Virus record (IMG/VR): IMGVR_UViG_3300036987_000310
Location: 256,001-320,000 of that record
Direction: 5' to 3' (one strand)
Source: a virus
Lineage: Duplodnaviria > Caudoviricetes
Length of the DNA: 64,000 nucleotides
The notes under the pieces are model-generated. The model searched no databases. It saw only the letters and a list, made by a program, of their open reading frames with translations, and was not told the origin of the DNA. How positions within the stretch are numbered: position 1 is the stretch's first letter; the number at the start of each line of letters is the position of its first letter. Of the stretch, positions 1-64,000 are shown piece by piece. A program made the position numbers and the translations under genes.

Positions 1-159
1 GGGTCAAGCGCATTAGCTTGTGCGCAGAGTGCGCCCGCTTTTACTGGATCCAAACCGTCTATTCCAAGCATTCGTTCAAGCAAGCAACCTTGCAGGAGTG
101 GGTTTGCCACTGCGTGCAGGAAGAATAGCCCAGTCCAAACCGTGGCGGGAGGGTGACGA

Positions 160-405
160 ATGACAAAGCAAGAACTTTTCGAACTGATTGACGGCTACTG
201 GCCCGTGATCTCCAAAGGCAGGGTTGTTGGGTTGGAGAACGACGAGGGAGAAAAGCCTCTTCCTGACGGGGTTGTTGGCTACGTCGACGCCCACCCTGAA
301 GGCTCGGACCGGGGAGGCTACGTTCCGTTTCTGGAGACAGACGGCGAACAGGTCTACCACTACGCTTGCAAATGGCGATGGCTAAGCGGAAGTCAACGGC
401 GATAA
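160..405 (+). CDS. hypothetical phage protein
   Basis: 81-aa ORF with GGAGGG SD upstream; stop overlaps next start (TAATG). Confidence 0.55.
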   Translation: MTKQELFELIDGYWPVISKGRVVGLENDEGEKPLPDGVVGYVDAHPEGSDRGGYVPFLETDGEQVYHYACKWRWLSGSQRR

Positions 406-722
406 TGAGACACGAGCGCTATCACCAGCCAAAAGCAGTGCCCTGCGAATGCGGCTCCACAGAGGCGTACTGGCATGGGCCCGAGACCGGCCTTCGCGAA
501 TATTGCTGCGACGCGTGTTGGGCTCGTCAGCAAAAGCTGTGCGTCTCCTGCGGCGAGCCCATTCCGCCCAAGCGGCTGGAAATCCTGCCGGGCACCACGA
601 CCTGCGTCGCCTGCTCCTCGGTCACAAAAAAGAGCATTCAAGACATGCCTGGTCGAGCCGTGGTTCAGCACACGGGCGGCCTGCACGAGAAATATTTGCA
701 CGAAGAGGACTTGGAAGACTGA
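405..722 (+). CDS. DksA/TraR-type C4 zinc-finger protein
   Basis: CVSCGEPIPPKRLEILPGTTTCVAC matches the DksA/TraR finger; extra N-terminal CxC...CCxxC cluster; start set at TAATG overlap. Confidence 0.7.
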   Translation: MRHERYHQPKAVPCECGSTEAYWHGPETGLREYCCDACWARQQKLCVSCGEPIPPKRLEILPGTTTCVACSSVTKKSIQDMPGRAVVQHTGGLHEKYLHEEDLED

Positions 723-723
723 G

Positions 724-918
724 ATGGCTAAACAACCAATTGACATCCCGTGCGCGTGGTGCTTCGGAGGAACCTTCATGGCCGTGCATTTCATGCAAGA
801 CTTGGACGGCACAGGACCACTGACGCCACTGTGTGTGGGCCATACCATATGCACTGAAGGATTGTTCATTCCTTTGGAAGAAGGACTAGACGCCTGGATG
901 TACGAAGAAGAGGACTGA
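724..918 (+). CDS. small hypothetical protein
   Basis: ATG 1 nt after previous stop; CxxC and acidic tail. Confidence 0.5.
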   Translation: MAKQPIDIPCAWCFGGTFMAVHFMQDLDGTGPLTPLCVGHTICTEGLFIPLEEGLDAWMYEEED

Positions 919-1100
919 AGAACAGGTTTGGCCCCGTCTTAGGGCCAAGACCCCGTCCCAGGTAGTACAAAAGCCAGGAAGACCCCTCCGCGTGGCAGGA
1001 CGGGCCGGTTCGAACAGAACCGAAACCCGAGCGCGCTCGTGCGTATTCGCGACGGGGAACAACGCAATGACCCGGCCGACCGGGTTTTAAGGAGCTAGCC

Positions 1101-1493
1101 ATGATGAAGGTGACCATCCGAGTCGAGTTGACCGTGGACGAGGACGAGATGGCAATCGAGCAGATCGACCTGCCCGCCAAGATTCGCCAGCTTTGCCGCG
1201 ACGCGTTCGGCGAGTTCGGAGACCACAGGCGCGATGCCAAGGCGTACGTTGCCAAGCGGTACTCTGGCGCGTGGTTCGACTCTGCGAACAAGGTCCGCGA
1301 GGTCGAAGGACGTGTCGAGCTGGCCTGCCTCTTGAGCGCGGGGGTCTCGGACGCGATCATCGAGGTCCAGGCATGTTGCCCCAAGTGCGGCGCTGTCGAG
1401 CCCAGGGCTGACTCCACATGCCCCGTTTGCCGGGACGCCTACTGCAGCATGATGGAGAGCGCCGACGCCCAGATGGGAGACTCCACGCCATGA
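1101..1493 (+). CDS. hypothetical protein with C-terminal zinc ribbon
   Basis: AGGAG SD; CPKC...CPVC. Confidence 0.6.
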   Translation: MMKVTIRVELTVDEDEMAIEQIDLPAKIRQLCRDAFGEFGDHRRDAKAYVAKRYSGAWFDSANKVREVEGRVELACLLSAGVSDAIIEVQACCPKCGAVEPRADSTCPVCRDAYCSMMESADAQMGDSTP

Positions 1494-1732
1494 AAATCAC
1501 CGTCGTGACCCTTTACAGGGGAGACACCGCTGACCACTACGTCGGAGCCGTCGCGGGGTCTTTGACCCACGCCCAGCGGCTGGTCGTCGCCAAGCGCCTT
1601 GACGCCAAGTTTGGCGAGGAAGACGAGAACGACGAGCGCCTGGTTTACTTCCGGGAGATTGTCGTGGCCCAAAGCGTCAACGATTTCAAAGGGGTTCAGA
1701 ACATCGACGACGAAGACTACGCGGGAGACTGA
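1490..1732 (+). CDS. hypothetical protein
   Basis: ATGA overlap with upstream gene; GC3-rich codons. Confidence 0.6.
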   Translation: MKITVVTLYRGDTADHYVGAVAGSLTHAQRLVVAKRLDAKFGEEDENDERLVYFREIVVAQSVNDFKGVQNIDDEDYAGD

Positions 1733-1768
1733 TATGTGGCAGGAAGTCGAGCAAGATCTGCCACATAT
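1732..1768. repeat. 11-bp perfect inverted repeat containing TGGCA
   Basis: atatgtggcag (1732-1742) / ctgccacatat (1758-1768), 15-nt spacer. Confidence 0.8.
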
Positions 1769-1991
1769 TTGAGTTGAGCCAATGGCCCTGACAAACCACG
1801 CAAGCCCGGCTTGCTTTCCCATAGCCTAGTGGAGGTTAGCGAGAATGGGGTGGCGATGCGTTTGGTTAAGAAACAAGTGGCTGCAGCGCGTGCAAGGATA
1901 CCGTTCGAACAGCTGCTGCGCGCTGGTTTGCTTGCAGCAGCTGGCAATGGCGGAAACCCGCCGAGCCCTGTCTTGCCCGAAGGAGGGTGAA

Positions 1992-2168
1992 GTGAAAACG
2001 TACCGAGTCAAAATCATGGACGAGAGCGGTTGCCCAGCCGCCATCGAAGTGCGGGTCGGAGACGCGGACAGCCAGCGCGAGGCAGAGCTTCGAGTCAAGG
2101 AGCTGATTGTGCCTGGCGTCGAAGTGGTGTCCGTCGAATTGGGCGAATCGGACGAAACCGAGCCATGA
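1992..2168 (+). CDS. small hypothetical protein
   Basis: AGGAGG SD at 1981 then GTG; stop overlaps next ATG. Confidence 0.55.
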   Translation: MKTYRVKIMDESGCPAAIEVRVGDADSQREAELRVKELIVPGVEVVSVELGESDETEP

Positions 2169-2344
2169 CCTGCTTCTGGTGCCTTTGCAGAGCCGTGCAG
2201 CTTTGGCTCCCAAACAGTCCGTCCGATGGTCCGCTCTGGATCTGCGGCAACCATTCGGAAGACTTCGTCAGAGTGTTGGCGGAGTCAGGGTTCAGGCAGG
2301 CAACGCCTGAAGAGTTCGACATGGGCGTAGTTCATCAGACGTAG
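2165..2344 (+). CDS. small Cys-containing hypothetical protein
   Basis: ATGA overlap; CxxC...C. Confidence 0.5.
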   Translation: MTCFWCLCRAVQLWLPNSPSDGPLWICGNHSEDFVRVLAESGFRQATPEEFDMGVVHQT

Positions 2345-2861
2345 ACCCATGGCATCACTTGACAAAATATGTGGCATATATTTGTGGCAAAGCGCGGCTC
2401 GGTCGGGTCCAAGCATTCAAGCCTGGCGTGCATGGTTGTCTGCGCTCAAATGTGTGGCAGGATTTTTGGCGATCTGTGCCAGGGGGTCTGGTTGGAAACT
2501 GGCGGCTTCAACAGGCCGCAGACGCTTTGAAGGAATCCTTCAAAAGCGCGGTTCAAACCCCTGGCAGGAAGTTTTAAAACCCATGGCATATCCTTCAACG
2601 AGAAGGGCATGAGCAGCCCTGGATCGGCTTCCAACTCTGCCTGATTTGCGCCATTCTTCAAAAGACATTATGCCAATCCTTTTTAAACATTCTGCGCCAA
2701 GATCAGCCGGACGCCATGGCAGGGGTTTGAGACAGGGGTTTGCCAAAGGACCGACCGGAGCAGAGCCATCCACGGATTGCCCCAGTGCAGTCCTTTGGCA
2801 AACCCCTGGCAGGGGTTTTCGAACGCCACGGCAGGACTGTTCAAAATACATGCCGCCCATT
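2345..2861. repeat. non-coding TGGCA/TGCCA array with nested inverted repeats
   Basis: 12 TGGCA/TGCCA copies in 2350-2811; 19-bp perfect IR 2733-2751/2790-2808; palindrome 2526-2544; lies between convergent genes. Confidence 0.75.
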
Positions 2862-3083
2862 TCAAGCAGCGCGACTGTGCTTGAGCGCCAAGGTGAGCTC
2901 CCAGCGCGCAACCAACTGCGCGGGAAGCAAAGAGATGTCTGCCAAGGGCCACGCGCAGTACTCCCACCCCTCCGAGCCGAATCTCTGGATGAGGGATTTG
3001 TCCTTGGGACAGAAGTAGTGATCGGTCCCGCGAAGGGTGCCTAGGTAAACGCAAGCGTCGCAATCATGGGTGTGCAGCGGCAT
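2862..3083 (-). CDS. hypothetical phage protein
   Basis: AGGAGG SD upstream of ATG on minus strand; HDCDAC motif. Confidence 0.6.
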   Translation of the reverse strand: MPLHTHDCDACVYLGTLRGTDHYFCPKDKSLIQRFGSEGWEYCAWPLADISLLPAQLVARWELTLALKHSRAA

Positions 3084-3204
3084 ACTCGTCACCTCCTGTT
3101 AGAACCCAAACCTGTAGCCCGAAGCTAGCGGGACTCGAGATACAGGTTTGGGTGGATCCCCTCGGGGACCCACCCTTCAGGCGGGAGCGGTGGCGGGATG
3201 TCGG

Positions 3205-3681
3205 TCAGCGGACGGAGAACATCGCGGCAGTGACGCCGAGCTCGGGCTCTTGGCCGATGGCCCACACCCGGAGGGAGACCGAGAGCTGCTTGGCGTAGCG
3301 GGACCCGATGTGGCTCAGGTAAGCCATCTGTCCGACGAACTTGAACCCATCGGCCTTGTACTCGGTCTCCTCGTCGGTGGGGGCGCCGTTCAGGAGGGCC
3401 TCGATGGCCTTGGTGGCGGTGGCGGCGTGAGAGGACATGAGCCCGCGACGATTCTTGTCCTTGGTCTCCTTGGTGGCCTGCTCGAACTCGGTCTGCAGGT
3501 GGTACATCAGGAAGGCGTTGGCGATCCGGACGTCATCCCTGTCCTCCAGAACCCGGCGGACGCCCTTCTCGCCGATGAAGGGGTACTGGCGGCCATCCCG
3601 GTTCACGACGGGCGGAATCTCGGAGGCGAGGGCGGCGAGGGTCGAGTCGAGGTCGGTGCAGTTGTCGAGATTGATCGTCAT
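3205..3681 (-). CDS. GC-rich hypothetical phage protein
   Basis: AAGGAG SD before ATG 3681; strong GC3 bias; natural amino-acid composition. Confidence 0.7.
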   Translation of the reverse strand: MTINLDNCTDLDSTLAALASEIPPVVNRDGRQYPFIGEKGVRRVLEDRDDVRIANAFLMYHLQTEFEQATKETKDKNRRGLMSSHAATATKAIEALLNGAPTDEETEYKADGFKFVGQMAYLSHIGSRYAKQLSVSLRVWAIGQEPELGVTAAMFSVR

Positions 3682-4156
3682 GGCTGGCTCCTTCGCGGGT
3701 GTTGGTTCGTCCCGCATCTTCCGTTACGCGGGGTCGGGCTCGATCTCCGCGCGGCCCCATGCCGCCCGATCATCGTCTCCCGTCCTCGCACCCTCCGGTA
3801 CCGCCTGGGGCCCCAGATCCCCGCCCGGTGGGGCGGTGTGTGCATGTGTATTACCATGTGGGATAGACCGGAAGTCCGGGGGTCTCCTGGGTATCCATCT
3901 ATAGGGAGGGGTTATACCTATGTATATGTAGTATACCATACCACATAGTGGAGATAGAGAGGGGTTGCAAGTACCCCTTCTTGGGAGGGGAACCGGATGC
4001 ATGCCTGAAAATGGGTCCTCGCGAAACGATCTGGGTCCGCTCAGTTTTTGCGCAAACAGTTCTTTTCGTCCGATTAAACACTGACCGATTGTTCAGTATT
4101 TCGATTGTTCAGTGTTCCAAGGAACAAACGGCATTCATCGCCAGAAGCAAAACGCC

Positions 4157-4378
4157 ATGAGAAGGACCGATGGCAAGATTGTTTGCGACCTGAACAGTTG
4201 CACGGCCCTGGCTGTTGTGGCGATGGTTGGAAAGCCCAACTCCGGGGATTTGGGGCCGGAGTGGGTGTCGTTCAGGTGCGCCGAGCATTCGGGGCCGTCG
4301 TGGGATCGGCATGTCGACAAGATCCCGGTGCAAGAGTGGGAAAAGCTTCAAGGCTTGAGGGAAGTGCACGAGTCGTGA
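4157..4378 (+). CDS. small Cys/His protein with C-terminal LREVHES tag
   Basis: C...C...C..H pattern; shared C-terminal motif. Confidence 0.55.
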   Translation: MRRTDGKIVCDLNSCTALAVVAMVGKPNSGDLGPEWVSFRCAEHSGPSWDRHVDKIPVQEWEKLQGLREVHES

Positions 4379-4463
4379 AGCTTTTTGGTGGAAAGCTTCG
4401 CTTTGGCTGAAAAAGCTTTGGGTCCTCCAAACAATTTGTAAAGCTTTTTTGGCGGGCGTCGTC

Positions 4464-4754
4464 ATGGCGTGCAATTTCCATGGCGTGGCGCAAAGAGTCG
4501 CTGCGGCTCAAAAAGTGCTGGACGGCAGGGTTGGCGATGGGAAAATTGTTTGGGATTTTCTCGAGGATCTCAAGAAGCGCATGAGCGAGGAGGCGCGAGA
4601 CTACGACGATTGGGGAAGGAGCGTTCCCTTGGCGCAAGAGGCTTTGCGCCAAGTGCAAAGCGGCAGCTTCGCTTCGCTCAGCGACGACGCTGTGGGCGTG
4701 CTGACGTCCAATGTGAAGCAGCTTGTCGACAATCCGTGGATGGCCGGAGTCTGA
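4464..4754 (+). CDS. hypothetical protein with N-terminal VAQRVAA motif
   Basis: 96-aa ORF; shares RVA motif with other ORFs. Confidence 0.55.
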   Translation: MACNFHGVAQRVAAAQKVLDGRVGDGKIVWDFLEDLKKRMSEEARDYDDWGRSVPLAQEALRQVQSGSFASLSDDAVGVLTSNVKQLVDNPWMAGV

Positions 4755-4779
4755 CCTTCGAACGTTGTCCGATCGCTCG

Positions 4780-5256
4780 TCACTCTCTCATGGTCTCGGC
4801 CACGCAAACCAGGTCTGAAATTCTCGCAGCCAACTCGGCGTTTTTCATTTTCGACAAAATCCTTTTGGAGGACGGGCGATAAAGAAACTCCTTTTTCGGG
4901 TCCTCCAGCCCGCCATGGCTTGTCACCATGGCCACAGCTGCTTCCAGAGTCCACGAGTTTGTTTGGAGGTGCCAGCCGCGGCGCCGCTCAAACACCCGAA
5001 AGTCGCCAGCTTGCCCAGCTGCGTCCGCTATCCCGGCCATTTCCGCAGCTAGCGCCTCCCGCATCCCCTCGTTCGCTTCCTCAAACGGCCCGTCCTTTTT
5101 CCAGTTTGCAAGCTTTGCTTCAAACTTTCGAATCGTCAGAAAAGCTAGGCTTTTCTTCGGCCAGTGCTGCAGCTCGCCGCGCGGCCCGATCGCCCACGCT
5201 TCGCCGTTCAAAACTGGAAGCGCGCTCCCTAGGTTTTCCCAAATTGTTTTCAGCAT
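4780..5256 (-). CDS. hypothetical protein with C-terminal VAETMRE tag
   Basis: ORF from internal ATG; shared C-terminal motif. Confidence 0.5.
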   Translation of the reverse strand: MLKTIWENLGSALPVLNGEAWAIGPRGELQHWPKKSLAFLTIRKFEAKLANWKKDGPFEEANEGMREALAAEMAGIADAAGQAGDFRVFERRRGWHLQTNSWTLEAAVAMVTSHGGLEDPKKEFLYRPSSKRILSKMKNAELAARISDLVCVAETMRE

Positions 5257-5273
5257 TGAGTGTAGGCTCGAGC

Positions 5274-5465
5274 ATGAGCGAAGTTTTGGACAAATGCCCC
5301 AATTGCCAATCCTACAATGTGCAGACAAAGGTCGTTCACAATCCCGACACTTGCGACATGAACGCCGAGGCAACTCTTGCTTGCTTGGATTGCAAGCAAG
5401 AGTGGGAGGGCAAAGTCATGTCTCCTCGAATGGAGGAAGATCGTCGGCGAGGGTTTGCGATTTAG
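5274..5465 (+). CDS. zinc-ribbon protein
   Basis: CPNC...CLDC. Confidence 0.55.
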   Translation: MSEVLDKCPNCQSYNVQTKVVHNPDTCDMNAEATLACLDCKQEWEGKVMSPRMEEDRRRGFAI

Positions 5466-5521
5466 GGCCTCGCTCGACAAGCCCTTTTCGGGTGGTTACA
5501 ACTTTATTTTTCTGCCCAGCC

Positions 5522-6022
5522 ATGAGCATTGCACGCATCGCCGCGCGCGTGGCTGGCTTTGGGAGCGAGCCCGGTTTCCCGGACATCCTTCCGCTCGTTT
5601 ACAAGTTTTTCGGCCATGCGAGCTGGGAAGACGTGGAGTCTTCGCCCCTGGACGACGAAGACAAGGCTGCCGTCGGCGACGTCCTTTCGAAAAAAGCTCG
5701 GCTCCAAGATCTTTACGGCGCGTGGGAGGCGTCGCGGCGCAGCTTTCGCGACGAAGACAAAGCTTTCCATCGCTTGGCCATGGGGCGGGCCCCGGTCGTC
5801 GAAGCTCTCTCCAATCTGATGAAAGCCGCGCGCCCCAAAATCGAGCAAAGCGGCGAAAAGTGGAGCCCGAAATACGACGCCGCTTTCGACTACATTGTCA
5901 AATGGGAGTTTCCGGCCGATCCTGACAAAGGCTGGTGGGTGGACGTCTGGGTGCAAGGCGTCCACGACTTGACGACTGCGATTTTCAGCCAGCTTCTGCA
6001 TTTGAGCAAGCCGAAGCTGTAG
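5522..6022 (+). CDS. hypothetical protein (N-terminal IAARVAG motif)
   Basis: 166-aa ORF from ATG 5522. Confidence 0.65.
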   Translation: MSIARIAARVAGFGSEPGFPDILPLVYKFFGHASWEDVESSPLDDEDKAAVGDVLSKKARLQDLYGAWEASRRSFRDEDKAFHRLAMGRAPVVEALSNLMKAARPKIEQSGEKWSPKYDAAFDYIVKWEFPADPDKGWWVDVWVQGVHDLTTAIFSQLLHLSKPKL

Positions 6023-6062
6023 CTCGGAAGCTGTCGCAGGCGTTTGGCTGTAAACTGCTCAA

Positions 6063-6449
6063 ATGCAGGAAACATCTGTGCAATGGCTTGAGCGCGTTCA
6101 GCTCGAGTCGAAAAATCCCGAAGCCAAGCGGAAAGCGAAGCAAGCTCTTGCGCAGTGGCGAGCCATGACTCTCTTTTGGAAACAGGAGGGCCTTTCGCTT
6201 CGGCGCTCGCTATGGGACCTTTTGGCTGGCGTGAGCGAAAGAGGGGGCAAAATCGTGGAGACGTTCGACTCCGAAACGACAATCAGGACTGGGGGGCGCC
6301 AGTTTGTCTTTCCAGTGTTTGTCGAGGCTTTGCAGCGGCGCGCAAGGGACCCGAAGACGGCTCCGGGGGCCGTCTTCGCGGGCGTTCATCCAAAGTCGTT
6401 TCGCGCGCCGCAACGCTCCAAGTGGGGCAACGACATTTGCAAGACCTGA
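6063..6449 (+). CDS. hypothetical protein
   Basis: 128-aa ORF in co-oriented string. Confidence 0.5.
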   Translation: MQETSVQWLERVQLESKNPEAKRKAKQALAQWRAMTLFWKQEGLSLRRSLWDLLAGVSERGGKIVETFDSETTIRTGGRQFVFPVFVEALQRRARDPKTAPGAVFAGVHPKSFRAPQRSKWGNDICKT

Positions 6450-6464
6450 TTGCGTCTTCGCGAC

Positions 6465-6680
6465 ATGAAAATCGAGAAAGTCGTGACAGCCACAAAGACG
6501 CCCCACGATTGGGAGCGCGACGGGTTTCATTGGCGCTGCAGAGCTTGCGGGGCGATTGCTGCGGAATTTGGCGACAACGGGTTTCCGGACCCTTACGGAT
6601 CGGTCGTCTATGCCAAGGGCATGGACTGCGTGGAGGCTTCTTGCGACGAGATGTCGGTTCTCAAAGTGATGAGGAGCTAG
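6465..6680 (+). CDS. small Cys-rich protein with C-terminal VLKVMRS tag
   Basis: H..W...CxxC...C...C; shared C-terminal motif. Confidence 0.6.
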   Translation: MKIEKVVTATKTPHDWERDGFHWRCRACGAIAAEFGDNGFPDPYGSVVYAKGMDCVEASCDEMSVLKVMRS

Positions 6681-6712
6681 AGTTCACAAATCGTTAACTG
6701 CGACGACAAAAC

Positions 6713-7111
6713 ATGAGCACGATCTCCAAGCGCGTTGCCGCGCAATGGCTCGAAGCTGCCGTTTCAGGTCCTGACGCTTGTCCAAACTGTCGCGGAACTG
6801 GCTTCGTGAACTTGGGAGACTGCCCCGAGTGCGAAGGAACCGGGCGCAACGTTTCGGAGTCTGCGCCGACTGGCCTGTCGATCAGCGAGCTTTACGACAA
6901 GTTGATTGCGGACGCAAAAGCCAACAGAATGAAGAAGCTTCCGGTCAACCAGATCTTGCACCTGATGCAGGACTCCGAGTCGATATCGCGACACGAATTG
7001 AGCGATCGCGCGCAGGAGCTTTTGCGGATGGCTCCACATCTTGCTGAAGAAGACTGGAGGCAGCTGACCCGTCTACTGATGAGAGCATACAACGCCTGGG
7101 GAGGCATGTAG
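6713..7111 (+). CDS. DnaJ-type CxxCxGxG zinc-finger protein
   Basis: CPNCRGTG and CPECEGTG repeats; N-terminal ISKRVAA. Confidence 0.65.
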   Translation: MSTISKRVAAQWLEAAVSGPDACPNCRGTGFVNLGDCPECEGTGRNVSESAPTGLSISELYDKLIADAKANRMKKLPVNQILHLMQDSESISRHELSDRAQELLRMAPHLAEEDWRQLTRLLMRAYNAWGGM

Positions 7112-7123
7112 CTGTTTTCAGTT

Positions 7124-7543
7124 TCAGGGGGAGCTGGGGGGAAGCGTTTTCGAAGCAGAATTGGAGTCTCCAACGTCTGGAAGCTCAATGTTCCATTTGC
7201 GTTGGACCAAAGTTTTGACAATCCGGTAGGCCCATGTGGAGAAAAATCCGGCAAGAACGCCGTAAATTGTGCGCATGGCGAGCGACGCAGCGAACACGCT
7301 CGGATAAGGGAAGCTCTTCATGGAAGCAGCGAGCAATGCGCCAACTAGAATCGGAAGGGTCGGCAGGATGAGCTCCCGCCAGATGCGGGACTTGATGAAG
7401 CTCGAATCCTTCAGGCTTGGGCTTACAACCTCGCTAATCTTTCTGAGTATCCCGCTGATTATGTTGACAATCATCGCAAAAACAAACGCTGCGATGACAT
7501 GCTTGTAGAATGTTTCCCCGCCAAGAGTTTCGATGATGTCCAT
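7124..7543 (-). CDS. holin-like membrane protein
   Basis: three hydrophobic segments; AGGAG SD; charged C-terminus; holin role is inference. Confidence 0.5.
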   Translation of the reverse strand: MDIIETLGGETFYKHVIAAFVFAMIVNIISGILRKISEVVSPSLKDSSFIKSRIWRELILPTLPILVGALLAASMKSFPYPSVFAASLAMRTIYGVLAGFFSTWAYRIVKTLVQRKWNIELPDVGDSNSASKTLPPSSP

Positions 7544-7580
7544 TTTGTCTCCTCGCAAAAGGAGCTTTATCATAGGCGCA

Positions 7581-7955
7581 TCATTCGGACATGGAGCGGA
7601 AGACGCTCATGGATGCTTCATGCACTGTTTTCGGGTTCATCTCGGACGTGTGCACCCTCCATTCGACTTTGTTGAGGGTGGCAAACAGTTTTTCGGTTCC
7701 GCTTGACGCGTCAAGCGACAAAGACAATAGAACCCCGATGTCTTCTCGGTCCACGTCTGTCAGCTCGTTTCCTCGAGAAAGTTCCCAACACATTCTGGAG
7801 CATCTAAATATTTTTTCCATGGAGTCAGCGTCCTCCATGGCGACCCACCGAATGATGCGCCTCCTAAGCTGGTTTGCTATGTCCGGCGCATCGTCTCCCA
7901 AGATTATGTGAAGCAAGCCCCCGGACACTTCATTCTCATACGTGTCTTCTCTCAT
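7581..7955 (-). CDS. hypothetical protein with C-terminal VFRSMSE tag
   Basis: ORF from internal ATG 7955; shared C-terminal motif. Confidence 0.55.
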   Translation of the reverse strand: MREDTYENEVSGGLLHIILGDDAPDIANQLRRRIIRWVAMEDADSMEKIFRCSRMCWELSRGNELTDVDREDIGVLLSLSLDASSGTEKLFATLNKVEWRVHTSEMNPKTVHEASMSVFRSMSE

Positions 7956-7980
7956 GGAAAAGATTACGCGCGACCGCCCT

Positions 7981-8757
7981 TCATTTACGCGGGGTGTCCC
8001 GCCAGGTTTCCGGAAAATCTTCAATGTTTCTGACAGTGGGGCGGTAGGGGTCGACGCCGCCGCCTTCTGCCGTTTCTGCGGCGTCGTCGACGTCTTTTCT
8101 ATGAAGCCATGTCTTGAGGCTTTTCACCACAGAGTCTGTGGCGCCGTTTTCTGTGACTTCCGGAGCTCCCTCGACCTCGAACTTGTACGAGTACAGCACT
8201 TGAGACAGCATGACCCTGCCCTCGTACCGCTCCCCGATTTCAAACTCAATGGCCGGGAGTCCGCTGCTGTCGTCCAGTTCCTGTGCTCGCCACCCTCTGG
8301 ACTCGATTTCGCGCATCAGTCTGCCGATTTCTCTTTTGTGTAGATCTAGAAGTGGGTTCATGTGGGTAGCCACAACGAGAAACGCTTTTCTGAGCCAAAA
8401 CGCTGTGTCTGGCCGTTCCGGATCGGACGCGAGTCGCCTCAAAAAAGACGAAAGTCTTTTCGGACTGGAAGCGAATTGTTCCCACATGTTTCCGGCCGGG
8501 GTTTCTCCTGCCAGCGACTCCCTGATTGATCCCAGCGGGTCGGAAGAATACCCCTCGTCTTTGTCGGACGGGTCTTCCATCGCTTGGAGCGTCCAGTGGT
8601 ACAGTGCGTCAGCTTGTTTTGCATACAGGGTATACGGATGTGCTACAATCTTAATGCCGCCCGATTCGTTCGGAATAACGCTTATGTCTCCAAACGATTT
8701 TATGGCTTTTGCTATGTCGTCGAGCGTTTCAATGAATGCATGTCTTTCCATGAACAC
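7981..8757 (-). CDS. hypothetical protein
   Basis: 258-aa ORF, natural composition. Confidence 0.65.
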   Translation of the reverse strand: MFMERHAFIETLDDIAKAIKSFGDISVIPNESGGIKIVAHPYTLYAKQADALYHWTLQAMEDPSDKDEGYSSDPLGSIRESLAGETPAGNMWEQFASSPKRLSSFLRRLASDPERPDTAFWLRKAFLVVATHMNPLLDLHKREIGRLMREIESRGWRAQELDDSSGLPAIEFEIGERYEGRVMLSQVLYSYKFEVEGAPEVTENGATDSVVKSLKTWLHRKDVDDAAETAEGGGVDPYRPTVRNIEDFPETWRDTPRK

Positions 8758-8787
8758 AGTTGCTTATTTAAAATGTAATAAGACGTC

Positions 8788-9354
8788 ATGGAAATCTACA
8801 TAAGCACGGACATAGAATCTGATGGGCCGATCCCGGGCTCGAATTCTATGCTGTCGTTCGGATCCGTGGCTTTGACAGCAGATGGCGAAGAACTCGGCGC
8901 TTTTTCTCGAAACCTTGAAACGCTGGAAGGAGCCTCTAGCGATCCGGACACCATGGCCTGGTGGAAGAAAAACCCAGAAGCGTGGGATGCGTGTCGGAAA
9001 GATACAGTTTCGCCAGCGAGAGCCATGAAGGAATATGTGGACTGGGTGAAATGGTTGGGGAACAGCCCCGTGTTTGTGGCTTATCCGGCTGGGTATGATT
9101 TCACCTTCGTGTATTGGTACATGATGAAATTTGTCGGACAGAGCCCGTTCTCATTTTCTGCTGTGGACATCAAAACATTTGCCATGGCTTTGATGAGAAA
9201 GCCGTACCGCGAATGCACGAAGCGTAAAATGCCGAAGGAGTGGTTTGCGCCTGGCGCAAAGCACACACATGTCGCTGTTGAAGACGCAAGGGAACAGGGT
9301 TTGTTGTTCATAAACATGCTCAAAAGTTCGCAAAAGTATCGCTTGCACACATGA
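8788..9354 (+). CDS. DEDDh 3'-5' exonuclease
   Basis: ISTDIESDG (ExoI), GYDF (ExoII), HTHVAVEDA (ExoIII). Confidence 0.85.
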
Positions 9355-9608
9355 GCGATAATGGAGTTGACATGAATCTGAAAGATGGAAAACTGCTGAT
9401 TTTTTCTGGAACCAACTGGAAGCTTGCCGGCGACAAGAAATGGGTGGAACACACTGTTCCATACCTGGCGAACGGAAACGAGAAATACGTCGGGGAGCGC
9501 ATCATCGACGGGGCCCCCCACGCAGTGTTCAAACTGTGCGACGACGATTTTGGCGCTCAGCTAAAATCCATTGCGACAAATGCGTCGGCCCCGAGCGTCA
9601 AAGACTAA
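9351..9608 (+). CDS. hypothetical protein
   Basis: ATGA overlap with exonuclease gene. Confidence 0.5.
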
Positions 9609-9669
9609 GCGCGTTTGCCGAACAAATTCGGACGTATACTTCGAAAAAGTTACCACTGCGGAGTAAAGC

Positions 9670-10065
9670 ATGGGCGTGGAAACAGTCCTTTTTCAGCAGG
9701 TCTGGCAGCGCATTTACAACCCGAGGTCAGGCTGTCCCGACATCGAGATCAGCCGCGTCCTCGATGTCATGGTGGAGATTCTGGCCCCATCGATGCCAGG
9801 GCTGACGGACCCCGAGAAACGCATCCTTGCTCGCACGGCCATCGAGGGCGAGGTCCACACAAGCAACTTCACCATGGCTGCCAGAGCCATGGTTGACAGG
9901 TACACGGGGGATATCGACAAGGATGGCTACCCTGTGCCCAGAGAATGGTCCGACGTCGAGGCCGATGAGGAGATCAAGGCTGCTGAGGCCCTGACAGCCA
10001 TGACGGCATTGAAGGATCGAAAGCTCTTGGTTGAGGCTGGTCCCAACCTGTGGAGGCTTGCATGA
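9670..10065 (+). CDS. hypothetical protein (GC-rich cassette gene 1)
   Basis: GGAG SD; GC3-rich. Confidence 0.6.
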   Translation: MGVETVLFQQVWQRIYNPRSGCPDIEISRVLDVMVEILAPSMPGLTDPEKRILARTAIEGEVHTSNFTMAARAMVDRYTGDIDKDGYPVPREWSDVEADEEIKAAEALTAMTALKDRKLLVEAGPNLWRLA

Positions 10066-10748
10066 GAGTCAAGAGCTGCGAATATACGTTGTTGGTTGAC
10101 TTCGATTACAACCCTGGTCTATCCACCCGCCTGCTCGACCAGGACGGATTTCCGTGGGAGACCGTCTCCAGCAAGGGTGTGCTGGAGGATCACAGCATTC
10201 AGATCGGTATCAGGCCCCTGCGGGCGAACGCCCCTACGGAGGTCCGCGAACTCTTCTGCTGGGATGAACGGCTGCCGACGGCCATGGCCCACAGGGTCTA
10301 CGACGCCATGGCGCACCTGGAGGCTATCGATTGGCAGATCACCACAGTCTTCGTCAACCCGAAAGACACGATGCCGCTGAACGTCAATGTGGGATGCCTG
10401 TCTAAGGAAGAGAGTTGCCCTGAGGGCCATGTCATGTTCTCTGCCGGGGGCTTCACATGGGGTCCGCTGCCTCTGTCGCCCCTGGTATCGCCTCCGAGGT
10501 GGCCCTTCCCTGGACACACGCAGGCCGGGGCTAGGGCTACGACCCTAACCCTGACACCATCACCGAGCGGACACCACCTGAAGGCGTCGCTGTCCCTGGG
10601 AGGCCAGGCGGCGCTATATGTGGACCTGCCGTGGCAGGATGCCATCGGGTTCGCTTCCCTGGCCTCCAAAGAGGGTTGGGAAAAGGCCACTGCGATGTTC
10701 TACCCTCACGGGGCTAGGATCGTGGGGGTGGCGGATGAACAAGGGTGA
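10062..10748 (+). CDS. hypothetical protein (GC-rich cassette gene 2)
   Basis: GGAGG SD; ATGA overlap. Confidence 0.6.
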   Translation: MRVKSCEYTLLVDFDYNPGLSTRLLDQDGFPWETVSSKGVLEDHSIQIGIRPLRANAPTEVRELFCWDERLPTAMAHRVYDAMAHLEAIDWQITTVFVNPKDTMPLNVNVGCLSKEESCPEGHVMFSAGGFTWGPLPLSPLVSPPRWPFPGHTQAGARATTLTLTPSPSGHHLKASLSLGGQAALYVDLPWQDAIGFASLASKEGWEKATAMFYPHGARIVGVADEQG

Positions 10749-11001
10749 CCACATCACGGCAAGCTGGATGCGCACCAGGTTGGCCTGCCTGGCTGGGGTG
10801 CAGATGAAGCTGGAGGGTCAGCAGGTCACTGTTTCGGGCATCGTGCGGCACGTCCGAGGCAATGACCCCACCGCTCCCACGAGCATCCGAATCTACATCG
10901 ACCCGGACGATCCTGCCTGCGATCTGCCGAGGACCCGCCCTCCGCGTTGTATATGCTCGAAACCCCACGTCGAGATCGAACCCCAGCACATCGTTCGCTG
11001 A
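10735..11001 (+). CDS. hypothetical protein (GC-rich cassette gene 3)
   Basis: start overlaps previous gene; GC3-rich. Confidence 0.55.
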   Translation: MNKGDHITASWMRTRLACLAGVQMKLEGQQVTVSGIVRHVRGNDPTAPTSIRIYIDPDDPACDLPRTRPPRCICSKPHVEIEPQHIVR

Positions 11002-11072
11002 AATCTTCAAAAGAGTTTTTGAAACGTCGTATACTTTAGACTTTTAATGTAATGTTTAGTAGTTGGTAAACA

Positions 11073-11429
11073 ATGAACAAATTCGGAGAATACGTTAAAA
11101 ACGTCCGGGAAGCTAAAAAGGCTGAGGACTCAAGTTTTTCTCTTAGAAAAATTGCCCGAAAAGCGGGGATGTCTCCAACATTTCTAAGCCGAATGGAATC
11201 TGGGTCTGACTCTTCGCTTCCGTCAGATGAAAAAATAGTTAAACTCGCTGAAGCCATAGGGGAAGACCCCGACGTCTTATTGGCTGTGGCTGGAAGAGTT
11301 TCAAGAAGGCTCCAGGATGTCATAACAAAGCGGCCACAGCTTTTTAGGGAATTGATCCTCCAGTTAAAAGACGCTCCCGATCATGCGATTCTGAGGGTGG
11401 TTCGAGAAGTCAGAGACGGAAAGTGGTGA
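11073..11429 (+). CDS. XRE-family helix-turn-helix regulator
   Basis: FGEYVKNVR...SLRKIARKAGMSPTFLSRMESG. Confidence 0.9.
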   Translation: MNKFGEYVKNVREAKKAEDSSFSLRKIARKAGMSPTFLSRMESGSDSSLPSDEKIVKLAEAIGEDPDVLLAVAGRVSRRLQDVITKRPQLFRELILQLKDAPDHAILRVVREVRDGKW

Positions 11430-12685
11430 GGAATACGCAAATGTTGGAACTAAAAAACTACAAGCTCTTTTTTCAGTTTTCGGAAGTTCATCCGAGCGCT
11501 AGACTCGAAGTGATCTTTCACCGAACGCTTCGCATTCCGGACGACGAAAAAACTTACCCGCTCCCCCCGAGCTTAGGAACTTTTCCGATTGCCCATGTCG
11601 ACGACTACAAAGACAAGGTTCCGGAAAAATGGATAAAGCACGGCGGGGTAATGCTCCCCATGTGGCAATCTGAAGCAGTGTGGCTTCAGTTCGTGTCGTG
11701 TCATGTTCCCGGTCATTCGCATGTGTGGCCTTTTGCCATCAAGGTTTCCACTGGGAAAAGGTCTGCAGTCACCGGGAAAGCATGGTCAAAGACTCTTCGA
11801 GAAGGAGACTACCTGGTCATCCCGGAACAGAAATGGCTTGACGGGTATGTAGTGGAAGACGGCGTAATCAGGCAGTTTATCGCTGCTCCGCTTGGGATGG
11901 GCGCCACGGCAGAGGAGCAGATCACTGGGAAGGCTGAACACGGTGGTCTGCAGATCGAAGTATACCCCATGTCCGCTGTCGAATATATGAAAAGATGGCC
12001 TCAGCTCCCTGTTACACGTCAACGCAGGTCCATACTCCGAAGTTATGACAACGGCGAGGAAAAAACGCTTGGCGGAGTCGAGCTTTTTGACTTTGACTAT
12101 GAAAGAGAAGCCGATGATGACACGACGCCAATCGCGTGTGCTGGGTCTAGCGCGTATCTAACCGGATCCGTAAACGTTTCCAACATTTCCGAGATTTCCG
12201 AGAGTTGGTCGTCGACGTCAGTCAACACGGTCAACGCATCGTGGAACGGAGCTCGCGGCATAACGACGAAGAACTGCTCACTCACGCCGCAGTCTGCAAC
12301 AATTCGTCCCGACATGGGTCTTGCTCCTGGTGGCCGGATGGCGCAACAGGTGTTTTCTGACACCTATGGCATGGAAGTTTGGGACACAAGTCACCACGAT
12401 AGGTGCTTCGTTCACTTGTCAAACTCTTTAGCATGGAAGGCCATCACAGGGAAAGATGCGCCGACCATTCCGCTGTCTGCGGCAGACTATAGTCGACATG
12501 GAATGCCCTGGTTCAGTCACTATTGTGATGCCCCAACCGTGAAGCCTTCCAAAAAGATTGCCGGACTAAAGAGCGCCATACAGATCGGTGAAGAAAAAGG
12601 CGTCCCTATTGTTTTGGAGAATGAGTCGGCACAGCCGAAAACTGTTGTGCACACGACAGAAGTGCGCGATGGAAAGTGGGGTTGA
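11423..12685 (+). CDS. conserved protein of unknown function
   Basis: 420-aa ORF with RTLRIPDD..YPLPP, GGVMLPMWQSEA, QKWLDG, IRQFIAAPLG, GLAPGG, PWFSHY blocks; ATG alternative at 11441. Confidence 0.75.
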   Translation: MVRNTQMLELKNYKLFFQFSEVHPSARLEVIFHRTLRIPDDEKTYPLPPSLGTFPIAHVDDYKDKVPEKWIKHGGVMLPMWQSEAVWLQFVSCHVPGHSHVWPFAIKVSTGKRSAVTGKAWSKTLREGDYLVIPEQKWLDGYVVEDGVIRQFIAAPLGMGATAEEQITGKAEHGGLQIEVYPMSAVEYMKRWPQLPVTRQRRSILRSYDNGEEKTLGGVELFDFDYEREADDDTTPIACAGSSAYLTGSVNVSNISEISESWSSTSVNTVNASWNGARGITTKNCSLTPQSATIRPDMGLAPGGRMAQQVFSDTYGMEVWDTSHHDRCFVHLSNSLAWKAITGKDAPTIPLSAADYSRHGMPWFSHYCDAPTVKPSKKIAGLKSAIQIGEEKGVPIVLENESAQPKTVVHTTEVRDGKWG

Positions 12686-12686
12686 T

Positions 12687-12932
12687 ATGTCTTGCAGGAT
12701 CACGTGCTGTTCGAATCACTGCTACCATGTAAACACAGACCCGATTCACATGGTAGTTCCATACGGCCATTTGATATACAAATGCTGCAAGTGCGGACAC
12801 ATTATGGTAACTGCTCCATACCACCCGGTCCAAACGTGGGCTTGGAGCCCGACTGTCATGCCGGGGCCCGTCACAGTTTGCACGACATGGTCATTCAATC
12901 GCGATCAAGTTAGGGGTGGAAGGTGGACTTGA
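12687..12932 (+). CDS. small Cys/His-rich protein
   Basis: ATG 1 nt after previous stop; CC..HC..H and CCKCGH; ends QVRGGRWT. Confidence 0.55.
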   Translation: MSCRITCCSNHCYHVNTDPIHMVVPYGHLIYKCCKCGHIMVTAPYHPVQTWAWSPTVMPGPVTVCTTWSFNRDQVRGGRWT

Positions 12933-12960
12933 CTTCGGGCTTTGATGCATGTGAAAACGT

Positions 12961-13263
12961 ATGACTCCTGCGCAAGCATCAGCTCTCCTTCGAAATATTG
13001 CCGAGAAAATCGACAATTCAACCCTTCCGTCTATTTCCCTGGTTGCTGCTACATTGCAAAATGTCGTTGTAGCCCTCGAGGGAGACTCGTTTAGCAGCCC
13101 CCCTGGAGGAGCTTTGGACGATAGGCAGCAGAAGGAGATAGAGCGAAGGAAACAAAAGGAGAGCGAAAATATTTTGAAGAAAACGCAGGAAGACCTCGGG
13201 AAAAATGTCGAGCGTCTTGTTGAAGATGGGTTTAAAAATCTTGAGAAACAAATTGGCAGCTAG
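12961..13263 (+). CDS. hypothetical helical protein
   Basis: 100-aa ORF. Confidence 0.6.
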   Translation: MTPAQASALLRNIAEKIDNSTLPSISLVAATLQNVVVALEGDSFSSPPGGALDDRQQKEIERRKQKESENILKKTQEDLGKNVERLVEDGFKNLEKQIGS

Positions 13264-13320
13264 TCCCATACCGTTTGTCCACAGAACGTAAATACGCTTA
13301 CTTTTTAAGTAAACTGGCAT

Positions 13321-13818
13321 GTGTTTAAGTTTCTAGCCAGTCATGTGAAGGTAAAGCGTGTCAGAGTCTCTCTTCTTCTGAAAAACAGAAGTCTCAGATC
13401 GTCAGACATTCTTGACAATCTCCGACCGAGCGTAACGCTCGAGTTTCCAGGCGGAAAGTGCAAGACGATAGTCATGAACGACTGGCGAAAGTCTCCGTCT
13501 GACGTGTACACTAAACTTGAAAGGATAGTTAGACACTTTTCTGGAGATAAGCCTGAGGCATGCTACGAAGCTTCCAAAAGGATATGGAAGCGCGTCAAAA
13601 CAGCAGTGCGCGCCGAATCCAGAAAAAAGTCCGTAAAGAAAAGATTTGACACAGCACACAGAAGAGAAATTCGTCGGTATGTTTTGTCAGACATAGAAAA
13701 TAGTCTAAAGGCCCTATCTAAAAAATCGATAGCAAAACACATTCGGCCGAAAGATTTGGCTGAAGTATGGAAGCGCCTTCAGGGAGAAAACATGGTGGAA
13801 AAGATCATGAACGGATGA
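13321..13818 (+). CDS. basic protein with C-terminal VEKIMNG tag
   Basis: K/R-rich 165-aa ORF; shared C-terminal motif. Confidence 0.6.
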   Translation: MFKFLASHVKVKRVRVSLLLKNRSLRSSDILDNLRPSVTLEFPGGKCKTIVMNDWRKSPSDVYTKLERIVRHFSGDKPEACYEASKRIWKRVKTAVRAESRKKSVKKRFDTAHRREIRRYVLSDIENSLKALSKKSIAKHIRPKDLAEVWKRLQGENMVEKIMNG

Positions 13819-13819
13819 T

Positions 13820-14434
13820 TTATTCGTCGTGTTGACTAGGCATTGCAGGTCTAGTCTCGTCATCTTCCCAGTCTTCTGTTTGTTTCGGCGCCTTCCACAA
13901 CCACAAAATCGTCGCCACGCTCAAGATGGCCAGTCCAACGGCCAGCCCGAATGTCGATAGCCCCACCACCCTAGCATACTGGCTTCCTTTGTCAGCCATG
14001 ACTGCCTTTGCGGCTATCGGGACCAGAAAAGCTGCATGCATCAGATGGTCGACGCCAAAAATTAAAACCATGCCGCGCGGCTTAAGTCTCCACGTGACAA
14101 ATCCTGCATACGGACTTTCCTTCATTTCTGGCGGGCGACGAATAAACCGTGCCCATAGCCACACTGGCGCATATGTGTCTATGGCTCCATGAGACATGAA
14201 CAGCGTGAGAACAACAGAAACGATCATCGACGTTTGGTCAAACAATAAAGACAGGATTGGAATGTACGCGGCTGCGTATGCGGCGCTGTGAACCGCCAGC
14301 ATCCACGGAGATTCTTCAGTTTTTCTTCTCGCCATGGAATCAGTTTGCGTCATCCAGTCTGCCAACAGGTGCACAAACATCAGAATGGCGAAAATGCCGC
14401 CCGTTTCTTGTATGAAATTGGTCACATGTTGCAA
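13820..14434 (-). CDS. DUF3307-like membrane protein
   Basis: HLLADW.TQ, HSAAY, HGAID, VDHLMH His motifs within hydrophobic helices. Confidence 0.7.
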   Translation of the reverse strand: MQHVTNFIQETGGIFAILMFVHLLADWMTQTDSMARRKTEESPWMLAVHSAAYAAAYIPILSLLFDQTSMIVSVVLTLFMSHGAIDTYAPVWLWARFIRRPPEMKESPYAGFVTWRLKPRGMVLIFGVDHLMHAAFLVPIAAKAVMADKGSQYARVVGLSTFGLAVGLAILSVATILWLWKAPKQTEDWEDDETRPAMPSQHDE

Positions 14435-14495
14435 CGATATTAAAATCTTTGGTAGTGTTTGTAGGTTACTTCAACGGCTTCCATGTGAGGAGCAA

Positions 14496-15614
14496 ATGGT
14501 CAAACCATCCGATATTGGTTGGGGAAAGTATAAGAAGTGGGAAGGTCCTCTTTATTATGGAGGCACCAAGTTTGTACTACCGTCAAAACCAACTGACGAA
14601 GAAAAAATAATTGCGGTGATCACTGCTACAGAGGGAGGGTCGTATTCAGCCATCAACATGTACGACTCGTGCGTACTGAGTTCGGGCCTCATTCAATGGT
14701 GCGAAGCCCATTATTTCGTGTCGAGCATGCTAGGGGCGGTAGCTGAAAAGGACCCGGCACTGCTGACGCCTTTGGACGATGCGCTCCGCGCGTCGTCTGC
14801 ATCGTTCAAGAAGCGTTCGGACGGAAAATGGCGCTTTTTCTTCACCGACAAGCGTGGTGAAGTGAATTCAGCCGTCAAGCAGCAGTCTTTATTCCTTGGC
14901 GGCAGCAACGGCTTGCTCGGTTCGTGGAATGAGGAATCGATTTTGCATGCGAAGACATGGGCTGCTGGCGTGGCGTCAGTGTGGGAAGATCAAACGGCTC
15001 AGCGCGTCCAGACATCGTACACAGCGTCCAGACTCGGCATGTTTGTGACGAAGGATGCCAAGGCCATTTTGTTTGGTCCGAATGCTCCACGCAACAATGA
15101 CGGCTTTTCCGGAGCGGTGCGGGCGGCGTTTTACAGCTTTGCCGCCAACCTTCCTGCTGTGGCTTCAGAACAGCTTCGTTTTGCTGCTAGCCAATCGCAT
15201 GCTCCAATTTGGTCAGAAGCATGGGCGATTGAAATCATTAAACAAATGACGCTCGGGCCAAAAATTCCGATATATCCGGGAAGATATAATAAAATCAGGC
15301 CGGTCATCGAATCGATGTATGGTGTCGATTTGCCTGATTTGGCCAACGATTTGGCTCAATGGTATGCCGACATGAACTCGACCTCCGGCACGTATCCGGA
15401 GTTTTTCGACATAAAAGAAATACAGGAGGAGCTGATCGCGGGAGGGTACGACATAGGTCCTCGCGGGGCAGACGGCGTTTTTGGCATGAAAACCAAACAA
15501 GCTTTGGCAGAGTTTCAGTCTTCACATGGGCTCGTGGCCGACGGAATCATGGGCCCGAATACTAGAAGAGCTATGTCGGAAGCCCATATCGGAAGAGTGT
15601 CAAATGTTCGTTAA
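14496..15614 (+). CDS. putative endolysin with C-terminal peptidoglycan-binding domain
   Basis: IQEEL...GYDIGPRGADGVFGMKT..ALAEFQSSHGLVADGIMGPNT (PG_binding_1); GAGGAG SD. Confidence 0.8.
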   Translation: MVKPSDIGWGKYKKWEGPLYYGGTKFVLPSKPTDEEKIIAVITATEGGSYSAINMYDSCVLSSGLIQWCEAHYFVSSMLGAVAEKDPALLTPLDDALRASSASFKKRSDGKWRFFFTDKRGEVNSAVKQQSLFLGGSNGLLGSWNEESILHAKTWAAGVASVWEDQTAQRVQTSYTASRLGMFVTKDAKAILFGPNAPRNNDGFSGAVRAAFYSFAANLPAVASEQLRFAASQSHAPIWSEAWAIEIIKQMTLGPKIPIYPGRYNKIRPVIESMYGVDLPDLANDLAQWYADMNSTSGTYPEFFDIKEIQEELIAGGYDIGPRGADGVFGMKTKQALAEFQSSHGLVADGIMGPNTRRAMSEAHIGRVSNVR

Positions 15615-15786
15615 ACCACTAGAAGAGTTGACAGACACTGAAGTCCTGGACTTGTTAGATCTGGTGAGCGAAGAATTGAAAAGAAGGAACTCGCTAAATG
15701 TGTGTCTTGGCGATGACGGGTACGACGACCAGGCTGTAAAACGCGCCACCGAGTTCCTTTCAACCGCGATTCGACTTAAAGGTTGA
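15604..15786 (+). CDS. small hypothetical protein
   Basis: start overlaps lysin stop. Confidence 0.5.
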   Translation: MFVKPLEELTDTEVLDLLDLVSEELKRRNSLNVCLGDDGYDDQAVKRATEFLSTAIRLKG

Positions 15787-16279
15787 CATCCACTGTCACT
15801 ACAGGAACAGGCTTTCTTTCTTCCAATTCCTTCTGAACCATCTCGAGAACACCATCTAAAGCCGACGCTGTTTCTTCCCATTTTTCCACATCTAGATTTT
15901 TCTCCCAGCTATCCAAATGTCTGCGCAGACACAACATGGCTTCATGCATGCGCTCCGTAAATTCCGGGGAACCGACATGAACTATGGTTCCGTCTACAAG
16001 CTGTTTGAATACCCATTCATTCTTGTCAGATCCGTCATGTGGCTGATGGTAATATGTAGAGGTTTCTGCGGCCTTTCCATCCTTTCGAACGGAGGCATCG
16101 ATTCGTGCTGTTCCTCGGATGCGGACCCACCCACCGACTTTTAGGTGTTCGAGTGGTGTCTCGACTCTAAGAGCCACTTTTTCGCTTGGACACTCGACTG
16201 TTGCAAAATGACTTTTCCCAACTGTCGTCAAAAAACACACGCGGCCAATGTGGGGGCCAATTTCAAATGTTGTTAGCAT
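15776..16279 (-). CDS. hypothetical protein
   Basis: 167-aa ORF; AGTGTAAT 8 nt upstream of ATG. Confidence 0.6.
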   Translation of the reverse strand: MLTTFEIGPHIGRVCFLTTVGKSHFATVECPSEKVALRVETPLEHLKVGGWVRIRGTARIDASVRKDGKAAETSTYYHQPHDGSDKNEWVFKQLVDGTIVHVGSPEFTERMHEAMLCLRRHLDSWEKNLDVEKWEETASALDGVLEMVQKELEERKPVPVVTVDVNL

Positions 16280-16337
16280 GGCGAAAAATTACACTGGATC
16301 GTAAGCTCTTCTAAAAAACTTCTGAACATGTTTTTCA

Positions 16338-16616
16338 ATGACGCTTTATTCGTTTGGGAAACTGATGGAAATACTTTGGCAACCGGAACCAGGTAAGTGT
16401 CACCATTGTGGACGGAAGTTTAAACTGGTGCGCCGATTCACTACTGGAAGACATCATGTCATATTTTGTTATTCTTGTTGGCAAAAAGCACAGGAAGGCA
16501 AGCAAGAACTTTTTGTAAACAGGCAGGAGTGGAGAGACAACACTGCCATGAAATTTGAGCTGTTCGACGATGTAAATGAGGAGCGTGGAGCCACACAAGA
16601 CGCTTGTTGGAACTGA
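16338..16616 (+). CDS. hypothetical zinc-finger protein
   Basis: CHHC...CYSC. Confidence 0.5.
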   Translation: MTLYSFGKLMEILWQPEPGKCHHCGRKFKLVRRFTTGRHHVIFCYSCWQKAQEGKQELFVNRQEWRDNTAMKFELFDDVNEERGATQDACWN

Positions 16617-17301
16617 AAACCGCCCAGACCTGTCCAAAGGTCCGGAAGCTTATTTTCAAACCGCTCTAAAATTCGTTCAAGAAAACTATTTGGACGAGCT
16701 TGAGAGAATATCGTCTGTAAATTTTGACACGGTTGATGACGATTTTTTCTTTCGCGAGTACGTGTGGGTCGTCCATGCCACCGGGTTTTCCGCAAAAGCT
16801 GTTGGAAAATTCATGCCAGAACTTTTGAAAGCTTACGGATGGTGGAATAAGCTAGCAGAAGATTCGTTTGAAGACATGATGGGCCGGGTCAAGCCGGTTT
16901 GCAACAACCCGCAAAAAGCCAAAGCTATATATGACACGGCAAAAAGAATGTTCCAGGCTATGTTTCCGACATCCGGGGAAGGGATGTTATGGAATGACTG
17001 GAAAAATGATAACCTGAGTTCGCCGGAACTTTTAACAAAGCTTCCTTATATAGGGAAGGTCACATGTTTCCATTTGGCTAGAAACATAGGTCTTTTGGAA
17101 TTTGTCAAACCGGACCTTCATTTGGTCAGGATGGCAAAACACTGGGGTTTTGGCAACTGTGTAGAAATGTGCGAAACACTGCAGAAACATCACGTTGACA
17201 ATGGCGGAAAAAAACTCCCGCTAGGAGTCATAGACCTCATTCTCTGGTATTCGGCAAGTCATTTCTCAACATTAAATATACGACAACCAGGGGACCGATG
17301 A
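16576..17301 (+). CDS. HhH-GPD superfamily DNA glycosylase-like protein
   Basis: LTKLPYIGKVT (HhH) followed by VKPDLHL (GPD-like Asp). Confidence 0.7.
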   Translation: MRSVEPHKTLVGTENRPDLSKGPEAYFQTALKFVQENYLDELERISSVNFDTVDDDFFFREYVWVVHATGFSAKAVGKFMPELLKAYGWWNKLAEDSFEDMMGRVKPVCNNPQKAKAIYDTAKRMFQAMFPTSGEGMLWNDWKNDNLSSPELLTKLPYIGKVTCFHLARNIGLLEFVKPDLHLVRMAKHWGFGNCVEMCETLQKHHVDNGGKKLPLGVIDLILWYSASHFSTLNIRQPGDR

Positions 17302-17328
17302 TTTATTGGTTCTAATGTATTATGCAGG

Positions 17329-18291
17329 ATGCATTACATATTTTGTGTGTCCGGGTTTTCAGGAACCGGAAAAGACGAGTTCTGCCGACGTCTTGTTGAA
17401 GGCCACAGTGCAGTTCATACTGGTTTAGCTGATCCAGCTAAACGTCACATGGCTGACATATACGGGTTCACTCACGATCAGTTGTTTGGTCCGAGTCATA
17501 TGCGCAACGCCGGGGACCCGAGGTATCCGAAAACTGCCATCACCAAGGCTGGTGCGAGACTGGCTGACATGTCCGAGTTATTAGACGTTAGCGGGGATGA
17601 CCACACGGATCCTGAAAAGATTTGGTGGTGTGCCGATTTGGACTTGACAGACGAAACTGAGATCAGAAATCTTGTAATGGCCCCGAACGGTTCCGCTTGC
17701 GCTGGAAAGAAGCTTTTTCAAAGCAGGCGACTTGGCGGAACTCAGGTGCGAATCTTCTTTGAAGACACAAACCCGATGTTCTTCCTATCGCCACGCGAGG
17801 CGCTTCAAAAGTATTGCGACCTGATGAATCGGATGTATCTGTGCACCTGGGTTCAGGCCGGCGTCGAGCTGCACAGAAAGTTGGCCGTGCTCAGAGACAT
17901 CCTGACTCGGGACGACCAGGTGAGTCGACCTGTTCATGCATACGACAGGATGCTTGGGCTGATGCCGAACGAATTCAGAGTCGGGTCTGAAGCGAGCTTT
18001 CATCGGCAGGCGACCTACGACGTCGTGACGTGCTTCTCGGACTTCCGGCACCGCCATGAGATCCGTTATGTTCGCGAGGCGGAAAGAGAACGCGGCGGCT
18101 TCAGGGCCGTGCTCATCAGGGTGAAGCGTCCCGGAGTGGAAAAACCGCCATTCAACCACCGCTCCGAGACAGAGCAGGCAACCATCCCAGACTCCGAATT
18201 CGACTACGTAGTCGACAACAACAACACAATTTCTGGCCTCCACGCTGTGGTGGACACGATCGTGAGCCAGGTGAAAGGCGAGAGCAAGTGA
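17329..18291 (+). CDS. deoxynucleoside monophosphate kinase
   Basis: SGFSGTGKD P-loop, LADPAK, SPREALQ, SDFRHRHE, HRSE, FDYVVDN. Confidence 0.85.
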   Translation: MHYIFCVSGFSGTGKDEFCRRLVEGHSAVHTGLADPAKRHMADIYGFTHDQLFGPSHMRNAGDPRYPKTAITKAGARLADMSELLDVSGDDHTDPEKIWWCADLDLTDETEIRNLVMAPNGSACAGKKLFQSRRLGGTQVRIFFEDTNPMFFLSPREALQKYCDLMNRMYLCTWVQAGVELHRKLAVLRDILTRDDQVSRPVHAYDRMLGLMPNEFRVGSEASFHRQATYDVVTCFSDFRHRHEIRYVREAERERGGFRAVLIRVKRPGVEKPPFNHRSETEQATIPDSEFDYVVDNNNTISGLHAVVDTIVSQVKGESK

Positions 18292-19241
18292 ACAAGGACA
18301 CATTGTTGCAAGTTTCCGAAATCGTGTCCCATGCCGGGTGTCCGGATGGAATTGGGGCGGCCATGATATGCAATGCCGCATACGCTTCATGCGGAATGCA
18401 CCCTCCCCCGACGAATTTCGTTCAGTACGGAACTCGCTTTCACGATAACCTCGTTTCACGCTCAAAGCAGCTTTTTGTCGACATCACACCCCCTAAGGGA
18501 CGATGGGAAGAATGGATGGGTTTGGACCCCGTCGTTCTCGATCATCACGAAACTATGATGCATGTGGTCAACTCGCTAAATGGAAAATATGGGGGCGCGG
18601 ATCACTCTGGAGCCATGTTGGCGTTTGAGAACGTCATGCTCCCTTTGGCAGGCGACTCGATGCAGAAACAAGACTTAGAGTCGTGGGAAAGACTAGCCCG
18701 TCTATGCATGGTTCGCGACACATGGAAAACAGCGTCCCCGGATTGGGACGATGCGTGCGCTCTGGCGCACGCGCTCCTCTTGTACGGCCAGAAATGGGGC
18801 GTTTCTGCTGCGATAGCTGGCAAAGTTCCTCTTGATGAGCTGCTTCCTGTCGGCGCCAAGGTTCACGATAAAATTCGACGTCAATCGAAAGGGGTTGTCA
18901 AGAATTCTCCTCGCAGAAACGTCAAGATTGGCGACGCTTCTGTCACCGTGGTTTTCTTCAATCATGCCAATGGTGGAACCATGAGCGACATCGCCCACTT
19001 CGTCATGGACTTGATGCCATGCAATGCAGTTGTCTCATACTTCTTTGTTTACGACAACGAGGAAGTACAAAACGTCGCGTCTGTTCGAACTGATGGGTGT
19101 TTTTCTGCCCGAGGACTTGCCGAGTCGTTTGGCGGTGGTGGACACAATAACTCTGCTGGATTCCGAATCCCCGGGGAGTACTCTCCGAATCAGATTATTG
19201 AAATGGTCATGGAAAGGATTGTCACGCTTCATAGCCGATAG
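18288..19241 (+). CDS. DHH/DHHA1 phosphoesterase
   Basis: H..CPDG, FVDI, LDHH, SVR, GGGGH...AG. Confidence 0.85.
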   Translation: MNKDTLLQVSEIVSHAGCPDGIGAAMICNAAYASCGMHPPPTNFVQYGTRFHDNLVSRSKQLFVDITPPKGRWEEWMGLDPVVLDHHETMMHVVNSLNGKYGGADHSGAMLAFENVMLPLAGDSMQKQDLESWERLARLCMVRDTWKTASPDWDDACALAHALLLYGQKWGVSAAIAGKVPLDELLPVGAKVHDKIRRQSKGVVKNSPRRNVKIGDASVTVVFFNHANGGTMSDIAHFVMDLMPCNAVVSYFFVYDNEEVQNVASVRTDGCFSARGLAESFGGGGHNNSAGFRIPGEYSPNQIIEMVMERIVTLHSR

Positions 19242-19250
19242 GGCAGAACG

Positions 19251-20171
19251 CTATTTGATTACCCATCGTTCGATTATTATTTGTATCAAAGTGACGATCG
19301 TCGCGATGACAGAAACAGGAATGACAACCTTCCTGCTCAGTCCCTTTGAAGTTTCTTCAGCTTGTTTGCTGAACCCTTCAGAGGATGCTTTTGCTTGCAT
19401 TTCGATCGATTTGACCGCAAGGTCGGTCGTCATTTTGACATGTCTTTCAAAAGATTCCATGCGCTTGTCGTGAATGGAATCTGTTCCTATCAGCTTCAAA
19501 ATCTCTATGCCATATTTCGTTTCAAAGTCTTGAAAAGATTTCAGCAGACCTTCCATCGCGGCATGCGTCGTTTTTGCTGCTGATGCTGCTTCTTCGGAGG
19601 CTGTCAGTGCGTCACTCATTTTGGCCTCCAAATTGAGAATGCTGTTCCCAAGTTTTTTGTCTTCTTCGTTCAAGCGAGCAATCTGAATCGAAGTCCAGTC
19701 TTTGAGCTCAGAGACTTTTCCAAAAAGGCCTAGGTGCCCGTTTGCAGCCCGCATGAAAGCCCGCATGAACACAAACGACATTCCGAATGTGCCGGTTGTT
19801 TGGATGTGATCTGTGTGCACCCATGATAGCGGGTATTCCTTGGTCGTCTCGGAAACCGCCCACCATAAAACTTTCCCGTCTGACGACTTCATGGGCCATA
19901 CTGAAGTTGTTCCCTTGTTGTTACCATCTTTTGACGTGTCTGCTTCCGCTATGGCGTCTTGAATAATCCCGTGAAACATCTCCGGCACGAGGTCTAACAA
20001 CGTCATGTGCTGTATTTGATCAAGCGTATATCCAGAGTGGTCTAAAACATAGTTGTTTGCCCACGCAACTTTTCCTTCAGCTATGTTTATTTCAAACACT
20101 CCGCAGTCTTCTTGCGCGCGGCCTTCCTCACGCATTTTCAAAATCAATTTTTGTGGTAAGATGCCCTTCAT
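19251..20171 (-). CDS. PAS domain + coiled coil + C-terminal membrane anchor protein
   Basis: VAWAN....SGYT..QIQHMTLLDLVP and SDGKVLWW (PAS); terminal hydrophobic VVIPVSVIATIVTLIQIII. Confidence 0.7.
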   Translation of the reverse strand: MKGILPQKLILKMREEGRAQEDCGVFEINIAEGKVAWANNYVLDHSGYTLDQIQHMTLLDLVPEMFHGIIQDAIAEADTSKDGNNKGTTSVWPMKSSDGKVLWWAVSETTKEYPLSWVHTDHIQTTGTFGMSFVFMRAFMRAANGHLGLFGKVSELKDWTSIQIARLNEEDKKLGNSILNLEAKMSDALTASEEAASAAKTTHAAMEGLLKSFQDFETKYGIEILKLIGTDSIHDKRMESFERHVKMTTDLAVKSIEMQAKASSEGFSKQAEETSKGLSRKVVIPVSVIATIVTLIQIIIERWVIK

Positions 20172-20213
20172 GTCAATTTTTCCGAGAAATAAAACTCTGA
20201 GGTATCGTGTTGC

Positions 20214-20540
20214 ATGGAAATGGAATGTGAAAAATGCTTTGTGTCGAACACTTGTTCAAGACGTGGGTCTAGCCCGCTTGCGTTTGGGGGACAGACGTTC
20301 AAATGCAGAATAGTCGGAGGATTCGGCAGAAAGCCGATTGACAAATCCATTTTGTCAGTTGAGTCTGTAAAGAGTTATGAAAAAGACGGCCCGTGTCTAA
20401 CTGTTGCAGAGGTTCCGACAGTCGAAGACGGACTTGTGACCTTTGCAGTGACGAAGATTTTTTCTCCGCCGTGTCTTTCTCAAAGAGAGACAAATGTGGC
20501 TGTGACGTCGTCTGACGTCACAGCCAAATCCTATAAATGA
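20214..20540 (+). CDS. Cys-rich hypothetical protein
   Basis: CEKC...C...C. Confidence 0.5.
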   Translation: MEMECEKCFVSNTCSRRGSSPLAFGGQTFKCRIVGGFGRKPIDKSILSVESVKSYEKDGPCLTVAEVPTVEDGLVTFAVTKIFSPPCLSQRETNVAVTSSDVTAKSYK

Positions 20541-21866
20541 TTACGTGTGCGCGCCGTGCAGGAGGGGTTCTACAGCGCGACACCATTTCATGAGCTGTGG
20601 ATGTCTGGCAGCAGCTAGGCGATACATTCTATATGCGATACGTCTATACGACATATGTCCGTGAGGTCGCGTTCTCAATTCGACGACGTAGTATAGCTCT
20701 CTAAGAGACATTTGGAACACTGAACGATGCAAATATCCCAATGGAATAACATACTGGGATAGATCCGGGTCGTTCATAACCTCGTCAGCGTAAGACGTCA
20801 CCGACGACATTGCCGAAGTATACTCGTGTTCCAACTCCGACCCCGCAATATCATCAGGAATTGCGAAGCCATACTGCGTGGTGAGAGGTTCAACAAACTG
20901 TTCGCACCTTCGGTGTCTTTGTAGATCCCTGAAGGCTCCATAGTCCATGACTATGTCAAAAGATACCGGCACCGTGTCAAAAATCTTCGGGACTCCCGAG
21001 TGTTCTGGTCTGGCGTCCATGTGTTTGGAGAAAGACTCCCAGTCCATTTCGTGTCGGTGTTCGACAGCTTTTACGAAAGTGTCGAACACGCCTCGGGAAT
21101 CCGATGGCAACATCGAAACACACCAGTCGGGACTTTGCGGATCGAACTGTTCGTTCAGCGGCCCGAGCGATTTCACCGCTGGTTCGAATGTATTCGGGGA
21201 CGCGTGTCTCATCAACACTGGACACATGCCGGAAACTGCCGACAGAACGTCTGATCCGATTTGTTTCAACTCCGGGTTTGTGTGTCCCAAGAGAGTGGAA
21301 ACCAGGTCTCTAGCGTCCCTGAGATTTATGACACACGCCACATTCGTGCCAGTGCCAGCCGGCAAAAGATATCTCAGGTTGTCAAATGCTCGAGCTCGAA
21401 CAACTCTGTCAACCGCCTTCGGGTCGCTTGGATCTCTTCCCATTAAAATAGCGCAACGTTTCGCCATCGGCTCTTGCAACCGTTCATATGTCGCATATAA
21501 TCGCCCTGCAAATGCTTTCATGGTCTCTGGGGCGCCCGGAGGTGTAACGAAGCTTTCCCCAGAAAATTTTTGATACCTTGTGCTCTTTTCAGAAAAGGCG
21601 GCTCTTTGCACCGTTTCCACGACTTTTGACGCCACGATAGACAGCCCCTCTATGCACACTGGGACTGTCGCAAGTTCGGCGACGGAGCTGTGCCCATACC
21701 CAATCACCCACTTGTCGTTAAATTTGTCGGCTTCTTCGGCTGTGATGCTCGCCAAAATCTCTCTGGCTGACATTGGCGAACGCGAGTATTTGGCCAGTAC
21801 AGTAGCTTGTACAGATGGGTCCAGAAGTTCCCCATTTGGGCCTGTAAGACAAAAAACATCAGACAT
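20541..21866 (-). CDS. thyX: FAD-dependent thymidylate synthase (two-domain ThyX)
   Basis: GHSSVAE, SEKSTRY, LRYLLP, RDLQRHR, ELRT...H. Confidence 0.85.
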   Translation of the reverse strand: MSDVFCLTGPNGELLDPSVQATVLAKYSRSPMSAREILASITAEEADKFNDKWVIGYGHSSVAELATVPVCIEGLSIVASKVVETVQRAAFSEKSTRYQKFSGESFVTPPGAPETMKAFAGRLYATYERLQEPMAKRCAILMGRDPSDPKAVDRVVRARAFDNLRYLLPAGTGTNVACVINLRDARDLVSTLLGHTNPELKQIGSDVLSAVSGMCPVLMRHASPNTFEPAVKSLGPLNEQFDPQSPDWCVSMLPSDSRGVFDTFVKAVEHRHEMDWESFSKHMDARPEHSGVPKIFDTVPVSFDIVMDYGAFRDLQRHRRCEQFVEPLTTQYGFAIPDDIAGSELEHEYTSAMSSVTSYADEVMNDPDLSQYVIPLGYLHRSVFQMSLRELYYVVELRTRPHGHMSYRRIAYRMYRLAAARHPQLMKWCRAVEPLLHGAHT

Positions 21867-22060
21867 GAGAGTCCTCCATGTTCAACATACAACAAAGAAT
21901 GTCTGCTCTTGGTGTCTTCCATCTCAAAGCGTTGCATACGTTTTCCGGAGTTCCAGAAGACTTTAGACCGTGGGAATGCGGTTTGTCTCCATCTGCGTTA
22001 TATAATTGTTCTTTGACATGTAGAAAACAAATGGGAGTGAAGACTCCGGAAGTCAAATGG

Positions 22061-22444
22061 ATGAGCATAAAACGGTGGGTTACGACGACTCCAGGAGGAA
22101 TACATCTTCCACCGGGGGTTTTCTTTTCCATCAAAAGAAAGGAAAAGTTTACGGCCTTGCCGAAGGCACATTTTGAGAAAAAAGAGTTTGTTCTGCTGAT
22201 GTTTCCGTACGGGAACGTGTGGAGTCAAAAAGAACTGGATGTTCCCATCGACGAAGAGTGGATGTTTTCCGAAAGTGATGGAATGACAATTTTGGAATTG
22301 TTAATGAGGAAAGATGCGGCTCATCCCGTCCGTGGCTATTTCAAGTCATGTTTCGAATATATGGAAAACAATCAAGATCAACTGTGGATACACATGAAGA
22401 GGCGTAGAAAAGAAGTTATCCCTGTTGAATCTTCAACCAACTGA
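22061..22444 (+). CDS. hypothetical protein
   Basis: 3' part of 21878..22444; start uncertain. Confidence 0.45.
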   Translation: MSIKRWVTTTPGGIHLPPGVFFSIKRKEKFTALPKAHFEKKEFVLLMFPYGNVWSQKELDVPIDEEWMFSESDGMTILELLMRKDAAHPVRGYFKSCFEYMENNQDQLWIHMKRRRKEVIPVESSTN

Positions 22445-22703
22445 GAACGGACAAAAGCCTTGCTTCCTGTTCAACCTTCAAGTCCACATCCTCTCTGCCG
22501 GATATGGCAGGAAGTGTCACAGTTACGTTTGTTTCAAATTCTTTGACCTCGACTGAAACAATTTTTATGGATTCCACTTTGTGTGGACCTACGTATGCTT
22601 GCATGGAACATGGCCATGGCCCGGGTCCGATCACTATTGTGAGCGTTTCGTCTGCAAACACTCTTGGGGGATTCATTTTTTCTTTGAAGCAAACAAAGTG
22701 CAC
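22416..22703 (-). CDS. small beta-rich hypothetical protein
   Basis: co-oriented downstream of purZ. Confidence 0.5.
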   Translation of the reverse strand: MHFVCFKEKMNPPRVFADETLTIVIGPGPWPCSMQAYVGPHKVESIKIVSVEVKEFETNVTVTLPAISGREDVDLKVEQEARLLSVLSWLKIQQG

Positions 22704-22963
22704 TTTAGCCCAGGAACCCGGCTCAAAAGTTTGAAATAACCCTCTGCTTCGGTTTTCACGCTGGGGTCCACAAGGTCTGGTTGAAGTCCGCGAAGCATGT
22801 CCATTGAGATGGCTGGCAAGAAATCGTCGGAGTCAAGATCGATTCTGAGCTTATTGACAAACCCTATCTGCTCAGAATCGACAAAAATCTTGGTGACTGG
22901 CGTAATGACGCCAGACTCAGACACGGTTATCGACAGTTTTATCTCAAATTCGACTGGTTGCAT
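22673..22963 (-). CDS. small beta-rich hypothetical protein
   Basis: AAGGA SD; co-oriented downstream of purZ. Confidence 0.55.
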   Translation of the reverse strand: MQPVEFEIKLSITVSESGVITPVTKIFVDSEQIGFVNKLRIDLDSDDFLPAISMDMLRGLQPDLVDPSVKTEAEGYFKLLSRVPGLKCTLFASKKK

Positions 22964-23056
22964 GCTTTATTGTCCTTGTGGTCCTTGTTACCACATGCAC
23001 TTTTCGGCGCATGCGCCATTGATGAACTGCTTGTTTCTCATTTTACCCTGCCGGTG

Positions 23057-24241
23057 TTACAGCAGACTTATCATGTCGTCATGATCTGCTCCGGTGCCAA
23101 TAAGAACCACCGGTATGTTCGCTGTCTCTTCGATTTTATCGATCATCGCCCTCGTTTCAACTGAGAGCTTGTTGAACGCTTCTCGCCCGCCACGCAGCCC
23201 GTTGTCGTGCCAGTTTAAATATTGCACAAAATTCAAAATCAGCTTCGTAGCCCCGTTTGTGGCGACCGCGTCTTCCAGTCCTGTCCACGAGAAGGTGCAC
23301 ACCCGTCTGACACGTTTCGTTACAGTAGTTTTTTCACGCTCTATGAGACTGCTAACTTCACTGTCTGGCATTCCGGCTTGTTTGGCTATCTGCCCCCAAG
23401 TCAATTCTTTACAGTCAGGATAGAAGTCCCCTGAATATCCAAGTTGCACACCATCTTCTTCAACATTCCCTACGCGAATGCCGAAGGTGCGGAGATTCAG
23501 ATAAACATCCCCAACATCCCTTGCCGGAATTGCCATATCATCCATGGCCTTTTGTGCCGTGCAATTCCTTGAAGTGCAGTGTGGGTAGCTCGAGCCATGA
23601 TCAATGGACAGGGCGTATCCCTGAGATCCTTCGTGCAGCCAGGTGTTTCCTTGTCGGATCATCTGTTGAACGCTTGACCTGAAGTGCGAGCCGTCGAGAA
23701 TGCGGACACAAGACGCAAACTCCTCTAGATCTACTTCCGTTCCTGTCCATTCCTCAACAGACCTCGACCCAGCAAGAAGAACTGATTCCTTCCTAAGGAT
23801 TTTATCCACCATTGCTGCGGAGCACCCCTGCATGGTGGACGCAATATGTTTTGTAGATCCAGGGCCGGTTTTTTCCATTTCGGCGTGGCTGGGAGTGACC
23901 ATGGAAGCTCTAGAGTGAATTGCGACGTTTGGCTTGCCAGTTTGGATCCACTCCGTAATGAGTCGGCTCCAATGTTCGCTGTCGGTTATGGTGATCCCAG
24001 AAGCTGGCGACAACCACCCCATGATGTCCAAAGCTTTAGCCTGTCTGAGCGCCAGAGCCGTAGGGAGGGTCTTTGCCACAAATTTATAGTTTTCGCTTTG
24101 AAAAGTGTGTCCAGCATTCGGAAAATTCGACGACGAGACGTTGTTCACACAGAATTTGTCAACAAGCCATGCCGAAACCTTTCCTTTTCCAGAACTACCC
24201 CACATTGCGTCCAACAGTATGTTAAATTTTCCTTGTTGCAT
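23057..24241 (-). CDS. purZ: PurZ-type N6-succino-2-amino-2'-deoxyadenylate synthase (PurA paralogue)
   Basis: WGSSGKGK (Ser at PurA catalytic Asp13), PNAGH, EGSQG, YPHCTSR, ELTW, TTVTKRVRRV, LNFVQY replacing PurA TKLD. Confidence 0.85.
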   Translation of the reverse strand: MQQGKFNILLDAMWGSSGKGKVSAWLVDKFCVNNVSSSNFPNAGHTFQSENYKFVAKTLPTALALRQAKALDIMGWLSPASGITITDSEHWSRLITEWIQTGKPNVAIHSRASMVTPSHAEMEKTGPGSTKHIASTMQGCSAAMVDKILRKESVLLAGSRSVEEWTGTEVDLEEFASCVRILDGSHFRSSVQQMIRQGNTWLHEGSQGYALSIDHGSSYPHCTSRNCTAQKAMDDMAIPARDVGDVYLNLRTFGIRVGNVEEDGVQLGYSGDFYPDCKELTWGQIAKQAGMPDSEVSSLIEREKTTVTKRVRRVCTFSWTGLEDAVATNGATKLILNFVQYLNWHDNGLRGGREAFNKLSVETRAMIDKIEETANIPVVLIGTGADHDDMISLL

Positions 24242-24242
24242 A

Positions 24243-24536
24243 TCACTCCTCTGGGGAAAACAAAATGCGCCCTTGATACTCTTTTACGTTTGTCAGACCG
24301 GTTGACTCAATGTCTTCTCCGTTCGGATTGAAGACAGCAAACACAAGCTCTCCATTCCCCAAGATGCCATTATGCTGTTCTGACACCTTTCCGATAAAAA
24401 TCTCGAGGGGCAAGTTGGTTCGGACCTTTAAGATCTCTGGACGATCGGCCACCCACCCGTTGGAGTTCAGATGGAGGGTTCCTGGGGGAGCTTCATATGA
24501 CTTATCAATCTGGATCACTGCAATTTTCATCTTCAA
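24243..24536 (-). CDS. hypothetical protein
   Basis: stop 1 nt before purZ start; purZ SD (AGGAG) lies in its 3' end. Confidence 0.55.
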   Translation of the reverse strand: MKMKIAVIQIDKSYEAPPGTLHLNSNGWVADRPEILKVRTNLPLEIFIGKVSEQHNGILGNGELVFAVFNPNGEDIESTGLTNVKEYQGRILFSPEE

Positions 24537-25266
24537 ACACTTCCGATTCTACCGAGGAGATGCGAATGAGGTTTTTCGTCCTCGCTATTTTTCCGAGGTC
24601 TTTCATTTCCAAATATCGAGCTATTCGAAAATTTGGATGTGATGGGTACCCAAAAGCAGCGAGTCTGGCTCCTTGAACTTCCTTAGGAGAGTACATGCGA
24701 CCAACTAGTTGGAGTTGTCTTCTCTTGTTAACGCGGTTCGCCCACCTCATTTCCAGTCTTCGCCTGATTGCCTTTTCTGTCACAAACATGACCCGGATTG
24801 TCATATCTGACGGTATTTTTCCGTTAACTCTCAGAGACACTCTACAAACGTAGTCGCAAGCCAGAGCGAACGCCTCCTGATATGAGTCTGCCCGTATCAG
24901 GACATGCGCCATTTTAAACCTAGGGGGCAGAATGACTCTCCATATTTTTGTTTCCTCGGTCACGCCAGCTTTCGGTCCAAGCAACTTCTCCAGAGTTTCT
25001 TTCCTGTAGCTCGGAAACGCTATACTCATTGCTGCATCATATAACTGTTCAAACCTTGTTTTTCCAACTTCAGACGATGGTGCTGGAATCGAATCAAGCA
25101 ACTCGATGGGAATGGTGTTGTTGACGAGCATGAGTTTCAAAAGAGAAGATAGGTACTGCTTTTCTTTCAATCCTCTGAACCGTTTAACGCATTTTTCTAC
25201 CGCGAGTGAAATCTTCTCCATGTCAATGCGGACAGTGCCGCCTTTTTGTCTCTTGGAATCGATCAT
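24505..25266 (-). CDS. basic hypothetical protein
   Basis: 253 aa from ATG 25266. Confidence 0.6.
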   Translation of the reverse strand: MIDSKRQKGGTVRIDMEKISLAVEKCVKRFRGLKEKQYLSSLLKLMLVNNTIPIELLDSIPAPSSEVGKTRFEQLYDAAMSIAFPSYRKETLEKLLGPKAGVTEETKIWRVILPPRFKMAHVLIRADSYQEAFALACDYVCRVSLRVNGKIPSDMTIRVMFVTEKAIRRRLEMRWANRVNKRRQLQLVGRMYSPKEVQGARLAAFGYPSHPNFRIARYLEMKDLGKIARTKNLIRISSVESEVFEDENCSDPD

Positions 25267-25608
25267 GCTTCTCACCTGTAGAGTGTCATGCGATGTGTAG
25301 ACTGAGAGAACATACATGACAGTACGATGCATGCCTGTTCTCTGCGGTGCTTTGTTTTTTGAACCAAGAAAACATTGTGCCGATCTGGAAAGACAGAGGC
25401 ATGACCCGAAAGATCGGAGCAAAAAGGACTGTCCAGCACTTCGGTTCACAGAAGTGCTGAACTACAACGAGTAGCCGGATCAAATCCGTAGCCCCTCGTT
25501 GGGATTTTTTCTTGCTTTTTTCTCCTTTCGATCTGCACTATTGTTAATCAATTCAATGGCAGTGAGAATGTTCCACGAGCAGAGACAGAGACGGATGAGG
25601 AAGAGTGA

Positions 25609-25851
25609 ATGCGCACGTTTTTGATTTTCCAAGACTTGCCAATGCATGTCGAATACAGGGTGGACGACATGCAGATGATTCCCGAAGGAACGGAGATTCA
25701 TTTCAAAATAGAACTTAAGCACCCTCGCGATCCAAAGAGAATTCGAAACGTGGACGGCCCTTATTTGGTTGTAAAAAGGCGGCTCATTTTTTCGTCAGAA
25801 AAATCTAGTGCTCGGGGACTTACTCAGTATCTTGAGTTGGATGCTGTGTAA
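25609..25851 (+). CDS. small hypothetical protein
   Basis: 80-aa ORF. Confidence 0.5.
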   Translation: MRTFLIFQDLPMHVEYRVDDMQMIPEGTEIHFKIELKHPRDPKRIRNVDGPYLVVKRRLIFSSEKSSARGLTQYLELDAV

Positions 25852-25861
25852 AATGACAATA

Positions 25862-25900
25862 CATTACAGTTCATGTAATGCCATAAGTAGAACTGTAATG
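25862..25900. promoter_or_regulatory. 11-bp perfect inverted repeat (operator-like)
   Basis: cattacagttc (25862-25872) / gaactgtaatg (25890-25900) in AT-rich intergenic DNA. Confidence 0.55.
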
Positions 25901-25938
25901 GAGTTCAAGTCTCGAGTTTAACAAGATTGGAGGACAAC

Positions 25939-26931
25939 ATGAAGAGATACACTCTCCATGTGTTTGTGGTGACTTTTGTTGTTTTTGCGTTTTCTTGTTT
26001 GTCAGCTAATGCTGGCGGTCCAGGCATGCCTGGAGGAAACGTAGCTGAAACAGCTCCTGAACCGGATGTTTCCGGTGACGCGACTCCTGCCCGTCAACCG
26101 AGTGTTTTTGATGTTCAACAATGGGCAGTTGAACGAATGGTCGCATGGTCAAAGCCCGGCGTCACTCTACACCCTCCTGCTATGGAGTCGTTTGAAGAGG
26201 GGAAAGCAAGATATGGGTTGATAGCGAACGCAGTGTTCCAGGCAGTTGTTCAAAACAAACCGGTCTTCAGCGGGTCAAAAGCTCGTGTTAGAACAGCTGC
26301 CTTAATACTAGCTGTGTCCATGTTTGAAAGTGCATATAGAAAAGACGTCGACATGAACCTCGGAAAAGAAGGTCGGGGCGACAACGGTCGTTCTTGGTGT
26401 CTGATGCAAATTCAGCTCGGATCTCCCATATGGATCGACTCTTCTGGAAAGCGAGTAAACCTTGTTCAAGTCTGCACTGAAGAGGTGTCCGACAGCGGGA
26501 AAATAGTTAAAAACTGCAGATACGACCCGCCTCTTGGCGCTGTTGCATCGACGCCTTCTCGCGTTGTTTTTGTCGGGGATGGTTACGAGATTACTTCAGA
26601 TCAAACTCGCGGCTATAGTGGTCAAGATTTGGTTTCAGATAGAGAGTTGTGTTTTTCCACGGGTCTTCGGATTATGAGAAGGTCTTTTTCAGCATGCAAA
26701 AACCTTCCTCTTTCTGATAGGTTGAGCGCGTATGCGTCAGGTAACTGCGAGAATGGAAGAGAAGCCTCGAGGAGGCGCATGGCTGTGGCAATCAGATGGA
26801 TGGCACAGCATCCTTCTCCGGTAAACGATGATCAGCTCGTTCGGCTTTTTTCCACCCGTTCCGTAAATGTTCCACCTGCCCCGAGGGAATCGTCAGAAAA
26901 GACATCAGAAAGCATTGCGCTTTTGCCGTGA
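25939..26931 (+). CDS. secreted lytic transglycosylase/lysozyme-like protein
   Basis: signal-peptide-like N-terminus ending ANA; AVSMFES (catalytic Glu) and SWCLMQI; GGAGG SD. Confidence 0.7.
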   Translation: MKRYTLHVFVVTFVVFAFSCLSANAGGPGMPGGNVAETAPEPDVSGDATPARQPSVFDVQQWAVERMVAWSKPGVTLHPPAMESFEEGKARYGLIANAVFQAVVQNKPVFSGSKARVRTAALILAVSMFESAYRKDVDMNLGKEGRGDNGRSWCLMQIQLGSPIWIDSSGKRVNLVQVCTEEVSDSGKIVKNCRYDPPLGAVASTPSRVVFVGDGYEITSDQTRGYSGQDLVSDRELCFSTGLRIMRRSFSACKNLPLSDRLSAYASGNCENGREASRRRMAVAIRWMAQHPSPVNDDQLVRLFSTRSVNVPPAPRESSEKTSESIALLP

Positions 26932-27026
26932 TCGTGGTATGTTTGTCTGAGCGTAGGGGGCGTAAACTCGTCCCCTTGGTCGGTACCCGGTAAGTCGGCA
27001 CGTCGAGTGCCGCATGGAGGCAAGAC

Positions 27027-28556
27027 ATGGACGGTTCTTTATGGGAGAGGGTTGACGGGTCTCTATGGAGAGAAGTCAAAATCCCGACAAACCACGAATT
27101 CTTGCAAAAATATCACCAATGGATATACAGGAAGGTATCTGATCGTTTCCGGCGCGACAAGGATCGCGTTCAAGACACAGTCCAAAACGTCAGGGTTAGA
27201 CTTCTTCAAAAAGACTTCATCGGAAGATGGTTTTTCAAGCATTTGACCCACGAGCTGGTTGATAGAACTCAAGCAGAGTTTGTGCTGGGAAACAACATAA
27301 AACTCAAGTTCATATCCGCAGTCAGCCCAGTCGTGGGAACTCGTGGCCAGATTGACTCTTTGTGGAGAGTGTCTGACCTGCTTGAGTATGCGAAGTTCAA
27401 TCGAGAAAGATACTTTTATTCGGTGCAGGGGCACACTATCAACTCCGACACCACGCTAAAGCTTTTAGGATACCCTCCCGGAAGCTACAATGCTTTGAAG
27501 TCCTTGTATAAGCAAGGACGTCTGAAGCCTTCTGAACTTACTGGACACGAATGCTCAGAGTCTTTGCTCACGGCTCTTCCTGTCAACGGGCTGTGCTCTG
27601 AGCCAGGATGTGGCAAAAAGCATTTCAGTCGCGGGTTTTGCACCAAGCATTATGGGAGGCGTCTCAAAGACAGGTGTCCGATTTGCGATAGAGGTAGAGC
27701 TTCGTTGCGATCCAAGGGCCTGTCTCTTGCTGACGATTGGATGAAATCTTCGCATGCGGCTGCACTTCGATGGGACGATTCGCAGCTCAAGTCGTTTCTG
27801 AGGCGTTGGCGCGGGCAAAACATGATCAGCTCTGTTCCGCAAAGAATAGTGCGGCCGGATGGGCAAACCGGCCCGTATAAGGGGATTGAAGCTGGTTTGT
27901 TGAAGTATGCATGGAATCTCATCAACAACGAGGTCATCAACGACTTTAAACGCATGACTCGCACCATGGACATGACCTGCATGGTGTTTAACGACGGTGT
28001 GTCCCCGGACGCTGATGGGTCTGACGCGGTTGTATGGGAGCTTGACGATGACGGGATGAAAACTCAGATGGTTGTGAAGGACTCGTCCTCCATGGACGAA
28101 TTTTTTGCTTCCGAGAACGGGTTTGACATCATGTCCATGGTCCGACGCGCCAACTTGTCAGATAACGAGATCGATGTCATAATGCAGGTTGACCTGTTAG
28201 AAGAAAACGTGCGCAAATACGCTGATGCTATTGGAGAGTCCACTGCTCGCGTTCATCGCACGAGAAGTTCGGCTCTTGAGAAAATGCGGCATGTTGATGT
28301 TTCGGACGCTGTGCTGATTGACATGGTGGAAAATGTGTGTCAAAAGCACGAGTGTAACTCTGACGACATGTTTGGGAACTCCCGCGTCGGCCCATGCGTT
28401 CTGGCCAGAACCGAGTTCTTTTACAAGCTGTCGAAGCTAGGGTTGTCCGTTGAAGAAATGTCTGCCCGAACCGGGGTATCTGTTGATCGTGTTTCGTCTT
28501 CTGTGGGTCGGGGGGAGCTTCGACAGAAGGCGTGCGAAGGGGCATTAGTTCAATAG
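27027..28556 (+). CDS. sigma-70-like protein with zinc motif and C-terminal DnaA domain IV-like HTH
   Basis: region-2-like QDTVQNVRVRL; CSEPGC...RGFCTKHY; region-4-like LSDNEIDVI...IGESTARVHRTRSSALEKMR; DnaA_C-like VENVC..H...DDMFG.SR...VLAR. Confidence 0.55.
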   Translation: MDGSLWERVDGSLWREVKIPTNHEFLQKYHQWIYRKVSDRFRRDKDRVQDTVQNVRVRLLQKDFIGRWFFKHLTHELVDRTQAEFVLGNNIKLKFISAVSPVVGTRGQIDSLWRVSDLLEYAKFNRERYFYSVQGHTINSDTTLKLLGYPPGSYNALKSLYKQGRLKPSELTGHECSESLLTALPVNGLCSEPGCGKKHFSRGFCTKHYGRRLKDRCPICDRGRASLRSKGLSLADDWMKSSHAAALRWDDSQLKSFLRRWRGQNMISSVPQRIVRPDGQTGPYKGIEAGLLKYAWNLINNEVINDFKRMTRTMDMTCMVFNDGVSPDADGSDAVVWELDDDGMKTQMVVKDSSSMDEFFASENGFDIMSMVRRANLSDNEIDVIMQVDLLEENVRKYADAIGESTARVHRTRSSALEKMRHVDVSDAVLIDMVENVCQKHECNSDDMFGNSRVGPCVLARTEFFYKLSKLGLSVEEMSARTGVSVDRVSSSVGRGELRQKACEGALVQ

Positions 28557-28568
28557 CCCTTTAGTTGC

Positions 28569-30233
28569 ATGGTGAACACAGCCATGCGCACACATCTGTC
28601 TGCCAGCACCAGGTTCATACTAGCGGTTCTGCGTTTGAGCGCAGACATTGCTGAGGGTTTCGGACAGGCTGTCCTCGATATCCTCTCCAAGCAGTATCCA
28701 GAGATGAAGGAGGAAATGGCGGAGGATCCGCAGTACGCGGAAAACCCTGCCGCTTCCATCGGACATAAGCTTGTTGCCATAGCAAGAAAACAGCTTCAAT
28801 ATAATGAGCAGGATGCATACGACGCCATCCAGGACATGCTCGTCTATATTGTGACAAGTAAGTTTGACTTCAAGGCAGAAACAAAGAAGGGGAAGCCTGG
28901 GGCGTCTACTTGGAAGAAAGCGTTGAGTAACATCTACGCAAATCTCCACGCCAAGGCCATGTCTCACTCGTTCAAGAAGTTCAAATCTGGAAAGCATACG
29001 GACGAAGAAGTTTACGCGGACATGCTGTGGCGCAGAAATCAAGCGTTGAGCGGCAATGTGAGGTATACCTGGACTGACAAAGACGACGACGATTTCGTGG
29101 ACGTCGGAAAGCGTCTAATTAACAAAGGTGTTGATCTGAAGGCTATTGTTCCGACGAAGCTTCGTCGCAAGAATGTTCGAGACAAGTCCATAGACGAGGC
29201 TTTCGGAAAGCGCGGCGAAGAGGGAGGAGCCCCCGAAGGCGGTCTCGGACGAATGCCTCAAGACTTGGATACGGCCGAAGGAATGCCGCTTGATGAGAAA
29301 GCCGCTAAGAAGAGTTTCTTGGATGCTTTGGACCAGTTGATCCCGGATCTTAAACGAAGTCTTCCACTGACAAACGACAATCTTCCTGCTCAAAAGATGC
29401 TGTTTGATTTCATCTTTGACGAAGACGGCTCCGGAACTTTTTTGCCTGACATCAAAGCCAACATGGGCCAGGCCACGGATTTTCGGAATTATTTGGAAGA
29501 AATATCTACACGTGCTGGCCCGAACGCCAAAGAAGCTAAAGAAATTCTGAAGAGATACGGAAAGCGGTGGTCCGGATTCGTTGGGGATACCCGAACCAGG
29601 TTAATGAAGTCAATTCAAAACTTTGTCGAGGAATATCTCCCGGAACACGAGTATGAACAGTTGTGGAATGCGTTCTACTCCGACGTCACCCCGCAGGCTG
29701 CGGAAAAGATTCAAACTAAAAGAAATATTGAGCAACTCAGCTATCTTAGAAATGTTGATCTTCGAAAGCTCTTGCGTATGGAAGAAAGGCAGAAGCTTGG
29801 GCTTTTGTCTGACAAGGAGACGAAGGACAGGTCCAGCCTTCGTCAGCGTTTGCTGAAAGACGTAGCAAACGAAAACGCTGAGTACCAGCAAGATCTTGAA
29901 AGATATAAGAAGAGAATGATAACTTATCTGGAGAAGCAGTCAAAATATTCTGACTTGCCTCCTGAGAAGCAGCCAAAGCTCCCAATAAAACGTCCTGTCA
30001 GGCCTCAGAAGCCTCTGTCTCTCGATGAACAACTGAAAACCGTCATGGCAGAAGACGGTGGAAAAATTAAGCAGGAAGTTGAAGAAGAGTTCAAGATCAA
30101 ATTGGACCAGGACCAAAAAAATAAAGAGGAAGTGGAACTCTCCGAGTCTTTGGCTGAAGAAGCCAACGCTGAGGTCGATATTAGACACGGTGTTGCGGCT
30201 TTCTTCAAACGTTTTCTGCCAGAATTTTCTTGA
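28569..30233 (+). CDS. large protein with ECF sigma region-2-like segment
   Basis: LVAIARKQLQYNEQDAYDAIQDML; C-terminal coiled coil. Confidence 0.5.
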   Translation: MVNTAMRTHLSASTRFILAVLRLSADIAEGFGQAVLDILSKQYPEMKEEMAEDPQYAENPAASIGHKLVAIARKQLQYNEQDAYDAIQDMLVYIVTSKFDFKAETKKGKPGASTWKKALSNIYANLHAKAMSHSFKKFKSGKHTDEEVYADMLWRRNQALSGNVRYTWTDKDDDDFVDVGKRLINKGVDLKAIVPTKLRRKNVRDKSIDEAFGKRGEEGGAPEGGLGRMPQDLDTAEGMPLDEKAAKKSFLDALDQLIPDLKRSLPLTNDNLPAQKMLFDFIFDEDGSGTFLPDIKANMGQATDFRNYLEEISTRAGPNAKEAKEILKRYGKRWSGFVGDTRTRLMKSIQNFVEEYLPEHEYEQLWNAFYSDVTPQAAEKIQTKRNIEQLSYLRNVDLRKLLRMEERQKLGLLSDKETKDRSSLRQRLLKDVANENAEYQQDLERYKKRMITYLEKQSKYSDLPPEKQPKLPIKRPVRPQKPLSLDEQLKTVMAEDGGKIKQEVEEEFKIKLDQDQKNKEEVELSESLAEEANAEVDIRHGVAAFFKRFLPEFS

Positions 30234-30559
30234 TGGACTCAATTCTTGGCGATTCGTTTATGAATGGTCGCCGGCTTCGCCCGGCGACCCTTGAATATGC
30301 GTTGGAAAACTATCCTAGAATTATCGCGTACATAAAGCTCGGGAAATTGTCAATAACCGCCCCTCATTCGTGTGATGGGAATGATGTTGTGGAGATGCGT
30401 GGTGTCGCATCTCCTCTCTACCGCATCGTCATGACGAGGGGAGACTTCGACAAGTGCATTTCAATTGCAAAGCTTATGACGATACCCTTGTTTCCTTCTG
30501 ACACGGAAAAAGATTGGATGGATAGGGCCTCTGCTCACGTACGAAATATGTTCGGATGA
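30230..30559 (+). CDS. hypothetical protein
   Basis: TTGA overlap with upstream stop. Confidence 0.5.
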   Translation: MMDSILGDSFMNGRRLRPATLEYALENYPRIIAYIKLGKLSITAPHSCDGNDVVEMRGVASPLYRIVMTRGDFDKCISIAKLMTIPLFPSDTEKDWMDRASAHVRNMFG

Positions 30560-30573
30560 AGTAACGTTTGTTC

Positions 30574-30777
30574 ATGGAAGATAAAGAGAAACCGGTTGTT
30601 CTGGTTAAATGTCGCAGGGGTCAAGACACCACTACGCATGGTCAGGAATGTTCAAGCATGCAGGCGTACAATATGTCTTCTCCGGGAGACACAATTGTTC
30701 GGTTTAAATGCTCGAAGTGCGGGTATACGTGGTCAACGCCGGTTGGCGGACAGCTAAACTTGCCTCCTGGGGTTTGA
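30574..30777 (+). CDS. zinc-ribbon protein
   Basis: C...C...CSKC..W. Confidence 0.6.
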   Translation: MEDKEKPVVLVKCRRGQDTTTHGQECSSMQAYNMSSPGDTIVRFKCSKCGYTWSTPVGGQLNLPPGV

Positions 30778-31001
30778 TGACCACATTTTGTCCCCGTTGT
30801 TTTAAACCGCTGGAACCTTTCGGGCAAATAAACAGAATGATTTGCCAAGAGTGTCGATGTATATTCGACGTTAAAATCACTGTTGAGCTTGTAGAGGTTT
30901 TTCATGCAGAGAACGCGGGGCGAATTGGAACGAGAAATCCTGCAGGCGGTCTCCTGCCCTCCGGCGAGAATAGTGGTGGAGGGACCGAGAAAGACCGGTA
31001 A
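30777..31001 (+). CDS. zinc-ribbon protein
   Basis: TGATG overlap; CPRC...CQEC; 3' end overlaps holB. Confidence 0.45.
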   Translation: MTTFCPRCFKPLEPFGQINRMICQECRCIFDVKITVELVEVFHAENAGRIGTRNPAGGLLPSGENSGGGTEKDR

Positions 31002-31635
31002 ACGCAGGCTTGTTCATGATGTGCTAGAACTGAATGTTTCGCAACAGGATTTGTTGGAAGTCGATGGCTCCATAGAGGGAGCCAGGCAGGCTCAACAATT
31101 CATAAAGACATTTCCCACCTTTGGCGAGTCTCGAGTTGTTTTGGTGGACGGGCACAATTTTTCCGATTCAGCGCAAGACGCATACTTGAAAATATGCGAG
31201 GATGGGACTGATTTTTCAACCATAATGATGATTGTTGACGATGGAGTAGTTCTGCGTCCGGCGCTCTTGTCTAGGGTTGTCGTGATGAGACTGTTTGAAA
31301 AAATCTCCGGAGACGATTTTTTGTCTTCTGTCATGCGCGAAAAACGTGAGCTTTCAGGTGTGTTGTCTGTCAACGCTCAAGAGATGGAGAGCCTCCATGC
31401 TGCTGTATGTAGCGCTATGGAAGGAAATGTCGATCTCCTCCACATTCCTCGTTTCATGTCGGAATGGTCGAAACTGGATGACGATATGAAAGAGGCTGTT
31501 TTGGCCGTATTTGACCACGCCATAGGCAACTGTTTTGGCACCAGGGCCGCCAACATATCTAAACTCGTCGACACTTTGAGATCTGTGCCATCTGCGAATG
31601 CCGAAATACACTGGTGGCGATCATGCTTAGCATGA
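30904..31635 (+). CDS. holB: clamp-loader delta-prime-like AAA+ subunit
   Basis: GPRKTGK, SAQDAYLKICED, LRPALLSR. Confidence 0.7.
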   Translation: MQRTRGELEREILQAVSCPPARIVVEGPRKTGKRRLVHDVLELNVSQQDLLEVDGSIEGARQAQQFIKTFPTFGESRVVLVDGHNFSDSAQDAYLKICEDGTDFSTIMMIVDDGVVLRPALLSRVVVMRLFEKISGDDFLSSVMREKRELSGVLSVNAQEMESLHAAVCSAMEGNVDLLHIPRFMSEWSKLDDDMKEAVLAVFDHAIGNCFGTRAANISKLVDTLRSVPSANAEIHWWRSCLA

Positions 31636-31644
31636 CGTGATGTA

Positions 31645-32580
31645 ATGTGCTCATTCGTGAGCACACTCATACTTGTTAACGGGGACGACGACTTTCTGAA
31701 AGAGCGAGTTGCTCTTGATGAAGCCGCCATGGCTTTGACTTCGAACGTGATTCAGTTTACGTTTCCAGAAGACATGGACAGATATCTGGAGTTTTTAGAC
31801 GTTCGTCCAATATCTGATGTTCAAAACGTAACGATCATCTGGAATGCGTCTAGCGTTCCAGATGCTTTGAACGACGGTGTCACCATAATTGTTGCCTCTA
31901 AAGGAAAAGTTTTAAGTAACAACGGAGCAAAGCGCACTGTTAACGTAAAGAAGCCGAAACCATATGATAACGGAATTGAATATGTAAATTGGATTCTGAA
32001 TGAGGGAGAGAGACTTAGAATAGATCTAAGTCGTGTGGCTAGTGCGCTTTTTGTGAACTGTGGAACGGACCTTAGAAAGATCTGTTCCGAAATCAGGAAA
32101 CTCGGGGCCCTCTCCGATTCACATGACGCGATCGACCCTTCCATGGCTCGACGCGTCATGTGTTTTTCTGCTGATCTGACGCCGAAAAACGTTGTGGATG
32201 CCATATGCGATGGACACCCAGCAAAGGCGCTTGCCTTTTACGACAAACTCCAAGAGAGAGGGTGTGAAACTGGGTGGGTTATAGCATACATGCAACGTCA
32301 TGTCTTGCAACAGCTTCGCGCGAAAACACTTCTTGAGCAACAAGCGTCACAAGACCAGGTTTCAGCAGCGCTTGGTGTTCACCCGTTAGTTTTCAGGAAT
32401 ACGATCGTTCCTAGGTTGGGTTTATGGAATGCTTCTTCTCTTCGAAAAAGTCTTGTGACTCTTTGCGACCTCGACGTTCTGCATAAGCGTGGGGTTGATG
32501 TTTCTTGTTGGGGACTCGAACCTGAAATAATACGTTTGTCCGAGGAGGCCAAACAAAATGACACAAGCCGCGGGAGTTGA
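31645..32580 (+). CDS. holA: DNA polymerase III delta-like clamp-loader subunit
   Basis: LILVNGDDDFL...; WILNE..RLRI; GTDLR.ICSEIRKL; VVDAI..G...AL. Confidence 0.75.
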   Translation: MCSFVSTLILVNGDDDFLKERVALDEAAMALTSNVIQFTFPEDMDRYLEFLDVRPISDVQNVTIIWNASSVPDALNDGVTIIVASKGKVLSNNGAKRTVNVKKPKPYDNGIEYVNWILNEGERLRIDLSRVASALFVNCGTDLRKICSEIRKLGALSDSHDAIDPSMARRVMCFSADLTPKNVVDAICDGHPAKALAFYDKLQERGCETGWVIAYMQRHVLQQLRAKTLLEQQASQDQVSAALGVHPLVFRNTIVPRLGLWNASSLRKSLVTLCDLDVLHKRGVDVSCWGLEPEIIRLSEEAKQNDTSRGS

Positions 32581-35311
32581 CACACGCTATAACGTTGTTG
32601 AAATGCACAGCGCCGTATACGCGAAGAGCGACGCTGGAAAATGGGTGAGGTTTTTCACCAATGAGGGAACTCATCCGTTTGATGAAATTTTGTGGAAGAC
32701 AGTCGACGCCCGCATTGTCGATCCCAAGGGAAACGTTGTTTTTGAACAGAAAAACGTTGAAGTGCCGGCCTGGTGGGGAAACACGACTGTTGGAATCGTG
32801 GCGGACAAATATCTAAGAGTCATCCACGGTTCGAAAGAACGATCAGTCAAACAGATGATTAAACGTGTTGCCGAGACTCTGCGGTCTTGGGCTGAGAAAC
32901 AGTCATACTTCAACACAGTGCAAGACGCAGACGTGTACGAAGATGAGCTTTGTTATGTGTTGCTGCACCAGTATGGGGCGTTCAATTCTCCTGTTTGGTT
33001 CAACATTGGTGTTCCTGGTCGAAAACAGGTTGCCAGTGCGTGTTTTATTTCAGGCGTCAAAGACACTCTTGACGACATAATGGACTTCCAGAAATCTGAA
33101 GTCAAAATCTTTGCTGGAGGGTCTGGATCCGGCGCAAATCTTTCAGATTTGCGCTCTTCTTATGAACGTCTGTCGTCCGGGTCGTTTACTTCCGGACCAT
33201 TGTCATGGATGAAGGGTCTCGACAAATACGCAGATGCCATGAAATCTGGTGGAAGCACAAGAAACGCCGCCAAGATGATTGTTATGGACATGGACCATCC
33301 TGATGTGCTGGAAACTCGTGATGGCAGGCCCGGGTTCATTAGATGCAAAGCTGCGTCTGAAAAAATCGTTCACGATCTAGCTATGCTCGGGTATAGCGTC
33401 GCTTATGACGATCCTAACTCTGTGTATAAGCTTGTCCCTTACCAGAACGCGAACCACTCTGTTAGTGTCACAGATGAGTTCATGCGTGCTGTGGAAACAG
33501 ACAAAAATTGGGTCACAGTGGAACGAACCACAGGAAAGACGGTTAAAACATATAAAGCCAAGGACTTATGGCGTGAAATTTCCGAGGCTGCTTGGATGTG
33601 CGGAGACCCCGGGATTCAATTCACTGACACCATCAATGAATGGCACACGACACCTAAGGCTGGACGCATCAAGTCCAGCAACCCTTGCAGCGAGTTTTTG
33701 AACGTGGACAACACTGCTTGCAATCTCGCAGCAATAAATTTGACGAAATTTTTTGACGGGCACCGTTTGATGTTTGACAAACTATCTCATGTTGTGCGTG
33801 TTCTTGTGACGGCACAAAATGCGATCATAGACGTGGCTGAATACCCGACAAAGCTTATCGAAAAAAATTCCCATGATCTTCGACCAATAGGGTTGAACTA
33901 TGGAAATCTCGGGTCTCTCATCATGAAGCTTGGTTATGGGTATGACTCTGACGAGGGGAGAGCTGTTGCAGCAAGGACTGCCAGCCTCATGACCGGGCTT
34001 GCATACTTGACGTCTGCAAAGCTTTCGTCGAAGACTGGGCCATTTCCGGCGTTCAATGAGAATCGGGACGACATGTTTTCAGTTATTTCAAAGCACATCG
34101 TTGCAGATGCGAACATCTGTAACAGATGGGGGCTTGACAAGGACCCCCTTGGCGACGACGTGGAGAGTCAAAGCGCTGCTGTATGGAGAGAAGCTCTAGA
34201 CCTCGGGAAGAAATACGGATACTCTGTGTCTCAAGCTACGCTGCAAGCTCCCCTTGGGACTTTGTCTTTCCTGATGGAGATGGACACCACCGGCATCGAA
34301 CCGATGTTCTCTTTGGTGTCTTACAAGTCTCTTGTTGGAGGCGGAACCCTCAAGCTCGTATGCTCGGCGGTAAAAGATGCTCTTCTCAATCTCAAGTATT
34401 CTGAGAGCGAGGCATCATCCATTTGCAAACATATTGAGGACTTTGACTCTATTGAGGGTGCGCCAGAACTTAATTCTGCCCACCTTTCTGTTTTTGACGG
34501 ATCCATGCCATCTGGGAAATCAGAAAGATGTCTTGCACCCATGGCTCACGTGAAGATGCTTGCTGCTATACAGCCCCTCATAACGTGTTCCATCAGTAAA
34601 ACTGTCAATCTTCCGGAAACGGCCACTGTTGACGAGATTTCCGACATCTATACGGAAGCGTGGAAACTTGGGGTGAAATGCATCGCCATATATAGGGACA
34701 AGTGCAAAATGTCCCAACCACTAGCTTCCAAGTCAGAGTCAGTTTCTGCTCCGAGCACTCAGCCGGGAGAGTTGCGCAGACACCTTCCGTCAAACGTGTC
34801 TGGACACCGACATCGATTCACTATTGGCGGTTCTAAGGGATACTTGATGATGAATGAGTACCCCGACGGGACGCTAGGGGAAGTCTTCCTGAAGCTCGGA
34901 AAAACCGGGTCTACCGTAGCAGGTCTCATAGACGGGTTCACTCAGCTTCTGAGCCTTGCGCTCCAGTATGGAGTTCCGTTGGACAAAATGATCAGAAGCT
35001 TTGTGCATACAAAATTCGATCCTGCTGGGTACACAGACAATCCAACCATTCGTTTTACTGATAGCCTCTATGACTATCTTTTCAAGGTTCTGGATACAAG
35101 ATACTATGGGGGCATGAATTCTGGTCTTTCGGACCGAGTTTCTATGCTTCCTGAGTCGAAAGAACACGGTGAAGAGGTGTCCTTTTCGTTGCCTCCACCT
35201 CCAACTATGAACATGAGCGCCCCAATGTGCTCGAACTGCGGAAGCATTACCAGGCGTGTTGGTACGTGCCATATGTGCTTGACATGCGGCACCAGCACAG
35301 GGTGTAGTTAA
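32558..35311 (+). CDS. nrdJ: class II (B12-dependent) ribonucleotide reductase
   Basis: FNSPVWFN, SACFI, GSGSG, QNANHSV, SNPCSEF, CNLAAINL, APLGT; C-terminal CxxC...CxxC. Confidence 0.95.
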   Translation: MTQAAGVDTRYNVVEMHSAVYAKSDAGKWVRFFTNEGTHPFDEILWKTVDARIVDPKGNVVFEQKNVEVPAWWGNTTVGIVADKYLRVIHGSKERSVKQMIKRVAETLRSWAEKQSYFNTVQDADVYEDELCYVLLHQYGAFNSPVWFNIGVPGRKQVASACFISGVKDTLDDIMDFQKSEVKIFAGGSGSGANLSDLRSSYERLSSGSFTSGPLSWMKGLDKYADAMKSGGSTRNAAKMIVMDMDHPDVLETRDGRPGFIRCKAASEKIVHDLAMLGYSVAYDDPNSVYKLVPYQNANHSVSVTDEFMRAVETDKNWVTVERTTGKTVKTYKAKDLWREISEAAWMCGDPGIQFTDTINEWHTTPKAGRIKSSNPCSEFLNVDNTACNLAAINLTKFFDGHRLMFDKLSHVVRVLVTAQNAIIDVAEYPTKLIEKNSHDLRPIGLNYGNLGSLIMKLGYGYDSDEGRAVAARTASLMTGLAYLTSAKLSSKTGPFPAFNENRDDMFSVISKHIVADANICNRWGLDKDPLGDDVESQSAAVWREALDLGKKYGYSVSQATLQAPLGTLSFLMEMDTTGIEPMFSLVSYKSLVGGGTLKLVCSAVKDALLNLKYSESEASSICKHIEDFDSIEGAPELNSAHLSVFDGSMPSGKSERCLAPMAHVKMLAAIQPLITCSISKTVNLPETATVDEISDIYTEAWKLGVKCIAIYRDKCKMSQPLASKSESVSAPSTQPGELRRHLPSNVSGHRHRFTIGGSKGYLMMNEYPDGTLGEVFLKLGKTGSTVAGLIDGFTQLLSLALQYGVPLDKMIRSFVHTKFDPAGYTDNPTIRFTDSLYDYLFKVLDTRYYGGMNSGLSDRVSMLPESKEHGEEVSFSLPPPPTMNMSAPMCSNCGSITRRVGTCHMCLTCGTSTGCS

Positions 35312-35475
35312 TGAGAAAAGGTTTTTTTGACGTGTTGACTGACGAAGAAATGGAGCATGTTGTTCCGATTTCCAAAGAGGAAATCGATGAGGCTCTTGAA
35401 AAGGGACGTCAGGATATGGAATCGTGTGAGAAATACCGCGAGTCTCATACTCCTTCTTCGCACCTATACCGCTGA
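35311..35475 (+). CDS. 54-aa acidic hypothetical protein (not in ORF track)
   Basis: TAATG overlap with nrdJ stop; MRKGFFDVLTDEEME...HLYR; fills gap to dut. Confidence 0.55.
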   Translation: MRKGFFDVLTDEEMEHVVPISKEEIDEALEKGRQDMESCEKYRESHTPSSHLYR

Positions 35476-35481
35476 CATGTA

Positions 35482-35949
35482 ATGTCAGCTATGTCACAAA
35501 AACCCGATCAAATAACAATTGATATTCGGCAGCTTCGCAAAGATTTTGAGCTGCCAGAGTATCAAACAGACTCTGCAGCCGGGATGGACCTTCGGGCATC
35601 CGTTTTGGCCCCAGTGACGATATTTCCCGGGGGTCAGGCTTTGATTCCCACGGGGATTTCCGTATCCATCCCCAACGGATACGAAGGTCAGGTTAGGCCG
35701 AGGTCCGGGTTATCGGTCAAGCATGGGGTGACAGTTTTGAATTCCCCCGGCACCATAGATGCAGATTTTCGTGGAGAAGTTTGTGTCATACTGATCAATC
35801 ACGGAAAAAGCCCTTTTATAATTAACGACTCAGATCGCATAGCACAGTTTGTCATTGCTCCGGTAGCTAGAGCAAAATGGCACCCGGTTTGCTGTCTTGA
35901 TGCCACAGAACGTGGAGTGGGTGGTTATGGTTCTACTGGAACCACGTGA
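35482..35949 (+). CDS. dut: trimeric dUTPase
   Basis: [35 protein letters not shown]. Confidence 0.97.
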
Positions 35950-35955
35950 GGAAAC

Positions 35956-36189
35956 ATGAGTGATAGATACTCGTACGGATACGACGCCGGAAACATCGTT
36001 GACGGGGTTGTTTGTCGAGACCCCGAAACTAAGATATGTATCATAGTTGACGAAGACGGTGAGGAATTCAACCCCCAAACGGTGTTGGAGACTCTTGTCG
36101 GGAAAAAAGTCCGCATGACAATGATCTCTTTCGAGGCTCTTGAAAATATGGAAAAAATATATGAGGCAGCGGTTGGGAAAGCTGACTAA
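35956..36189 (+). CDS. small acidic hypothetical protein
   Basis: GAGGA SD. Confidence 0.6.
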   Translation: MSDRYSYGYDAGNIVDGVVCRDPETKICIIVDEDGEEFNPQTVLETLVGKKVRMTMISFEALENMEKIYEAAVGKAD

Positions 36190-36192
36190 TGC

Positions 36193-37287
36193 CTAGCTGT
36201 CTAAATTTTGGCTGATGTAGGGGATTACGTCGTTTCGTCGCTCTATCAGCACACGACATCCGTGAAACAACTTCAATTCATTGAACATTTTCAGATTATG
36301 TAACGATACACTTTCGATTGTCACTCCACCTATCGGAGTCGGGCTCACCTTGGCAACCGGCGTAACCCTTCCAGTGGGGCCGACTTGCCACACTACGTCC
36401 AGTACTTTAGACTCTGCTTTTTCTGACTCAAATTTCCAAGCAATTTGACCCCTTGGCCTCATGGCCACTTCGCCAAGGTTTTCAAGAGCTTGAATGTTGT
36501 CAACAGACACGACTTGTCCGTCGATATCATATGGTATGCTTTGTCTGTTTTTAGTTACGGTTTCAAAATGCTTTTGAATAGTTTCAACGTTTCCGTAAGC
36601 AGACTCTGGTGTTTTAAAGTTGAGACTCATCAGTTTTTTGAACGCCAACTGCATTGTTTTCGGCGGCGGTTCGCACTTTATCCAATATGCCAAAAATGTT
36701 AGGTTTGCGCAGTCTTCTCCGCCTTTTTTCTTTTCCCGAACCTTTGCCGCGGCCGTGTTTCGCGGGTTTGCGTATATTTCTGCATATTTTTCAGCGAAGA
36801 TGTTTTTCAGCATCACTATTTCCCCTCGAACAGTGATGCTCATGGGTTCGGGAAGGTCTTTTGGGATTGTAGGAACCTGTTTGATGTTCTTTGTTACATC
36901 CTCACCAACAAATCCATCTCCGCGAGTTACGCAGCGGATTAGTTTTCCGTGCTCATATACGAGTTCCATTGAAGACCCGTCTATCTTGTCGGTTATGTGG
37001 AATTGTTCAGCCCCAGTCTTTTTTGCCCATTGTATTAGTTCTTCCAGACTGTTTACTTTATCCAACGACCCCATTGGGATGTCATGTTTGACCTTTTCCC
37101 ACACTGAAATGACTGGGGGGCTGGCCCCGACTGCGTGAACCTCGAAATGATCTGGGCAAATTTGTTTAAGTCTATCCCGCTTTGCATCATAGACGTTGTC
37201 TGGGACCATAGGGTCAAGGTTGTAATAAGCTTCCCTATACTTTTTTAGTTCTTCGATTAGTTTTTTAGCTTCTTCGTCCATGTCCAA
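36193..37287 (-). CDS. ligA: NAD-dependent DNA ligase, N-terminal half (adenylation + OB)
   Basis: AYY...D..YD, H..PMGSLDK, KIDG, RGDG..GED, RGE, NPRN, DIDG, TGRVTPVA, NDVIP; ATG alternative 37281. Confidence 0.92.
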   Translation of the reverse strand: MDMDEEAKKLIEELKKYREAYYNLDPMVPDNVYDAKRDRLKQICPDHFEVHAVGASPPVISVWEKVKHDIPMGSLDKVNSLEELIQWAKKTGAEQFHITDKIDGSSMELVYEHGKLIRCVTRGDGFVGEDVTKNIKQVPTIPKDLPEPMSITVRGEIVMLKNIFAEKYAEIYANPRNTAAAKVREKKKGGEDCANLTFLAYWIKCEPPPKTMQLAFKKLMSLNFKTPESAYGNVETIQKHFETVTKNRQSIPYDIDGQVVSVDNIQALENLGEVAMRPRGQIAWKFESEKAESKVLDVVWQVGPTGRVTPVAKVSPTPIGGVTIESVSLHNLKMFNELKLFHGCRVLIERRNDVIPYISQNLDS

Positions 37288-37345
37288 TCTTACGCTCGAG
37301 ACGCACTAGGCTCTTTGTCCGATTGTCTTCAACAGGAGAATCCAT

Positions 37346-37804
37346 ATGACTCGCCATAGCTATGACCTTGAGCCAACCATTCGCACAGCTGCCGATGAAG
37401 ACGCCGAATGGCAACGAGTTAACTCGTACATTGCTGACGTGCTCAAGGACTGCTACGTGCTTTTTGCTAAGCTTGCGCGTCTTCGAGGGGACTTTGCTGG
37501 GTCAGAACTGGCCAAACTGGATGAGATATCATCTGGTGTTCGTGACATGGGGCAATCGCTTGCCGGATTCTCGAAAGCCTTCAACGAAGGCGAGTACTCT
37601 ATGAATAAAAAGACTCAGTTCGGGGAAGAGGGTGAAATGGATCTCCCATCTGATTTTGAGCCGACAGCTGAGGACTTTGACTTCTCCAAGCCGACTGAAG
37701 AGGAACCGACGGCTGAAGATTTCGACATGGGCGGACAGGGCGAAGAAGACCAGGGCGAAGAAGACCAGGGCGAAGAAGGCCAAGGCGAAGAAGGTCAGAA
37801 GTAA
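37346..37804 (+). CDS. hypothetical protein with acidic repeat tail
   Basis: AGGAG SD; N-terminal IRTAA; EPTAEDFD x2; QGEE[DG] x4. Confidence 0.7.
   Translation: MTRHSYDLEPTIRTAADEDAEWQRVNSYIADVLKDCYVLFAKLARLRGDFAGSELAKLDEISSGVRDMGQSLAGFSKAFNEGEYSMNKKTQFGEEGEMDLPSDFEPTAEDFDFSKPTEEEPTAEDFDMGGQGEEDQGEEDQGEEGQGEEGQK
37736..37795 (+). repeat. 15-nt coding tandem repeat x4
   Basis: cagggcgaagaagac x2, cagggcgaagaaggc, caaggcgaagaaggt. Confidence 0.9.
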
Positions 37805-37826
37805 CTATCTAGTGTAATCTGCTAAT

Positions 37827-38660
37827 ATGGCAGATTCTCCCGAGTTTTTTCCGATCCCAACAGAGTGTCCTTCGTGTTTTAGCCCTCTGAGCATTGAGGG
37901 TGATTTTTTATACTGTCGTTCAAAGAAGTGCCCGACAAGGTTGTTCGGGGATGTTAAAGTTTGGGTCGACCGTCTAGGACTTCTGTTTTGGGGGGATGCT
38001 CTGATCGGGTCTCTCACTGATCCGGAAAAGTCCAATTCAATAAACTCTGTGGCGGACTTATATGGAATGTCCATCGCAGATTTTGAAGAACATTGTTCTG
38101 GTTTGAAGATGGCGAAAAAGTGTTGGAAGGTTCTTCATGACAACATGTCGGTGCCGCTTGAAGTTGTCATTGCTGGGATGAACATTCCGAACCTTGGACT
38201 GTCGACAGCCACTGACATGGTGAAAGCCGGGTACGACACCGTGGACTCTGTTGTGTCGATCTCAATTGAACAGCTTATGGCCGTCCCGAACATAGGGGAA
38301 ACAACAGCAAAACAGATAAGAGCGGGCCTTGACGCAAAAGGACAATTGCTGAAAGATCTTTCTTTCCATCTTGACATACGTTGTTCAGACTCTGGCCCCC
38401 TGGCTGGCAAAAAAGTATGTATAACTGGAGACGTGTGGGCCCCAAGAAAAGCAGTTCAAAAGCTTATAGTTTCTGCTGGCGGAAGAGCTGTTGACAGCGT
38501 GTCAAAAGACACTGATGTTTTGGTGTGCGACGACGCTTCCAGTTCCTCTGGGAAGAGCAAGCGGGCGGTCGCTTACGGGATACCAATAATTAATGGGTCT
38601 GATTTGAAAAGAGTTCTTGACGGAGAGATTGACTTGAATAAGTTGGTTGCTGAACGATGA
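37827..38660 (+). CDS. ligA: NAD-dependent DNA ligase, C-terminal half (Zn finger, HhH, BRCT)
   Basis: PTECPSC...LYC..KKCP; IPNLG and VPNIG HhH motifs; LAGKKVCITG...SVSKDTDVLV BRCT. Confidence 0.9.
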   Translation: MADSPEFFPIPTECPSCFSPLSIEGDFLYCRSKKCPTRLFGDVKVWVDRLGLLFWGDALIGSLTDPEKSNSINSVADLYGMSIADFEEHCSGLKMAKKCWKVLHDNMSVPLEVVIAGMNIPNLGLSTATDMVKAGYDTVDSVVSISIEQLMAVPNIGETTAKQIRAGLDAKGQLLKDLSFHLDIRCSDSGPLAGKKVCITGDVWAPRKAVQKLIVSAGGRAVDSVSKDTDVLVCDDASSSSGKSKRAVAYGIPIINGSDLKRVLDGEIDLNKLVAER

Positions 38661-40873
38661 CTATGGAAGAGTTTACTTGCAAAGTTCAGAGCGTTGTCTT
38701 TTCAAATAGGCAAACCGGCTTTTTCGTGTTGAAGACGACGCTTGATGGCACATCAAAGCCGATGACTGTACGTGGAAGCTTCCCTGGAGTGAGCATAGAC
38801 GCTGGTCTGAAAATACGCGTCAAGGGACGGCATGAGGACAACCCCACATATGGGAAACAATTCAACGCAACTACGTGTGAGATTGTGCCGGAGCTTGGAA
38901 AAATCGGTGTGATCAGTTATCTCACAAGCCACGTCAAATCAGTGGGGCCCGTCACTGCATCAAAGCTATACGACGCGTTCGGGGATAATCTTCTTGACGT
39001 GCTGGAAAACAATCCGGACCAGATACGCAGTTTGTCGTTTTTGACGAAGCCCCAAATTACTGCCATTTTGGAAGAGTGGAATTCAGCTTCCGCAATGAGG
39101 ACCTCCTCGATATTTTTAACTGATCTGGGGCTGAACGCTTTTCAGTTGAAATCGGCCTTCGGGATGTTTGGGTCGGAGGTTCGGAAAATTGTTGAAACGA
39201 ATCCGTACGATTTGTGCATGTGTGCAGGAATCGGCTTTGCTACAGCTGACAGTGTTGCTAGACGTCTTGGGATAGAGGTGGATGACCCGAGACGGGTCAA
39301 AGCAATGATCCTTTTTTTCATGAATGACCTGTCCCAGTCGGAAGGCCATGTGAGCGTGACTTCAGGACAAATTCTAGAACATTCAAAAAAAGCTTTTAAA
39401 AGATATAATCTTGAACCTTTTTCTCATGGAGACTATCTTCTAGACACTTCTTTCTATTCGCAAATAATGGAGCTCAAAGCCAGCAAAGACATTGTGTGCG
39501 ATGGGTTGAATTTGTATCTTCCCCACCATTGGCTTCATGAATTTGAATCTGCAAAACAAGTTTCGTCCATCATAGACTGTGGTGGTGTAGACTTTGACCT
39601 TGATGAAATGATTGCTGAATTTGAGGCGGCAAAGAAGCTAAAACTGTCGGACGATCAGAAACTGGCTGTTTCACTACTAAAAAACTCCAGGATGTGTGTG
39701 ATATCCGGGTATCCTGGAACTGGAAAGACGACTCTGGTCTCTGCTTTTGTGCATGTTTTTGAACGCATGAACCTTGACTATGCGCTCATGTCTCCTACTG
39801 GAATAGCTGCTAAGCGTTTGTCTCAGGTGACAAACAAGCCAGCATACACCATCCATCGCGCTCTTGGATGTGACCGAGAAGGACAATGGGAGTTCAATGC
39901 TGCCAACAAATACTCGGTTGATGCTGTAATAGTTGACGAGGTTAGCATGGTTGACGCGTCAACTTTCTACCATTTAATCACAGCTCTTCCTCCAACAACA
40001 ATAGTCGTGCTTGTTGGGGATTCAGCTCAGTTGCCGTCTGTTGGAGCGGGGTACGTACTCCATGAACTTATGAAATGTGAGCGTGTTCCGCATGTTTCCT
40101 TGACTAGAATCTATCGTCAAGAAGGATGCTCAGATATCATAGAAGTTGCTCATAAAATTTTGCGCGGAGAACAAGTTGACTCGTCTTTCAACAAGGAGTC
40201 TGAATTTGTTTTTTTCTCCATGCCGATTGACTCAATACTTCCTGAAATCAGCAAACTAACCTCCATGATGAAGGAGAAAAAGTCAAACTTTCAGGTCATA
40301 GCGCCAGTATACGATGGAGACTTGGGAGTAAATAACTTGAACAGAAGTCTTCGGGGGACTCTCAATGCTGATTTTGTCGATGGAAAAGCTTCTAAGATCA
40401 AACACGGTGACGCCGACATGTTTGAGGGGGATCGTGTCATGGTCATCAGGAATGACTATGACCGAATGGTTTTCAACGGGGACGTCGGGAAGGTTCAGCG
40501 CATTTCAATAAAGCAGGACGAAGTTGAAGTCAGGGTTTTTAACTGGTTCGATTCGACTGCTAGAGTTCCTAGATATGTGGATAAAGTCTTCACGTTCAAA
40601 ATTGAAGAAGCAAGATCCATGTTGAAAGTTGCGTACGCTTGCACAGTGCACAAAGTTCAGGGACAAGAGTTTGATTATGTCATTCTTCCTATGACAATGA
40701 AATACGGGATAATGTTGTATAGGAATTTGGTGTATACAGCAATAACTCGAGCCAAAAAGAAAGTGTTTGTGTTCGGGGACCCGACAGCTTTTAGCTTCGC
40801 AATTAGAAACGATCGTGAGACCATTCGAAATTCAAACCTGTCTGGACTTGTGACCTCCAGTAAGTTTGAGTGA
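38657..40873 (+). CDS. RecD2-like SF1B helicase
   Basis: N-terminal OB/HhH; GYPGTGKT, SPTGIAA, VDEVSM, GDSAQL, YACTVHKVQGQE. Confidence 0.93.
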   Translation: MTMEEFTCKVQSVVFSNRQTGFFVLKTTLDGTSKPMTVRGSFPGVSIDAGLKIRVKGRHEDNPTYGKQFNATTCEIVPELGKIGVISYLTSHVKSVGPVTASKLYDAFGDNLLDVLENNPDQIRSLSFLTKPQITAILEEWNSASAMRTSSIFLTDLGLNAFQLKSAFGMFGSEVRKIVETNPYDLCMCAGIGFATADSVARRLGIEVDDPRRVKAMILFFMNDLSQSEGHVSVTSGQILEHSKKAFKRYNLEPFSHGDYLLDTSFYSQIMELKASKDIVCDGLNLYLPHHWLHEFESAKQVSSIIDCGGVDFDLDEMIAEFEAAKKLKLSDDQKLAVSLLKNSRMCVISGYPGTGKTTLVSAFVHVFERMNLDYALMSPTGIAAKRLSQVTNKPAYTIHRALGCDREGQWEFNAANKYSVDAVIVDEVSMVDASTFYHLITALPPTTIVVLVGDSAQLPSVGAGYVLHELMKCERVPHVSLTRIYRQEGCSDIIEVAHKILRGEQVDSSFNKESEFVFFSMPIDSILPEISKLTSMMKEKKSNFQVIAPVYDGDLGVNNLNRSLRGTLNADFVDGKASKIKHGDADMFEGDRVMVIRNDYDRMVFNGDVGKVQRISIKQDEVEVRVFNWFDSTARVPRYVDKVFTFKIEEARSMLKVAYACTVHKVQGQEFDYVILPMTMKYGIMLYRNLVYTAITRAKKKVFVFGDPTAFSFAIRNDRETIRNSNLSGLVTSSKFE

Positions 40874-40894
40874 CCCGAAGTGTAACTTAGGGTC

Positions 40895-41893
40895 ATGTCC
40901 GAAATTCGGTTTCTGACTTCTTCAGACGAACATCTGTCCGATCAAACTCCGGGCTTCCGAAAAGACGATTATCGCGCAGCGATATTTTCGAAGCTTCGCT
41001 GGCAGGGAACTGCTGCTCGGAAATTCGGCGCAGATGCCGTGTTGCGCGGTGGCGATTATTTTCACGTAAAAATGGCTAACCGAACTTCCATGGCCACCAT
41101 GATAGAATCCATGGCCATACATGGTGGGTATCCATGCCCGACATATTCCATTGTTGGAAACCATGACATGGTGTATAACGACCCCACAACTTTATGCAGA
41201 CAGCCGTTGGGTGTTTTATTTGAGTCAGGTGTTTTTAAGCGACTAAAAGAAGAAGTTTTTGAATCTGGGTCGCTTAGTGTTCGCGTGGTGGGGGTTGATT
41301 ATACGCCAAGCATGACTACTTCTGTGTTGTGTGAATTGGTCAAGTCGAAAGGACACTCCCACACAGTTGCTGTGGTCCACTCTTTGGCCGAAATGTCTCC
41401 CTCTCAAAGAACACAGTCTTTCTTTAATGAAGAAATTTTAGACTATCGCGACTTGGTATTCCCCGGGTGTCCGGACGTGTACGTGTTTGGCCATTATCAT
41501 AAAGATCAGTCAATCGTGGAGCACATGGGGATCCATTTTGTTAACTTGGGGGCCGTTTCCCGTGGGGCACTGACTGTCGACAATCTTGAGCGCAAGCCAA
41601 AGATTTCGCTAATAAAGTTTGACAGTTCCGGTTTGTCCATTGAGGAACAAGTCGTACCTCATGAGGATGCTTCTCGTGTGTTTGATCTTGACAGAAAACA
41701 GGCAGCTGAAGACGGAAAAAAATCCATGGAGGCATTTCTTGACAAGTTGCGCACTAATGCCGCTATGATTGGTGGGAATGACATCAAAATGCGCATGAAA
41801 CGCTTCATGGAATCTGACGAGTTTTCTTTTGACGAAAAAAAAGCTGTTCGCGAGGTGTTTGAAGCCGCGGAAGCTGGCCAAGAGGAACTTTGA
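40895..41893 (+). CDS. sbcD: SbcD/Mre11-like metallophosphoesterase nuclease
   Basis: SDEH, GGDYF, GNHD, GHYH. Confidence 0.8.
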   Translation: MSEIRFLTSSDEHLSDQTPGFRKDDYRAAIFSKLRWQGTAARKFGADAVLRGGDYFHVKMANRTSMATMIESMAIHGGYPCPTYSIVGNHDMVYNDPTTLCRQPLGVLFESGVFKRLKEEVFESGSLSVRVVGVDYTPSMTTSVLCELVKSKGHSHTVAVVHSLAEMSPSQRTQSFFNEEILDYRDLVFPGCPDVYVFGHYHKDQSIVEHMGIHFVNLGAVSRGALTVDNLERKPKISLIKFDSSGLSIEEQVVPHEDASRVFDLDRKQAAEDGKKSMEAFLDKLRTNAAMIGGNDIKMRMKRFMESDEFSFDEKKAVREVFEAAEAGQEEL

Positions 41894-41894
41894 C

Positions 41895-42737
41895 ATGCCT
41901 GTTGACTTATATCTTAGCTACACTGGCAGAAAAAACTATTTATCGTGCCCACAAAAGTATTGGTTTCGATATGTCAAAAAACAGGAAGTTTTTGACGACC
42001 CTAGGAAGGCCATGTTCGGCCTAGTTATGGGAAAAGTTTTTGAATGGTTCTATAACAAAAAATTCTGGTCTTTTCCGAATCCGGAAAAACAATGTTTGCA
42101 GGCGTCAGATCTCGCTATCGAAGACGTATGCGATATGAAAAAGTTTGATGCTCGAGTGCATGGAGACTTCTTAAACAATCTTCGGAAAGACGTAAGGGAG
42201 TTTGTTCCGCATGCTGTAAAATCGATAAGAGATCATAAGCTGTTGAATTTAAACAGTAGATCTGAAGTCGATTTGACCGTTGATCATTTGAGTAAGCAGC
42301 ATGGCATAACCATTCGCATTGGGGGTAGAGCCGACTTTGTTCATGGGCCAGGCTCCATATGGATTGTGGACGGTAAGGGGTCTGTTCACAGGGAAAAATT
42401 TGTTGACTCGGACCAGCTTATTTGGTACGCAACACAGCACTATCTGAAATACCATGTGGCTCCGAGTCGTCTCGGGTTTCTTCACTACAGGTTTCCTCAG
42501 GATCCAATGCAGTGGATTATGTACGACGAAAGTTCCATGCGATCTGTTTTGGCTAAAACGTTCGATGTTGCCAAAATGATCCTTCAGGGTGAATTCAACG
42601 CCACCCCCTCCGGGGAATGTCACAGATGCGAGTTTCGCGTTTCGTGTCAGGATGGCACGAAATACCTGGCTTCTCGACGTGTTGCGAATGGAGGTCGTAT
42701 AGAGAGTTCTTCTTTTGACCTTGAAGATGTAACCTGA
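41895..42737 (+). CDS. PD-(D/E)XK nuclease (RecB/AddB C-terminal-like)
   Basis: SY...YLSCPQKY, GRAD, IVDGK, QLIWY, C..C....C. Confidence 0.85.
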   Translation: MPVDLYLSYTGRKNYLSCPQKYWFRYVKKQEVFDDPRKAMFGLVMGKVFEWFYNKKFWSFPNPEKQCLQASDLAIEDVCDMKKFDARVHGDFLNNLRKDVREFVPHAVKSIRDHKLLNLNSRSEVDLTVDHLSKQHGITIRIGGRADFVHGPGSIWIVDGKGSVHREKFVDSDQLIWYATQHYLKYHVAPSRLGFLHYRFPQDPMQWIMYDESSMRSVLAKTFDVAKMILQGEFNATPSGECHRCEFRVSCQDGTKYLASRRVANGGRIESSSFDLEDVT

Positions 42738-42751
42738 TTAACGGAGGCCAC

Positions 42752-43036
42752 ATGGGAAAAATTGAGGATCTCGACGAAAGGTACAAAACCCTTTCTCATA
42801 GGCGAGACACACTACAAAAGAACAAAAACCGGATAGAGGCTGAGCTTGAAGCTCGAAAGAGAAATCTGAAAGCTCAGATGGAAGAAGCCAAAAAAGCGGG
42901 TTTCAACCCCGACAATCTGCAAGAAGACATTCGACGCAGCGAAGAGGTGTTGCTGATCAAGCTTGACAACTTTGAAGCTGAGCTTGAAGAGGCTGAGCGA
43001 GCTATGACTCCAATGCTTGAAGAAATCAAGGGATGA
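42752..43036 (+). CDS. coiled-coil protein
   Basis: GGAGG SD; heptad pattern rich in E/K/L. Confidence 0.7.
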   Translation: MGKIEDLDERYKTLSHRRDTLQKNKNRIEAELEARKRNLKAQMEEAKKAGFNPDNLQEDIRRSEEVLLIKLDNFEAELEEAERAMTPMLEEIKG

Positions 43037-43037
43037 C

Positions 43038-44132
43038 ATGCCTGCGAAGTTCGTGTTTGTTGCACAAGATCTTAAACGGGGGCTTGCCGTTGCCAAAATC
43101 GTCAAGCCCTCTTCTGGGGACTATGTTGTCAAGTTCGACACGAACGGCGCCACGCTATACTCTGCTGACAAACGTCGGATGTCGCTTGTTAATGTTCCAG
43201 CAAGTCAAACACTTGGCGTCGATGACGGGTGGGTCTCCGACGAATACTGCATTCCTTTGGTGAAAATGTCGCTGTTTGACTCGAACCTGGACACCATAAC
43301 ATTTGCGTTCACAGAAAACGCAATGACGATTAAAGCCACCGATGGAAAACAGACACGCCGTGCTACAATCAAAAAGCGCGCTGATTCGACAAGACGCAAC
43401 ATGATGCCAGCGATTCGGGTTGGAAAACCTTCCCTGGTTGAAGCTGGAAAGTTTGGGAAACTTCTTCGTTTGGTTGGGTGTTCTGCTCTAGTTCGTGAAA
43501 CCAAAACTGAAGAAGAAATGCGCATAAACCAGGTTCATTTTCGATCGAACATGGCTTCTTCAAACGCCAGGTATCACGCTTCAGTTTCCATGCTTGAAGG
43601 CATGGACCTAGATTTGTCGATTATAGGTTCTGACATACCGGCAATCAGGTCATTTTGTTCAAAGCTGGATGATGTTGTTGGGTTGTTCCAAGATAAGCAT
43701 AAATTATACATCATAGACACAAAAACGATGTCGATGCTAGTTTTAGGAAAAGTTGTTGCGACAAAGTCCGACTTTTCTCTGCCATCTGACAACTTCAACA
43801 CCGAGATTTCCTTGATGAAGGATCAGTTTCTGGACGGACTCAACTGGGCTCTGACAGCTCTTGACGGAACTCAGCGTTTAACCTGTGAAGTTCTTGAAGG
43901 AACCCTCGTCATGTCAAATAATGGCGAGGTGTTCAGTATGCCTGCATCTTTTAAAAGAGGAACTTCGTTTCGGGTGGACCTCCCGGCAAAATTTCTTCAC
44001 GCTGCTGTCAGCCATACGGACTCGGACGAGGTCCTGATTAAACTTGGTCATACAGACAATCCAACCATTGTGGAAGTGTCGGACACTGACTCGAGCGTGA
44101 AACATTATCTTCAAATCATGAGGAGCAAATGA
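43038..44132 (+). CDS. putative diverged DNA sliding clamp (beta-like)
   Basis: about 365 aa; three repeats of helix-pair/beta pattern; C-terminal HYLQIMR resembles clamp terminus; dnaX/holA/holB present. Confidence 0.5.
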   Translation: MPAKFVFVAQDLKRGLAVAKIVKPSSGDYVVKFDTNGATLYSADKRRMSLVNVPASQTLGVDDGWVSDEYCIPLVKMSLFDSNLDTITFAFTENAMTIKATDGKQTRRATIKKRADSTRRNMMPAIRVGKPSLVEAGKFGKLLRLVGCSALVRETKTEEEMRINQVHFRSNMASSNARYHASVSMLEGMDLDLSIIGSDIPAIRSFCSKLDDVVGLFQDKHKLYIIDTKTMSMLVLGKVVATKSDFSLPSDNFNTEISLMKDQFLDGLNWALTALDGTQRLTCEVLEGTLVMSNNGEVFSMPASFKRGTSFRVDLPAKFLHAAVSHTDSDEVLIKLGHTDNPTIVEVSDTDSSVKHYLQIMRSK

Positions 44133-44767
44133 ACGGAGGTCTTGAAATCAGGTTGAAAAATTTGCAGATGGGGACATCGAAGCTATCTGCATACAGAGAC
44201 TTGATGGTGTCCCAAGCAGCTTCTGCTGATGCAAGAGCAACTGAACTCCAACAACGATCAAATCTGTTTCAGCGTGCATCAGACGTTTTCAAAGAATGGC
44301 TTGACGATTCTTTGAAAGAAAATGTTGGAGCTATCAGCGATTTGGTGACAACCGGTCTCCAACATATAATTCATGATCAAAAGCTGACTTTTAGGGCAAG
44401 ACAGGAGATGAAGTTTAACAGGTTGTCAATGAGGTTTGTCATAGAGGACGACGGAGTTGAAGGGGACCCGATGGCGTCCTTTGGCGGGGGCGCAGTGTTG
44501 ACGGCGTCCTTCATCCTTCGTTTGGCTATCATGTCAAGATTGAAAATGGGGAACTTGTTGCTTTTGGATGAGTCCATGGGCATGCTAGCAAATAAATATG
44601 TCCCCGCAGCTGCGTCGTTCATGAGGCAGCTTTCGGAACAGACAGGCATCAACATTCTCATGGTCACTCACAACGAAGAGTTTTTGAACCATGCTCACAC
44701 TGCATACGAGGGCCGAAAGAACGGCTCCCTGCGCCTTCACAGGCGAAAGTTGCCTGGTGACTCGTGA
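44129..44767 (+). CDS. SbcC/Rad50-like ABC ATPase, C-terminal half only
   Basis: coiled coil then SFGGG signature, LLLLDE Walker B, VTHN H-loop; no Walker A. Confidence 0.8.
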   Translation: MNGGLEIRLKNLQMGTSKLSAYRDLMVSQAASADARATELQQRSNLFQRASDVFKEWLDDSLKENVGAISDLVTTGLQHIIHDQKLTFRARQEMKFNRLSMRFVIEDDGVEGDPMASFGGGAVLTASFILRLAIMSRLKMGNLLLLDESMGMLANKYVPAAASFMRQLSEQTGINILMVTHNEEFLNHAHTAYEGRKNGSLRLHRRKLPGDS

Positions 44768-45336
44768 AAACGGAAATAGAAATTCGTAAACGGTTGGAAA
44801 AGCTTAGGGTTCGATATTGCAGAAAATATTGCGCAGATGTTTCTGGAAAAAAGCCACGCAACTGTGTTTACAACATAGAACATGCCCCGGTTGAACGAGT
44901 TGACCACGTTCCGACTGAGGTGGAACTCGCTCCGAGGGTCACGACAACGCTTGTTGTTATACAACCTGACTTTCCGATCCGGTTGTGCATGTATGGGTCT
45001 GAAAAACCGGACACATGGAATGGAGACGTGTGCGACGACGATGCTACTGCGCACGCTTGTCCGTATTTTGAGCCGAAAATACCTGAGGATCGTGCGGTGG
45101 AAGAATTTGACAAACTCATGTCCGATGACGAGTTTGTTTTGGAGAATTATAGAGACATCGCGTCTCTGCAATGGGTGCTGAACGAAAGAGTTCATCTTAC
45201 GCCGCTGTCTACATTGGACAAGGTTAAGATATGGTTTGACAGGTTTTTTCGCGGAAGGCGGTCAACTAAGCTTCTCTCTGAAAAAACTGAAAACAAGCCG
45301 GAGGATCATCGGAATGCTGATGATGAAAATTCTTGA
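44764..45336 (+). CDS. Cys-containing hypothetical protein
   Basis: GTGA overlap. Confidence 0.6.
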   Translation: MKTEIEIRKRLEKLRVRYCRKYCADVSGKKPRNCVYNIEHAPVERVDHVPTEVELAPRVTTTLVVIQPDFPIRLCMYGSEKPDTWNGDVCDDDATAHACPYFEPKIPEDRAVEEFDKLMSDDEFVLENYRDIASLQWVLNERVHLTPLSTLDKVKIWFDRFFRGRRSTKLLSEKTENKPEDHRNADDENS

Positions 45337-45886
45337 AAACGATTTGCACAGGTCCAGAAAGCCTTCAGCAGCTCCGTTCATGATTGAGGTTCCGGCGCGG
45401 CCGGAGTTTTTGCCTGCTCTTGTCTCCAGCACACGCGGGAAGTTTCTTGTTTCAAGACGGTTGACAGACGATGGAAAAATTAAAGTCGGGGTTTTTGATC
45501 ACGATTCTGAAAAAGTGGATGAACTGATTCCGTCTATGCTGACGGCAGCTTGTGAGTTGTCAAAAGAAGAGAAATGGGGCAACGTTTTTGGTCCGAGAGC
45601 TGTTAAGACGGCTTTCAAATATGTGTCTAGTCATAGTCATCTTCCGGCTCAACCCCATGTTTGCATTGCCCCGTCTTCTTGGAGCAACTTGAAATTTGAG
45701 AAGACTTTTGGGGTGAAGAAATCTGAACTGAAGTATCAAAAATATTGTAACATGGTTCAAATGGATATTCCGTTTGTTGTTTTTCTTTCTAAACCTGAGA
45801 TGGTTGGTCTGTACACGCATTTCCTTAATGGCCCTGCATCCATACTTTTACATAATGTTCGTCGCGGCATGTCTTTTTGTGTGTAA
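45314..45886 (+). CDS. hypothetical protein
   Basis: in operon string; start uncertain (45314-45323). Confidence 0.6.
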   Translation: MLMMKILENDLHRSRKPSAAPFMIEVPARPEFLPALVSSTRGKFLVSRRLTDDGKIKVGVFDHDSEKVDELIPSMLTAACELSKEEKWGNVFGPRAVKTAFKYVSSHSHLPAQPHVCIAPSSWSNLKFEKTFGVKKSELKYQKYCNMVQMDIPFVVFLSKPEMVGLYTHFLNGPASILLHNVRRGMSFCV

Positions 45887-46701
45887 AAAGCATTGTGACA
45901 ATAATTGACAGCTTCATTGAATGGGCCCATTGCGGACTCGAACAATCTGATGAAGCTAAAATCTATTTATTGGGCAGGGGCGTGTCGCCCGCCCAATGGG
46001 AAAAGCATCGGATTGGGTATGTGATTGGTAGCTTCCACCCTGACTCGTCTACTGATCCAGGCCACTCGGATGTTTGTCGGGACAAGTCGTCCGTCCAAAA
46101 GTGGTGCGATTCGTGCCGGTTTATTCGGTGGTCCTCACTTTGGGAAGACCAAGAGGAAGGACCTAAAATACAACGGGTTGGCAAACGGATACTCGGGTGC
46201 GTGGTTTTCCCCCTAACATCTTATTCCGGGGCCGCGGTTGGGTTTCAAGTGCGTTCAATTGTTGGCAAACAGTTTGATTCTTTCTCATTGTCAAGAAGAC
46301 CAGAAGGATACTTCTTCGGCGTCGGACCGAACATGGATGCAATATGGTCCAGGAAAAAAGTTTTTGTGGTGGAGGGCCCCTTTGACCAACTAGTGTTTGA
46401 ACGCTTAGTTTCTCCAAATGTTGTTGGGTTAACAACTAACACGTCAAACACCCATCAAACACGCTTTTTCCGACGATTCGTCGATGAAGTCGTTACACTG
46501 TTGGATATGGACGAAGCGGGTCGAGATGGCGTTAAATCTATGCGCCTGAAATTATCCGATGGCCCAGTTTTGACAGAAATAAAATACGCCGTGAAGTTCG
46601 ACAGTGGTGAGAAGTGTAAGGACACGAACGAAGCGTGGAAAGCATTAGGAGATAAGCGCTTTGCGAAACATTTCACTGACTTGATTGAGAGGACGTTATG
46701 A
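45877..46701 (+). CDS. DnaG-type primase catalytic core (TOPRIM)
   Basis: YLLGRG, FPL, GFQVR, VVEGPFD, LDMDEAG; no N-terminal CHC2 finger. Confidence 0.85.
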   Translation: MCVKSIVTIIDSFIEWAHCGLEQSDEAKIYLLGRGVSPAQWEKHRIGYVIGSFHPDSSTDPGHSDVCRDKSSVQKWCDSCRFIRWSSLWEDQEEGPKIQRVGKRILGCVVFPLTSYSGAAVGFQVRSIVGKQFDSFSLSRRPEGYFFGVGPNMDAIWSRKKVFVVEGPFDQLVFERLVSPNVVGLTTNTSNTHQTRFFRRFVDEVVTLLDMDEAGRDGVKSMRLKLSDGPVLTEIKYAVKFDSGEKCKDTNEAWKALGDKRFAKHFTDLIERTL

Positions 46702-47150
46702 AGAAAGTTGCAAGACCCAACACAGAGGTTATCTTTGGTGATTTCGACACCGCTGAAGAAGTCACGTCAAAGCTCATTCCGAAGTATCACCCGGAACTCT
46801 CTACCGCCGCTTTCAAGTATATCTGCAGGAGCAAGTCTTCTAAAAAAGGAGGCAAGCCGGTAGCCGGAAACGTGTACAAGATGAGCGGGAAGTTCAAGCA
46901 TCTTGTCGGAGCTGACTTTGTTCTTGAGATTGCTCTTGACTGTTGGAACGGTCTTGAACCAAATCAGAGGATCGCTCTGGTTGACCATCTTTTGTCAAGG
47001 TGTGTTGGCGAGGAGGACGAACAAAATGGAGAGATGAAGTGGAAGATTCGTCCTCCAGAGGTTCAGGAGTTTCCGGAGGTGGCCGAACGCCATGGGCAAT
47101 GGAACGATGGCCTGATTGAGATGTCGAAGTGTCTCATTGCAAAGGGATGA
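46698..47150 (+). CDS. phage metallopeptidase-like protein (degenerate)
   Basis: G.PVAG, DFVLEI, QRIALVDH, EFPEV.ERHG.W; HELxH appears as HLLSR. Confidence 0.65.
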   Translation: MKKVARPNTEVIFGDFDTAEEVTSKLIPKYHPELSTAAFKYICRSKSSKKGGKPVAGNVYKMSGKFKHLVGADFVLEIALDCWNGLEPNQRIALVDHLLSRCVGEEDEQNGEMKWKIRPPEVQEFPEVAERHGQWNDGLIEMSKCLIAKG

Positions 47151-47195
47151 GGCACTGTTTCGGGGAACACGCGGTCGATATGGTGGAGTGGAGAA

Positions 47196-48530
47196 ATGGT
47201 TTCTAGACTAGATCTGAAGTATAGGCCGCGCAAGTTTTCCGACGTTCTTGGGAATGAAGGGGTCGTACACCTTCTTTTGAAGCGCAGTTTGACTGGGACT
47301 CTGACTGATCAGTCCATGCTTTTTGGGGGTCCGAAAGGGACTGGAAAAACAACGCTCGCCAGGATAGTGGCGATGGCTATTGTCTGCTCTAACAAACAAG
47401 ATGGGGAACCGTGTGGAACCTGTTTGGACTGTCAAGCAGTTTTAAACGAAACCTCAACTTGCGTTGAAGAATTGGATGCTGCGTCTCAGGGGACGGTAGA
47501 CCACATAAGAGAGATGGTTCGAGACTCTGAGTACGAGCCTGTGAATGGTATTGGAAACGTTTACATACTGGACGAGGCTCAACGTTTGAGTGCTGCGTCT
47601 CAAGACGCGATGCTCAAAGCTGTTGAGAACCGATCCATCATGGTGATAATGTGCACCACGGAGCCTCACAAGATACGTGCTCCCATTCGCTCTAGGTCCG
47701 AGGAGTACCCTGTATCTGCTCCTTCGATTGACTTAATGTCTTCGAGGCTCGCAAAAATTTGTGACGAAGAGAGCATTCAATACGACCCGAATGCGCTTAA
47801 AGCGTTATCTCAGATCTCTCAAAACTGCCCCAGAGTTTGCATTCGGGCGCTTGAAACACTTTCTGTGTCCGGTCCGATTAACATGAACAGCATCAGTAGC
47901 TTCTTTCGTTTCAGTAGCTATGAAGATGTCGACAAAGTTCTATCTCGAATTGATGAAAGTCCAAAATCCGCGATCAAGATATTTGACGATCTTGTGGACA
48001 GAGAGGGCCCTGTGTGGGTGCGGGACACTATGCTCTTGGCCATATCAAGTGGTCTAAGAGTTGACGTTGGCGCAGGGCACAATTACCCGTGTCGTATGAC
48101 TTTTTTTCAATCTCGTTTGCGTGGATGGGCAGAGTTGGCTTGTCAGCTTGGGATGATGGAAAGACCTACGGCTGCCGGGATCTTGTCGGCTTTAATCTCG
48201 ACAAAAAAAGCTTTTTGCGTATCGGCTCCGATTTTGCAAGTTCCAACTGCTCCAATTGCTCCAACTTCAACGATTCCTGTGACTTCTGTTGCTCCAGCCT
48301 CACAGTCTTCGCAAACGGTGAAAGTCGCGGTGGAAGACGAAGACCAACTTGAGGTTGACGGGGTCAAATTTTCAACCAAAGAAAGTCTGACCACTTTGGA
48401 CTCCAAAATCGAAGCAAGACAAAGTGTCGACTCTACCAATGAGGTATCGGTAAGCGTAGAGTACCGATCAGACATGGAGCCTATGTCTGATCGGGAGTTT
48501 GCTCGTGGATTTATTGACAGAATCAAATAA
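47196..48530 (+). CDS. dnaX: DNA polymerase III gamma/tau clamp-loader ATPase
   Basis: KYRP..F.DVLG, GPKGTGKT, PCGTC.DC, ELDAAS, ILDEAQ, TTEP, IRSR. Confidence 0.93.
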   Translation: MVSRLDLKYRPRKFSDVLGNEGVVHLLLKRSLTGTLTDQSMLFGGPKGTGKTTLARIVAMAIVCSNKQDGEPCGTCLDCQAVLNETSTCVEELDAASQGTVDHIREMVRDSEYEPVNGIGNVYILDEAQRLSAASQDAMLKAVENRSIMVIMCTTEPHKIRAPIRSRSEEYPVSAPSIDLMSSRLAKICDEESIQYDPNALKALSQISQNCPRVCIRALETLSVSGPINMNSISSFFRFSSYEDVDKVLSRIDESPKSAIKIFDDLVDREGPVWVRDTMLLAISSGLRVDVGAGHNYPCRMTFFQSRLRGWAELACQLGMMERPTAAGILSALISTKKAFCVSAPILQVPTAPIAPTSTIPVTSVAPASQSSQTVKVAVEDEDQLEVDGVKFSTKESLTTLDSKIEARQSVDSTNEVSVSVEYRSDMEPMSDREFARGFIDRIK

Positions 48531-49038
48531 ATGGGTCGTCGTTGGCCTGTCTTCGGCTGGGGAGAAGGAGACAGACTTGAAGGCGATTTCGTCTGCCGTG
48601 CGCCGCATTTTGGGACGGGATTTAAAAGTGTTTGTCCCAGCGGTTTCAAAACAAGCTAGGGACGATTCGCATACCTTGTTTTATATGGATGGTTACATAT
48701 TTGTGGAGCACAGGGATGGGATTCCATACGTAAAGCTTCAGGACACGACTTATTTCAGTCAAGTGTTGTGCTCTAAACGCGGGGGGCGTGTAGAATACTC
48801 GCTTGTCGGGGACGATGTGTTGGCCCCTCTAAGGGAAGGCGTCAAAGATCTTGGAACGTGCAAATTCTCGGTAAACGATAAAGTGCGTGTCATAAAGGGG
48901 GACTTCAGAAACCTGCGCGGGAACGTTCGAATGGTGTATGACGGTGGAGAAGTTGTTCAGGTTGACTTCAGCCAACGTTCAAAGCCTTTGCTCATAGATT
49001 TTCCTGTAATATACCTTCAGAAAGTTCCAGATGAATAA
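48499..49038 (+). CDS. nusG: NusG-family transcription factor (NGN + KOW)
   Basis: KWVVV...VFVP...GYIFVE (NGN); FSVNDKVRVIKGDFRNLRG (KOW). Confidence 0.75.
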   Translation: MLVDLLTESNKWVVVGLSSAGEKETDLKAISSAVRRILGRDLKVFVPAVSKQARDDSHTLFYMDGYIFVEHRDGIPYVKLQDTTYFSQVLCSKRGGRVEYSLVGDDVLAPLREGVKDLGTCKFSVNDKVRVIKGDFRNLRGNVRMVYDGGEVVQVDFSQRSKPLLIDFPVIYLQKVPDE

Positions 49039-50026
49039 ACACATACTGATAGATGGAAACAACCTCCTACACAGAGCTTTCCACGTTTTCGTGAATACAG
49101 AAAGCTCTGTGTTTTCTTCTGATTCCGGGTACCCGACGGGAATGATTTACGGCCCCCTTAGCATGCTCGCTGATTGGATCCCGACTCTTGGGCGTTTTGA
49201 TGCCGTCCATTATTTTCAAGATGGTTTTCCTTCCCGTCGAAAGGCTATGGATCCGGATTACAAAAAACGCGAACCAGGCAGGTCCTCGCCGTCTGATTTG
49301 CCCCATCGTCCTCTCACTCTTGTCGACGGATTTGAAGCACGGAACGAAGTCGACGTACTGATGCATGTCATGCAGCTTCTCGGCGTAAAGATGTACTATG
49401 ATTCGCATGAGGAAGCTGACGATCTCATAGCTTCTTTCATAAAGTCTCGTCCCAACGATGTTCATGTGATTGTGTCGTCCGACAAAGACTTCTTTCAGCT
49501 TTTGGCAAATCCTAGAGTCGCCATATATAGGCCCGGGTCTAAAGGACCAAGGTTTCTCGATGCTGAAGAGGCTGAAAAACACTGGGCTCTTTTGAACAAG
49601 GGAAAACATCCGGTGGTGCCGACGAGATGTGTCCGTATGTTTAAAGCCCTGTGCGGCGATGCGTCTGACAACATTCCGGGAATACCGAAATTGCGAAAAA
49701 AGGTTGCTGTGGCAGCGTCCGTTGGCATGGAGAACATTGACGGTTTGGTGAAGGCCAACTGGCCCGGTTTTTCAAACCTGGAAAGACAACACGCCCAAGA
49801 ACTGGTTGATAGAGTGCGATTGAACTGGGACCTTGTCGGCTTGGTCGACAGTTTAGACCCGCAACCAGTTGAGTGCGCGAAGCCTGATCTTTCTTCTGCA
49901 AATGCCATTCTGAAAAGTTTGAGCATACATCTAGACACGTCGTTTTTGATCCCTGGGCAAGAACGAATGGTGACTGAAGACGTTCCCGTAAAGATCATTG
50001 ACGATGACTGGATGTCTTCCATATGA
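49031..50026 (+). CDS. 5'-3' exonuclease / flap endonuclease (Pol I N-terminal-like)
   Basis: IDGNNL, R...DPDYK, EADDLI, SSDKDF.QL, GDASDNIPG. Confidence 0.93.
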   Translation: MNKHILIDGNNLLHRAFHVFVNTESSVFSSDSGYPTGMIYGPLSMLADWIPTLGRFDAVHYFQDGFPSRRKAMDPDYKKREPGRSSPSDLPHRPLTLVDGFEARNEVDVLMHVMQLLGVKMYYDSHEEADDLIASFIKSRPNDVHVIVSSDKDFFQLLANPRVAIYRPGSKGPRFLDAEEAEKHWALLNKGKHPVVPTRCVRMFKALCGDASDNIPGIPKLRKKVAVAASVGMENIDGLVKANWPGFSNLERQHAQELVDRVRLNWDLVGLVDSLDPQPVECAKPDLSSANAILKSLSIHLDTSFLIPGQERMVTEDVPVKIIDDDWMSSI

Positions 50027-50046
50027 TCTTTATGCTTTGATGTTGC

Positions 50047-50409
50047 ATGACCATTCCTGACCTGTGTGGGGCGGAAGCACTTCGGGCTGTCATTTCATAC
50101 TGGGGCAAGCACGCCGATTTTTCGAACGAGTTTGAGATGCTGGAAGCTGCAAACTCCGTCGGCTTCGTTGGATTTTATGACGAGGCCGACATAAAATCCC
50201 TGTGTCAGTATTTGGACTCAGGGCTTCCTGTGATTGCTGATCTTATTGAGAACGAAAGGTATTCTGTGATCGTGGGCATGGACGACGTGCACACGTATGT
50301 CGTCGATTCTAAGACGGAGCCGCGATATGCGAAAATTCTTACAAGCGTTTTTAACGAAAACTTTGAAGCGCGACGACTAATCATAATCGCTCCTGAAAAA
50401 ATTGTTTAA
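50047..50409 (+). CDS. C39 peptidase-like protein
   Basis: CGAEAL..VISYWG; LPVI; YSVIVG; YVVDS. Confidence 0.6.
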   Translation: MTIPDLCGAEALRAVISYWGKHADFSNEFEMLEAANSVGFVGFYDEADIKSLCQYLDSGLPVIADLIENERYSVIVGMDDVHTYVVDSKTEPRYAKILTSVFNENFEARRLIIIAPEKIV

Positions 50410-50448
50410 CAACTTCATATGTCCTGTCTGGTAGTGTAACACAGGCGG

Positions 50449-50549
50449 TCTCGCTGCGCGGGTCCCGGCCACCCTATACGCATACAAAAATACGTAGACA
50501 TCTCCCACATACGCATATCGATACCGACACAACCAGGCCGGGACGAAAG
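50449..50549 (+). promoter_or_regulatory. structured 5' leader of sigma-like gene
   Basis: 9-bp stem gtcccggcc (50462-50470) / ggccgggac (50536-50544) closing an A/C-rich loop with 5 ATAC copies; AGTGTAAC at 50433-50440. Confidence 0.5.
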
Positions 50550-51326
50550 ATGTCGAACTATATTATTGTGCAGGATCCGCGTGACTTGTCTACCAGATTC
50601 AGCAACAAGGACCGTTTAGGGTGGGACGGCCAAGAGCTCGACATAGACGAGCTTATTGAACAAAATTTGGCCCCACAGATGGAGGAGGTTTTCGATAGCG
50701 GAAATGCTCCGGATTTTAGCTTGATAGAAAGATATTTGGACAGAATTCCGGACAGGGAAGCTGACCTGATCACTTTATACTATCGCGACAGAATGAAGCA
50801 AGAGCAGATAGCCAAGCTCTTTCACATAACGCAGGCAGCCGTATCTTATAGGCTCCATCGTGGCATTCGACGCATACAGTTTTTGCGAACTATTCCAGAG
50901 TTGGTCTTTGACCAATTTGAACTTGAACTTGGGCCGAAGTTCACAGATCAAGACCGTGAGATCTTATGGCGCATGTACGAAACTACATGCCAATCAGAAA
51001 TCGCAAAACAAATGAACCTGACTCAAGGAAGAGTTCGACACAGGTTCTTCAGATCTCTTGTGAAAATCAAAGAGCTCATTCATGAGGATGCCATGAAAGA
51101 GCGCATTCATCTTCAAATGCAGTTGAAGAAGAGCGGCATTGAAGAGTCCGATGAAACGCGCAAAGAAGTTGATGACGCCGTGAACGAGGCGATCAATTGT
51201 TCTAGGTATGCAAAATATTGGACCGTGTTTTTCGCCATATCAGACAAGCATTTCAACATCTTACACGAGGTCTCGCTCCCTCAGTTTATGGACCGCGGCG
51301 ACGCTCAGATCATGACCATCGAATAG
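50550..51326 (+). CDS. sigma-70 region-4 tandem HTH protein
   Basis: IPDREADLITLYY..MKQEQIAKLFHITQAAVSYRLHRG and DQDREIL...QSEIAKQMNLTQGRV. Confidence 0.75.
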   Translation: MSNYIIVQDPRDLSTRFSNKDRLGWDGQELDIDELIEQNLAPQMEEVFDSGNAPDFSLIERYLDRIPDREADLITLYYRDRMKQEQIAKLFHITQAAVSYRLHRGIRRIQFLRTIPELVFDQFELELGPKFTDQDREILWRMYETTCQSEIAKQMNLTQGRVRHRFFRSLVKIKELIHEDAMKERIHLQMQLKKSGIEESDETRKEVDDAVNEAINCSRYAKYWTVFFAISDKHFNILHEVSLPQFMDRGDAQIMTIE

Positions 51327-51380
51327 ATGTAAAACTTGTCATGGTAAAGAAACTCGACAAACCTGGTGGGTTTCCAGAGT

Positions 51381-51641
51381 ATGACATTTAAAGTAAATGT
51401 TAGTTGTCTTGAAGACATGAAAGGACATACCGCCCCTGATGAAGAATGGGCAGTGTATGAGACCCAATGGGACGAACGGAAGTGCATATGCGCAAAGCGC
51501 GGAGTTCATCGTATCGAGTCTAGCTCCCAAGCTGACGGGACATATAGACTGATCGGTTATTTGGATTTGGACACCGGGGAAGTGACCTCGGGCGGTTGCA
51601 AATGCACGTTTTGCCAAAAACGGGAGCCAAACAAAGGATAA
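51381..51641 (+). CDS. small hypothetical protein
   Basis: CIC...CKC..C. Confidence 0.5.
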   Translation: MTFKVNVSCLEDMKGHTAPDEEWAVYETQWDERKCICAKRGVHRIESSSQADGTYRLIGYLDLDTGEVTSGGCKCTFCQKREPNKG

Positions 51642-51695
51642 TCTCTCGTCTCGATACGCCGAGACCGTAGCTCTTTATTCAGAGAGCTACGAACA

Positions 51696-52592
51696 ATGGA
51701 TGCTTTCCCAATTGGCGGCGGGTTCTCGTTCAGCTTGGACTCGATAGGCGGCGTTTGGAAGTGGACGGTGTCCACTTCCAACCTCCAAGGTCCCGGCCAG
51801 CTCTATCAAGTTCAAGACATTCTGACTCCATACGGACCCATGAACGTGATCGTGTCCCCGCTTCCAGGGGATGTGGTGCAAGCCATGGCGCAGTCCATTG
51901 TGAGCGTTCAGGGTCAGCTGAAGCCTTCCATGTCTTTGATTTCTTCCTCGGTCTTCACCCTTGGAATAACGGAAGGGGACCCGGGAGCCAACATTGGGAT
52001 TGTTCAAATAAGAAATGACGGGGGTTTCGGCTCGTATTTGTCTGCCAACGCCACTCCAGACGTTCCATGGTTGTCCGTTTTGACGCCAGAAATCCAGGGA
52101 ATCGCCAAGGGAGGCACTGCTTCATTCAGCATAACTCTTGTTCCTGACAGCATGCTGGCTTCACAGTCTCCTTATGTTGGACACGTCAGAATTCAAGATG
52201 TGAACGATTCGTCGTCTTTCATCACGGCGACTGTGAACGTCATCGTCATTCCGCGTCCGGCCATTAGCGTCAGCACGCAAAACGTTTCGTTTACCTGGTC
52301 GTACCTGACTCCTGCTTCCTCCGCTCAATACGTTGTTGTCACAAATTCCGGTCCTGGAACATCAAATCTTGAGTTTTCTACTTTAAAGGTTTCGAGCGCT
52401 GCGTGGCTCTCCATATCTCCAGCATCTGCGGGCCCTCTTGCTGCCGGGGAGTCTGAAAATCTTATTTTGTCTATTGTGTCTTCGTCTGTTCCAACCGTTG
52501 TTGGAACATACTCGGAGACAGTTAGAGTAACGTCTGCGAATGCTTCAAACTCTCCGGTCGATGTGCTCGTGACTTTGACAGTAACCCCCTAA
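51696..52592 (+). CDS. BACON/Ig-like repeat virion protein
   Basis: two ...WLS...L..G.S..I.....G.Y...VRI...V.VT.TV repeats; S/T/V-rich. Confidence 0.75.
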   Translation: MDAFPIGGGFSFSLDSIGGVWKWTVSTSNLQGPGQLYQVQDILTPYGPMNVIVSPLPGDVVQAMAQSIVSVQGQLKPSMSLISSSVFTLGITEGDPGANIGIVQIRNDGGFGSYLSANATPDVPWLSVLTPEIQGIAKGGTASFSITLVPDSMLASQSPYVGHVRIQDVNDSSSFITATVNVIVIPRPAISVSTQNVSFTWSYLTPASSAQYVVVTNSGPGTSNLEFSTLKVSSAAWLSISPASAGPLAAGESENLILSIVSSSVPTVVGTYSETVRVTSANASNSPVDVLVTLTVTP

Positions 52593-52713
52593 TGAAAGTG
52601 ATTTTTGCTCGGTAGAGACTCTTCATGAGCTCTGCTGAACCATTCAAATTCACGATCTAATGCCACACACATTGAATAGACTTGTTGTCAGACCCGTTAT
52701 GTCGAGGTAGCTC

Positions 52714-52971
52714 ATGAGTATTCTGAAAATCGAAGACATTAGATTTTCGTCAAGTTCTATCGATGAGTTCTTTTCTGATTTGCCGGTGCTGAAGACTGCC
52801 TCCGGAAAAGTTCGGATATCTGGACTGAACCGTCTTGCCGGGTTCGAGATGTTGTCTGACGATAAGCTTGTGAGAGTTTCTCAAAAGGATTTTTGGCGTC
52901 TAGGGCAAGACGACGAGGGGTATTTCATCGAGAGACTTGTAAACGACGATGACGGGCCAGTTAAAGGGTGA
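52714..52971 (+). CDS. putative virion structural protein
   Basis: GAGG SD; KTAS motif; start of head module. Confidence 0.55.
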   Translation: MSILKIEDIRFSSSSIDEFFSDLPVLKTASGKVRISGLNRLAGFEMLSDDKLVRVSQKDFWRLGQDDEGYFIERLVNDDDGPVKG

Positions 52972-53054
52972 AAAACAAATAAACATGTCATAATGAAGAG
53001 TGGGCGCGTGGGGGCTGAACTCGTCGCTTAAACTCATTATGACACGTCGTGTTC

Positions 53055-54188
53055 ATGGCTGATTTTGAAGCTGTAGCACGAAGAGTGGCGTCGATCGGAA
53101 AGGTCCGCACTGCCGGCAAAATCGAATTCGTCAAGGACCAAGGTCCCGTTAGACGCGATGTCCGCGTCAAAGGGTACAAATGGTCATCCGATGCTCTTCG
53201 TGACTTGGCAAAAATTCTATGGGCTGGACAAAGAGCACATAGCTACGCCATGGCTGCATTTCGCATCTTCTCGAAGATGCCGTCGTCAGAATTCAGTCCT
53301 GACGGACTTTTGGGTGGGAGAGGATACATCCAGTCTATTAAAGACATGCGATCTGGGTTGTCAAACGCTGTCGAAGTTCTGTCGACATTTACTGACACCA
53401 TTCACGACGAAGTGAACGCCGATCATTGGAACCCGGTCGAAAAAGAAGCCGAAATTGACGATATTGTTGCGGATGCCGGAGCTGTGAAAGAAAATCCGGA
53501 AACCTTTGTGGAGGGGCAGTTTGAGAAGGGCGGGGAAGAGGACCCGCTCGTGAATCCTATGGCTGAGAACCCTGAAGTGTCTGAAGACGAAGACCAGGAC
53601 GACCAGGACGATGAAGACCCCGGGTCTCAGCTTCCTCCCGACGTTCCAAGAACCTCGTCGGATGTTCTATACGACAGATACTCTATTGCTTTCGACAACA
53701 TGCTTCGGGCTCGAGTCGCTAGCTCCAGAATGTCAGGAGGAGCGTTAGACGAGCTTTTAGTTCCGGGCATGGAGCCGACGATAACAGATAGAGATTTGGG
53801 TGGCCCCAGAGCTTTTCCGCTTGGCCCAGCTGAGGGTGGAGAATTCGGAAATTTTGAAGATCCAGAATGCCCGTCAAATCTTGATGACACTTCCATGGAA
53901 GAGCAAGAACTTTTGCTTGACAATGGGTTGTTCCTTCCGTCGCTGCTTCAGGGCGGCGATGGAGACGATTTTCGTCTTTCCAGAACTTCTGCAAATCTTC
54001 CCGAGAGCTATTCGTGGCTCCCTGGTTCAGACAACTGCAAAAGCATGAACTGGTATGGGCTCGGGGTAACCGAAGCTGACATGGAATGGATGAAGGCTAA
54101 CTCTAAGCCAAACATGCCAATGGGAATTTTGCCAGAGACTGAAGACTCCGATTCTGAGTCTCTTTGGGATGGGATTAGGATTCGGTGA
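53055..54188 (+). CDS. putative head-associated protein
   Basis: N-terminal VARRVAS and VRTAG; acidic linker; in head module. Confidence 0.6.
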   Translation: MADFEAVARRVASIGKVRTAGKIEFVKDQGPVRRDVRVKGYKWSSDALRDLAKILWAGQRAHSYAMAAFRIFSKMPSSEFSPDGLLGGRGYIQSIKDMRSGLSNAVEVLSTFTDTIHDEVNADHWNPVEKEAEIDDIVADAGAVKENPETFVEGQFEKGGEEDPLVNPMAENPEVSEDEDQDDQDDEDPGSQLPPDVPRTSSDVLYDRYSIAFDNMLRARVASSRMSGGALDELLVPGMEPTITDRDLGGPRAFPLGPAEGGEFGNFEDPECPSNLDDTSMEEQELLLDNGLFLPSLLQGGDGDDFRLSRTSANLPESYSWLPGSDNCKSMNWYGLGVTEADMEWMKANSKPNMPMGILPETEDSDSESLWDGIRIR

Positions 54189-55165
54189 TGCCTTCTCAAT
54201 TGCCCACGACTGACACCATGGGCCGAAAGGTCAAAGACTTCGGAGTGGGCACGTATGACTCTCCTGTTCAATCAGAATATAACGCAGAAGGCGATTTTGA
54301 AACCATGGGGGAATCTCTTCCAATTAAAAGAGACCCGAGAGATGATGGGGATGAAATTATTGGGGACGCATATGCGCCAACCTCTGACATAAGCAAGACT
54401 GGTGCTGCGGAGCTTCCTGGCGATCTAGGGCGTCCGCCAAAACAACGCAAAAAGCCAGAAGACAGCGTTATTCTTGCCCCGATAGAATCCGTTGCTCAAT
54501 CTGATCTCCCAAACGATCGCAACAACCCGCCAGCTAGGTCCGATTATTATGACAGGACGAAAATAGGAGACACCATGCTCCCCGGTCCGTCAAACAACGA
54601 CCAAAGCTTGGAAAGATTTTTGGGCTCTCTTGGGAATTGGTGGTCTGGGTGGACAGAGAACGACATGGCTCAGCCAACATCATTTCCGGGAGTTGACAGT
54701 CCTCCAGAAGAAACTGACAAATACACTAGCGTTCCCATGGGAATTGCTGGACGAAAGCTGGGAAATCGCGCCATGGAAAGACAAGCCACCAATCTAGAAC
54801 TGGTTGGAACGCTGACCTCAGACTTTCTGAAGAAAAACGGAAAGAAAGGGTTGACGAGAAGGCACGTCATGGCATTTTTGCAAACAGGCGGGTATCACCA
54901 ATACCTTGCCTCCGACATCATTAGATGCCTTCAACAACGTCATAACGTTCATGTTGCAGACGTTTTGGATCAGTTTCCTGTTTCTACTAAAAAAACTGCT
55001 TCGACAAGTGAAAAAACCGCTGCTATCAGACACCTTGTCGACATCGGAAGCGCCATAGCTTCCGTAAAAACTTCTAGCCCCGTAGCGTTTGAAGTGTTGA
55101 AAAGATGCGGTAACAACATAGTTGAAAATGTTGCCGAGTTGGTGCGAGGTCTTGAAGATGACTAA
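54185..55165 (+). CDS. putative head-associated low-complexity protein
   Basis: P/D-rich N-terminus; KKTAS and EKTAA. Confidence 0.6.
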   Translation: MMPSQLPTTDTMGRKVKDFGVGTYDSPVQSEYNAEGDFETMGESLPIKRDPRDDGDEIIGDAYAPTSDISKTGAAELPGDLGRPPKQRKKPEDSVILAPIESVAQSDLPNDRNNPPARSDYYDRTKIGDTMLPGPSNNDQSLERFLGSLGNWWSGWTENDMAQPTSFPGVDSPPEETDKYTSVPMGIAGRKLGNRAMERQATNLELVGTLTSDFLKKNGKKGLTRRHVMAFLQTGGYHQYLASDIIRCLQQRHNVHVADVLDQFPVSTKKTASTSEKTAAIRHLVDIGSAIASVKTSSPVAFEVLKRCGNNIVENVAELVRGLEDD

Positions 55166-57095
55166 GAAAATTGAGCTCGGACAGTCTGGCCTCGGCGATA
55201 TCTCAGATATTTTCCATAACCATGGAGTATCCGATCTGTCATGGCTCGATATCGATGCTGAAGATTACCATAAAGCCGAGGCCCTCCCGAAACAAAACCT
55301 TGACATCATACCTGAGCTTCAGAGAGCTTTAACGTTCGAAGATAGCAACGTTCCATCGCTGATTCCTCTTAGGCCGCACACTATTGTCAATACGAATCCT
55401 CTTGACCCTCCAGGAGCTCCGGCAAGAAATGTTGCTCCGGAGATCACGAACAAGGTTGCGAGACAAGTCATATCCGGGCACAACCCGCGTCACATTGGTG
55501 AGCGAATCATGCTGGAATTCGCTCCATCTCAAATCAGAGAAGCTTCTTCAAGCATTTCTGCAGTTTTGTCTGAGCGCGGTTTGCTGGGAAATGTGTATGT
55601 GGACGCCAGACATTTCCCAAGATGCGCTCAAGACGGGGATGACAAGAAGTTTGTGGCAACGAAGGCTGCTGGAGCCAAGTTCATTCTAGCAAAAGAGGAG
55701 TGCGCAGGGTGCGTTCACAACAGGGAAGGGAATTGTGCAAATTTGCACAAACGTCTTGTTGTGTCCATTTCCTACGATCGGAAAATGTTTGCGAGCTATG
55801 CTTCGAAGCTTGCACAAGAAGGGCGTTTGAACAAATCGGATCTTGACAAAGCTATTGTCGGGTCTGACGACGACAGGAAAAAAGTTCTGGCGTCTTCTTT
55901 CATGGCACCATCCCAACTCGGCAATGACTCTCATAGTCGATTGACTTTGCGGCATCAGGACAGGGAGCAAAAGCCCGTTTTCTCTGACAGGGAAATTGCG
56001 GAGCATTTGTCTCGTCCTAGGAAAGCCGTCAAAACTCTTACGAGAAGCTTTGTGGCGGCAGCCAGGCATCTCATGGCTGGAGGGTCTGCTGACGCTATTG
56101 CCGGGTCTTCAGACCCAGAAGCCAGAAAGCTTGTAGGAAGCTACGGGCTTCTGGGGCACACTTATCTGGACATGGACGCTCTTGGCGGGTGTCAAAAGAC
56201 TTTGAATTTCATTGCAAAAATGAGCGCGTCTCCAGATTTTGTTGTTCGACGTTCTGCATGTTGTGGGGAGTGCAAAGACGCTTCTGACGGAGCATGTTGC
56301 CAAGTTAGGTCTATTGCTCCCATAACAGATTCTGACGAAATCAACAGGGAGCATTTTGTCGCTGCTCTTCTAAGGGCTGTGGATCGTGGAGCAGTTACAA
56401 CTGAGACGGCAAGGCATGCGGCTGAAAAAGCTCCTGCAACGTCAAACTGGAAATCTTTGACGTCTCAAGCAAATTTGTTAAAAGCTTCGAAGACAATTTC
56501 TAGATATTCTGGAGCAAAAGTCGCGGCTCATCATGGGGCCCCGATTCCGTCAAGAGATGACGCTATTGTGTCTCATGTTGACGCTGAAGACGTTCGGAGA
56601 ACCATTTCTCATTTGATGAACTCCGGTTTTCACGGCAAGAGTCTCAAAGAAGCTATTTTGAAACGATATGCGCGATCTGACTTGAAAAAGGTTCCTCAAG
56701 TCGGAGCTAGACTTGCGCGCTATGACGGCGTTCAGGGTTTGTTTTTTATCGACCCGACAGCCTACGTCGATTATGGGCGAGGATGCGCTACTGGAGCAAA
56801 ACACTTCCGGAAGCAGGGAGCTGAAAACGTTCTTGTTGGGGACTCTTGCGTTGGATGTTCAATGCAAACAGCCCCTGGGTGGTGTTCAAAGTATTCGAAG
56901 TCACTGGTTCGAAAAATTCCTGACGCAGTCATTGTTGCAGCAGAGGACCTTCGAAAAATTACTGTTCCTGTTGACAACACCCCTGTTGAAAACCCGGTTG
57001 ATAAATATGAACTTTCTTCCAGCATAACTGTCGAACCAAACAAGAAGATTTTCATGCCGGTCGTCAACTTTGCGGACCGAAGTGTGACCAAATGA
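55158..57095 (+). CDS. large Cys-cluster protein, putative structural
   Basis: three C..C....G.C-type clusters; upstream of terminase. Confidence 0.65.
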   Translation: MTKKIELGQSGLGDISDIFHNHGVSDLSWLDIDAEDYHKAEALPKQNLDIIPELQRALTFEDSNVPSLIPLRPHTIVNTNPLDPPGAPARNVAPEITNKVARQVISGHNPRHIGERIMLEFAPSQIREASSSISAVLSERGLLGNVYVDARHFPRCAQDGDDKKFVATKAAGAKFILAKEECAGCVHNREGNCANLHKRLVVSISYDRKMFASYASKLAQEGRLNKSDLDKAIVGSDDDRKKVLASSFMAPSQLGNDSHSRLTLRHQDREQKPVFSDREIAEHLSRPRKAVKTLTRSFVAAARHLMAGGSADAIAGSSDPEARKLVGSYGLLGHTYLDMDALGGCQKTLNFIAKMSASPDFVVRRSACCGECKDASDGACCQVRSIAPITDSDEINREHFVAALLRAVDRGAVTTETARHAAEKAPATSNWKSLTSQANLLKASKTISRYSGAKVAAHHGAPIPSRDDAIVSHVDAEDVRRTISHLMNSGFHGKSLKEAILKRYARSDLKKVPQVGARLARYDGVQGLFFIDPTAYVDYGRGCATGAKHFRKQGAENVLVGDSCVGCSMQTAPGWCSKYSKSLVRKIPDAVIVAAEDLRKITVPVDNTPVENPVDKYELSSSITVEPNKKIFMPVVNFADRSVTK

Positions 57096-57119
57096 CATAG
57101 GTACAGTTTTGTACCTATG
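57096..57119 (+). promoter_or_regulatory. 10-bp hairpin sequestering the start codon
   Basis: cataggtaca-gttt-tgtacctATG. Confidence 0.65.
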
Positions 57120-57719
57120 GACGATGACACAAAGCCGCCTTTTGACGACGAGGGCGCAAACAGCAAAAATGGAAACGGCCACCTCATAGTTTTTCCCGGT
57201 GGGAAGACTATGAACCCGAAGGACGTAGGAGCGGACTTCGTCGTTGGCGGGTCTGGGCAAGTCCCTACTGGAGAGCTTCTTGACCCTGCAGACGTCAAGG
57301 CGAGTTTGCGCGATCGCGTATCTTATGTAAAAAGCCAACCCCTTGTGAAAGCAATGGCCGAGGGAGCTTCTTCCGTGGCCATGGACACGCTTCTGCTGGA
57401 AATAGCAGAAGAAATATCCCACTTGAAGTGGGAGCGCAGGGAAGCGGCAAAGAGCGGAAGAAGCACGGCACAGCACACGGTTGCCAGAATAAACGGGCTT
57501 AGGGCGTTGGCTGAGACGCTAATACGTCGAAAAGAAGCAGCCATCGCCGAAAATTTAGATCTGAAGTCTCCTCGGCTACAAAAGATTTTTAAAGTATGGA
57601 TGCAGTTTTTCTATGAAGCCATGGAAAAGTCTGACGTTCCACCAGAAATCATAAATGTTGTTTTCCAGCAAATGAAGGCCGACATGATTGGATGGGAAAG
57701 GCGTATGGAGGCAGAATGA
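57117..57719 (+). CDS. helical protein, candidate small terminase subunit
   Basis: 200 aa, helical, upstream of terL; function from position only. Confidence 0.4.
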   Translation: MDDDTKPPFDDEGANSKNGNGHLIVFPGGKTMNPKDVGADFVVGGSGQVPTGELLDPADVKASLRDRVSYVKSQPLVKAMAEGASSVAMDTLLLEIAEEISHLKWERREAAKSGRSTAQHTVARINGLRALAETLIRRKEAAIAENLDLKSPRLQKIFKVWMQFFYEAMEKSDVPPEIINVVFQQMKADMIGWERRMEAE

Positions 57720-57937
57720 TCGGGTCTATTGGCGTATCTTATGATATTGTTAAATCCCTGATCTCTGATTCGGTTTTTCAGATCCAGGCTGAAGAAGATC
57801 GCAGGATCTTTGAAGCTTTGGACGCGGCGTGTCTCCACAGCAACGATGGACTCGGGGTGTGTACTAAATGTTTTCTTCCGTTTATTTGTGGGGAATCATG
57901 TTTGATGTCCGACATTATGTACATCATGGACTCGTGA
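57716..57937 (+). CDS. small Cys protein with C-terminal IMYIMDS tag
   Basis: ATGA overlap; C.H...CTKC...C...C. Confidence 0.55.
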   Translation: MIGSIGVSYDIVKSLISDSVFQIQAEEDRRIFEALDAACLHSNDGLGVCTKCFLPFICGESCLMSDIMYIMDS

Positions 57938-58080
57938 TTCACAAGTCAATACCTGATCAAGCAGGTTGTGGCATTGTTTGTACAAACGAGAAAGTTTTTC
58001 TTGGATTTTAGGGTTAGTTTCAATCACCCGTGGTGGCAGATATCTCGTTTTTCTGGTCTCCGAAATCGTGAAATGTTGAC

Positions 58081-61000
58081 ATGCCTAGCACAGAAAAGAA
58101 GCAAAAGAGCGAACTTGTTAGCGTCATAGACAGCTTCTTGGACGAGAAGCAGGCTGGAAAAGATGAAAACAAGGTTGAGTTTCTATCAATAATAGATTTC
58201 ATCGAAAGGTTCAAGCTTCTTCCAGATGGTCTTTTTCCGGTTCAAAAATTCATTCTGAAGTTATACTATAACATACCGCTGGACGACAAAGAAAAAACAA
58301 TTAAAATAACTGACAGGTTCAACGTCAAAGTTCTTTACGAGTTCACTGAAGTAGAATATCTGGAATTCCTTCATGACCAGGGAAGATGCAATATAAAAGC
58401 TCAGGACTCACATGTTAGACATGAACTGATTCTGGTTTTGGGGCGCAGGTCTGGTAAGTCCACTCTTAGCGCCATCATATCCGCATACGAGCTGTACAAG
58501 CTTTTGCGTCGAGTGTGTCCTCAGGCGTTTTACGGCATACCAGTTAATAGCGAAATCCGAGTCCTTTGCATAGCAAACGACAAAGAGCAAGCGTCCATTG
58601 TTTACGGGGACATGGCTGGGTATGTTGATAATGTGGACTATTTCAAATCGTCCATGACAAATCAGACTCAGACGTTCATGAGGTTTCAGACCGATCAGGA
58701 CAGGAAAAAATATGGTAAAAACGGCAGGTCAACCATTGCGGCCACTTTCAAAAGTTCAATAGCTAAAGGTCTTCGTGGACGCGGAATTATATGTTATGTT
58801 CTTGACGAAATAGCATTTTTTGTGGACGATGGTAAATGTGTGAAGTTGTCTAGTCTGGTGCGGACATCAGATGGTTTGCGCACCTTCGATGAAATCTTGG
58901 ACACCAATAACGTGGACAGGTCCAAGACCGGATGGACTAGTATTCGTCCTATCGAGGTACTTCAGGAGTTAGGACACACAGCTGTCGCCACCCGAGTCTA
59001 TTACGGTGGTAGGCAGATGGTCAGAAGCGTTGTTACCAAGTCGCGCTATAATATAGATCCGACGCCTCAGCACAGACTGAAGGTGATGTCGGCTAGCGGC
59101 AATATCGAATGGAAGTATGTGAGAGATATCCAGGTAGGCGACTACGTTGGTATCAATCGATCTGCGCGAATTTGGCCTGGTAGATACGTATGCTGTTCGG
59201 AAGTTCATCGGGCCAAGAATGTGAGGTGTACGCAAGTAGCTAGGATTCCTGAGTTCTTGGATGATAAACTTGGCGAGTTCTTGGGGGTGCTAGTCGGAGA
59301 CGGTACTTGGTGTTCTGGGGAAGATGACAACCTTGTGCAAGTCACTGGTGGGTGCGAGCAGTTTCTGCCGTTTGTACAGGAGCACTTTGCTAGATATTTT
59401 GACACTTTTCGAATCCACCATAAACCACCACATGAGCATAACACTTGCGAAGTGTCTCCGTGGTCGGTTACCAAGTGCTCGCAGCCGTTCAGGACCTTTT
59501 TGGACAGTCTGGGCTATCGCTTCGATGTGACCAAAAGCACAAAGTCCGTGCCATGGGTCATCTTCCAGAGCCCGAAATCGGTTGTGGCGGCATTTCTTAG
59601 AGGATTGTTTGAGACTGATGGTGGGTGTGAGCAGGGCGGCAGAACTGTCACGTTAGCGTCCGCCAGCGAGCAGTTGATGCGTGAGGTGCAGCTGCTTCTG
59701 CTGGATTTTGGCATCACTGCTAGTCGATATAGCAAATGGAATCGCAAATATCAGCGAACATACCACTACGTTCGCCTGATCGGGTATGAATCGCGCAAGA
59801 TATTCGCGCGCGAGATCGGGTTCATAACTCCAAGGAAGCAGGCTGAATTGGCCATGGGGGTGCAGTCTGGCCGTGACGCGTCCAATATAATCCCCAATCA
59901 GACAGAGCGTCTGCGGAGGATCCTGCTGTCGGTGCCGAAAGCGACGACGCTGAGCCGAGGAAATGATGCCAGAACGCGCATGATACGGCTTTGTTCCAGT
60001 TCTGCCAATCCGAAGCGGCGCAGCTCCATATCGTATGGCTTGGCTCGTCGCTTTGTGGACCTCGGTCGTAAGCTTGGGGCCGACATGAAGGCCTTGGCGG
60101 AACTCGATCACATCTGCCGCACGAATTATTACTGGGACAAGGTTGTCTCCGTGTCTGATAACGAAGCAGATGTTGCAGACTTACTGGTCCCGGATGGGCA
60201 TGAATACGTCGCCCAGGGCATGACGAACCACAACTCGTCGGCGGAACAAATATATAGAGCCATCAATCCATCCATAGCTCAGTTTTCTCCAAAAGATCCG
60301 AAGAACAAACACAAAGCGGTTGGTCCGTCTGATGGGCGAGCTATCATGATCTCGTCCCCAGACGCTAGAGATGGGTTCTTCTATAGACATTATCAGTTAT
60401 CTCTTAGCGGAGGGCCTGCTTCAAAAAACATACTTATGATTCAGGCCCCCACTTGGGAAGTAAACCCCACTCTCGACAAAAGTTATTATGAAGTCGAGTT
60501 CAGCAAAGATCCGAAGTCGTTTACCACAGAGCATGGCGCGGAATTTTCTGACCGCGTTCGCGGATGGATAGAGGACTCGAACGACTTGCTGGAATGTGTG
60601 AACCCTGAGCTAAAACCGATCATAAGGGGAGGCCCTCGAGAGCTTTTCTGGGCTGGAGTGGACTTCGGAATCGTAAGAGACGGAACTGCAATAGCACTTG
60701 TTCACTTTGTGAACGGAAAAATTGAACTGGCATACCACGAAGTTTGGTATGCTGGAAAAAATTGGAACGAGTCAAATCCACACCTGACTGTTCCGCTCAC
60801 TGAGTATGCAAGAACGTTAAAGAGCGTTTCGCGTCTTGACATGTCTGAAATTTCTGAGTGGTTTCGCGTCTTGTCGACAAGATTCTATATTGAAAAGGGG
60901 ATTTTTGATCAGTGGGCTGGTCCAATTTTTGAACAAGAACTGCACAAACGCGGGCTGAAGCAGTTTGAAATGAAAAACTTTTCTGTATCCGATTCGTCCC

Positions 61001-61404
61001 ATGCTTATCACATGGCCAAAATGTGCATGTTTGGGCGTCAGTTAAGTATATACAATTATCCAATTTCTACTCACATTGTTACAGATTCCACGATGTTGAA
61101 ACATTCTCCATTGGTGTCTGAGTTGTTGGAGCTTCAGGCGACATCTGGTGGGAAAAACATAACGATTGTTGAAGCGCCAAAAGTTGCTGGGAAACATGAC
61201 GACATGTCTGACGCTTTTGTTCGTGGGGTCATGTTGGCTGTTGAATATGTGAAGAGTCATCCCGGGGTGTTGGAAACGAGCATGCGACATATTGTTTCTC
61301 CTGTGCAGCAAGCTCCAATGCCAGGGTCATATCATAGATACCACAGCATGCGGAAAAGAATGCACGGGGTTCCAGATCGTTTGCGAGACCCAAGCAGAAG
61401 ATAG
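58081..61404 (+). CDS. terL: terminase large subunit (intein-containing)
   Basis: Walker A GRRSGKS, Walker B YVLDE, coupling ISSP, nuclease GVDFG and HDDMSDA. Confidence 0.93.
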   Translation: MPSTEKKQKSELVSVIDSFLDEKQAGKDENKVEFLSIIDFIERFKLLPDGLFPVQKFILKLYYNIPLDDKEKTIKITDRFNVKVLYEFTEVEYLEFLHDQGRCNIKAQDSHVRHELILVLGRRSGKSTLSAIISAYELYKLLRRVCPQAFYGIPVNSEIRVLCIANDKEQASIVYGDMAGYVDNVDYFKSSMTNQTQTFMRFQTDQDRKKYGKNGRSTIAATFKSSIAKGLRGRGIICYVLDEIAFFVDDGKCVKLSSLVRTSDGLRTFDEILDTNNVDRSKTGWTSIRPIEVLQELGHTAVATRVYYGGRQMVRSVVTKSRYNIDPTPQHRLKVMSASGNIEWKYVRDIQVGDYVGINRSARIWPGRYVCCSEVHRAKNVRCTQVARIPEFLDDKLGEFLGVLVGDGTWCSGEDDNLVQVTGGCEQFLPFVQEHFARYFDTFRIHHKPPHEHNTCEVSPWSVTKCSQPFRTFLDSLGYRFDVTKSTKSVPWVIFQSPKSVVAAFLRGLFETDGGCEQGGRTVTLASASEQLMREVQLLLLDFGITASRYSKWNRKYQRTYHYVRLIGYESRKIFAREIGFITPRKQAELAMGVQSGRDASNIIPNQTERLRRILLSVPKATTLSRGNDARTRMIRLCSSSANPKRRSSISYGLARRFVDLGRKLGADMKALAELDHICRTNYYWDKVVSVSDNEADVADLLVPDGHEYVAQGMTNHNSSAEQIYRAINPSIAQFSPKDPKNKHKAVGPSDGRAIMISSPDARDGFFYRHYQLSLSGGPASKNILMIQAPTWEVNPTLDKSYYEVEFSKDPKSFTTEHGAEFSDRVRGWIEDSNDLLECVNPELKPIIRGGPRELFWAGVDFGIVRDGTAIALVHFVNGKIELAYHEVWYAGKNWNESNPHLTVPLTEYARTLKSVSRLDMSEISEWFRVLSTRFYIEKGIFDQWAGPIFEQELHKRGLKQFEMKNFSVSDSSHAYHMAKMCMFGRQLSIYNYPISTHIVTDSTMLKHSPLVSELLELQATSGGKNITIVEAPKVAGKHDDMSDAFVRGVMLAVEYVKSHPGVLETSMRHIVSPVQQAPMPGSYHRYHSMRKRMHGVPDRLRDPSRR
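58837..60234 (+). mobile_element. intein with LAGLIDADG homing endonuclease (466 aa)
   Basis: GK|CVKLSS ... GMTNHN|SS; LGVLVGDG and LRGLFETDG motifs; higher GC than exteins. Confidence 0.93.
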
Positions 61405-61428
61405 CCCTGTTATCGAGGCAGTGTTTCC

Positions 61429-61695
61429 GTGAGTGTTGGAATCAAAGACACGACTGCGTGGCGCGTCATCGAACAGATCCTCAAACATGTTTGGGGGCCC
61501 GGGGAGGAAATGAACGATGACGAAGCTTATGCAGTTTGCAAAATGTTTTGGAGATCCGGAGGATCTTGGAAACAACTTGTTGAAGGAGATCCCGAACACG
61601 TAAGCATTCTTGAAGAGTGCATAAACAATGTGATCAGTGCCAGGAAGCTCAAAAAGATAGCTTTAAAGATCGCAAAGACGTTGGGTAACGTTTAA
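61429..61695 (+). CDS. hypothetical protein
   Basis: between terL and portal. Confidence 0.6.
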   Translation: MSVGIKDTTAWRVIEQILKHVWGPGEEMNDDEAYAVCKMFWRSGGSWKQLVEGDPEHVSILEECINNVISARKLKKIALKIAKTLGNV

Positions 61696-61696
61696 C

Positions 61697-62044
61697 ATGC
61701 CAAGCGACGCCATCAAAGAAGCTCCGGAGTCTGCAAAATATGACGAAGAAGCCTTGAAACGTGTTTTTGCCGCATACTCAGAAGTAATTGGAAAAATAGC
61801 AGAGGCGTCGGCGTCTTTGAAACAAGCGTCGGAAAAAATCGTGGCTGTCAATAAAGCGATTCAAGCCGCGGACCACTTGGGGGGTTTAAACTTGACGCGA
61901 AAGCTTCGCATAAAGATTGTTTTGGGAGTCGTTTTTCCAGCCCATCAGCACCTGGATCGCTTGCTAGCTAGAATGAAAGCGTGCGCGTCCTCAAAGGACG
62001 ACATCCTGTCTGAAGTCGATCGTCCTAGACCGGCATTTGAGTGA
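61697..62044 (+). CDS. hypothetical helical protein
   Basis: ATG 1 nt after previous stop. Confidence 0.55.
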   Translation: MPSDAIKEAPESAKYDEEALKRVFAAYSEVIGKIAEASASLKQASEKIVAVNKAIQAADHLGGLNLTRKLRIKIVLGVVFPAHQHLDRLLARMKACASSKDDILSEVDRPRPAFE

Positions 62045-62052
62045 GCTAGACC

Positions 62053-63843
62053 ATGGCAAGTAAGAAAGTTGGAGTAAAACCAGGTCAGATTAGCGGAAAG
62101 ATCACGCGCGTGGACAAGCAGAACGCTGTCCGTACGCCTCTTACCAAACTGGAAAAGCAAGCCCGTCGCGAAGCAAAAAGTCAGTCCATCAGAGTTGCTG
62201 CATACTATGGGGACATGGGCAATGCCGGGTCCATGGCAATATCTGAGGCAAATCAGAATTTCTACAGTCCTCAGCTTTCCACTGACTTTCTTGAACTTCC
62301 TCAGTCAGAAAGAGAAAAGCGAGAACTTCTTAGATTTTGGTATTCGACTCATCCCATCATTGGAGCGGCCATCGACTTCCACACCGATGTTCCGATGTCC
62401 AAGATACGTTTGGCAGCCCCTAAAGGTAAGGACACGACTAGGAATAAACAAATTCTGCACTTCTATGAAAAAATGTGCAGAAGGCTGCGTCTTTTCCAAA
62501 CCCTATACGATGTGACGCATGAGTATTGGCTTCATGGGAATGTGTTTATTTTTTGCGAGGACCACGATCTTTCCGGAGAGGTTCCGGAAAGCTTAACATC
62601 GGACATAGAGATAAGTTTTGACTCAAACGAAGAATCTGACCAGGAAAATCAGGAAGAGAAGCGTGAAGGCCTCCTCAAGAAAATAAGGGAGGAAAGGTCA
62701 ATATCTATACAAAAGTTTGTGGAAAAAGACTACGACGGGTGGCAACGTCTTCAAATCCTTCCGCCCGAGCAGGTGAAGCTGGAAATATTCCAGTATACAA
62801 ATCGTGTTCAAATGGAGCTAATACCCAGTGAAAAAGACAGACTCGCTGTGTTGAAAGCTCAAGAACAAAACGACCCTGATTCGCAGAAAATTGCTGAAGG
62901 TATCCCAGAGCAAATTAGGGAAAACTTGTTGAGCGGCCAACCCATTCCACTAAACACGACTCCATATGATGATTTTCTCTGTTCGTCATTTTGTTATCAC
63001 TTGTCTCATAAGAGAAGCCCATACGACGACAGAGGCGTTTCCATACTGGAGAGGTGTCTTCGCACGCTTCTGTATCAAGACAAGTTGCGACAGGCTCAAA
63101 CGTCCATTGCTTCCAGGGCCATGACCCCAAAGCGCATAATCTGGGGCGACAAAATGTCCCAGCCGGACGTTGACGATCTGAGAGATCAAATAGACCAGGC
63201 TCTAATAGACCCTGATTTCACAATCATTACGAACTTTGAGGTTCACTGGGACGAAGTAGGAGCCCGCGACAGGCTTCTTGACCTAGGGACCGAGTATGAA
63301 ATAACGAACAAACTGTTATTCATCGGGCTCCGCATAACCGAGTCTATGTTGACTGGAGAGTCCACATACTCGGGAGAGCGGATTCACCTGGACGTCATGA
63401 ACACGATGTATTTGCTATATCGTGAAACATTGGCGGATTTCGTTGAGCAGTATTTGTTTGCTCCCGTCGCGGAAAAGAAGGGGTTCTGGGAGGAGGACGA
63501 ATATGGAAACAAAAATCTTCTTTTCCCTAGGCTTCAATTCACTCGGTTGGCTCTTCGAGACAATACAGAGATGCAAGACTTTATGTTCAACTTATATCAG
63601 AAGGGGTCGATGCCCATCGACTACATTTATGACCTGTTGAACATCGATTCTGAGGATGCTCACCTCCTTCTCGATCGAGACATGTTCACTGCTAAGGATT
63701 CAACCTTCAACGAAATCACCAGAGCTCTGTACTCTCGCATCGGGGAAAATATGGCTGATAAAACAGACGCTATGGAGAGGGTTGCAAAAAACATGGGGCT
63801 TAACGTGACAGATGAAGATGGGGACCGTTTCGGAAAAGAATGA
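62053..63843 (+). CDS. portal protein
   Basis: 596 aa after terL; FWYSTHPIIGAAIDFH, HEYWLHGNVF, RGVSILER, IGLRITESML. Confidence 0.8.
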   Translation: MASKKVGVKPGQISGKITRVDKQNAVRTPLTKLEKQARREAKSQSIRVAAYYGDMGNAGSMAISEANQNFYSPQLSTDFLELPQSEREKRELLRFWYSTHPIIGAAIDFHTDVPMSKIRLAAPKGKDTTRNKQILHFYEKMCRRLRLFQTLYDVTHEYWLHGNVFIFCEDHDLSGEVPESLTSDIEISFDSNEESDQENQEEKREGLLKKIREERSISIQKFVEKDYDGWQRLQILPPEQVKLEIFQYTNRVQMELIPSEKDRLAVLKAQEQNDPDSQKIAEGIPEQIRENLLSGQPIPLNTTPYDDFLCSSFCYHLSHKRSPYDDRGVSILERCLRTLLYQDKLRQAQTSIASRAMTPKRIIWGDKMSQPDVDDLRDQIDQALIDPDFTIITNFEVHWDEVGARDRLLDLGTEYEITNKLLFIGLRITESMLTGESTYSGERIHLDVMNTMYLLYRETLADFVEQYLFAPVAEKKGFWEEDEYGNKNLLFPRLQFTRLALRDNTEMQDFMFNLYQKGSMPIDYIYDLLNIDSEDAHLLLDRDMFTAKDSTFNEITRALYSRIGENMADKTDAMERVAKNMGLNVTDEDGDRFGKE

Positions 63844-64000
63844 ACTTTCCTAGATAGGCTTTGAATGCACCATGTCCATATTCATGGACATCTACGAGTC
63901 ATTCATATCAACTTTCTCTTCTGTTCATACTGGGAAAGACCAGTATGAACATGAAGAGGCTGACGTTGAAGAGCATATGACGGGACATAGGGACAGGCCC

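Follow-up and report, generated by a model that had tools for sequence, protein, structure and literature searches.

The window that we analyzed, a 64,000-nt stretch from the complete, 376,674-bp genome of a phage, carries three consecutive genes on the same (+) strand whose products all have the same six-residue ending. The first (11073..11429) encodes an XRE-family repressor of 118 aa with a SinR/CapH-like HTH (residues about 4-70; Pfam HTH_3, E 3.5e-9) and a family-specific three-helix C-terminal extension. The second (11441..12685, stop codon at 12683-12685) is an open reading frame for a 414-aa protein of an undescribed family, here called Big, and the third (12687..12932) encodes a Cys/His protein of 81 aa in which an N-terminal zinc-binding-like module is followed by a variable linker and a conserved end, W-x-F-x(4)-V-R-x-G-x-W-x. 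Their tails, all on the + strand, are E-V-R-D-G-K-W (11406..11426, W being the final residue), E-V-R-D-G-K-W-G (12659..12682) and Q-V-R-G-G-R-W-T (12906..12929). A sequence-only reading of this DNA had pointed out these endings (...REVRDGKW, ...TEVRDGKWG and ...DQVRGGRWT, each directly before the stop codon) and the differing codons behind them, and both observations are confirmed by the sequence. Its further claim that the rest of the proteins share nothing agrees with a profile-profile comparison (hhalign) of the XRE and Big families, in which only the last eight residues align.

That reading had also described the genes as tightly coupled, with a GTG overlap between the first two and a 1-nt gap before the third. 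The 1-nt gap between the Big stop codon and the ATG of the small gene stands; the overlap has to be given up. The start of Big is most likely ATG 11441, preceded by GAGGA at 11429-11433, and GTG 11423 was rejected in its favor because the homologues of Big all begin MLELK... and an identical database protein is 414 aa long; there is therefore no overlap with the XRE gene and an 11-nt spacer in its place. Upstream of the XRE gene, a promoter-like site (TTCAAA-18-TATACT, 11006..11035, + strand) overlaps a 7-nt inverted repeat, TTCAAAA/TTTTGAA (11006-11023); these are consensus matches only, not above shuffle expectation, and the site is a candidate autoregulated promoter of the operon. The bacterial copies of the XRE-Big gene pair have palindromic operators that overlap their XRE promoters: a perfect palindrome of the TGTGTAGTAT-ATACTACACA type lies 35 nt or less before the XRE start at 35 of 66 loci, compared to 2.6% of control windows, a TTGAC-like -35 element is found farther upstream of the palindrome, and the XRE gene is almost leaderless. 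In the phage clade the upstream block differs from the bacterial one and is partly conserved.

Could three neighboring genes have arrived at one ending by chance? In a six-frame search of the whole genome, VR.G.W with a stop no more than three residues behind it occurred three times among 8,837 stop-to-stop segments, where 0.24-0.30 occurrences were expected, and all three matches are the adjacent genes described here, so that chance was rejected as the source of the endings. The three tails are one peptide selected at the protein level, portable between unrelated scaffolds and always at the extreme C-terminus, and the same selection keeps the tail from bacteria to amoebae.

The repressor matches capH of the PADLOC library over residues 1-104 (E 6.5e-8) and SinR among PDB profiles over residues 7-69 only (E 7e-8), and its structural match to CapH is to the N-terminal domain of CapH alone. 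The AF2 model (pLDDT 90.7) is all-helical, with a final helix at residues 103-114 followed by GKW, and in this model the tail caps the last helix and is predicted to be exposed at the C-terminus, its V-R-D part being helical. Its identity to 40 orthologues, drawn from many phyla, is 47-67%. The tail reads V-R-D-G-x-W in 73 of 74 orthologues and V-K-D-G-x-W in the other, W is the terminal residue in all 74, and the tail persists even at three viral loci (L088, L093 and L104) at which the preceding 25 residues have diverged.

Big has no such relatives. Its family consists of proteins of 340-430 aa, with 3,583 homologues and, at E ≤ 1e-3, 4,653 clusters at 50% identity. Big itself had no match in Pfam, NCBIfam or PADLOC, and no Pfam domain was present among the 120 matches listed of the 3,583 homologues. 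Comparison with the PDB gave no profile match at E ≤ 10, a best E of 0.24 with Foldseek and a best Z of 4.7 in an exhaustive VIA-align search, which returned generic Ig-like sandwiches only; the Swiss-Prot models contained no fold match. In the AF2 model (pLDDT 75, pTM 0.71), the ordered residues 1-195 and 288-390 fold into a single elaborated beta-sandwich, residues 196-287 are an acidic disordered linker, and the last 25 residues are flexible. The weak structural neighbors of this model are binding domains (MSP/VAP, RhoGDI, TEAD and ZP-C). About 65 positions are invariant across phyla, and many of these are polar residues (H17, R28, R31, D34, D35, D55, Q76, E78, K106, Q130, D134, E158, Q160, Q302, D307, R321 and H325). 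Members of the family are fused to VWA, Sel1, UBA, ubiquitin-like and RING domains, the eukaryotic fusions being to ubiquitin-like, UBA and (in fungi) RING domains. The conserved polar residues and the eukaryotic fusions hint that Big takes part in protein recognition or turnover and not in nucleic-acid chemistry; "effector", as the protein had been called, is a label only. About 60 further proteins of this phage carry another C-terminal tag, unrelated to this one, which, together with the eukaryotic ubiquitin-domain fusions, suggests that tags at the C-terminus are a theme of wider reach in these genomes.

The tail of Big is a feature of the family as a whole, in the form V-R-[DE]-G-x-[FW] at the C-terminus or 1-3 residues from it. 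It is kept by 70 of 76 complete homologues, by nearly all of the 120 closest homologues and by 151 of 173 clearly classified full-length members, and it is found in phage copies that have no XRE gene, in Naegleria gruberi (XP_002678627.1) and in one EukProt protein; VWA-fused members drop it. Independent loss of the motif, the outcome named beforehand as evidence against a shared tag, was thus seen neither here nor in the XRE orthologues. Since amoebal homologues keep the tail, we consider it native to Big, and the XRE repressor copies only those eight residues. About 20 residues before the tail, the flexible C-terminal region holds a second linear motif, L-E-N-E-S (12614..12628, + strand; LPENES in the family), in which E393 and N394 are nearly invariant and the pLDDT is low. 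Among the body residues that are otherwise invariant, the 22 tail-less members have most often lost M300, S329, T111, N328, N394, M177 and F11, then R321 and H325. Five of these nine sit on strands of the C-terminal domain, which makes those strands a candidate receptor site in an exploratory comparison (n = 22) that is confounded by phylogeny.

The third protein has a much narrower distribution. Its five distinct orthologues (in the window and in L081, L082, L085 and L095) are 40-54% identical and share the invariant residues C8, H11, C12, H14, V24-P25, G27-H28 and C33-C34-K35-C36 in the Cys/His module and V75, R76, G78 and W80 in the tail, with a linker before the tail that varies in length by about 20 residues; in all five lineages the gene lies downstream of Big and encodes the tail. 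The protein belongs to no Pfam family and has only a weak zinc-ribbon match in NCBIfam; the PADLOC defense-system library held no match, a word-index search returned no homologues, scans of IMG/VR and metagenomes recovered only lineages already known, and an Atlas feature search gave small viral zinc-finger leads that were all sub-threshold. By these comparisons the protein is new and confined to this one huge-phage clade. The RING fusions of Big-family proteins in fungi parallel the putative docking of a separate zinc protein in the phage.

XRE and Big, by comparison, occur as a pair in at least 70 of the 80 species genomes sampled and in 14 of 27 viral contigs, and the genes in the window have the same arrangement, an XRE protein of about 120 aa that ends in VRDGxW-COOH, encoded directly upstream of a Big that ends in V-R-[DE]-G-x-[FW]. 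The pair is ancient and widely distributed, a mobile cassette complete in itself, with a promoter of the autoregulation type; a full-text literature search with motif strings and descriptive terms found no paper on it or on the Big family. The sequence-only reading had proposed a three-member, tag-based module. What survives of that proposal is a selected peptide tag on a repressor, a large partner and a metal-binding protein encoded in one co-oriented, tightly spaced row. All three do carry the tail, but they are not equal members, the zinc protein being a recent addition, in one huge-phage clade, to the older pair.

A major question arising from these observations is "What do the tails bind?" The explanation we favor, to which we assign a probability of about 0.4, is that the tail, [VI]-R-[DE/G]-G-x-[WF], is a short docking motif native to Big that was copied by XRE and then gained by the phage zinc protein, and that the tails compete for one site. 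The motif would sit on a flexible tether in Big; the XRE repressor, encoded just upstream, would have copied this peptide alone from Big; and a third protein, with a zinc-binding module, would have acquired it in one huge-phage clade. All the tails would bind a single receptor site, for which the beta-sandwich body of Big itself is the most probable location. The weaker, tethered tail of Big would fill that site in cis or link Big molecules in trans, and the invariant VRDGxW tail of the repressor would compete for it, so that repressor availability, and with it expression of the operon, would be coupled to the state of Big. The zinc protein would then be a third competitor or a recruited subunit.

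Several patterns support competition between docking tails. The adjacent position and protein-level conservation of the tails, the unrelated third scaffold that bears the tail in five lineages behind a linker of varying length, the disordered tether before the tail of Big and the exposed end of XRE, the fusions of Big-family members to protein-interaction modules, the residues lost in tail-less members (as an exploratory lead) and the palindromic operators of the bacterial copies all count in its favor. The similarity of XRE and Big in their last eight residues only, together with a tail that stays invariant amid drifting flanks in divergent phage XREs, is the pattern expected of motif mimicry, and the presence of the tail throughout the Big family, including phage copies without XRE and amoebae, indicates that the receptor is neither XRE-specific nor specific to bacteria. 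There is no covariation to back a shared pocket, as XRE tails constantly have D and W where the Big tails of the same loci often have E and F. The AF2 monomer leaves the tail of Big undocked on the body, with tail pLDDT < 50, and a complex prediction for Big and XRE with family alignments scored 0.03, a value that counts neither for nor against binding. Unrelated proteins that dock through one short terminal peptide at a single site are familiar from the beta-clamp-binding motif, the SSB tail and the cargo-loading peptides of encapsulins, in whose operons the tagged cargo genes adjoin the receptor gene. The present case differs in that there is no clamp, SSB or HK97-fold shell (family and fold searches gave no HK97 or encapsulin match for Big), the motif is unrelated, and the presumed receptor is itself tagged. 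A beta-sandwich body with its own tethered tail, possibly displaced by the tail of a partner, would be closer in mechanism to arrestin C-tail autoinhibition, VAP/MSP-FFAT and RhoGDI; these folds are weak neighbors of Big (Z 3.2-4.0, below the reliable Z of 5), and the likeness is an analogy of mechanism and not of membership. It is a tentative suggestion, and one we hold less firmly than the competition itself, that Big is the first member of a class of beta-sandwich "C-terminal peptide readers", which would be found in bacteria by the thousand, in huge phages and, fused to ubiquitin-like, UBA and RING domains, in some eukaryotes. Their activity would be gated as the reader's own tethered tail competes with identical tails on a dedicated repressor and, in huge phages, on a zinc-finger subunit.

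Alternatively, is the tail a signal for destruction? It could be a shared degron or adaptor handle for a host hub, a protease of the Lon, ClpXP or FtsH type, through which the three proteins would be turned over jointly, or Big would be protected by a repressor and a zinc protein serving as decoys. The precedent is HipB, an XRE-type antitoxin whose C-terminal Trp, conserved universally and placed on an unstructured tail, is the Lon degradation signal and was also observed in a surface pocket of its HipA partner (PMC3376134). The resemblance to HipB-HipA of Escherichia coli extends to the layout, a partner of about 400-440 aa whose gene directly follows that of a small XRE-HTH autorepressor with a conserved terminal Trp, and our XRE has what is expected of a HipBA antitoxin, the HTH_3 match and palindromic operators at orthologous promoters. 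It does not extend to the partner: the HipA Ser/Thr kinase (HipA_N/HipA_C) lacks the tail of its repressor, while Big carries the tail, is a beta-sandwich without a database match or PDB relative and has homologues in eukaryotes. A degron would also accord with the need for the tail to be at the extreme C-terminus and with the structural neighbors of XRE, which include ClgR and DdrO, both repressors under proteolytic control. The 194-kb phage contig L094 even has a ClpP gene in the usual XRE position, 28 nt upstream of a tail-bearing Big, but this is a single case, and no protease gene accompanies the cassette at the other 100-plus loci. Furthermore, one host protease specificity is unlikely to have stayed constant across amoebae and very different bacterial phyla, and the V-R-D of XRE is modeled as helix and not as disordered. 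We consider a degron unlikely, about half as probable as competition for a docking site. The narrower proposal of a decoy for a tail-specific protease found no support, as neither the module nor the called flanking genes, by their Pfam lists, showed a PDZ or S41 domain; the one ClpP neighbor stands alone.

Somewhat less probable again is that Big is an enzyme acting on C-termini, a peptidase, ligase or modifier, for which the tails would be substrates or pseudo-substrates; cutting or modifying the repressor would switch the operon on, as in CapP/CapH, ImmA/ImmR or IrrE/DdrO, and the tail of Big would be an autoinhibitory pseudo-substrate. So many invariant, polar positions are unusual for a pure scaffold, the eukaryotic fusions tie the family to protein modification, and the capH match would place XRE beside CapH-CapP, ImmR-ImmA and DdrO-IrrE, mobile, defense-island-style cassettes in which an XRE repressor with helical C-terminal extension (oligomerization helices in the CapH-like repressors) adjoins its presumed controller. 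CapP, ImmA and IrrE, however, are M78/COG2856 metallopeptidases and share no tail with their repressors, whereas Big lacks HExxH and Walker A motifs and has no peptidase or ligase family match in Pfam or NCBIfam. Its Ig-like beta-sandwich, with binding domains as neighbors, also speaks against catalysis.

We regard as improbable a third alternative, that the tails pair with each other through strand pairing or aromatic stacking and build hetero-oligomers without a receptor pocket. The same peptide on every partner does resemble homotypic assembly motifs, and the alternating V-R-E-V-R-D could be a beta-strand if extended. In Bacillus subtilis, the repressor SinR and SinI, the product of a neighboring gene, have a C-terminal segment in common, by which the antagonist captures the repressor, and no solved relative of the XRE HTH is closer than SinR. 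That shared helical domain is about 40 residues long, however, while 6-8 residues on three unrelated scaffolds are very short for a stable homotypic interface, and most of the XRE motif is modeled within a helix. A SinI-type shared domain in XRE and Big was rejected from the hhalign result.

A signal in the nucleic acid or in translation (a Shine-Dalgarno sequence of the following gene, a coupling element or nascent-peptide arrest at termination) is hardly credible, even though GGAAAGTGG is purine-rich and the tails of this phage directly precede the next start, with 11-nt and 1-nt spacers, because the tail positions of the genes compared (74 for XRE, 63 for Big) draw on every synonymous Val, Arg (six), Asp/Glu and Gly codon and Big has no conserved downstream neighbor, the next gene often being convergent, so that the G-rich Shine-Dalgarno cause put forward as a check on the shared peptide fails; in addition, the zinc-protein gene of L095 has a leader of its own and lies about 160 nt past Big, homologues in eukaryotes retain the tail, and VWA-fused members simply lack it. 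Nor did the suggestion of a conjugation handle find support: the tails end in W or F, with Gly at -3, unlike the exposed terminal Gly (or Gly-Gly/Gln) of ubiquitin-like conjugation (Cap2/Cap3, Bil, Pup-like), and ORF inspection and the Pfam lists of called genes showed no E1 or E2 gene in 107 loci.

The Big family has thousands of members in many bacterial phyla, huge phages and amoebae, and its six-residue signature is exactly imitated by a dedicated repressor; of the comparative evidence to date, the third, unrelated carrier in the phage speaks most strongly for a tail that is a transferable functional module and not a family quirk. If the tails are a degron, they would be a new conserved C-degron. 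If instead they compete for one site, they would represent a new wiring of repressor and partner and a ready peptide/receptor pair for synthetic biology. And if Big is a peptide reader of this kind, the system would be a new, portable peptide-tag logic that couples transcription to effector state and is possibly ancestral to a eukaryotic ubiquitin-linked pathway.

The source of the window is a huge phage: its record is a single sequence of 376,674 bp that has direct terminal repeats and a completeness rating of 100%, and the window (bases 256001-320000) also codes for a class II ribonucleotide reductase, ThyX, a RecD2-like helicase, a clamp-loader subunit and an intein-bearing ORF (58081-61404, 1,107 aa, with an intein splicing domain and a LAGLIDADG homing-endonuclease domain). 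Three adjoining genes on the plus strand end in a common peptide, exactly where the sequence-only reading had placed them: those for an XRE-type repressor (11073-11429, 118 aa, ending REVRDGKW), for a large protein of an undescribed family, here called Big (ending TEVRDGKWG, stop codon 12683-12685), and for an 81-aa Cys/His protein, here called the zinc protein (12687-12932, ending DQVRGGRWT). The overlapping GTG start at 11423 proposed for Big was corrected to the ATG at 11441, behind GAGGA, because every homolog begins with MLELK and a database entry of identical sequence is 414 aa long. The 8,837 stop-to-stop segments of the whole genome contain three matches to VR.G.W with zero to three residues between it and a stop, against 0.24-0.30 expected, and all three are these genes. 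A second, unrelated C-terminal tag, [VI]-[MH]-x-x-COOH, ends 62 of 486 crudely called genes (2.6 expected from the pattern's internal frequency); its genes cluster at 120-240 kb of the phage genome, with examples at window positions 13321-13818 (ending IMNG) and in window ORFs at genome positions 257439-257822 and 313692-313937.

The XRE-Big pair is a widespread cassette. Homologs of Big number 3,583 in a 90%-identity collection; clustered at 50% identity they make up 4,653 groups, of which 1,250 match at E<=1e-30, and no Pfam, NCBIfam or PADLOC family matched Big. In a search that sampled each species by a single genome, at least 578 loci were confirmed, the best 80 of which belong to Planctomycetota, Melainabacteria, Gemmatimonadota, Myxococcota, Acidobacteriota, Proteobacteria and other groups; a gene for an XRE of ~120 aa lies directly upstream on the same strand in at least 70 of these 80, several of those counted as lacking it being cut by contig ends. 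The pair also occurs in 14 of 27 IMG/VR contigs, mostly of 190-620 kb. No conserved gene follows Big in the genome loci, and its downstream neighbor is frequently convergent.

V-[RK]-x-G-x-[WF] with zero to three further residues ends nearly all of the 120 closest Big homologs, and the XREs of the genome loci end LRLVREVRDGxW, with W as the final residue in 74 of 74. The XRE tail V-R-D-G-x-W is essentially invariant (one K for R), and phage XREs L088, L093 and L104 keep VRDGxW intact with the 25 residues ahead of it drifted beyond recognition; Big ends in V-R-[ED]-G-x-[FW], or less often in VRES.F, VRIGEF, VHDGKW or, in one subfamily, V[RK]EW. Selection acts at the protein rather than the DNA level: across six tail positions in 74 XRE and 63 Big genes, every Val, all six Arg, both Asp or Glu and all four Gly codons are used. 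The Shine-Dalgarno account, which the sequence-only reading had itself offered as a possible refutation, is ruled out, since all synonymous codons are used and Big's downstream gene is not conserved. Purifying selection has kept one peptide as the very end of three otherwise unrelated proteins whose genes lie together.

Big is the original, ancestral bearer of the tail, which XRE mimics. The two families align over their last eight residues only in profile-profile comparison, and the tail is kept in phage copies of Big that have no XRE (L094, L100, L102) and in eukaryotic homologs from Naegleria gruberi (XP_002678627.1, ending DVRDGDW) and EukProt (P0200, ending EIRDGDW), both annotated "bacterial integral membrane protein-like". 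Full-length members with the tail number 151 and those without any trace 22, a comparison that leaves out a group with variant or degenerate tails; some tail-less members end in a C-terminal VWA domain instead.

The zinc protein acquired its tail recently. It lies 3' of Big in every close phage relative retrieved (L081, L082-84, L085-87, L095) and was not found beyond that clade in IMG/VR, a metagenome collection or a protein index; likewise, no third tail-bearing ORF was found within 4-6 kb in the other roughly 100 loci. Its N-terminal Cys/His module is invariant at C8, H11, C12, H14, V24-P25, G27-H28 and C33-C34-K35-C36, its linker differs by ~20 residues in length among orthologs, and its conserved end is W-x-F-x(4)-V-R-x-G-x-W-x. 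In L095, a 362-kb contig and the closest IMG/VR relative, the Big gene (L095:4001-5256) occupies two reading frames, through either a frameshift or an error of assembly, with the XRE and zinc-protein genes intact. The tail is no by-product of translational coupling, because in L095 the zinc-protein gene lies ~160 nt beyond the frame-shifted Big gene and has a leader of its own.

By its sequence, the bacterial XRE promoter is of a conserved leaderless, self-repressed operator-in-promoter design. In 35 of 66 bacterial loci the 35 nt before the start codon contain a perfect inverted repeat, 7 nt or longer (against 2.6% of control windows), typically the palindrome TGTGTAGTAT|ATACTACACA 3-6 nt before the ATG; 45 of the 66 have a TTGAC-like -35 upstream of this region. 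The palindrome is near-identical across distant phyla (L011, L014, L017, L019, L032, L053-L057, L068 and others) and missing from the window's phage clade, whose upstream block differs; at 11006-11035 TTCAAA-18-TATACT, which looks like a promoter, shares bases with an inverted repeat of 7 nt, in itself weak evidence.

The AF2 model of XRE (pLDDT 91) is helical throughout: after a SinR/CapH/HigA-like HTH at residues 4-70 come three more helices, the last of which (103-114, then G-K-W) is capped by the tail. Big (pLDDT 75, pTM 0.71) is modeled as one elaborated beta-sandwich (residues 1-195 and 288-390) interrupted by an acidic disordered linker (196-287, pI 4.2), with its last 25 residues flexible. 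A second conserved linear motif in alignment of the family, LPENES (LENES in the window, 12614-12628), lies in this flexible region ~20 residues ahead of the tail and is missing from XRE and the zinc protein. Neither Foldseek (E>0.2) nor VIA-align (Z<=4.7) found a solved structure similar to Big, the sub-threshold neighbors being generic Ig-like sandwiches (ZP-C, MSP/VAP, RhoGDI, TEAD and p53-like domains). Confident fungal and protist homologs are fused to ubiquitin-like and RING domains (AlphaFold DB clusters, e.g., A0A3N4LQU1, M2RLU9), and representatives P0199, P0131, P0173, P0180 and P0250 show fusions to N-terminal UBA, C-terminal VWA (replacing the tail), Sel1 repeats and DUF932.

What does the tail do? 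All tails would address one receptor, and Big's own body would be the most economical one because eukaryotic homologs and copies of Big that lack an XRE retain the tail; we give a probability of roughly 40% to a model in which the tails compete for, or switch partners on, that predicted receptor. A single complex-prediction run gave no verdict. Residues lost preferentially in tail-less members (M300, S329, T111, N328, N394, M177 and F11, then R321 and H325) mark a candidate receptor surface in an exploratory comparison that phylogeny confounds. It is unlikely that the tail is instead a handle for a common host hub or a degron, for which there are the HipB/Lon precedent (PMC3376134) and one ClpP neighbor of Big. 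In that single case, the 194-kb viral contig L094, a ClpP gene (L094:3380-3973; PF00574, E 1.6e-80) holds XRE's usual place, 28 nt upstream of a Big homolog (L094:4001-5119) ending EVHDGKW. That Big is an enzyme acting on the tails is rather improbable; it has ~65 invariant positions, many of them polar, and neither HExxH nor a P-loop was found in it. Assembly of tail with tail is very unlikely, and a nucleic-acid-level signal, set against the codon diversity, can be dismissed almost entirely.

Among known systems, HipBA has a similar layout, an XRE with a terminal Trp and a ~400-aa partner, and the window's XRE resembles SinR and CapH. Big, however, lacks what defines the partner in each of these systems: it is neither a HipA kinase nor an M78 peptidase and has no SinI-type shared domain. 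Terminal peptides by which several proteins dock on a hub include clamp-binding motifs, SSB tails and encapsulin cargo peptides; to our knowledge none of these involves a repressor, and in none is the presumed receptor itself tagged. A literature search found no publication on the Big family or the tail motif. Of the earlier proposal of a tag-based module, the observation of the shared endings stands and the interpretation is supported in part only. The three-gene phage version of the cassette is new, and the shared tail is a real, strongly conserved feature, far from any described system, that poses a directly testable question.

Follow-up and report, generated by a model that had tools for sequence, protein, structure and literature searches.

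A PurZ-type synthase and a distant HD/MazG-like gene pair point to a probable dispersed 2-aminoadenine pathway in huge phages

The window that we analysed is a 64-kb stretch of DNA corresponding to bases 256,001-320,000 of a complete phage genome of 376,674 bp. The record has direct terminal repeats and a CheckV completeness of 100%, which bears out the label "jumbo phage" given to it in the initial annotation. Sequence of this phage is found in metagenomes from groundwater, coal, soil and wetland, and a run search for the region found it in no RNA run. The window contains a purZ homologue that is part of a conserved gene block, seen in six and then in 49 loci, that consists of a gene for a 253-aa protein, purZ itself, small ORFs that vary between loci, a gene for a 188-aa protein on the opposite strand, and thyX (Table 1). 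Genes that we consider to be relevant to purZ are found both in the window and elsewhere in the genome; the positions in Table 1 are labelled accordingly.

Table 1. Genes of the purZ locus, of nucleotide metabolism and of replication in the 376,674-bp phage genome.
Feature	Position	Strand	Basis or remark
Possible dNMP kinase	window 17329..18291	+	Pfam DNMK 2.2e-4, weak, under cutoff
ThyX, flavin-dependent thymidylate synthase, double length, 441 aa	window 20541..21866	-	Pfam Thy1 3.8e-36, match in two stretches; synteny with purZ among relatives
Conserved 188-aa protein, between purZ and thyX	window 21878..22444	+	homologues 50-80% identical
95-aa ORF downstream of purZ	window 22416..22703	-	found in 3 of 49 related loci
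96-aa ORF downstream of purZ	window 22673..22963	-	found in 2 of 49 related loci
purZ, homologue of PurZ-type N6-succino-2-amino-2'-deoxyadenylate synthase, 394 aa, ATG start	window 23057..24241	-	PF00709, PDB matches, residues, tree
97-aa ORF between the 253-aa gene and purZ	window 24243..24536	-	homologue only in closest relative, G001 (362,524 bp; L008/L028)
Conserved 253-aa protein, directly upstream of purZ, co-oriented	window 24505..25266	-	tblastn, synteny
Possible clamp-loader delta-prime-like subunit	window 30904..31635	+	Pfam DNA_pol3_delta2 4e-4, weak, under cutoff
Clamp-loader delta-like subunit	window 31645..32580	+	Pfam DNA_pol3_delta_C 2.8e-08
Class II (B12-dependent) ribonucleotide reductase	window 32558..35311	+	Pfam Ribonuc_red_lgC 3.4e-117, Ribonuc_red_2_N, TSCPD
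Canonical trimeric dUTPase	window 35482..35949	+	PF00692 8.3e-32; PDB dUTPases up to 8e-44
Clamp-loader ATPase, DnaX/gamma-tau-like	window 47196..48530	+	Pfam DNA_pol3_delta2 1.6e-23 and AAA
FEN, separate gene	window 49031-50026
DnaB-type helicase	genome 76,667-78,187
Family-A DNA polymerase (PolA) with 3'-5' exonuclease domain, 942 aa	genome 83,267-86,095		about 7 kb from the HD/MazG-like pair
MazG-like protein, 238 aa, C-terminal half MazG-like	genome 92,644-93,360		1-base overlap with HD gene
YfbR-like HD protein, 245 aa	genome 93,360-94,097	-	PF12917 about 2.5e-19 to 3.6e-20

The 394-aa product of purZ matches Pfam family PF00709 (Adenylsucc_synt) at 4.8e-28, and its top PDB matches are the PurZ enzymes of phages phiVC8 (6FM1, 2.4e-30) and S-2L (7ODX, 2.2e-27); matches to PurA are weaker, both for the short archaeal form from Pyrococcus (7e-20) and for bacterial enzymes (about 1e-9). 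The motifs from which the gene was first recognised (WGSSGKGK, ELTW, TTVTKRVRRV and LNFVQY) are all found in the ORF. We compared individual residues in an alignment of 75 sequences that comprised the query, 60 metagenomic representatives, six classical PurZ, two PurZ0, two other phage homologues (from Flavobacterium phage MaF61 and Bacillus phage vB_BpsS-140), and four PurA (from E. coli, two MAGs, and the 735-kb phage LR756503.1). The position of PurA Asp13, which is S16 in the query, is Ser in all PurZ-like rows, being invariant across classical PurZ, PurZ0 and all 24 members of the query clade described below, and is Asp in all four PurA. This agrees with a published survey in which the position is Ser in 100% of 147 phage PurZ-group sequences and Asp in 99% of PurA (Poubanne et al. 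2026, PMC12884076). We then considered the PurZ residues to which roles have been assigned (Yang et al. 2025). Residues Y244, W252 and Y298 of phiVC8 PurZ are identical in the query (Y274, W282 and Y341, the last of these being V in PurA), and the aromatic at F12 is retained as W14. T262 and F295 correspond to T305 and F338, at positions where PurA has Gly and Lys331, respectively, and the guanine-binding Asp333 of PurA is absent, its place being taken by Q340. F338, Y341 and Q340 together give the query an ATP-type nucleotide pocket, the PurZ-specific pocket residues are all retained throughout the query clade, and the equivalents of the catalytic residues K16, N38, H41, Q224, T129, T301 and R305 are all present in the query.

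A careful IQ-TREE run with PurA, PurZ0 and PurZ, as suggested in the initial annotation, placed the query outside PurA rather than within it. Supports in this tree, from which archaeal PurA was absent, are given as ultrafast bootstrap/SH-aLRT: PurA and PurZ0 are each supported at 100/100, classical PurZ at 100/96, and a 24-row clade that includes the query and Flavobacterium phage MaF61 at 100/95. The smallest group that holds both the query and phiVC8 PurZ has 38 rows (91/83), with PurZ0 and PurA outside it, and the query is separated from PurA, including that of a huge phage, at 100/100. The MaF61 protein, which is encoded by a 168-kb genome and annotated as a "putative adenosuccinate synthetase", has the motifs GSSGKGK, ELTW and NFVNY, but differs from the query in being only 27% identical to it, with a long branch and large insertions. 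The GenBank phage collection contains no homologue above 33% identity to the query. When sequences were clustered at 50% identity, an exhaustive search gave 177 clusters at E <= 1e-30 and 966 at E <= 1e-10; in a 90% cluster search, contigs as long as 445 kb carried homologues that were 56-78% identical; and IMG/VR contains 47 related loci, many of them on contigs of 200-436 kb. The query belongs to a large clade of metagenomic sequences that neighbours classical PurZ.

The PDB matches, signature residues and tree thus bear out the proposal that this is a PurZ-type enzyme and not PurA, an assignment that we consider to be very probably correct. By homology, the enzyme should convert dGMP, Asp and ATP to dSMP, the precursor of the 2-aminoadenine (Z) nucleotide. 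It has in common with the PurZ of phiVC8 and S-2L the fold, the catalytic residues, the Ser in place of Asp13, the pocket that accommodates dGMP's 2-amino group (an aromatic at F12, S14 and T262) and the adenine-ring residues F295 and Y298, and, where PurZ0 and PurZ divide, it falls with them on the side of PurZ. It differs from them in sequence (28-29% identity by tblastn), in belonging to a separate large metagenomic clade, in its longer, PurA-like C-terminus, in an insertion at residues 286-302, in not being encoded beside datZ/mazZ, and in the size of its genome, which is about nine times larger than those of phiVC8 and S-2L.

In characterised Z phages, a few kb at most separate purZ from datZ, mazZ or dpoZ, an arrangement that is typical rather than strictly defining. 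There is no such cluster here: one has to go 185-196 kb from purZ to reach the nearest genes for HD, MazG-like and PolA proteins. The initial annotation had reported that no DatZ or MazZ is encoded nearby, and this holds for the 64-kb window, where genome-wide scans placed no HD or MazG gene (PF01966 and PF03819 had no match, and the sole PF12917 match was at 93 kb). It does not hold for the genome, since an overlapping pair of genes encoding a YfbR-like HD protein and a MazG-like protein lies at 92.6-94.1 kb, about 185 kb from purZ. Whole-genome HMM searches for datZ, mazZ and dnaE, which had been proposed as a check, found a datZ-like HD gene (PF12917) and, weakly and by direct hmmscan, a mazZ-like gene that the PF03819 genome scan missed; they found no dnaE (PF07733). 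PF04447 had no match in the genome, and at the strict threshold used it also matched none of 14 control genomes.

The HD protein has metal and phosphate ligands in common with DatZ. In an alignment with the DatZ of S-2L, phiVC8, PMBT28 and BCSR129, residues R45, H60, H103, D104, E107, D112, K118, K169 and D172 are invariant. It shares with S-2L DatZ (6ZPA) the YfbR-like HD fold and the metal ligands H, HD and D, and it keeps equivalents of the phosphate-binding residues R19, K81 and K116 and an aromatic at the sugar-gating position; the roles of the metal ligands and of the phosphate-binding Arg and Lys residues in DatZ have been described (PMC8065100). It differs in length (245 aa versus 175 aa), in overall sequence (about 20% identity) and at the positions of DatZ W20 and I22, which are Y46 and S48 in the HD protein and, in its relatives, Y or F followed by S or T. 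The same Y20-T/S22 combination occurs in YfbR-like proteins on restriction-resistant, dZ-enriched contigs, where it has been proposed as an alternative solution to specificity (Yang et al. 2025, preprint), and Y46/S48 matches this variant. The predicted fold matches the family of OxsA, YfbR and DatZ, three proteins that the fold search cannot separate, and by both sequence and predicted fold the HD protein stands as near to YfbR and OxsA as it does to DatZ. We consider it to be a candidate YfbR/DatZ-type phosphohydrolase, with a putative specificity for removal of dATP.

The MazG-like protein matches PF12643 at 1.3e-3, which is under the Pfam cutoff; six of seven homologues match PF12643 (best 7e-6) and one matches PF03819. 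A profile of the family matches all-alpha NTP pyrophosphatases in the PDB (MazG-like proteins and DCTPP1) at 2e-3 to 2e-2, and E161, E164, E190 and D193 are invariant in the family alignment. The protein would have the E..E and E..D metal motifs and the C-terminal all-alpha domain of MazG-like enzymes and of MazZ, the (d)GTP pyrophosphohydrolase of S-2L, and its gene is coupled directly to that of the HD protein, a linkage that mazZ and datZ also show in S-2L. It differs from MazZ in an additional 60-130 aa at the N-terminus, and similarity between the two is very weak (a 36-residue BLAST match). On these grounds it is a candidate pyrophosphohydrolase that would supply dGMP.

The genes for replication also extend beyond the window. 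A PolA and a DnaB-type helicase are encoded outside it. Like the DpoZ enzymes of phiVC8 and PMBT28, the PolA has a family-A domain and a 3'-5' exonuclease domain but no 5'-3' exonuclease domain; it differs from them in its length of 942 aa, with a C-terminal extension of about 200 aa, and is only 20-23% identical to these two DpoZ-2 enzymes. Its nearest relatives are the PolAs of other huge phages, and its top match in the phage database is from a 485-kb uncultured phage. Scans of the complete genome found no match to Pol III alpha (PF07733; controls were positive), to PolB (PF00136) or to the beta clamp (PF00712), although the phage may encode a clamp that is divergent.

The two loci are conserved together. 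All four complete relatives in which PurZ is at least 57% identical to the query (G001, 363 kb; G002, 427 kb; G003, 393 kb; G009, 436 kb) have the HD gene, together with a PolA that is 56-71% identical by BLAST, or 60-73% by the search tool, to that of the query genome and is encoded about 7-10 kb from the HD pair, and in each of them purZ is about 200 kb from the HD/MazG-like/PolA locus, indicating that the two-locus layout is a stable feature of the clade. In each of six relatives that we inspected, the HD and MazG-like genes adjoin one another. We note that co-occurrence of purZ with the HD, MazG-like and PolA genes is inseparable from shared descent, and that every extra contig in a test of association among PolA relatives was a fragment (24-67% complete). 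A YfbR-like HD gene is absent from six other complete huge-phage genomes that have PurZ-like genes at 40-54% identity; hence, the association is clade-wide but not universal.

The presence of a true PurZ-type enzyme, with other enzyme classes of Z phages encoded 185 kb away, leads us to suggest that very large phages probably use 2-aminoadenine. We propose that this phage has a dispersed Z-DNA toolkit and a Z-substituted genome, an explanation that draws on homology and conserved co-occurrence and that we favour, with reservations. The class II ribonucleotide reductase, a likely source of deoxynucleotides, would feed a pathway in which the MazG-like enzyme converts dGTP to dGMP, and PurZ converts dGMP to dSMP. 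Scans of the complete genome found no match to PurB (PF00206) or to NDT/DmtZ (PF05014), and we invoke the host lyase PurB for the conversion of dSMP to dZMP because none was detected in the phage. The conversion of dZMP to dZTP would then fall to kinases of the host or of the phage; the product of 17329..18291 is a possible candidate for phosphorylation of dZMP, a function suggested by its weak Pfam match. With dATP depleted by the HD enzyme, PolA would copy the genome by inserting Z where A would otherwise stand. Substrate specificities, and Z in the virion DNA, are predictions that accompany the observed family membership, residues, phylogeny, gene presence and synteny. A broader form of the proposal, which we regard as evenly poised between true and false, is that a whole clade of phages with genomes of 360-440 kb, sampled from groundwater, coal, soil and wetland, has Z for A genome-wide, at about ten times the size of any Z genome known so far, and that it does so with a divergent PurZ, a Tyr/Ser DatZ-like protein, a MazG-like protein and a non-DpoZ PolA, whose genes lie at two loci with about 200 kb between them. 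The conserved 253-aa protein encoded upstream of purZ may be a component of the pathway that is as yet undescribed.

Several observations count against this proposal. DatZ I22, which excludes 2-amino purines, is replaced in the HD protein; purZ is far from the HD/MazG-like pair; the score of the phage's own MazG-like protein is under the cutoff; and PolA is far from DpoZ. An alternative possibility is that the phage has a PurZ-like enzyme without whole-genome conversion, such that Z is partial or non-genomic and the HD/MazG-like pair serves general control of dNTP pools or counter-defence. HD and MazG genes are frequent in phages for other reasons. The distance between purZ and the pair, the lack of I22, the placement of PolA outside known DpoZ clades (judged by 20-23% identity to two DpoZ-2 enzymes), and the existence of other huge phages that have PurZ-like genes without a YfbR-like HD are all consistent with this possibility. 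Nonetheless, it would leave unaccounted for the retention of the PurZ-specific pocket residues across the clade, the conservation of both loci together in every complete close relative, and the occurrence of the Y/S variant of the HD protein on dZ-enriched contigs, and we consider it to be rather unlikely.

The initial annotation had envisaged a Z genome copied by a Pol III-type holoenzyme, with four small ORFs flanking purZ possibly acting as novel partners that exclude dATP. The window does encode three clamp-loader-type proteins, in line with the reported DnaX, HolA and HolB (the match of 30904-31635 is weak), but the probable clamp reported with them has no counterpart among PF00712 matches, and searches of Pfam, PHROG and PDB sequences gave no match for the 371-aa ORF at 43017-44132. 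With PolA and DnaB present, and with clamp-loader subunits the only Pol III parts detected, a Pol III-like holoenzyme is not borne out. As for the flanking ORFs, those encoding 97, 96 and 95 aa match no Pfam or PHROG family and are limited to one or two closest relatives, and are therefore unlikely to be required partners. The fourth, the 253-aa gene, is conserved beside purZ: among the 24 loci whose PurZ is at least 55% identical (L026-L049), tblastn finds a homologue within 3 kb of purZ in 20, it lies directly upstream of purZ in all contigs but one, and it is present in all six close loci. Its longest ORF extends to 25449, the start at 25266 being backed by relatives, and an alignment of the family has 28 invariant residues. 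The protein has no Pfam, PHROG or Atlas match, and its AlphaFold model (pLDDT 73) has no fold match, with E >= 0.2 from Foldseek against the PDB and Z <= 5.3, which is noise level, from a wide VIA-align search. Given the PolA and the candidate DatZ- and MazZ-like genes elsewhere in the genome, we regard the Pol III model as very improbable: that a Pol III replisome is present and that DatZ/MazZ are missing are both artefacts of viewing a 377-kb genome through 64 kb. A combination of PurZ and Pol III may instead apply to other huge-phage lineages, since four of the six complete huge phages with PurZ at 40-54% identity have Pol III alpha in the same PF07733 scan. Lastly, an ordinary auxiliary PurA that makes adenylosuccinate from IMP, Asp and GTP, boosting host AMP synthesis, would fit the database annotation as adenylosuccinate synthase and the possibility of true PurA in huge phages (that of the 735-kb LR756503.1 has GDEGKG), but is very improbable in view of the Ser at Asp13, the replacement of the GTP-binding K331 and D333 by F and Q, and the fully supported split from PurA.

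Published surveys describe Z genomes in siphoviruses and podoviruses, with 147 phage PurZ-group sequences among NCBI viruses that fall into seven phage groups (PMC12884076, PMC8599892). The family on the query side is much larger than these 147, at 966 clusters (50% identity, E <= 1e-10), and in a literature search that did not extend to subscription journals we found no work tying PurZ to jumbo or huge phages. What we describe is a variant of the known Z-DNA pathway, the new elements being the PurZ clade, the huge phages that host it, the split layout, the Y/S-type HD protein, and a PolA outside the characterised DpoZ groups (set apart by its identity to two DpoZ-2 enzymes). If our proposal is correct, genomes as large as about 400 kb can have every A replaced, a tight purZ-datZ-mazZ operon is unnecessary, and polymerases outside the known DpoZ clades suffice. 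Replication enzymes compatible with Z could then be sought more widely, and many metagenomic huge phages would have restriction-resistant DNA.

Other genes in the window extend this inventory. Homologues of the 188-aa protein are found in all six close loci and in 16 further loci, and its Atlas matches are all below 0.8, none of them informative. We considered whether the dUTPase might be DutZ-like, and rejected this; it is canonical by PF00692 and PDB matches, and has no similarity to Ghobes gp53. The window also encodes a DHHA1 phosphoesterase, RecD2, an Mre11-like phosphoesterase and a PD-(D/E)XK nuclease, as well as a split NAD ligase, an intein-bearing terminase and a portal protein.

A PurZ-like gene approximately 40% identical to the query, the 394-aa PurZ-type protein of the window, is found in four other huge phages with complete or near-complete genomes of 354-395 kb (loci L050, L055, L063 and L068 of genomes G014, G017, G018 and G020). 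Genome searches did not detect a YfbR-like HD protein in any of the four, and all four encode a Pol III alpha subunit, apparently in pieces; these phages may have another way of replicating a Z genome. A 735-kb phage (LR756503.1; locus L087) encodes a true PurA with the GDEGKG motif, which groups with cellular PurA; huge phages therefore hold both PurA-type and PurZ-type enzymes.

Six PurZ homologues (P0002, P0003, P0004, P0009, P0010 and P0024) are 750-1197 aa long, and their similarity to the query is broken up into two or three stretches, which suggests that their genes are interrupted by inteins. The phage purZ block is also found on contigs binned into two bacterial MAGs, one of Methylobacter (L026) and one of Lentisphaeria (L027); both MAGs carry a normal purA of their own as well. 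Either these contigs were mis-binned, or they give a hint about hosts.

At a distance of 4-7 kb from purZ, the window has three genes that share one orientation (see table): a 241-aa ORF with no Pfam match, a gene with a weak match to dNMP kinases, and a DHHA1 phosphoesterase gene. It is possible that these encode additional nucleotide-pool enzymes; their synteny with purZ is not kept in most relatives. A Pfam scan of seven MazG-like homologues found a match to the Multiubiquitin domain (PF14452, 1.6e-06) in one of them, unnamed in the output, that is probably the homologue from the complete 393-kb relative G003 (L015:2109-2822); the G003 protein has an additional C-terminal extension of ~70 aa.

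Features of the window and of the region near PolA
Feature	Location	Strand
Three-gene cluster near purZ	window 16576-19241	+
NAD-dependent DNA ligase, apparently split, first gene	window 36193-37287	-
NAD-dependent DNA ligase, apparently split, second gene	window 37827-38660	+
Large terminase subunit, 1107 aa	window 58081-61404	+
Full DnaJ (J domain, zinc finger, C-terminal domain)	G000:C1:76,001-96,000 (L006, phage genome itself)	
Sigma-70 region-2 protein	G000:C1:76,001-96,000 (L006)	
Carbon-nitrogen hydrolase	G000:C1:76,001-96,000 (L006)	

The DnaJ, sigma-70 region-2 protein and carbon-nitrogen hydrolase encoded near PolA are unusual passengers for a replication module. Elsewhere, one of the two ligase genes encodes the adenylation and OB domains and the other the HhH and BRCT domains, and the terminase holds an intein that carries a homing-endonuclease domain of the LAGLIDADG type.
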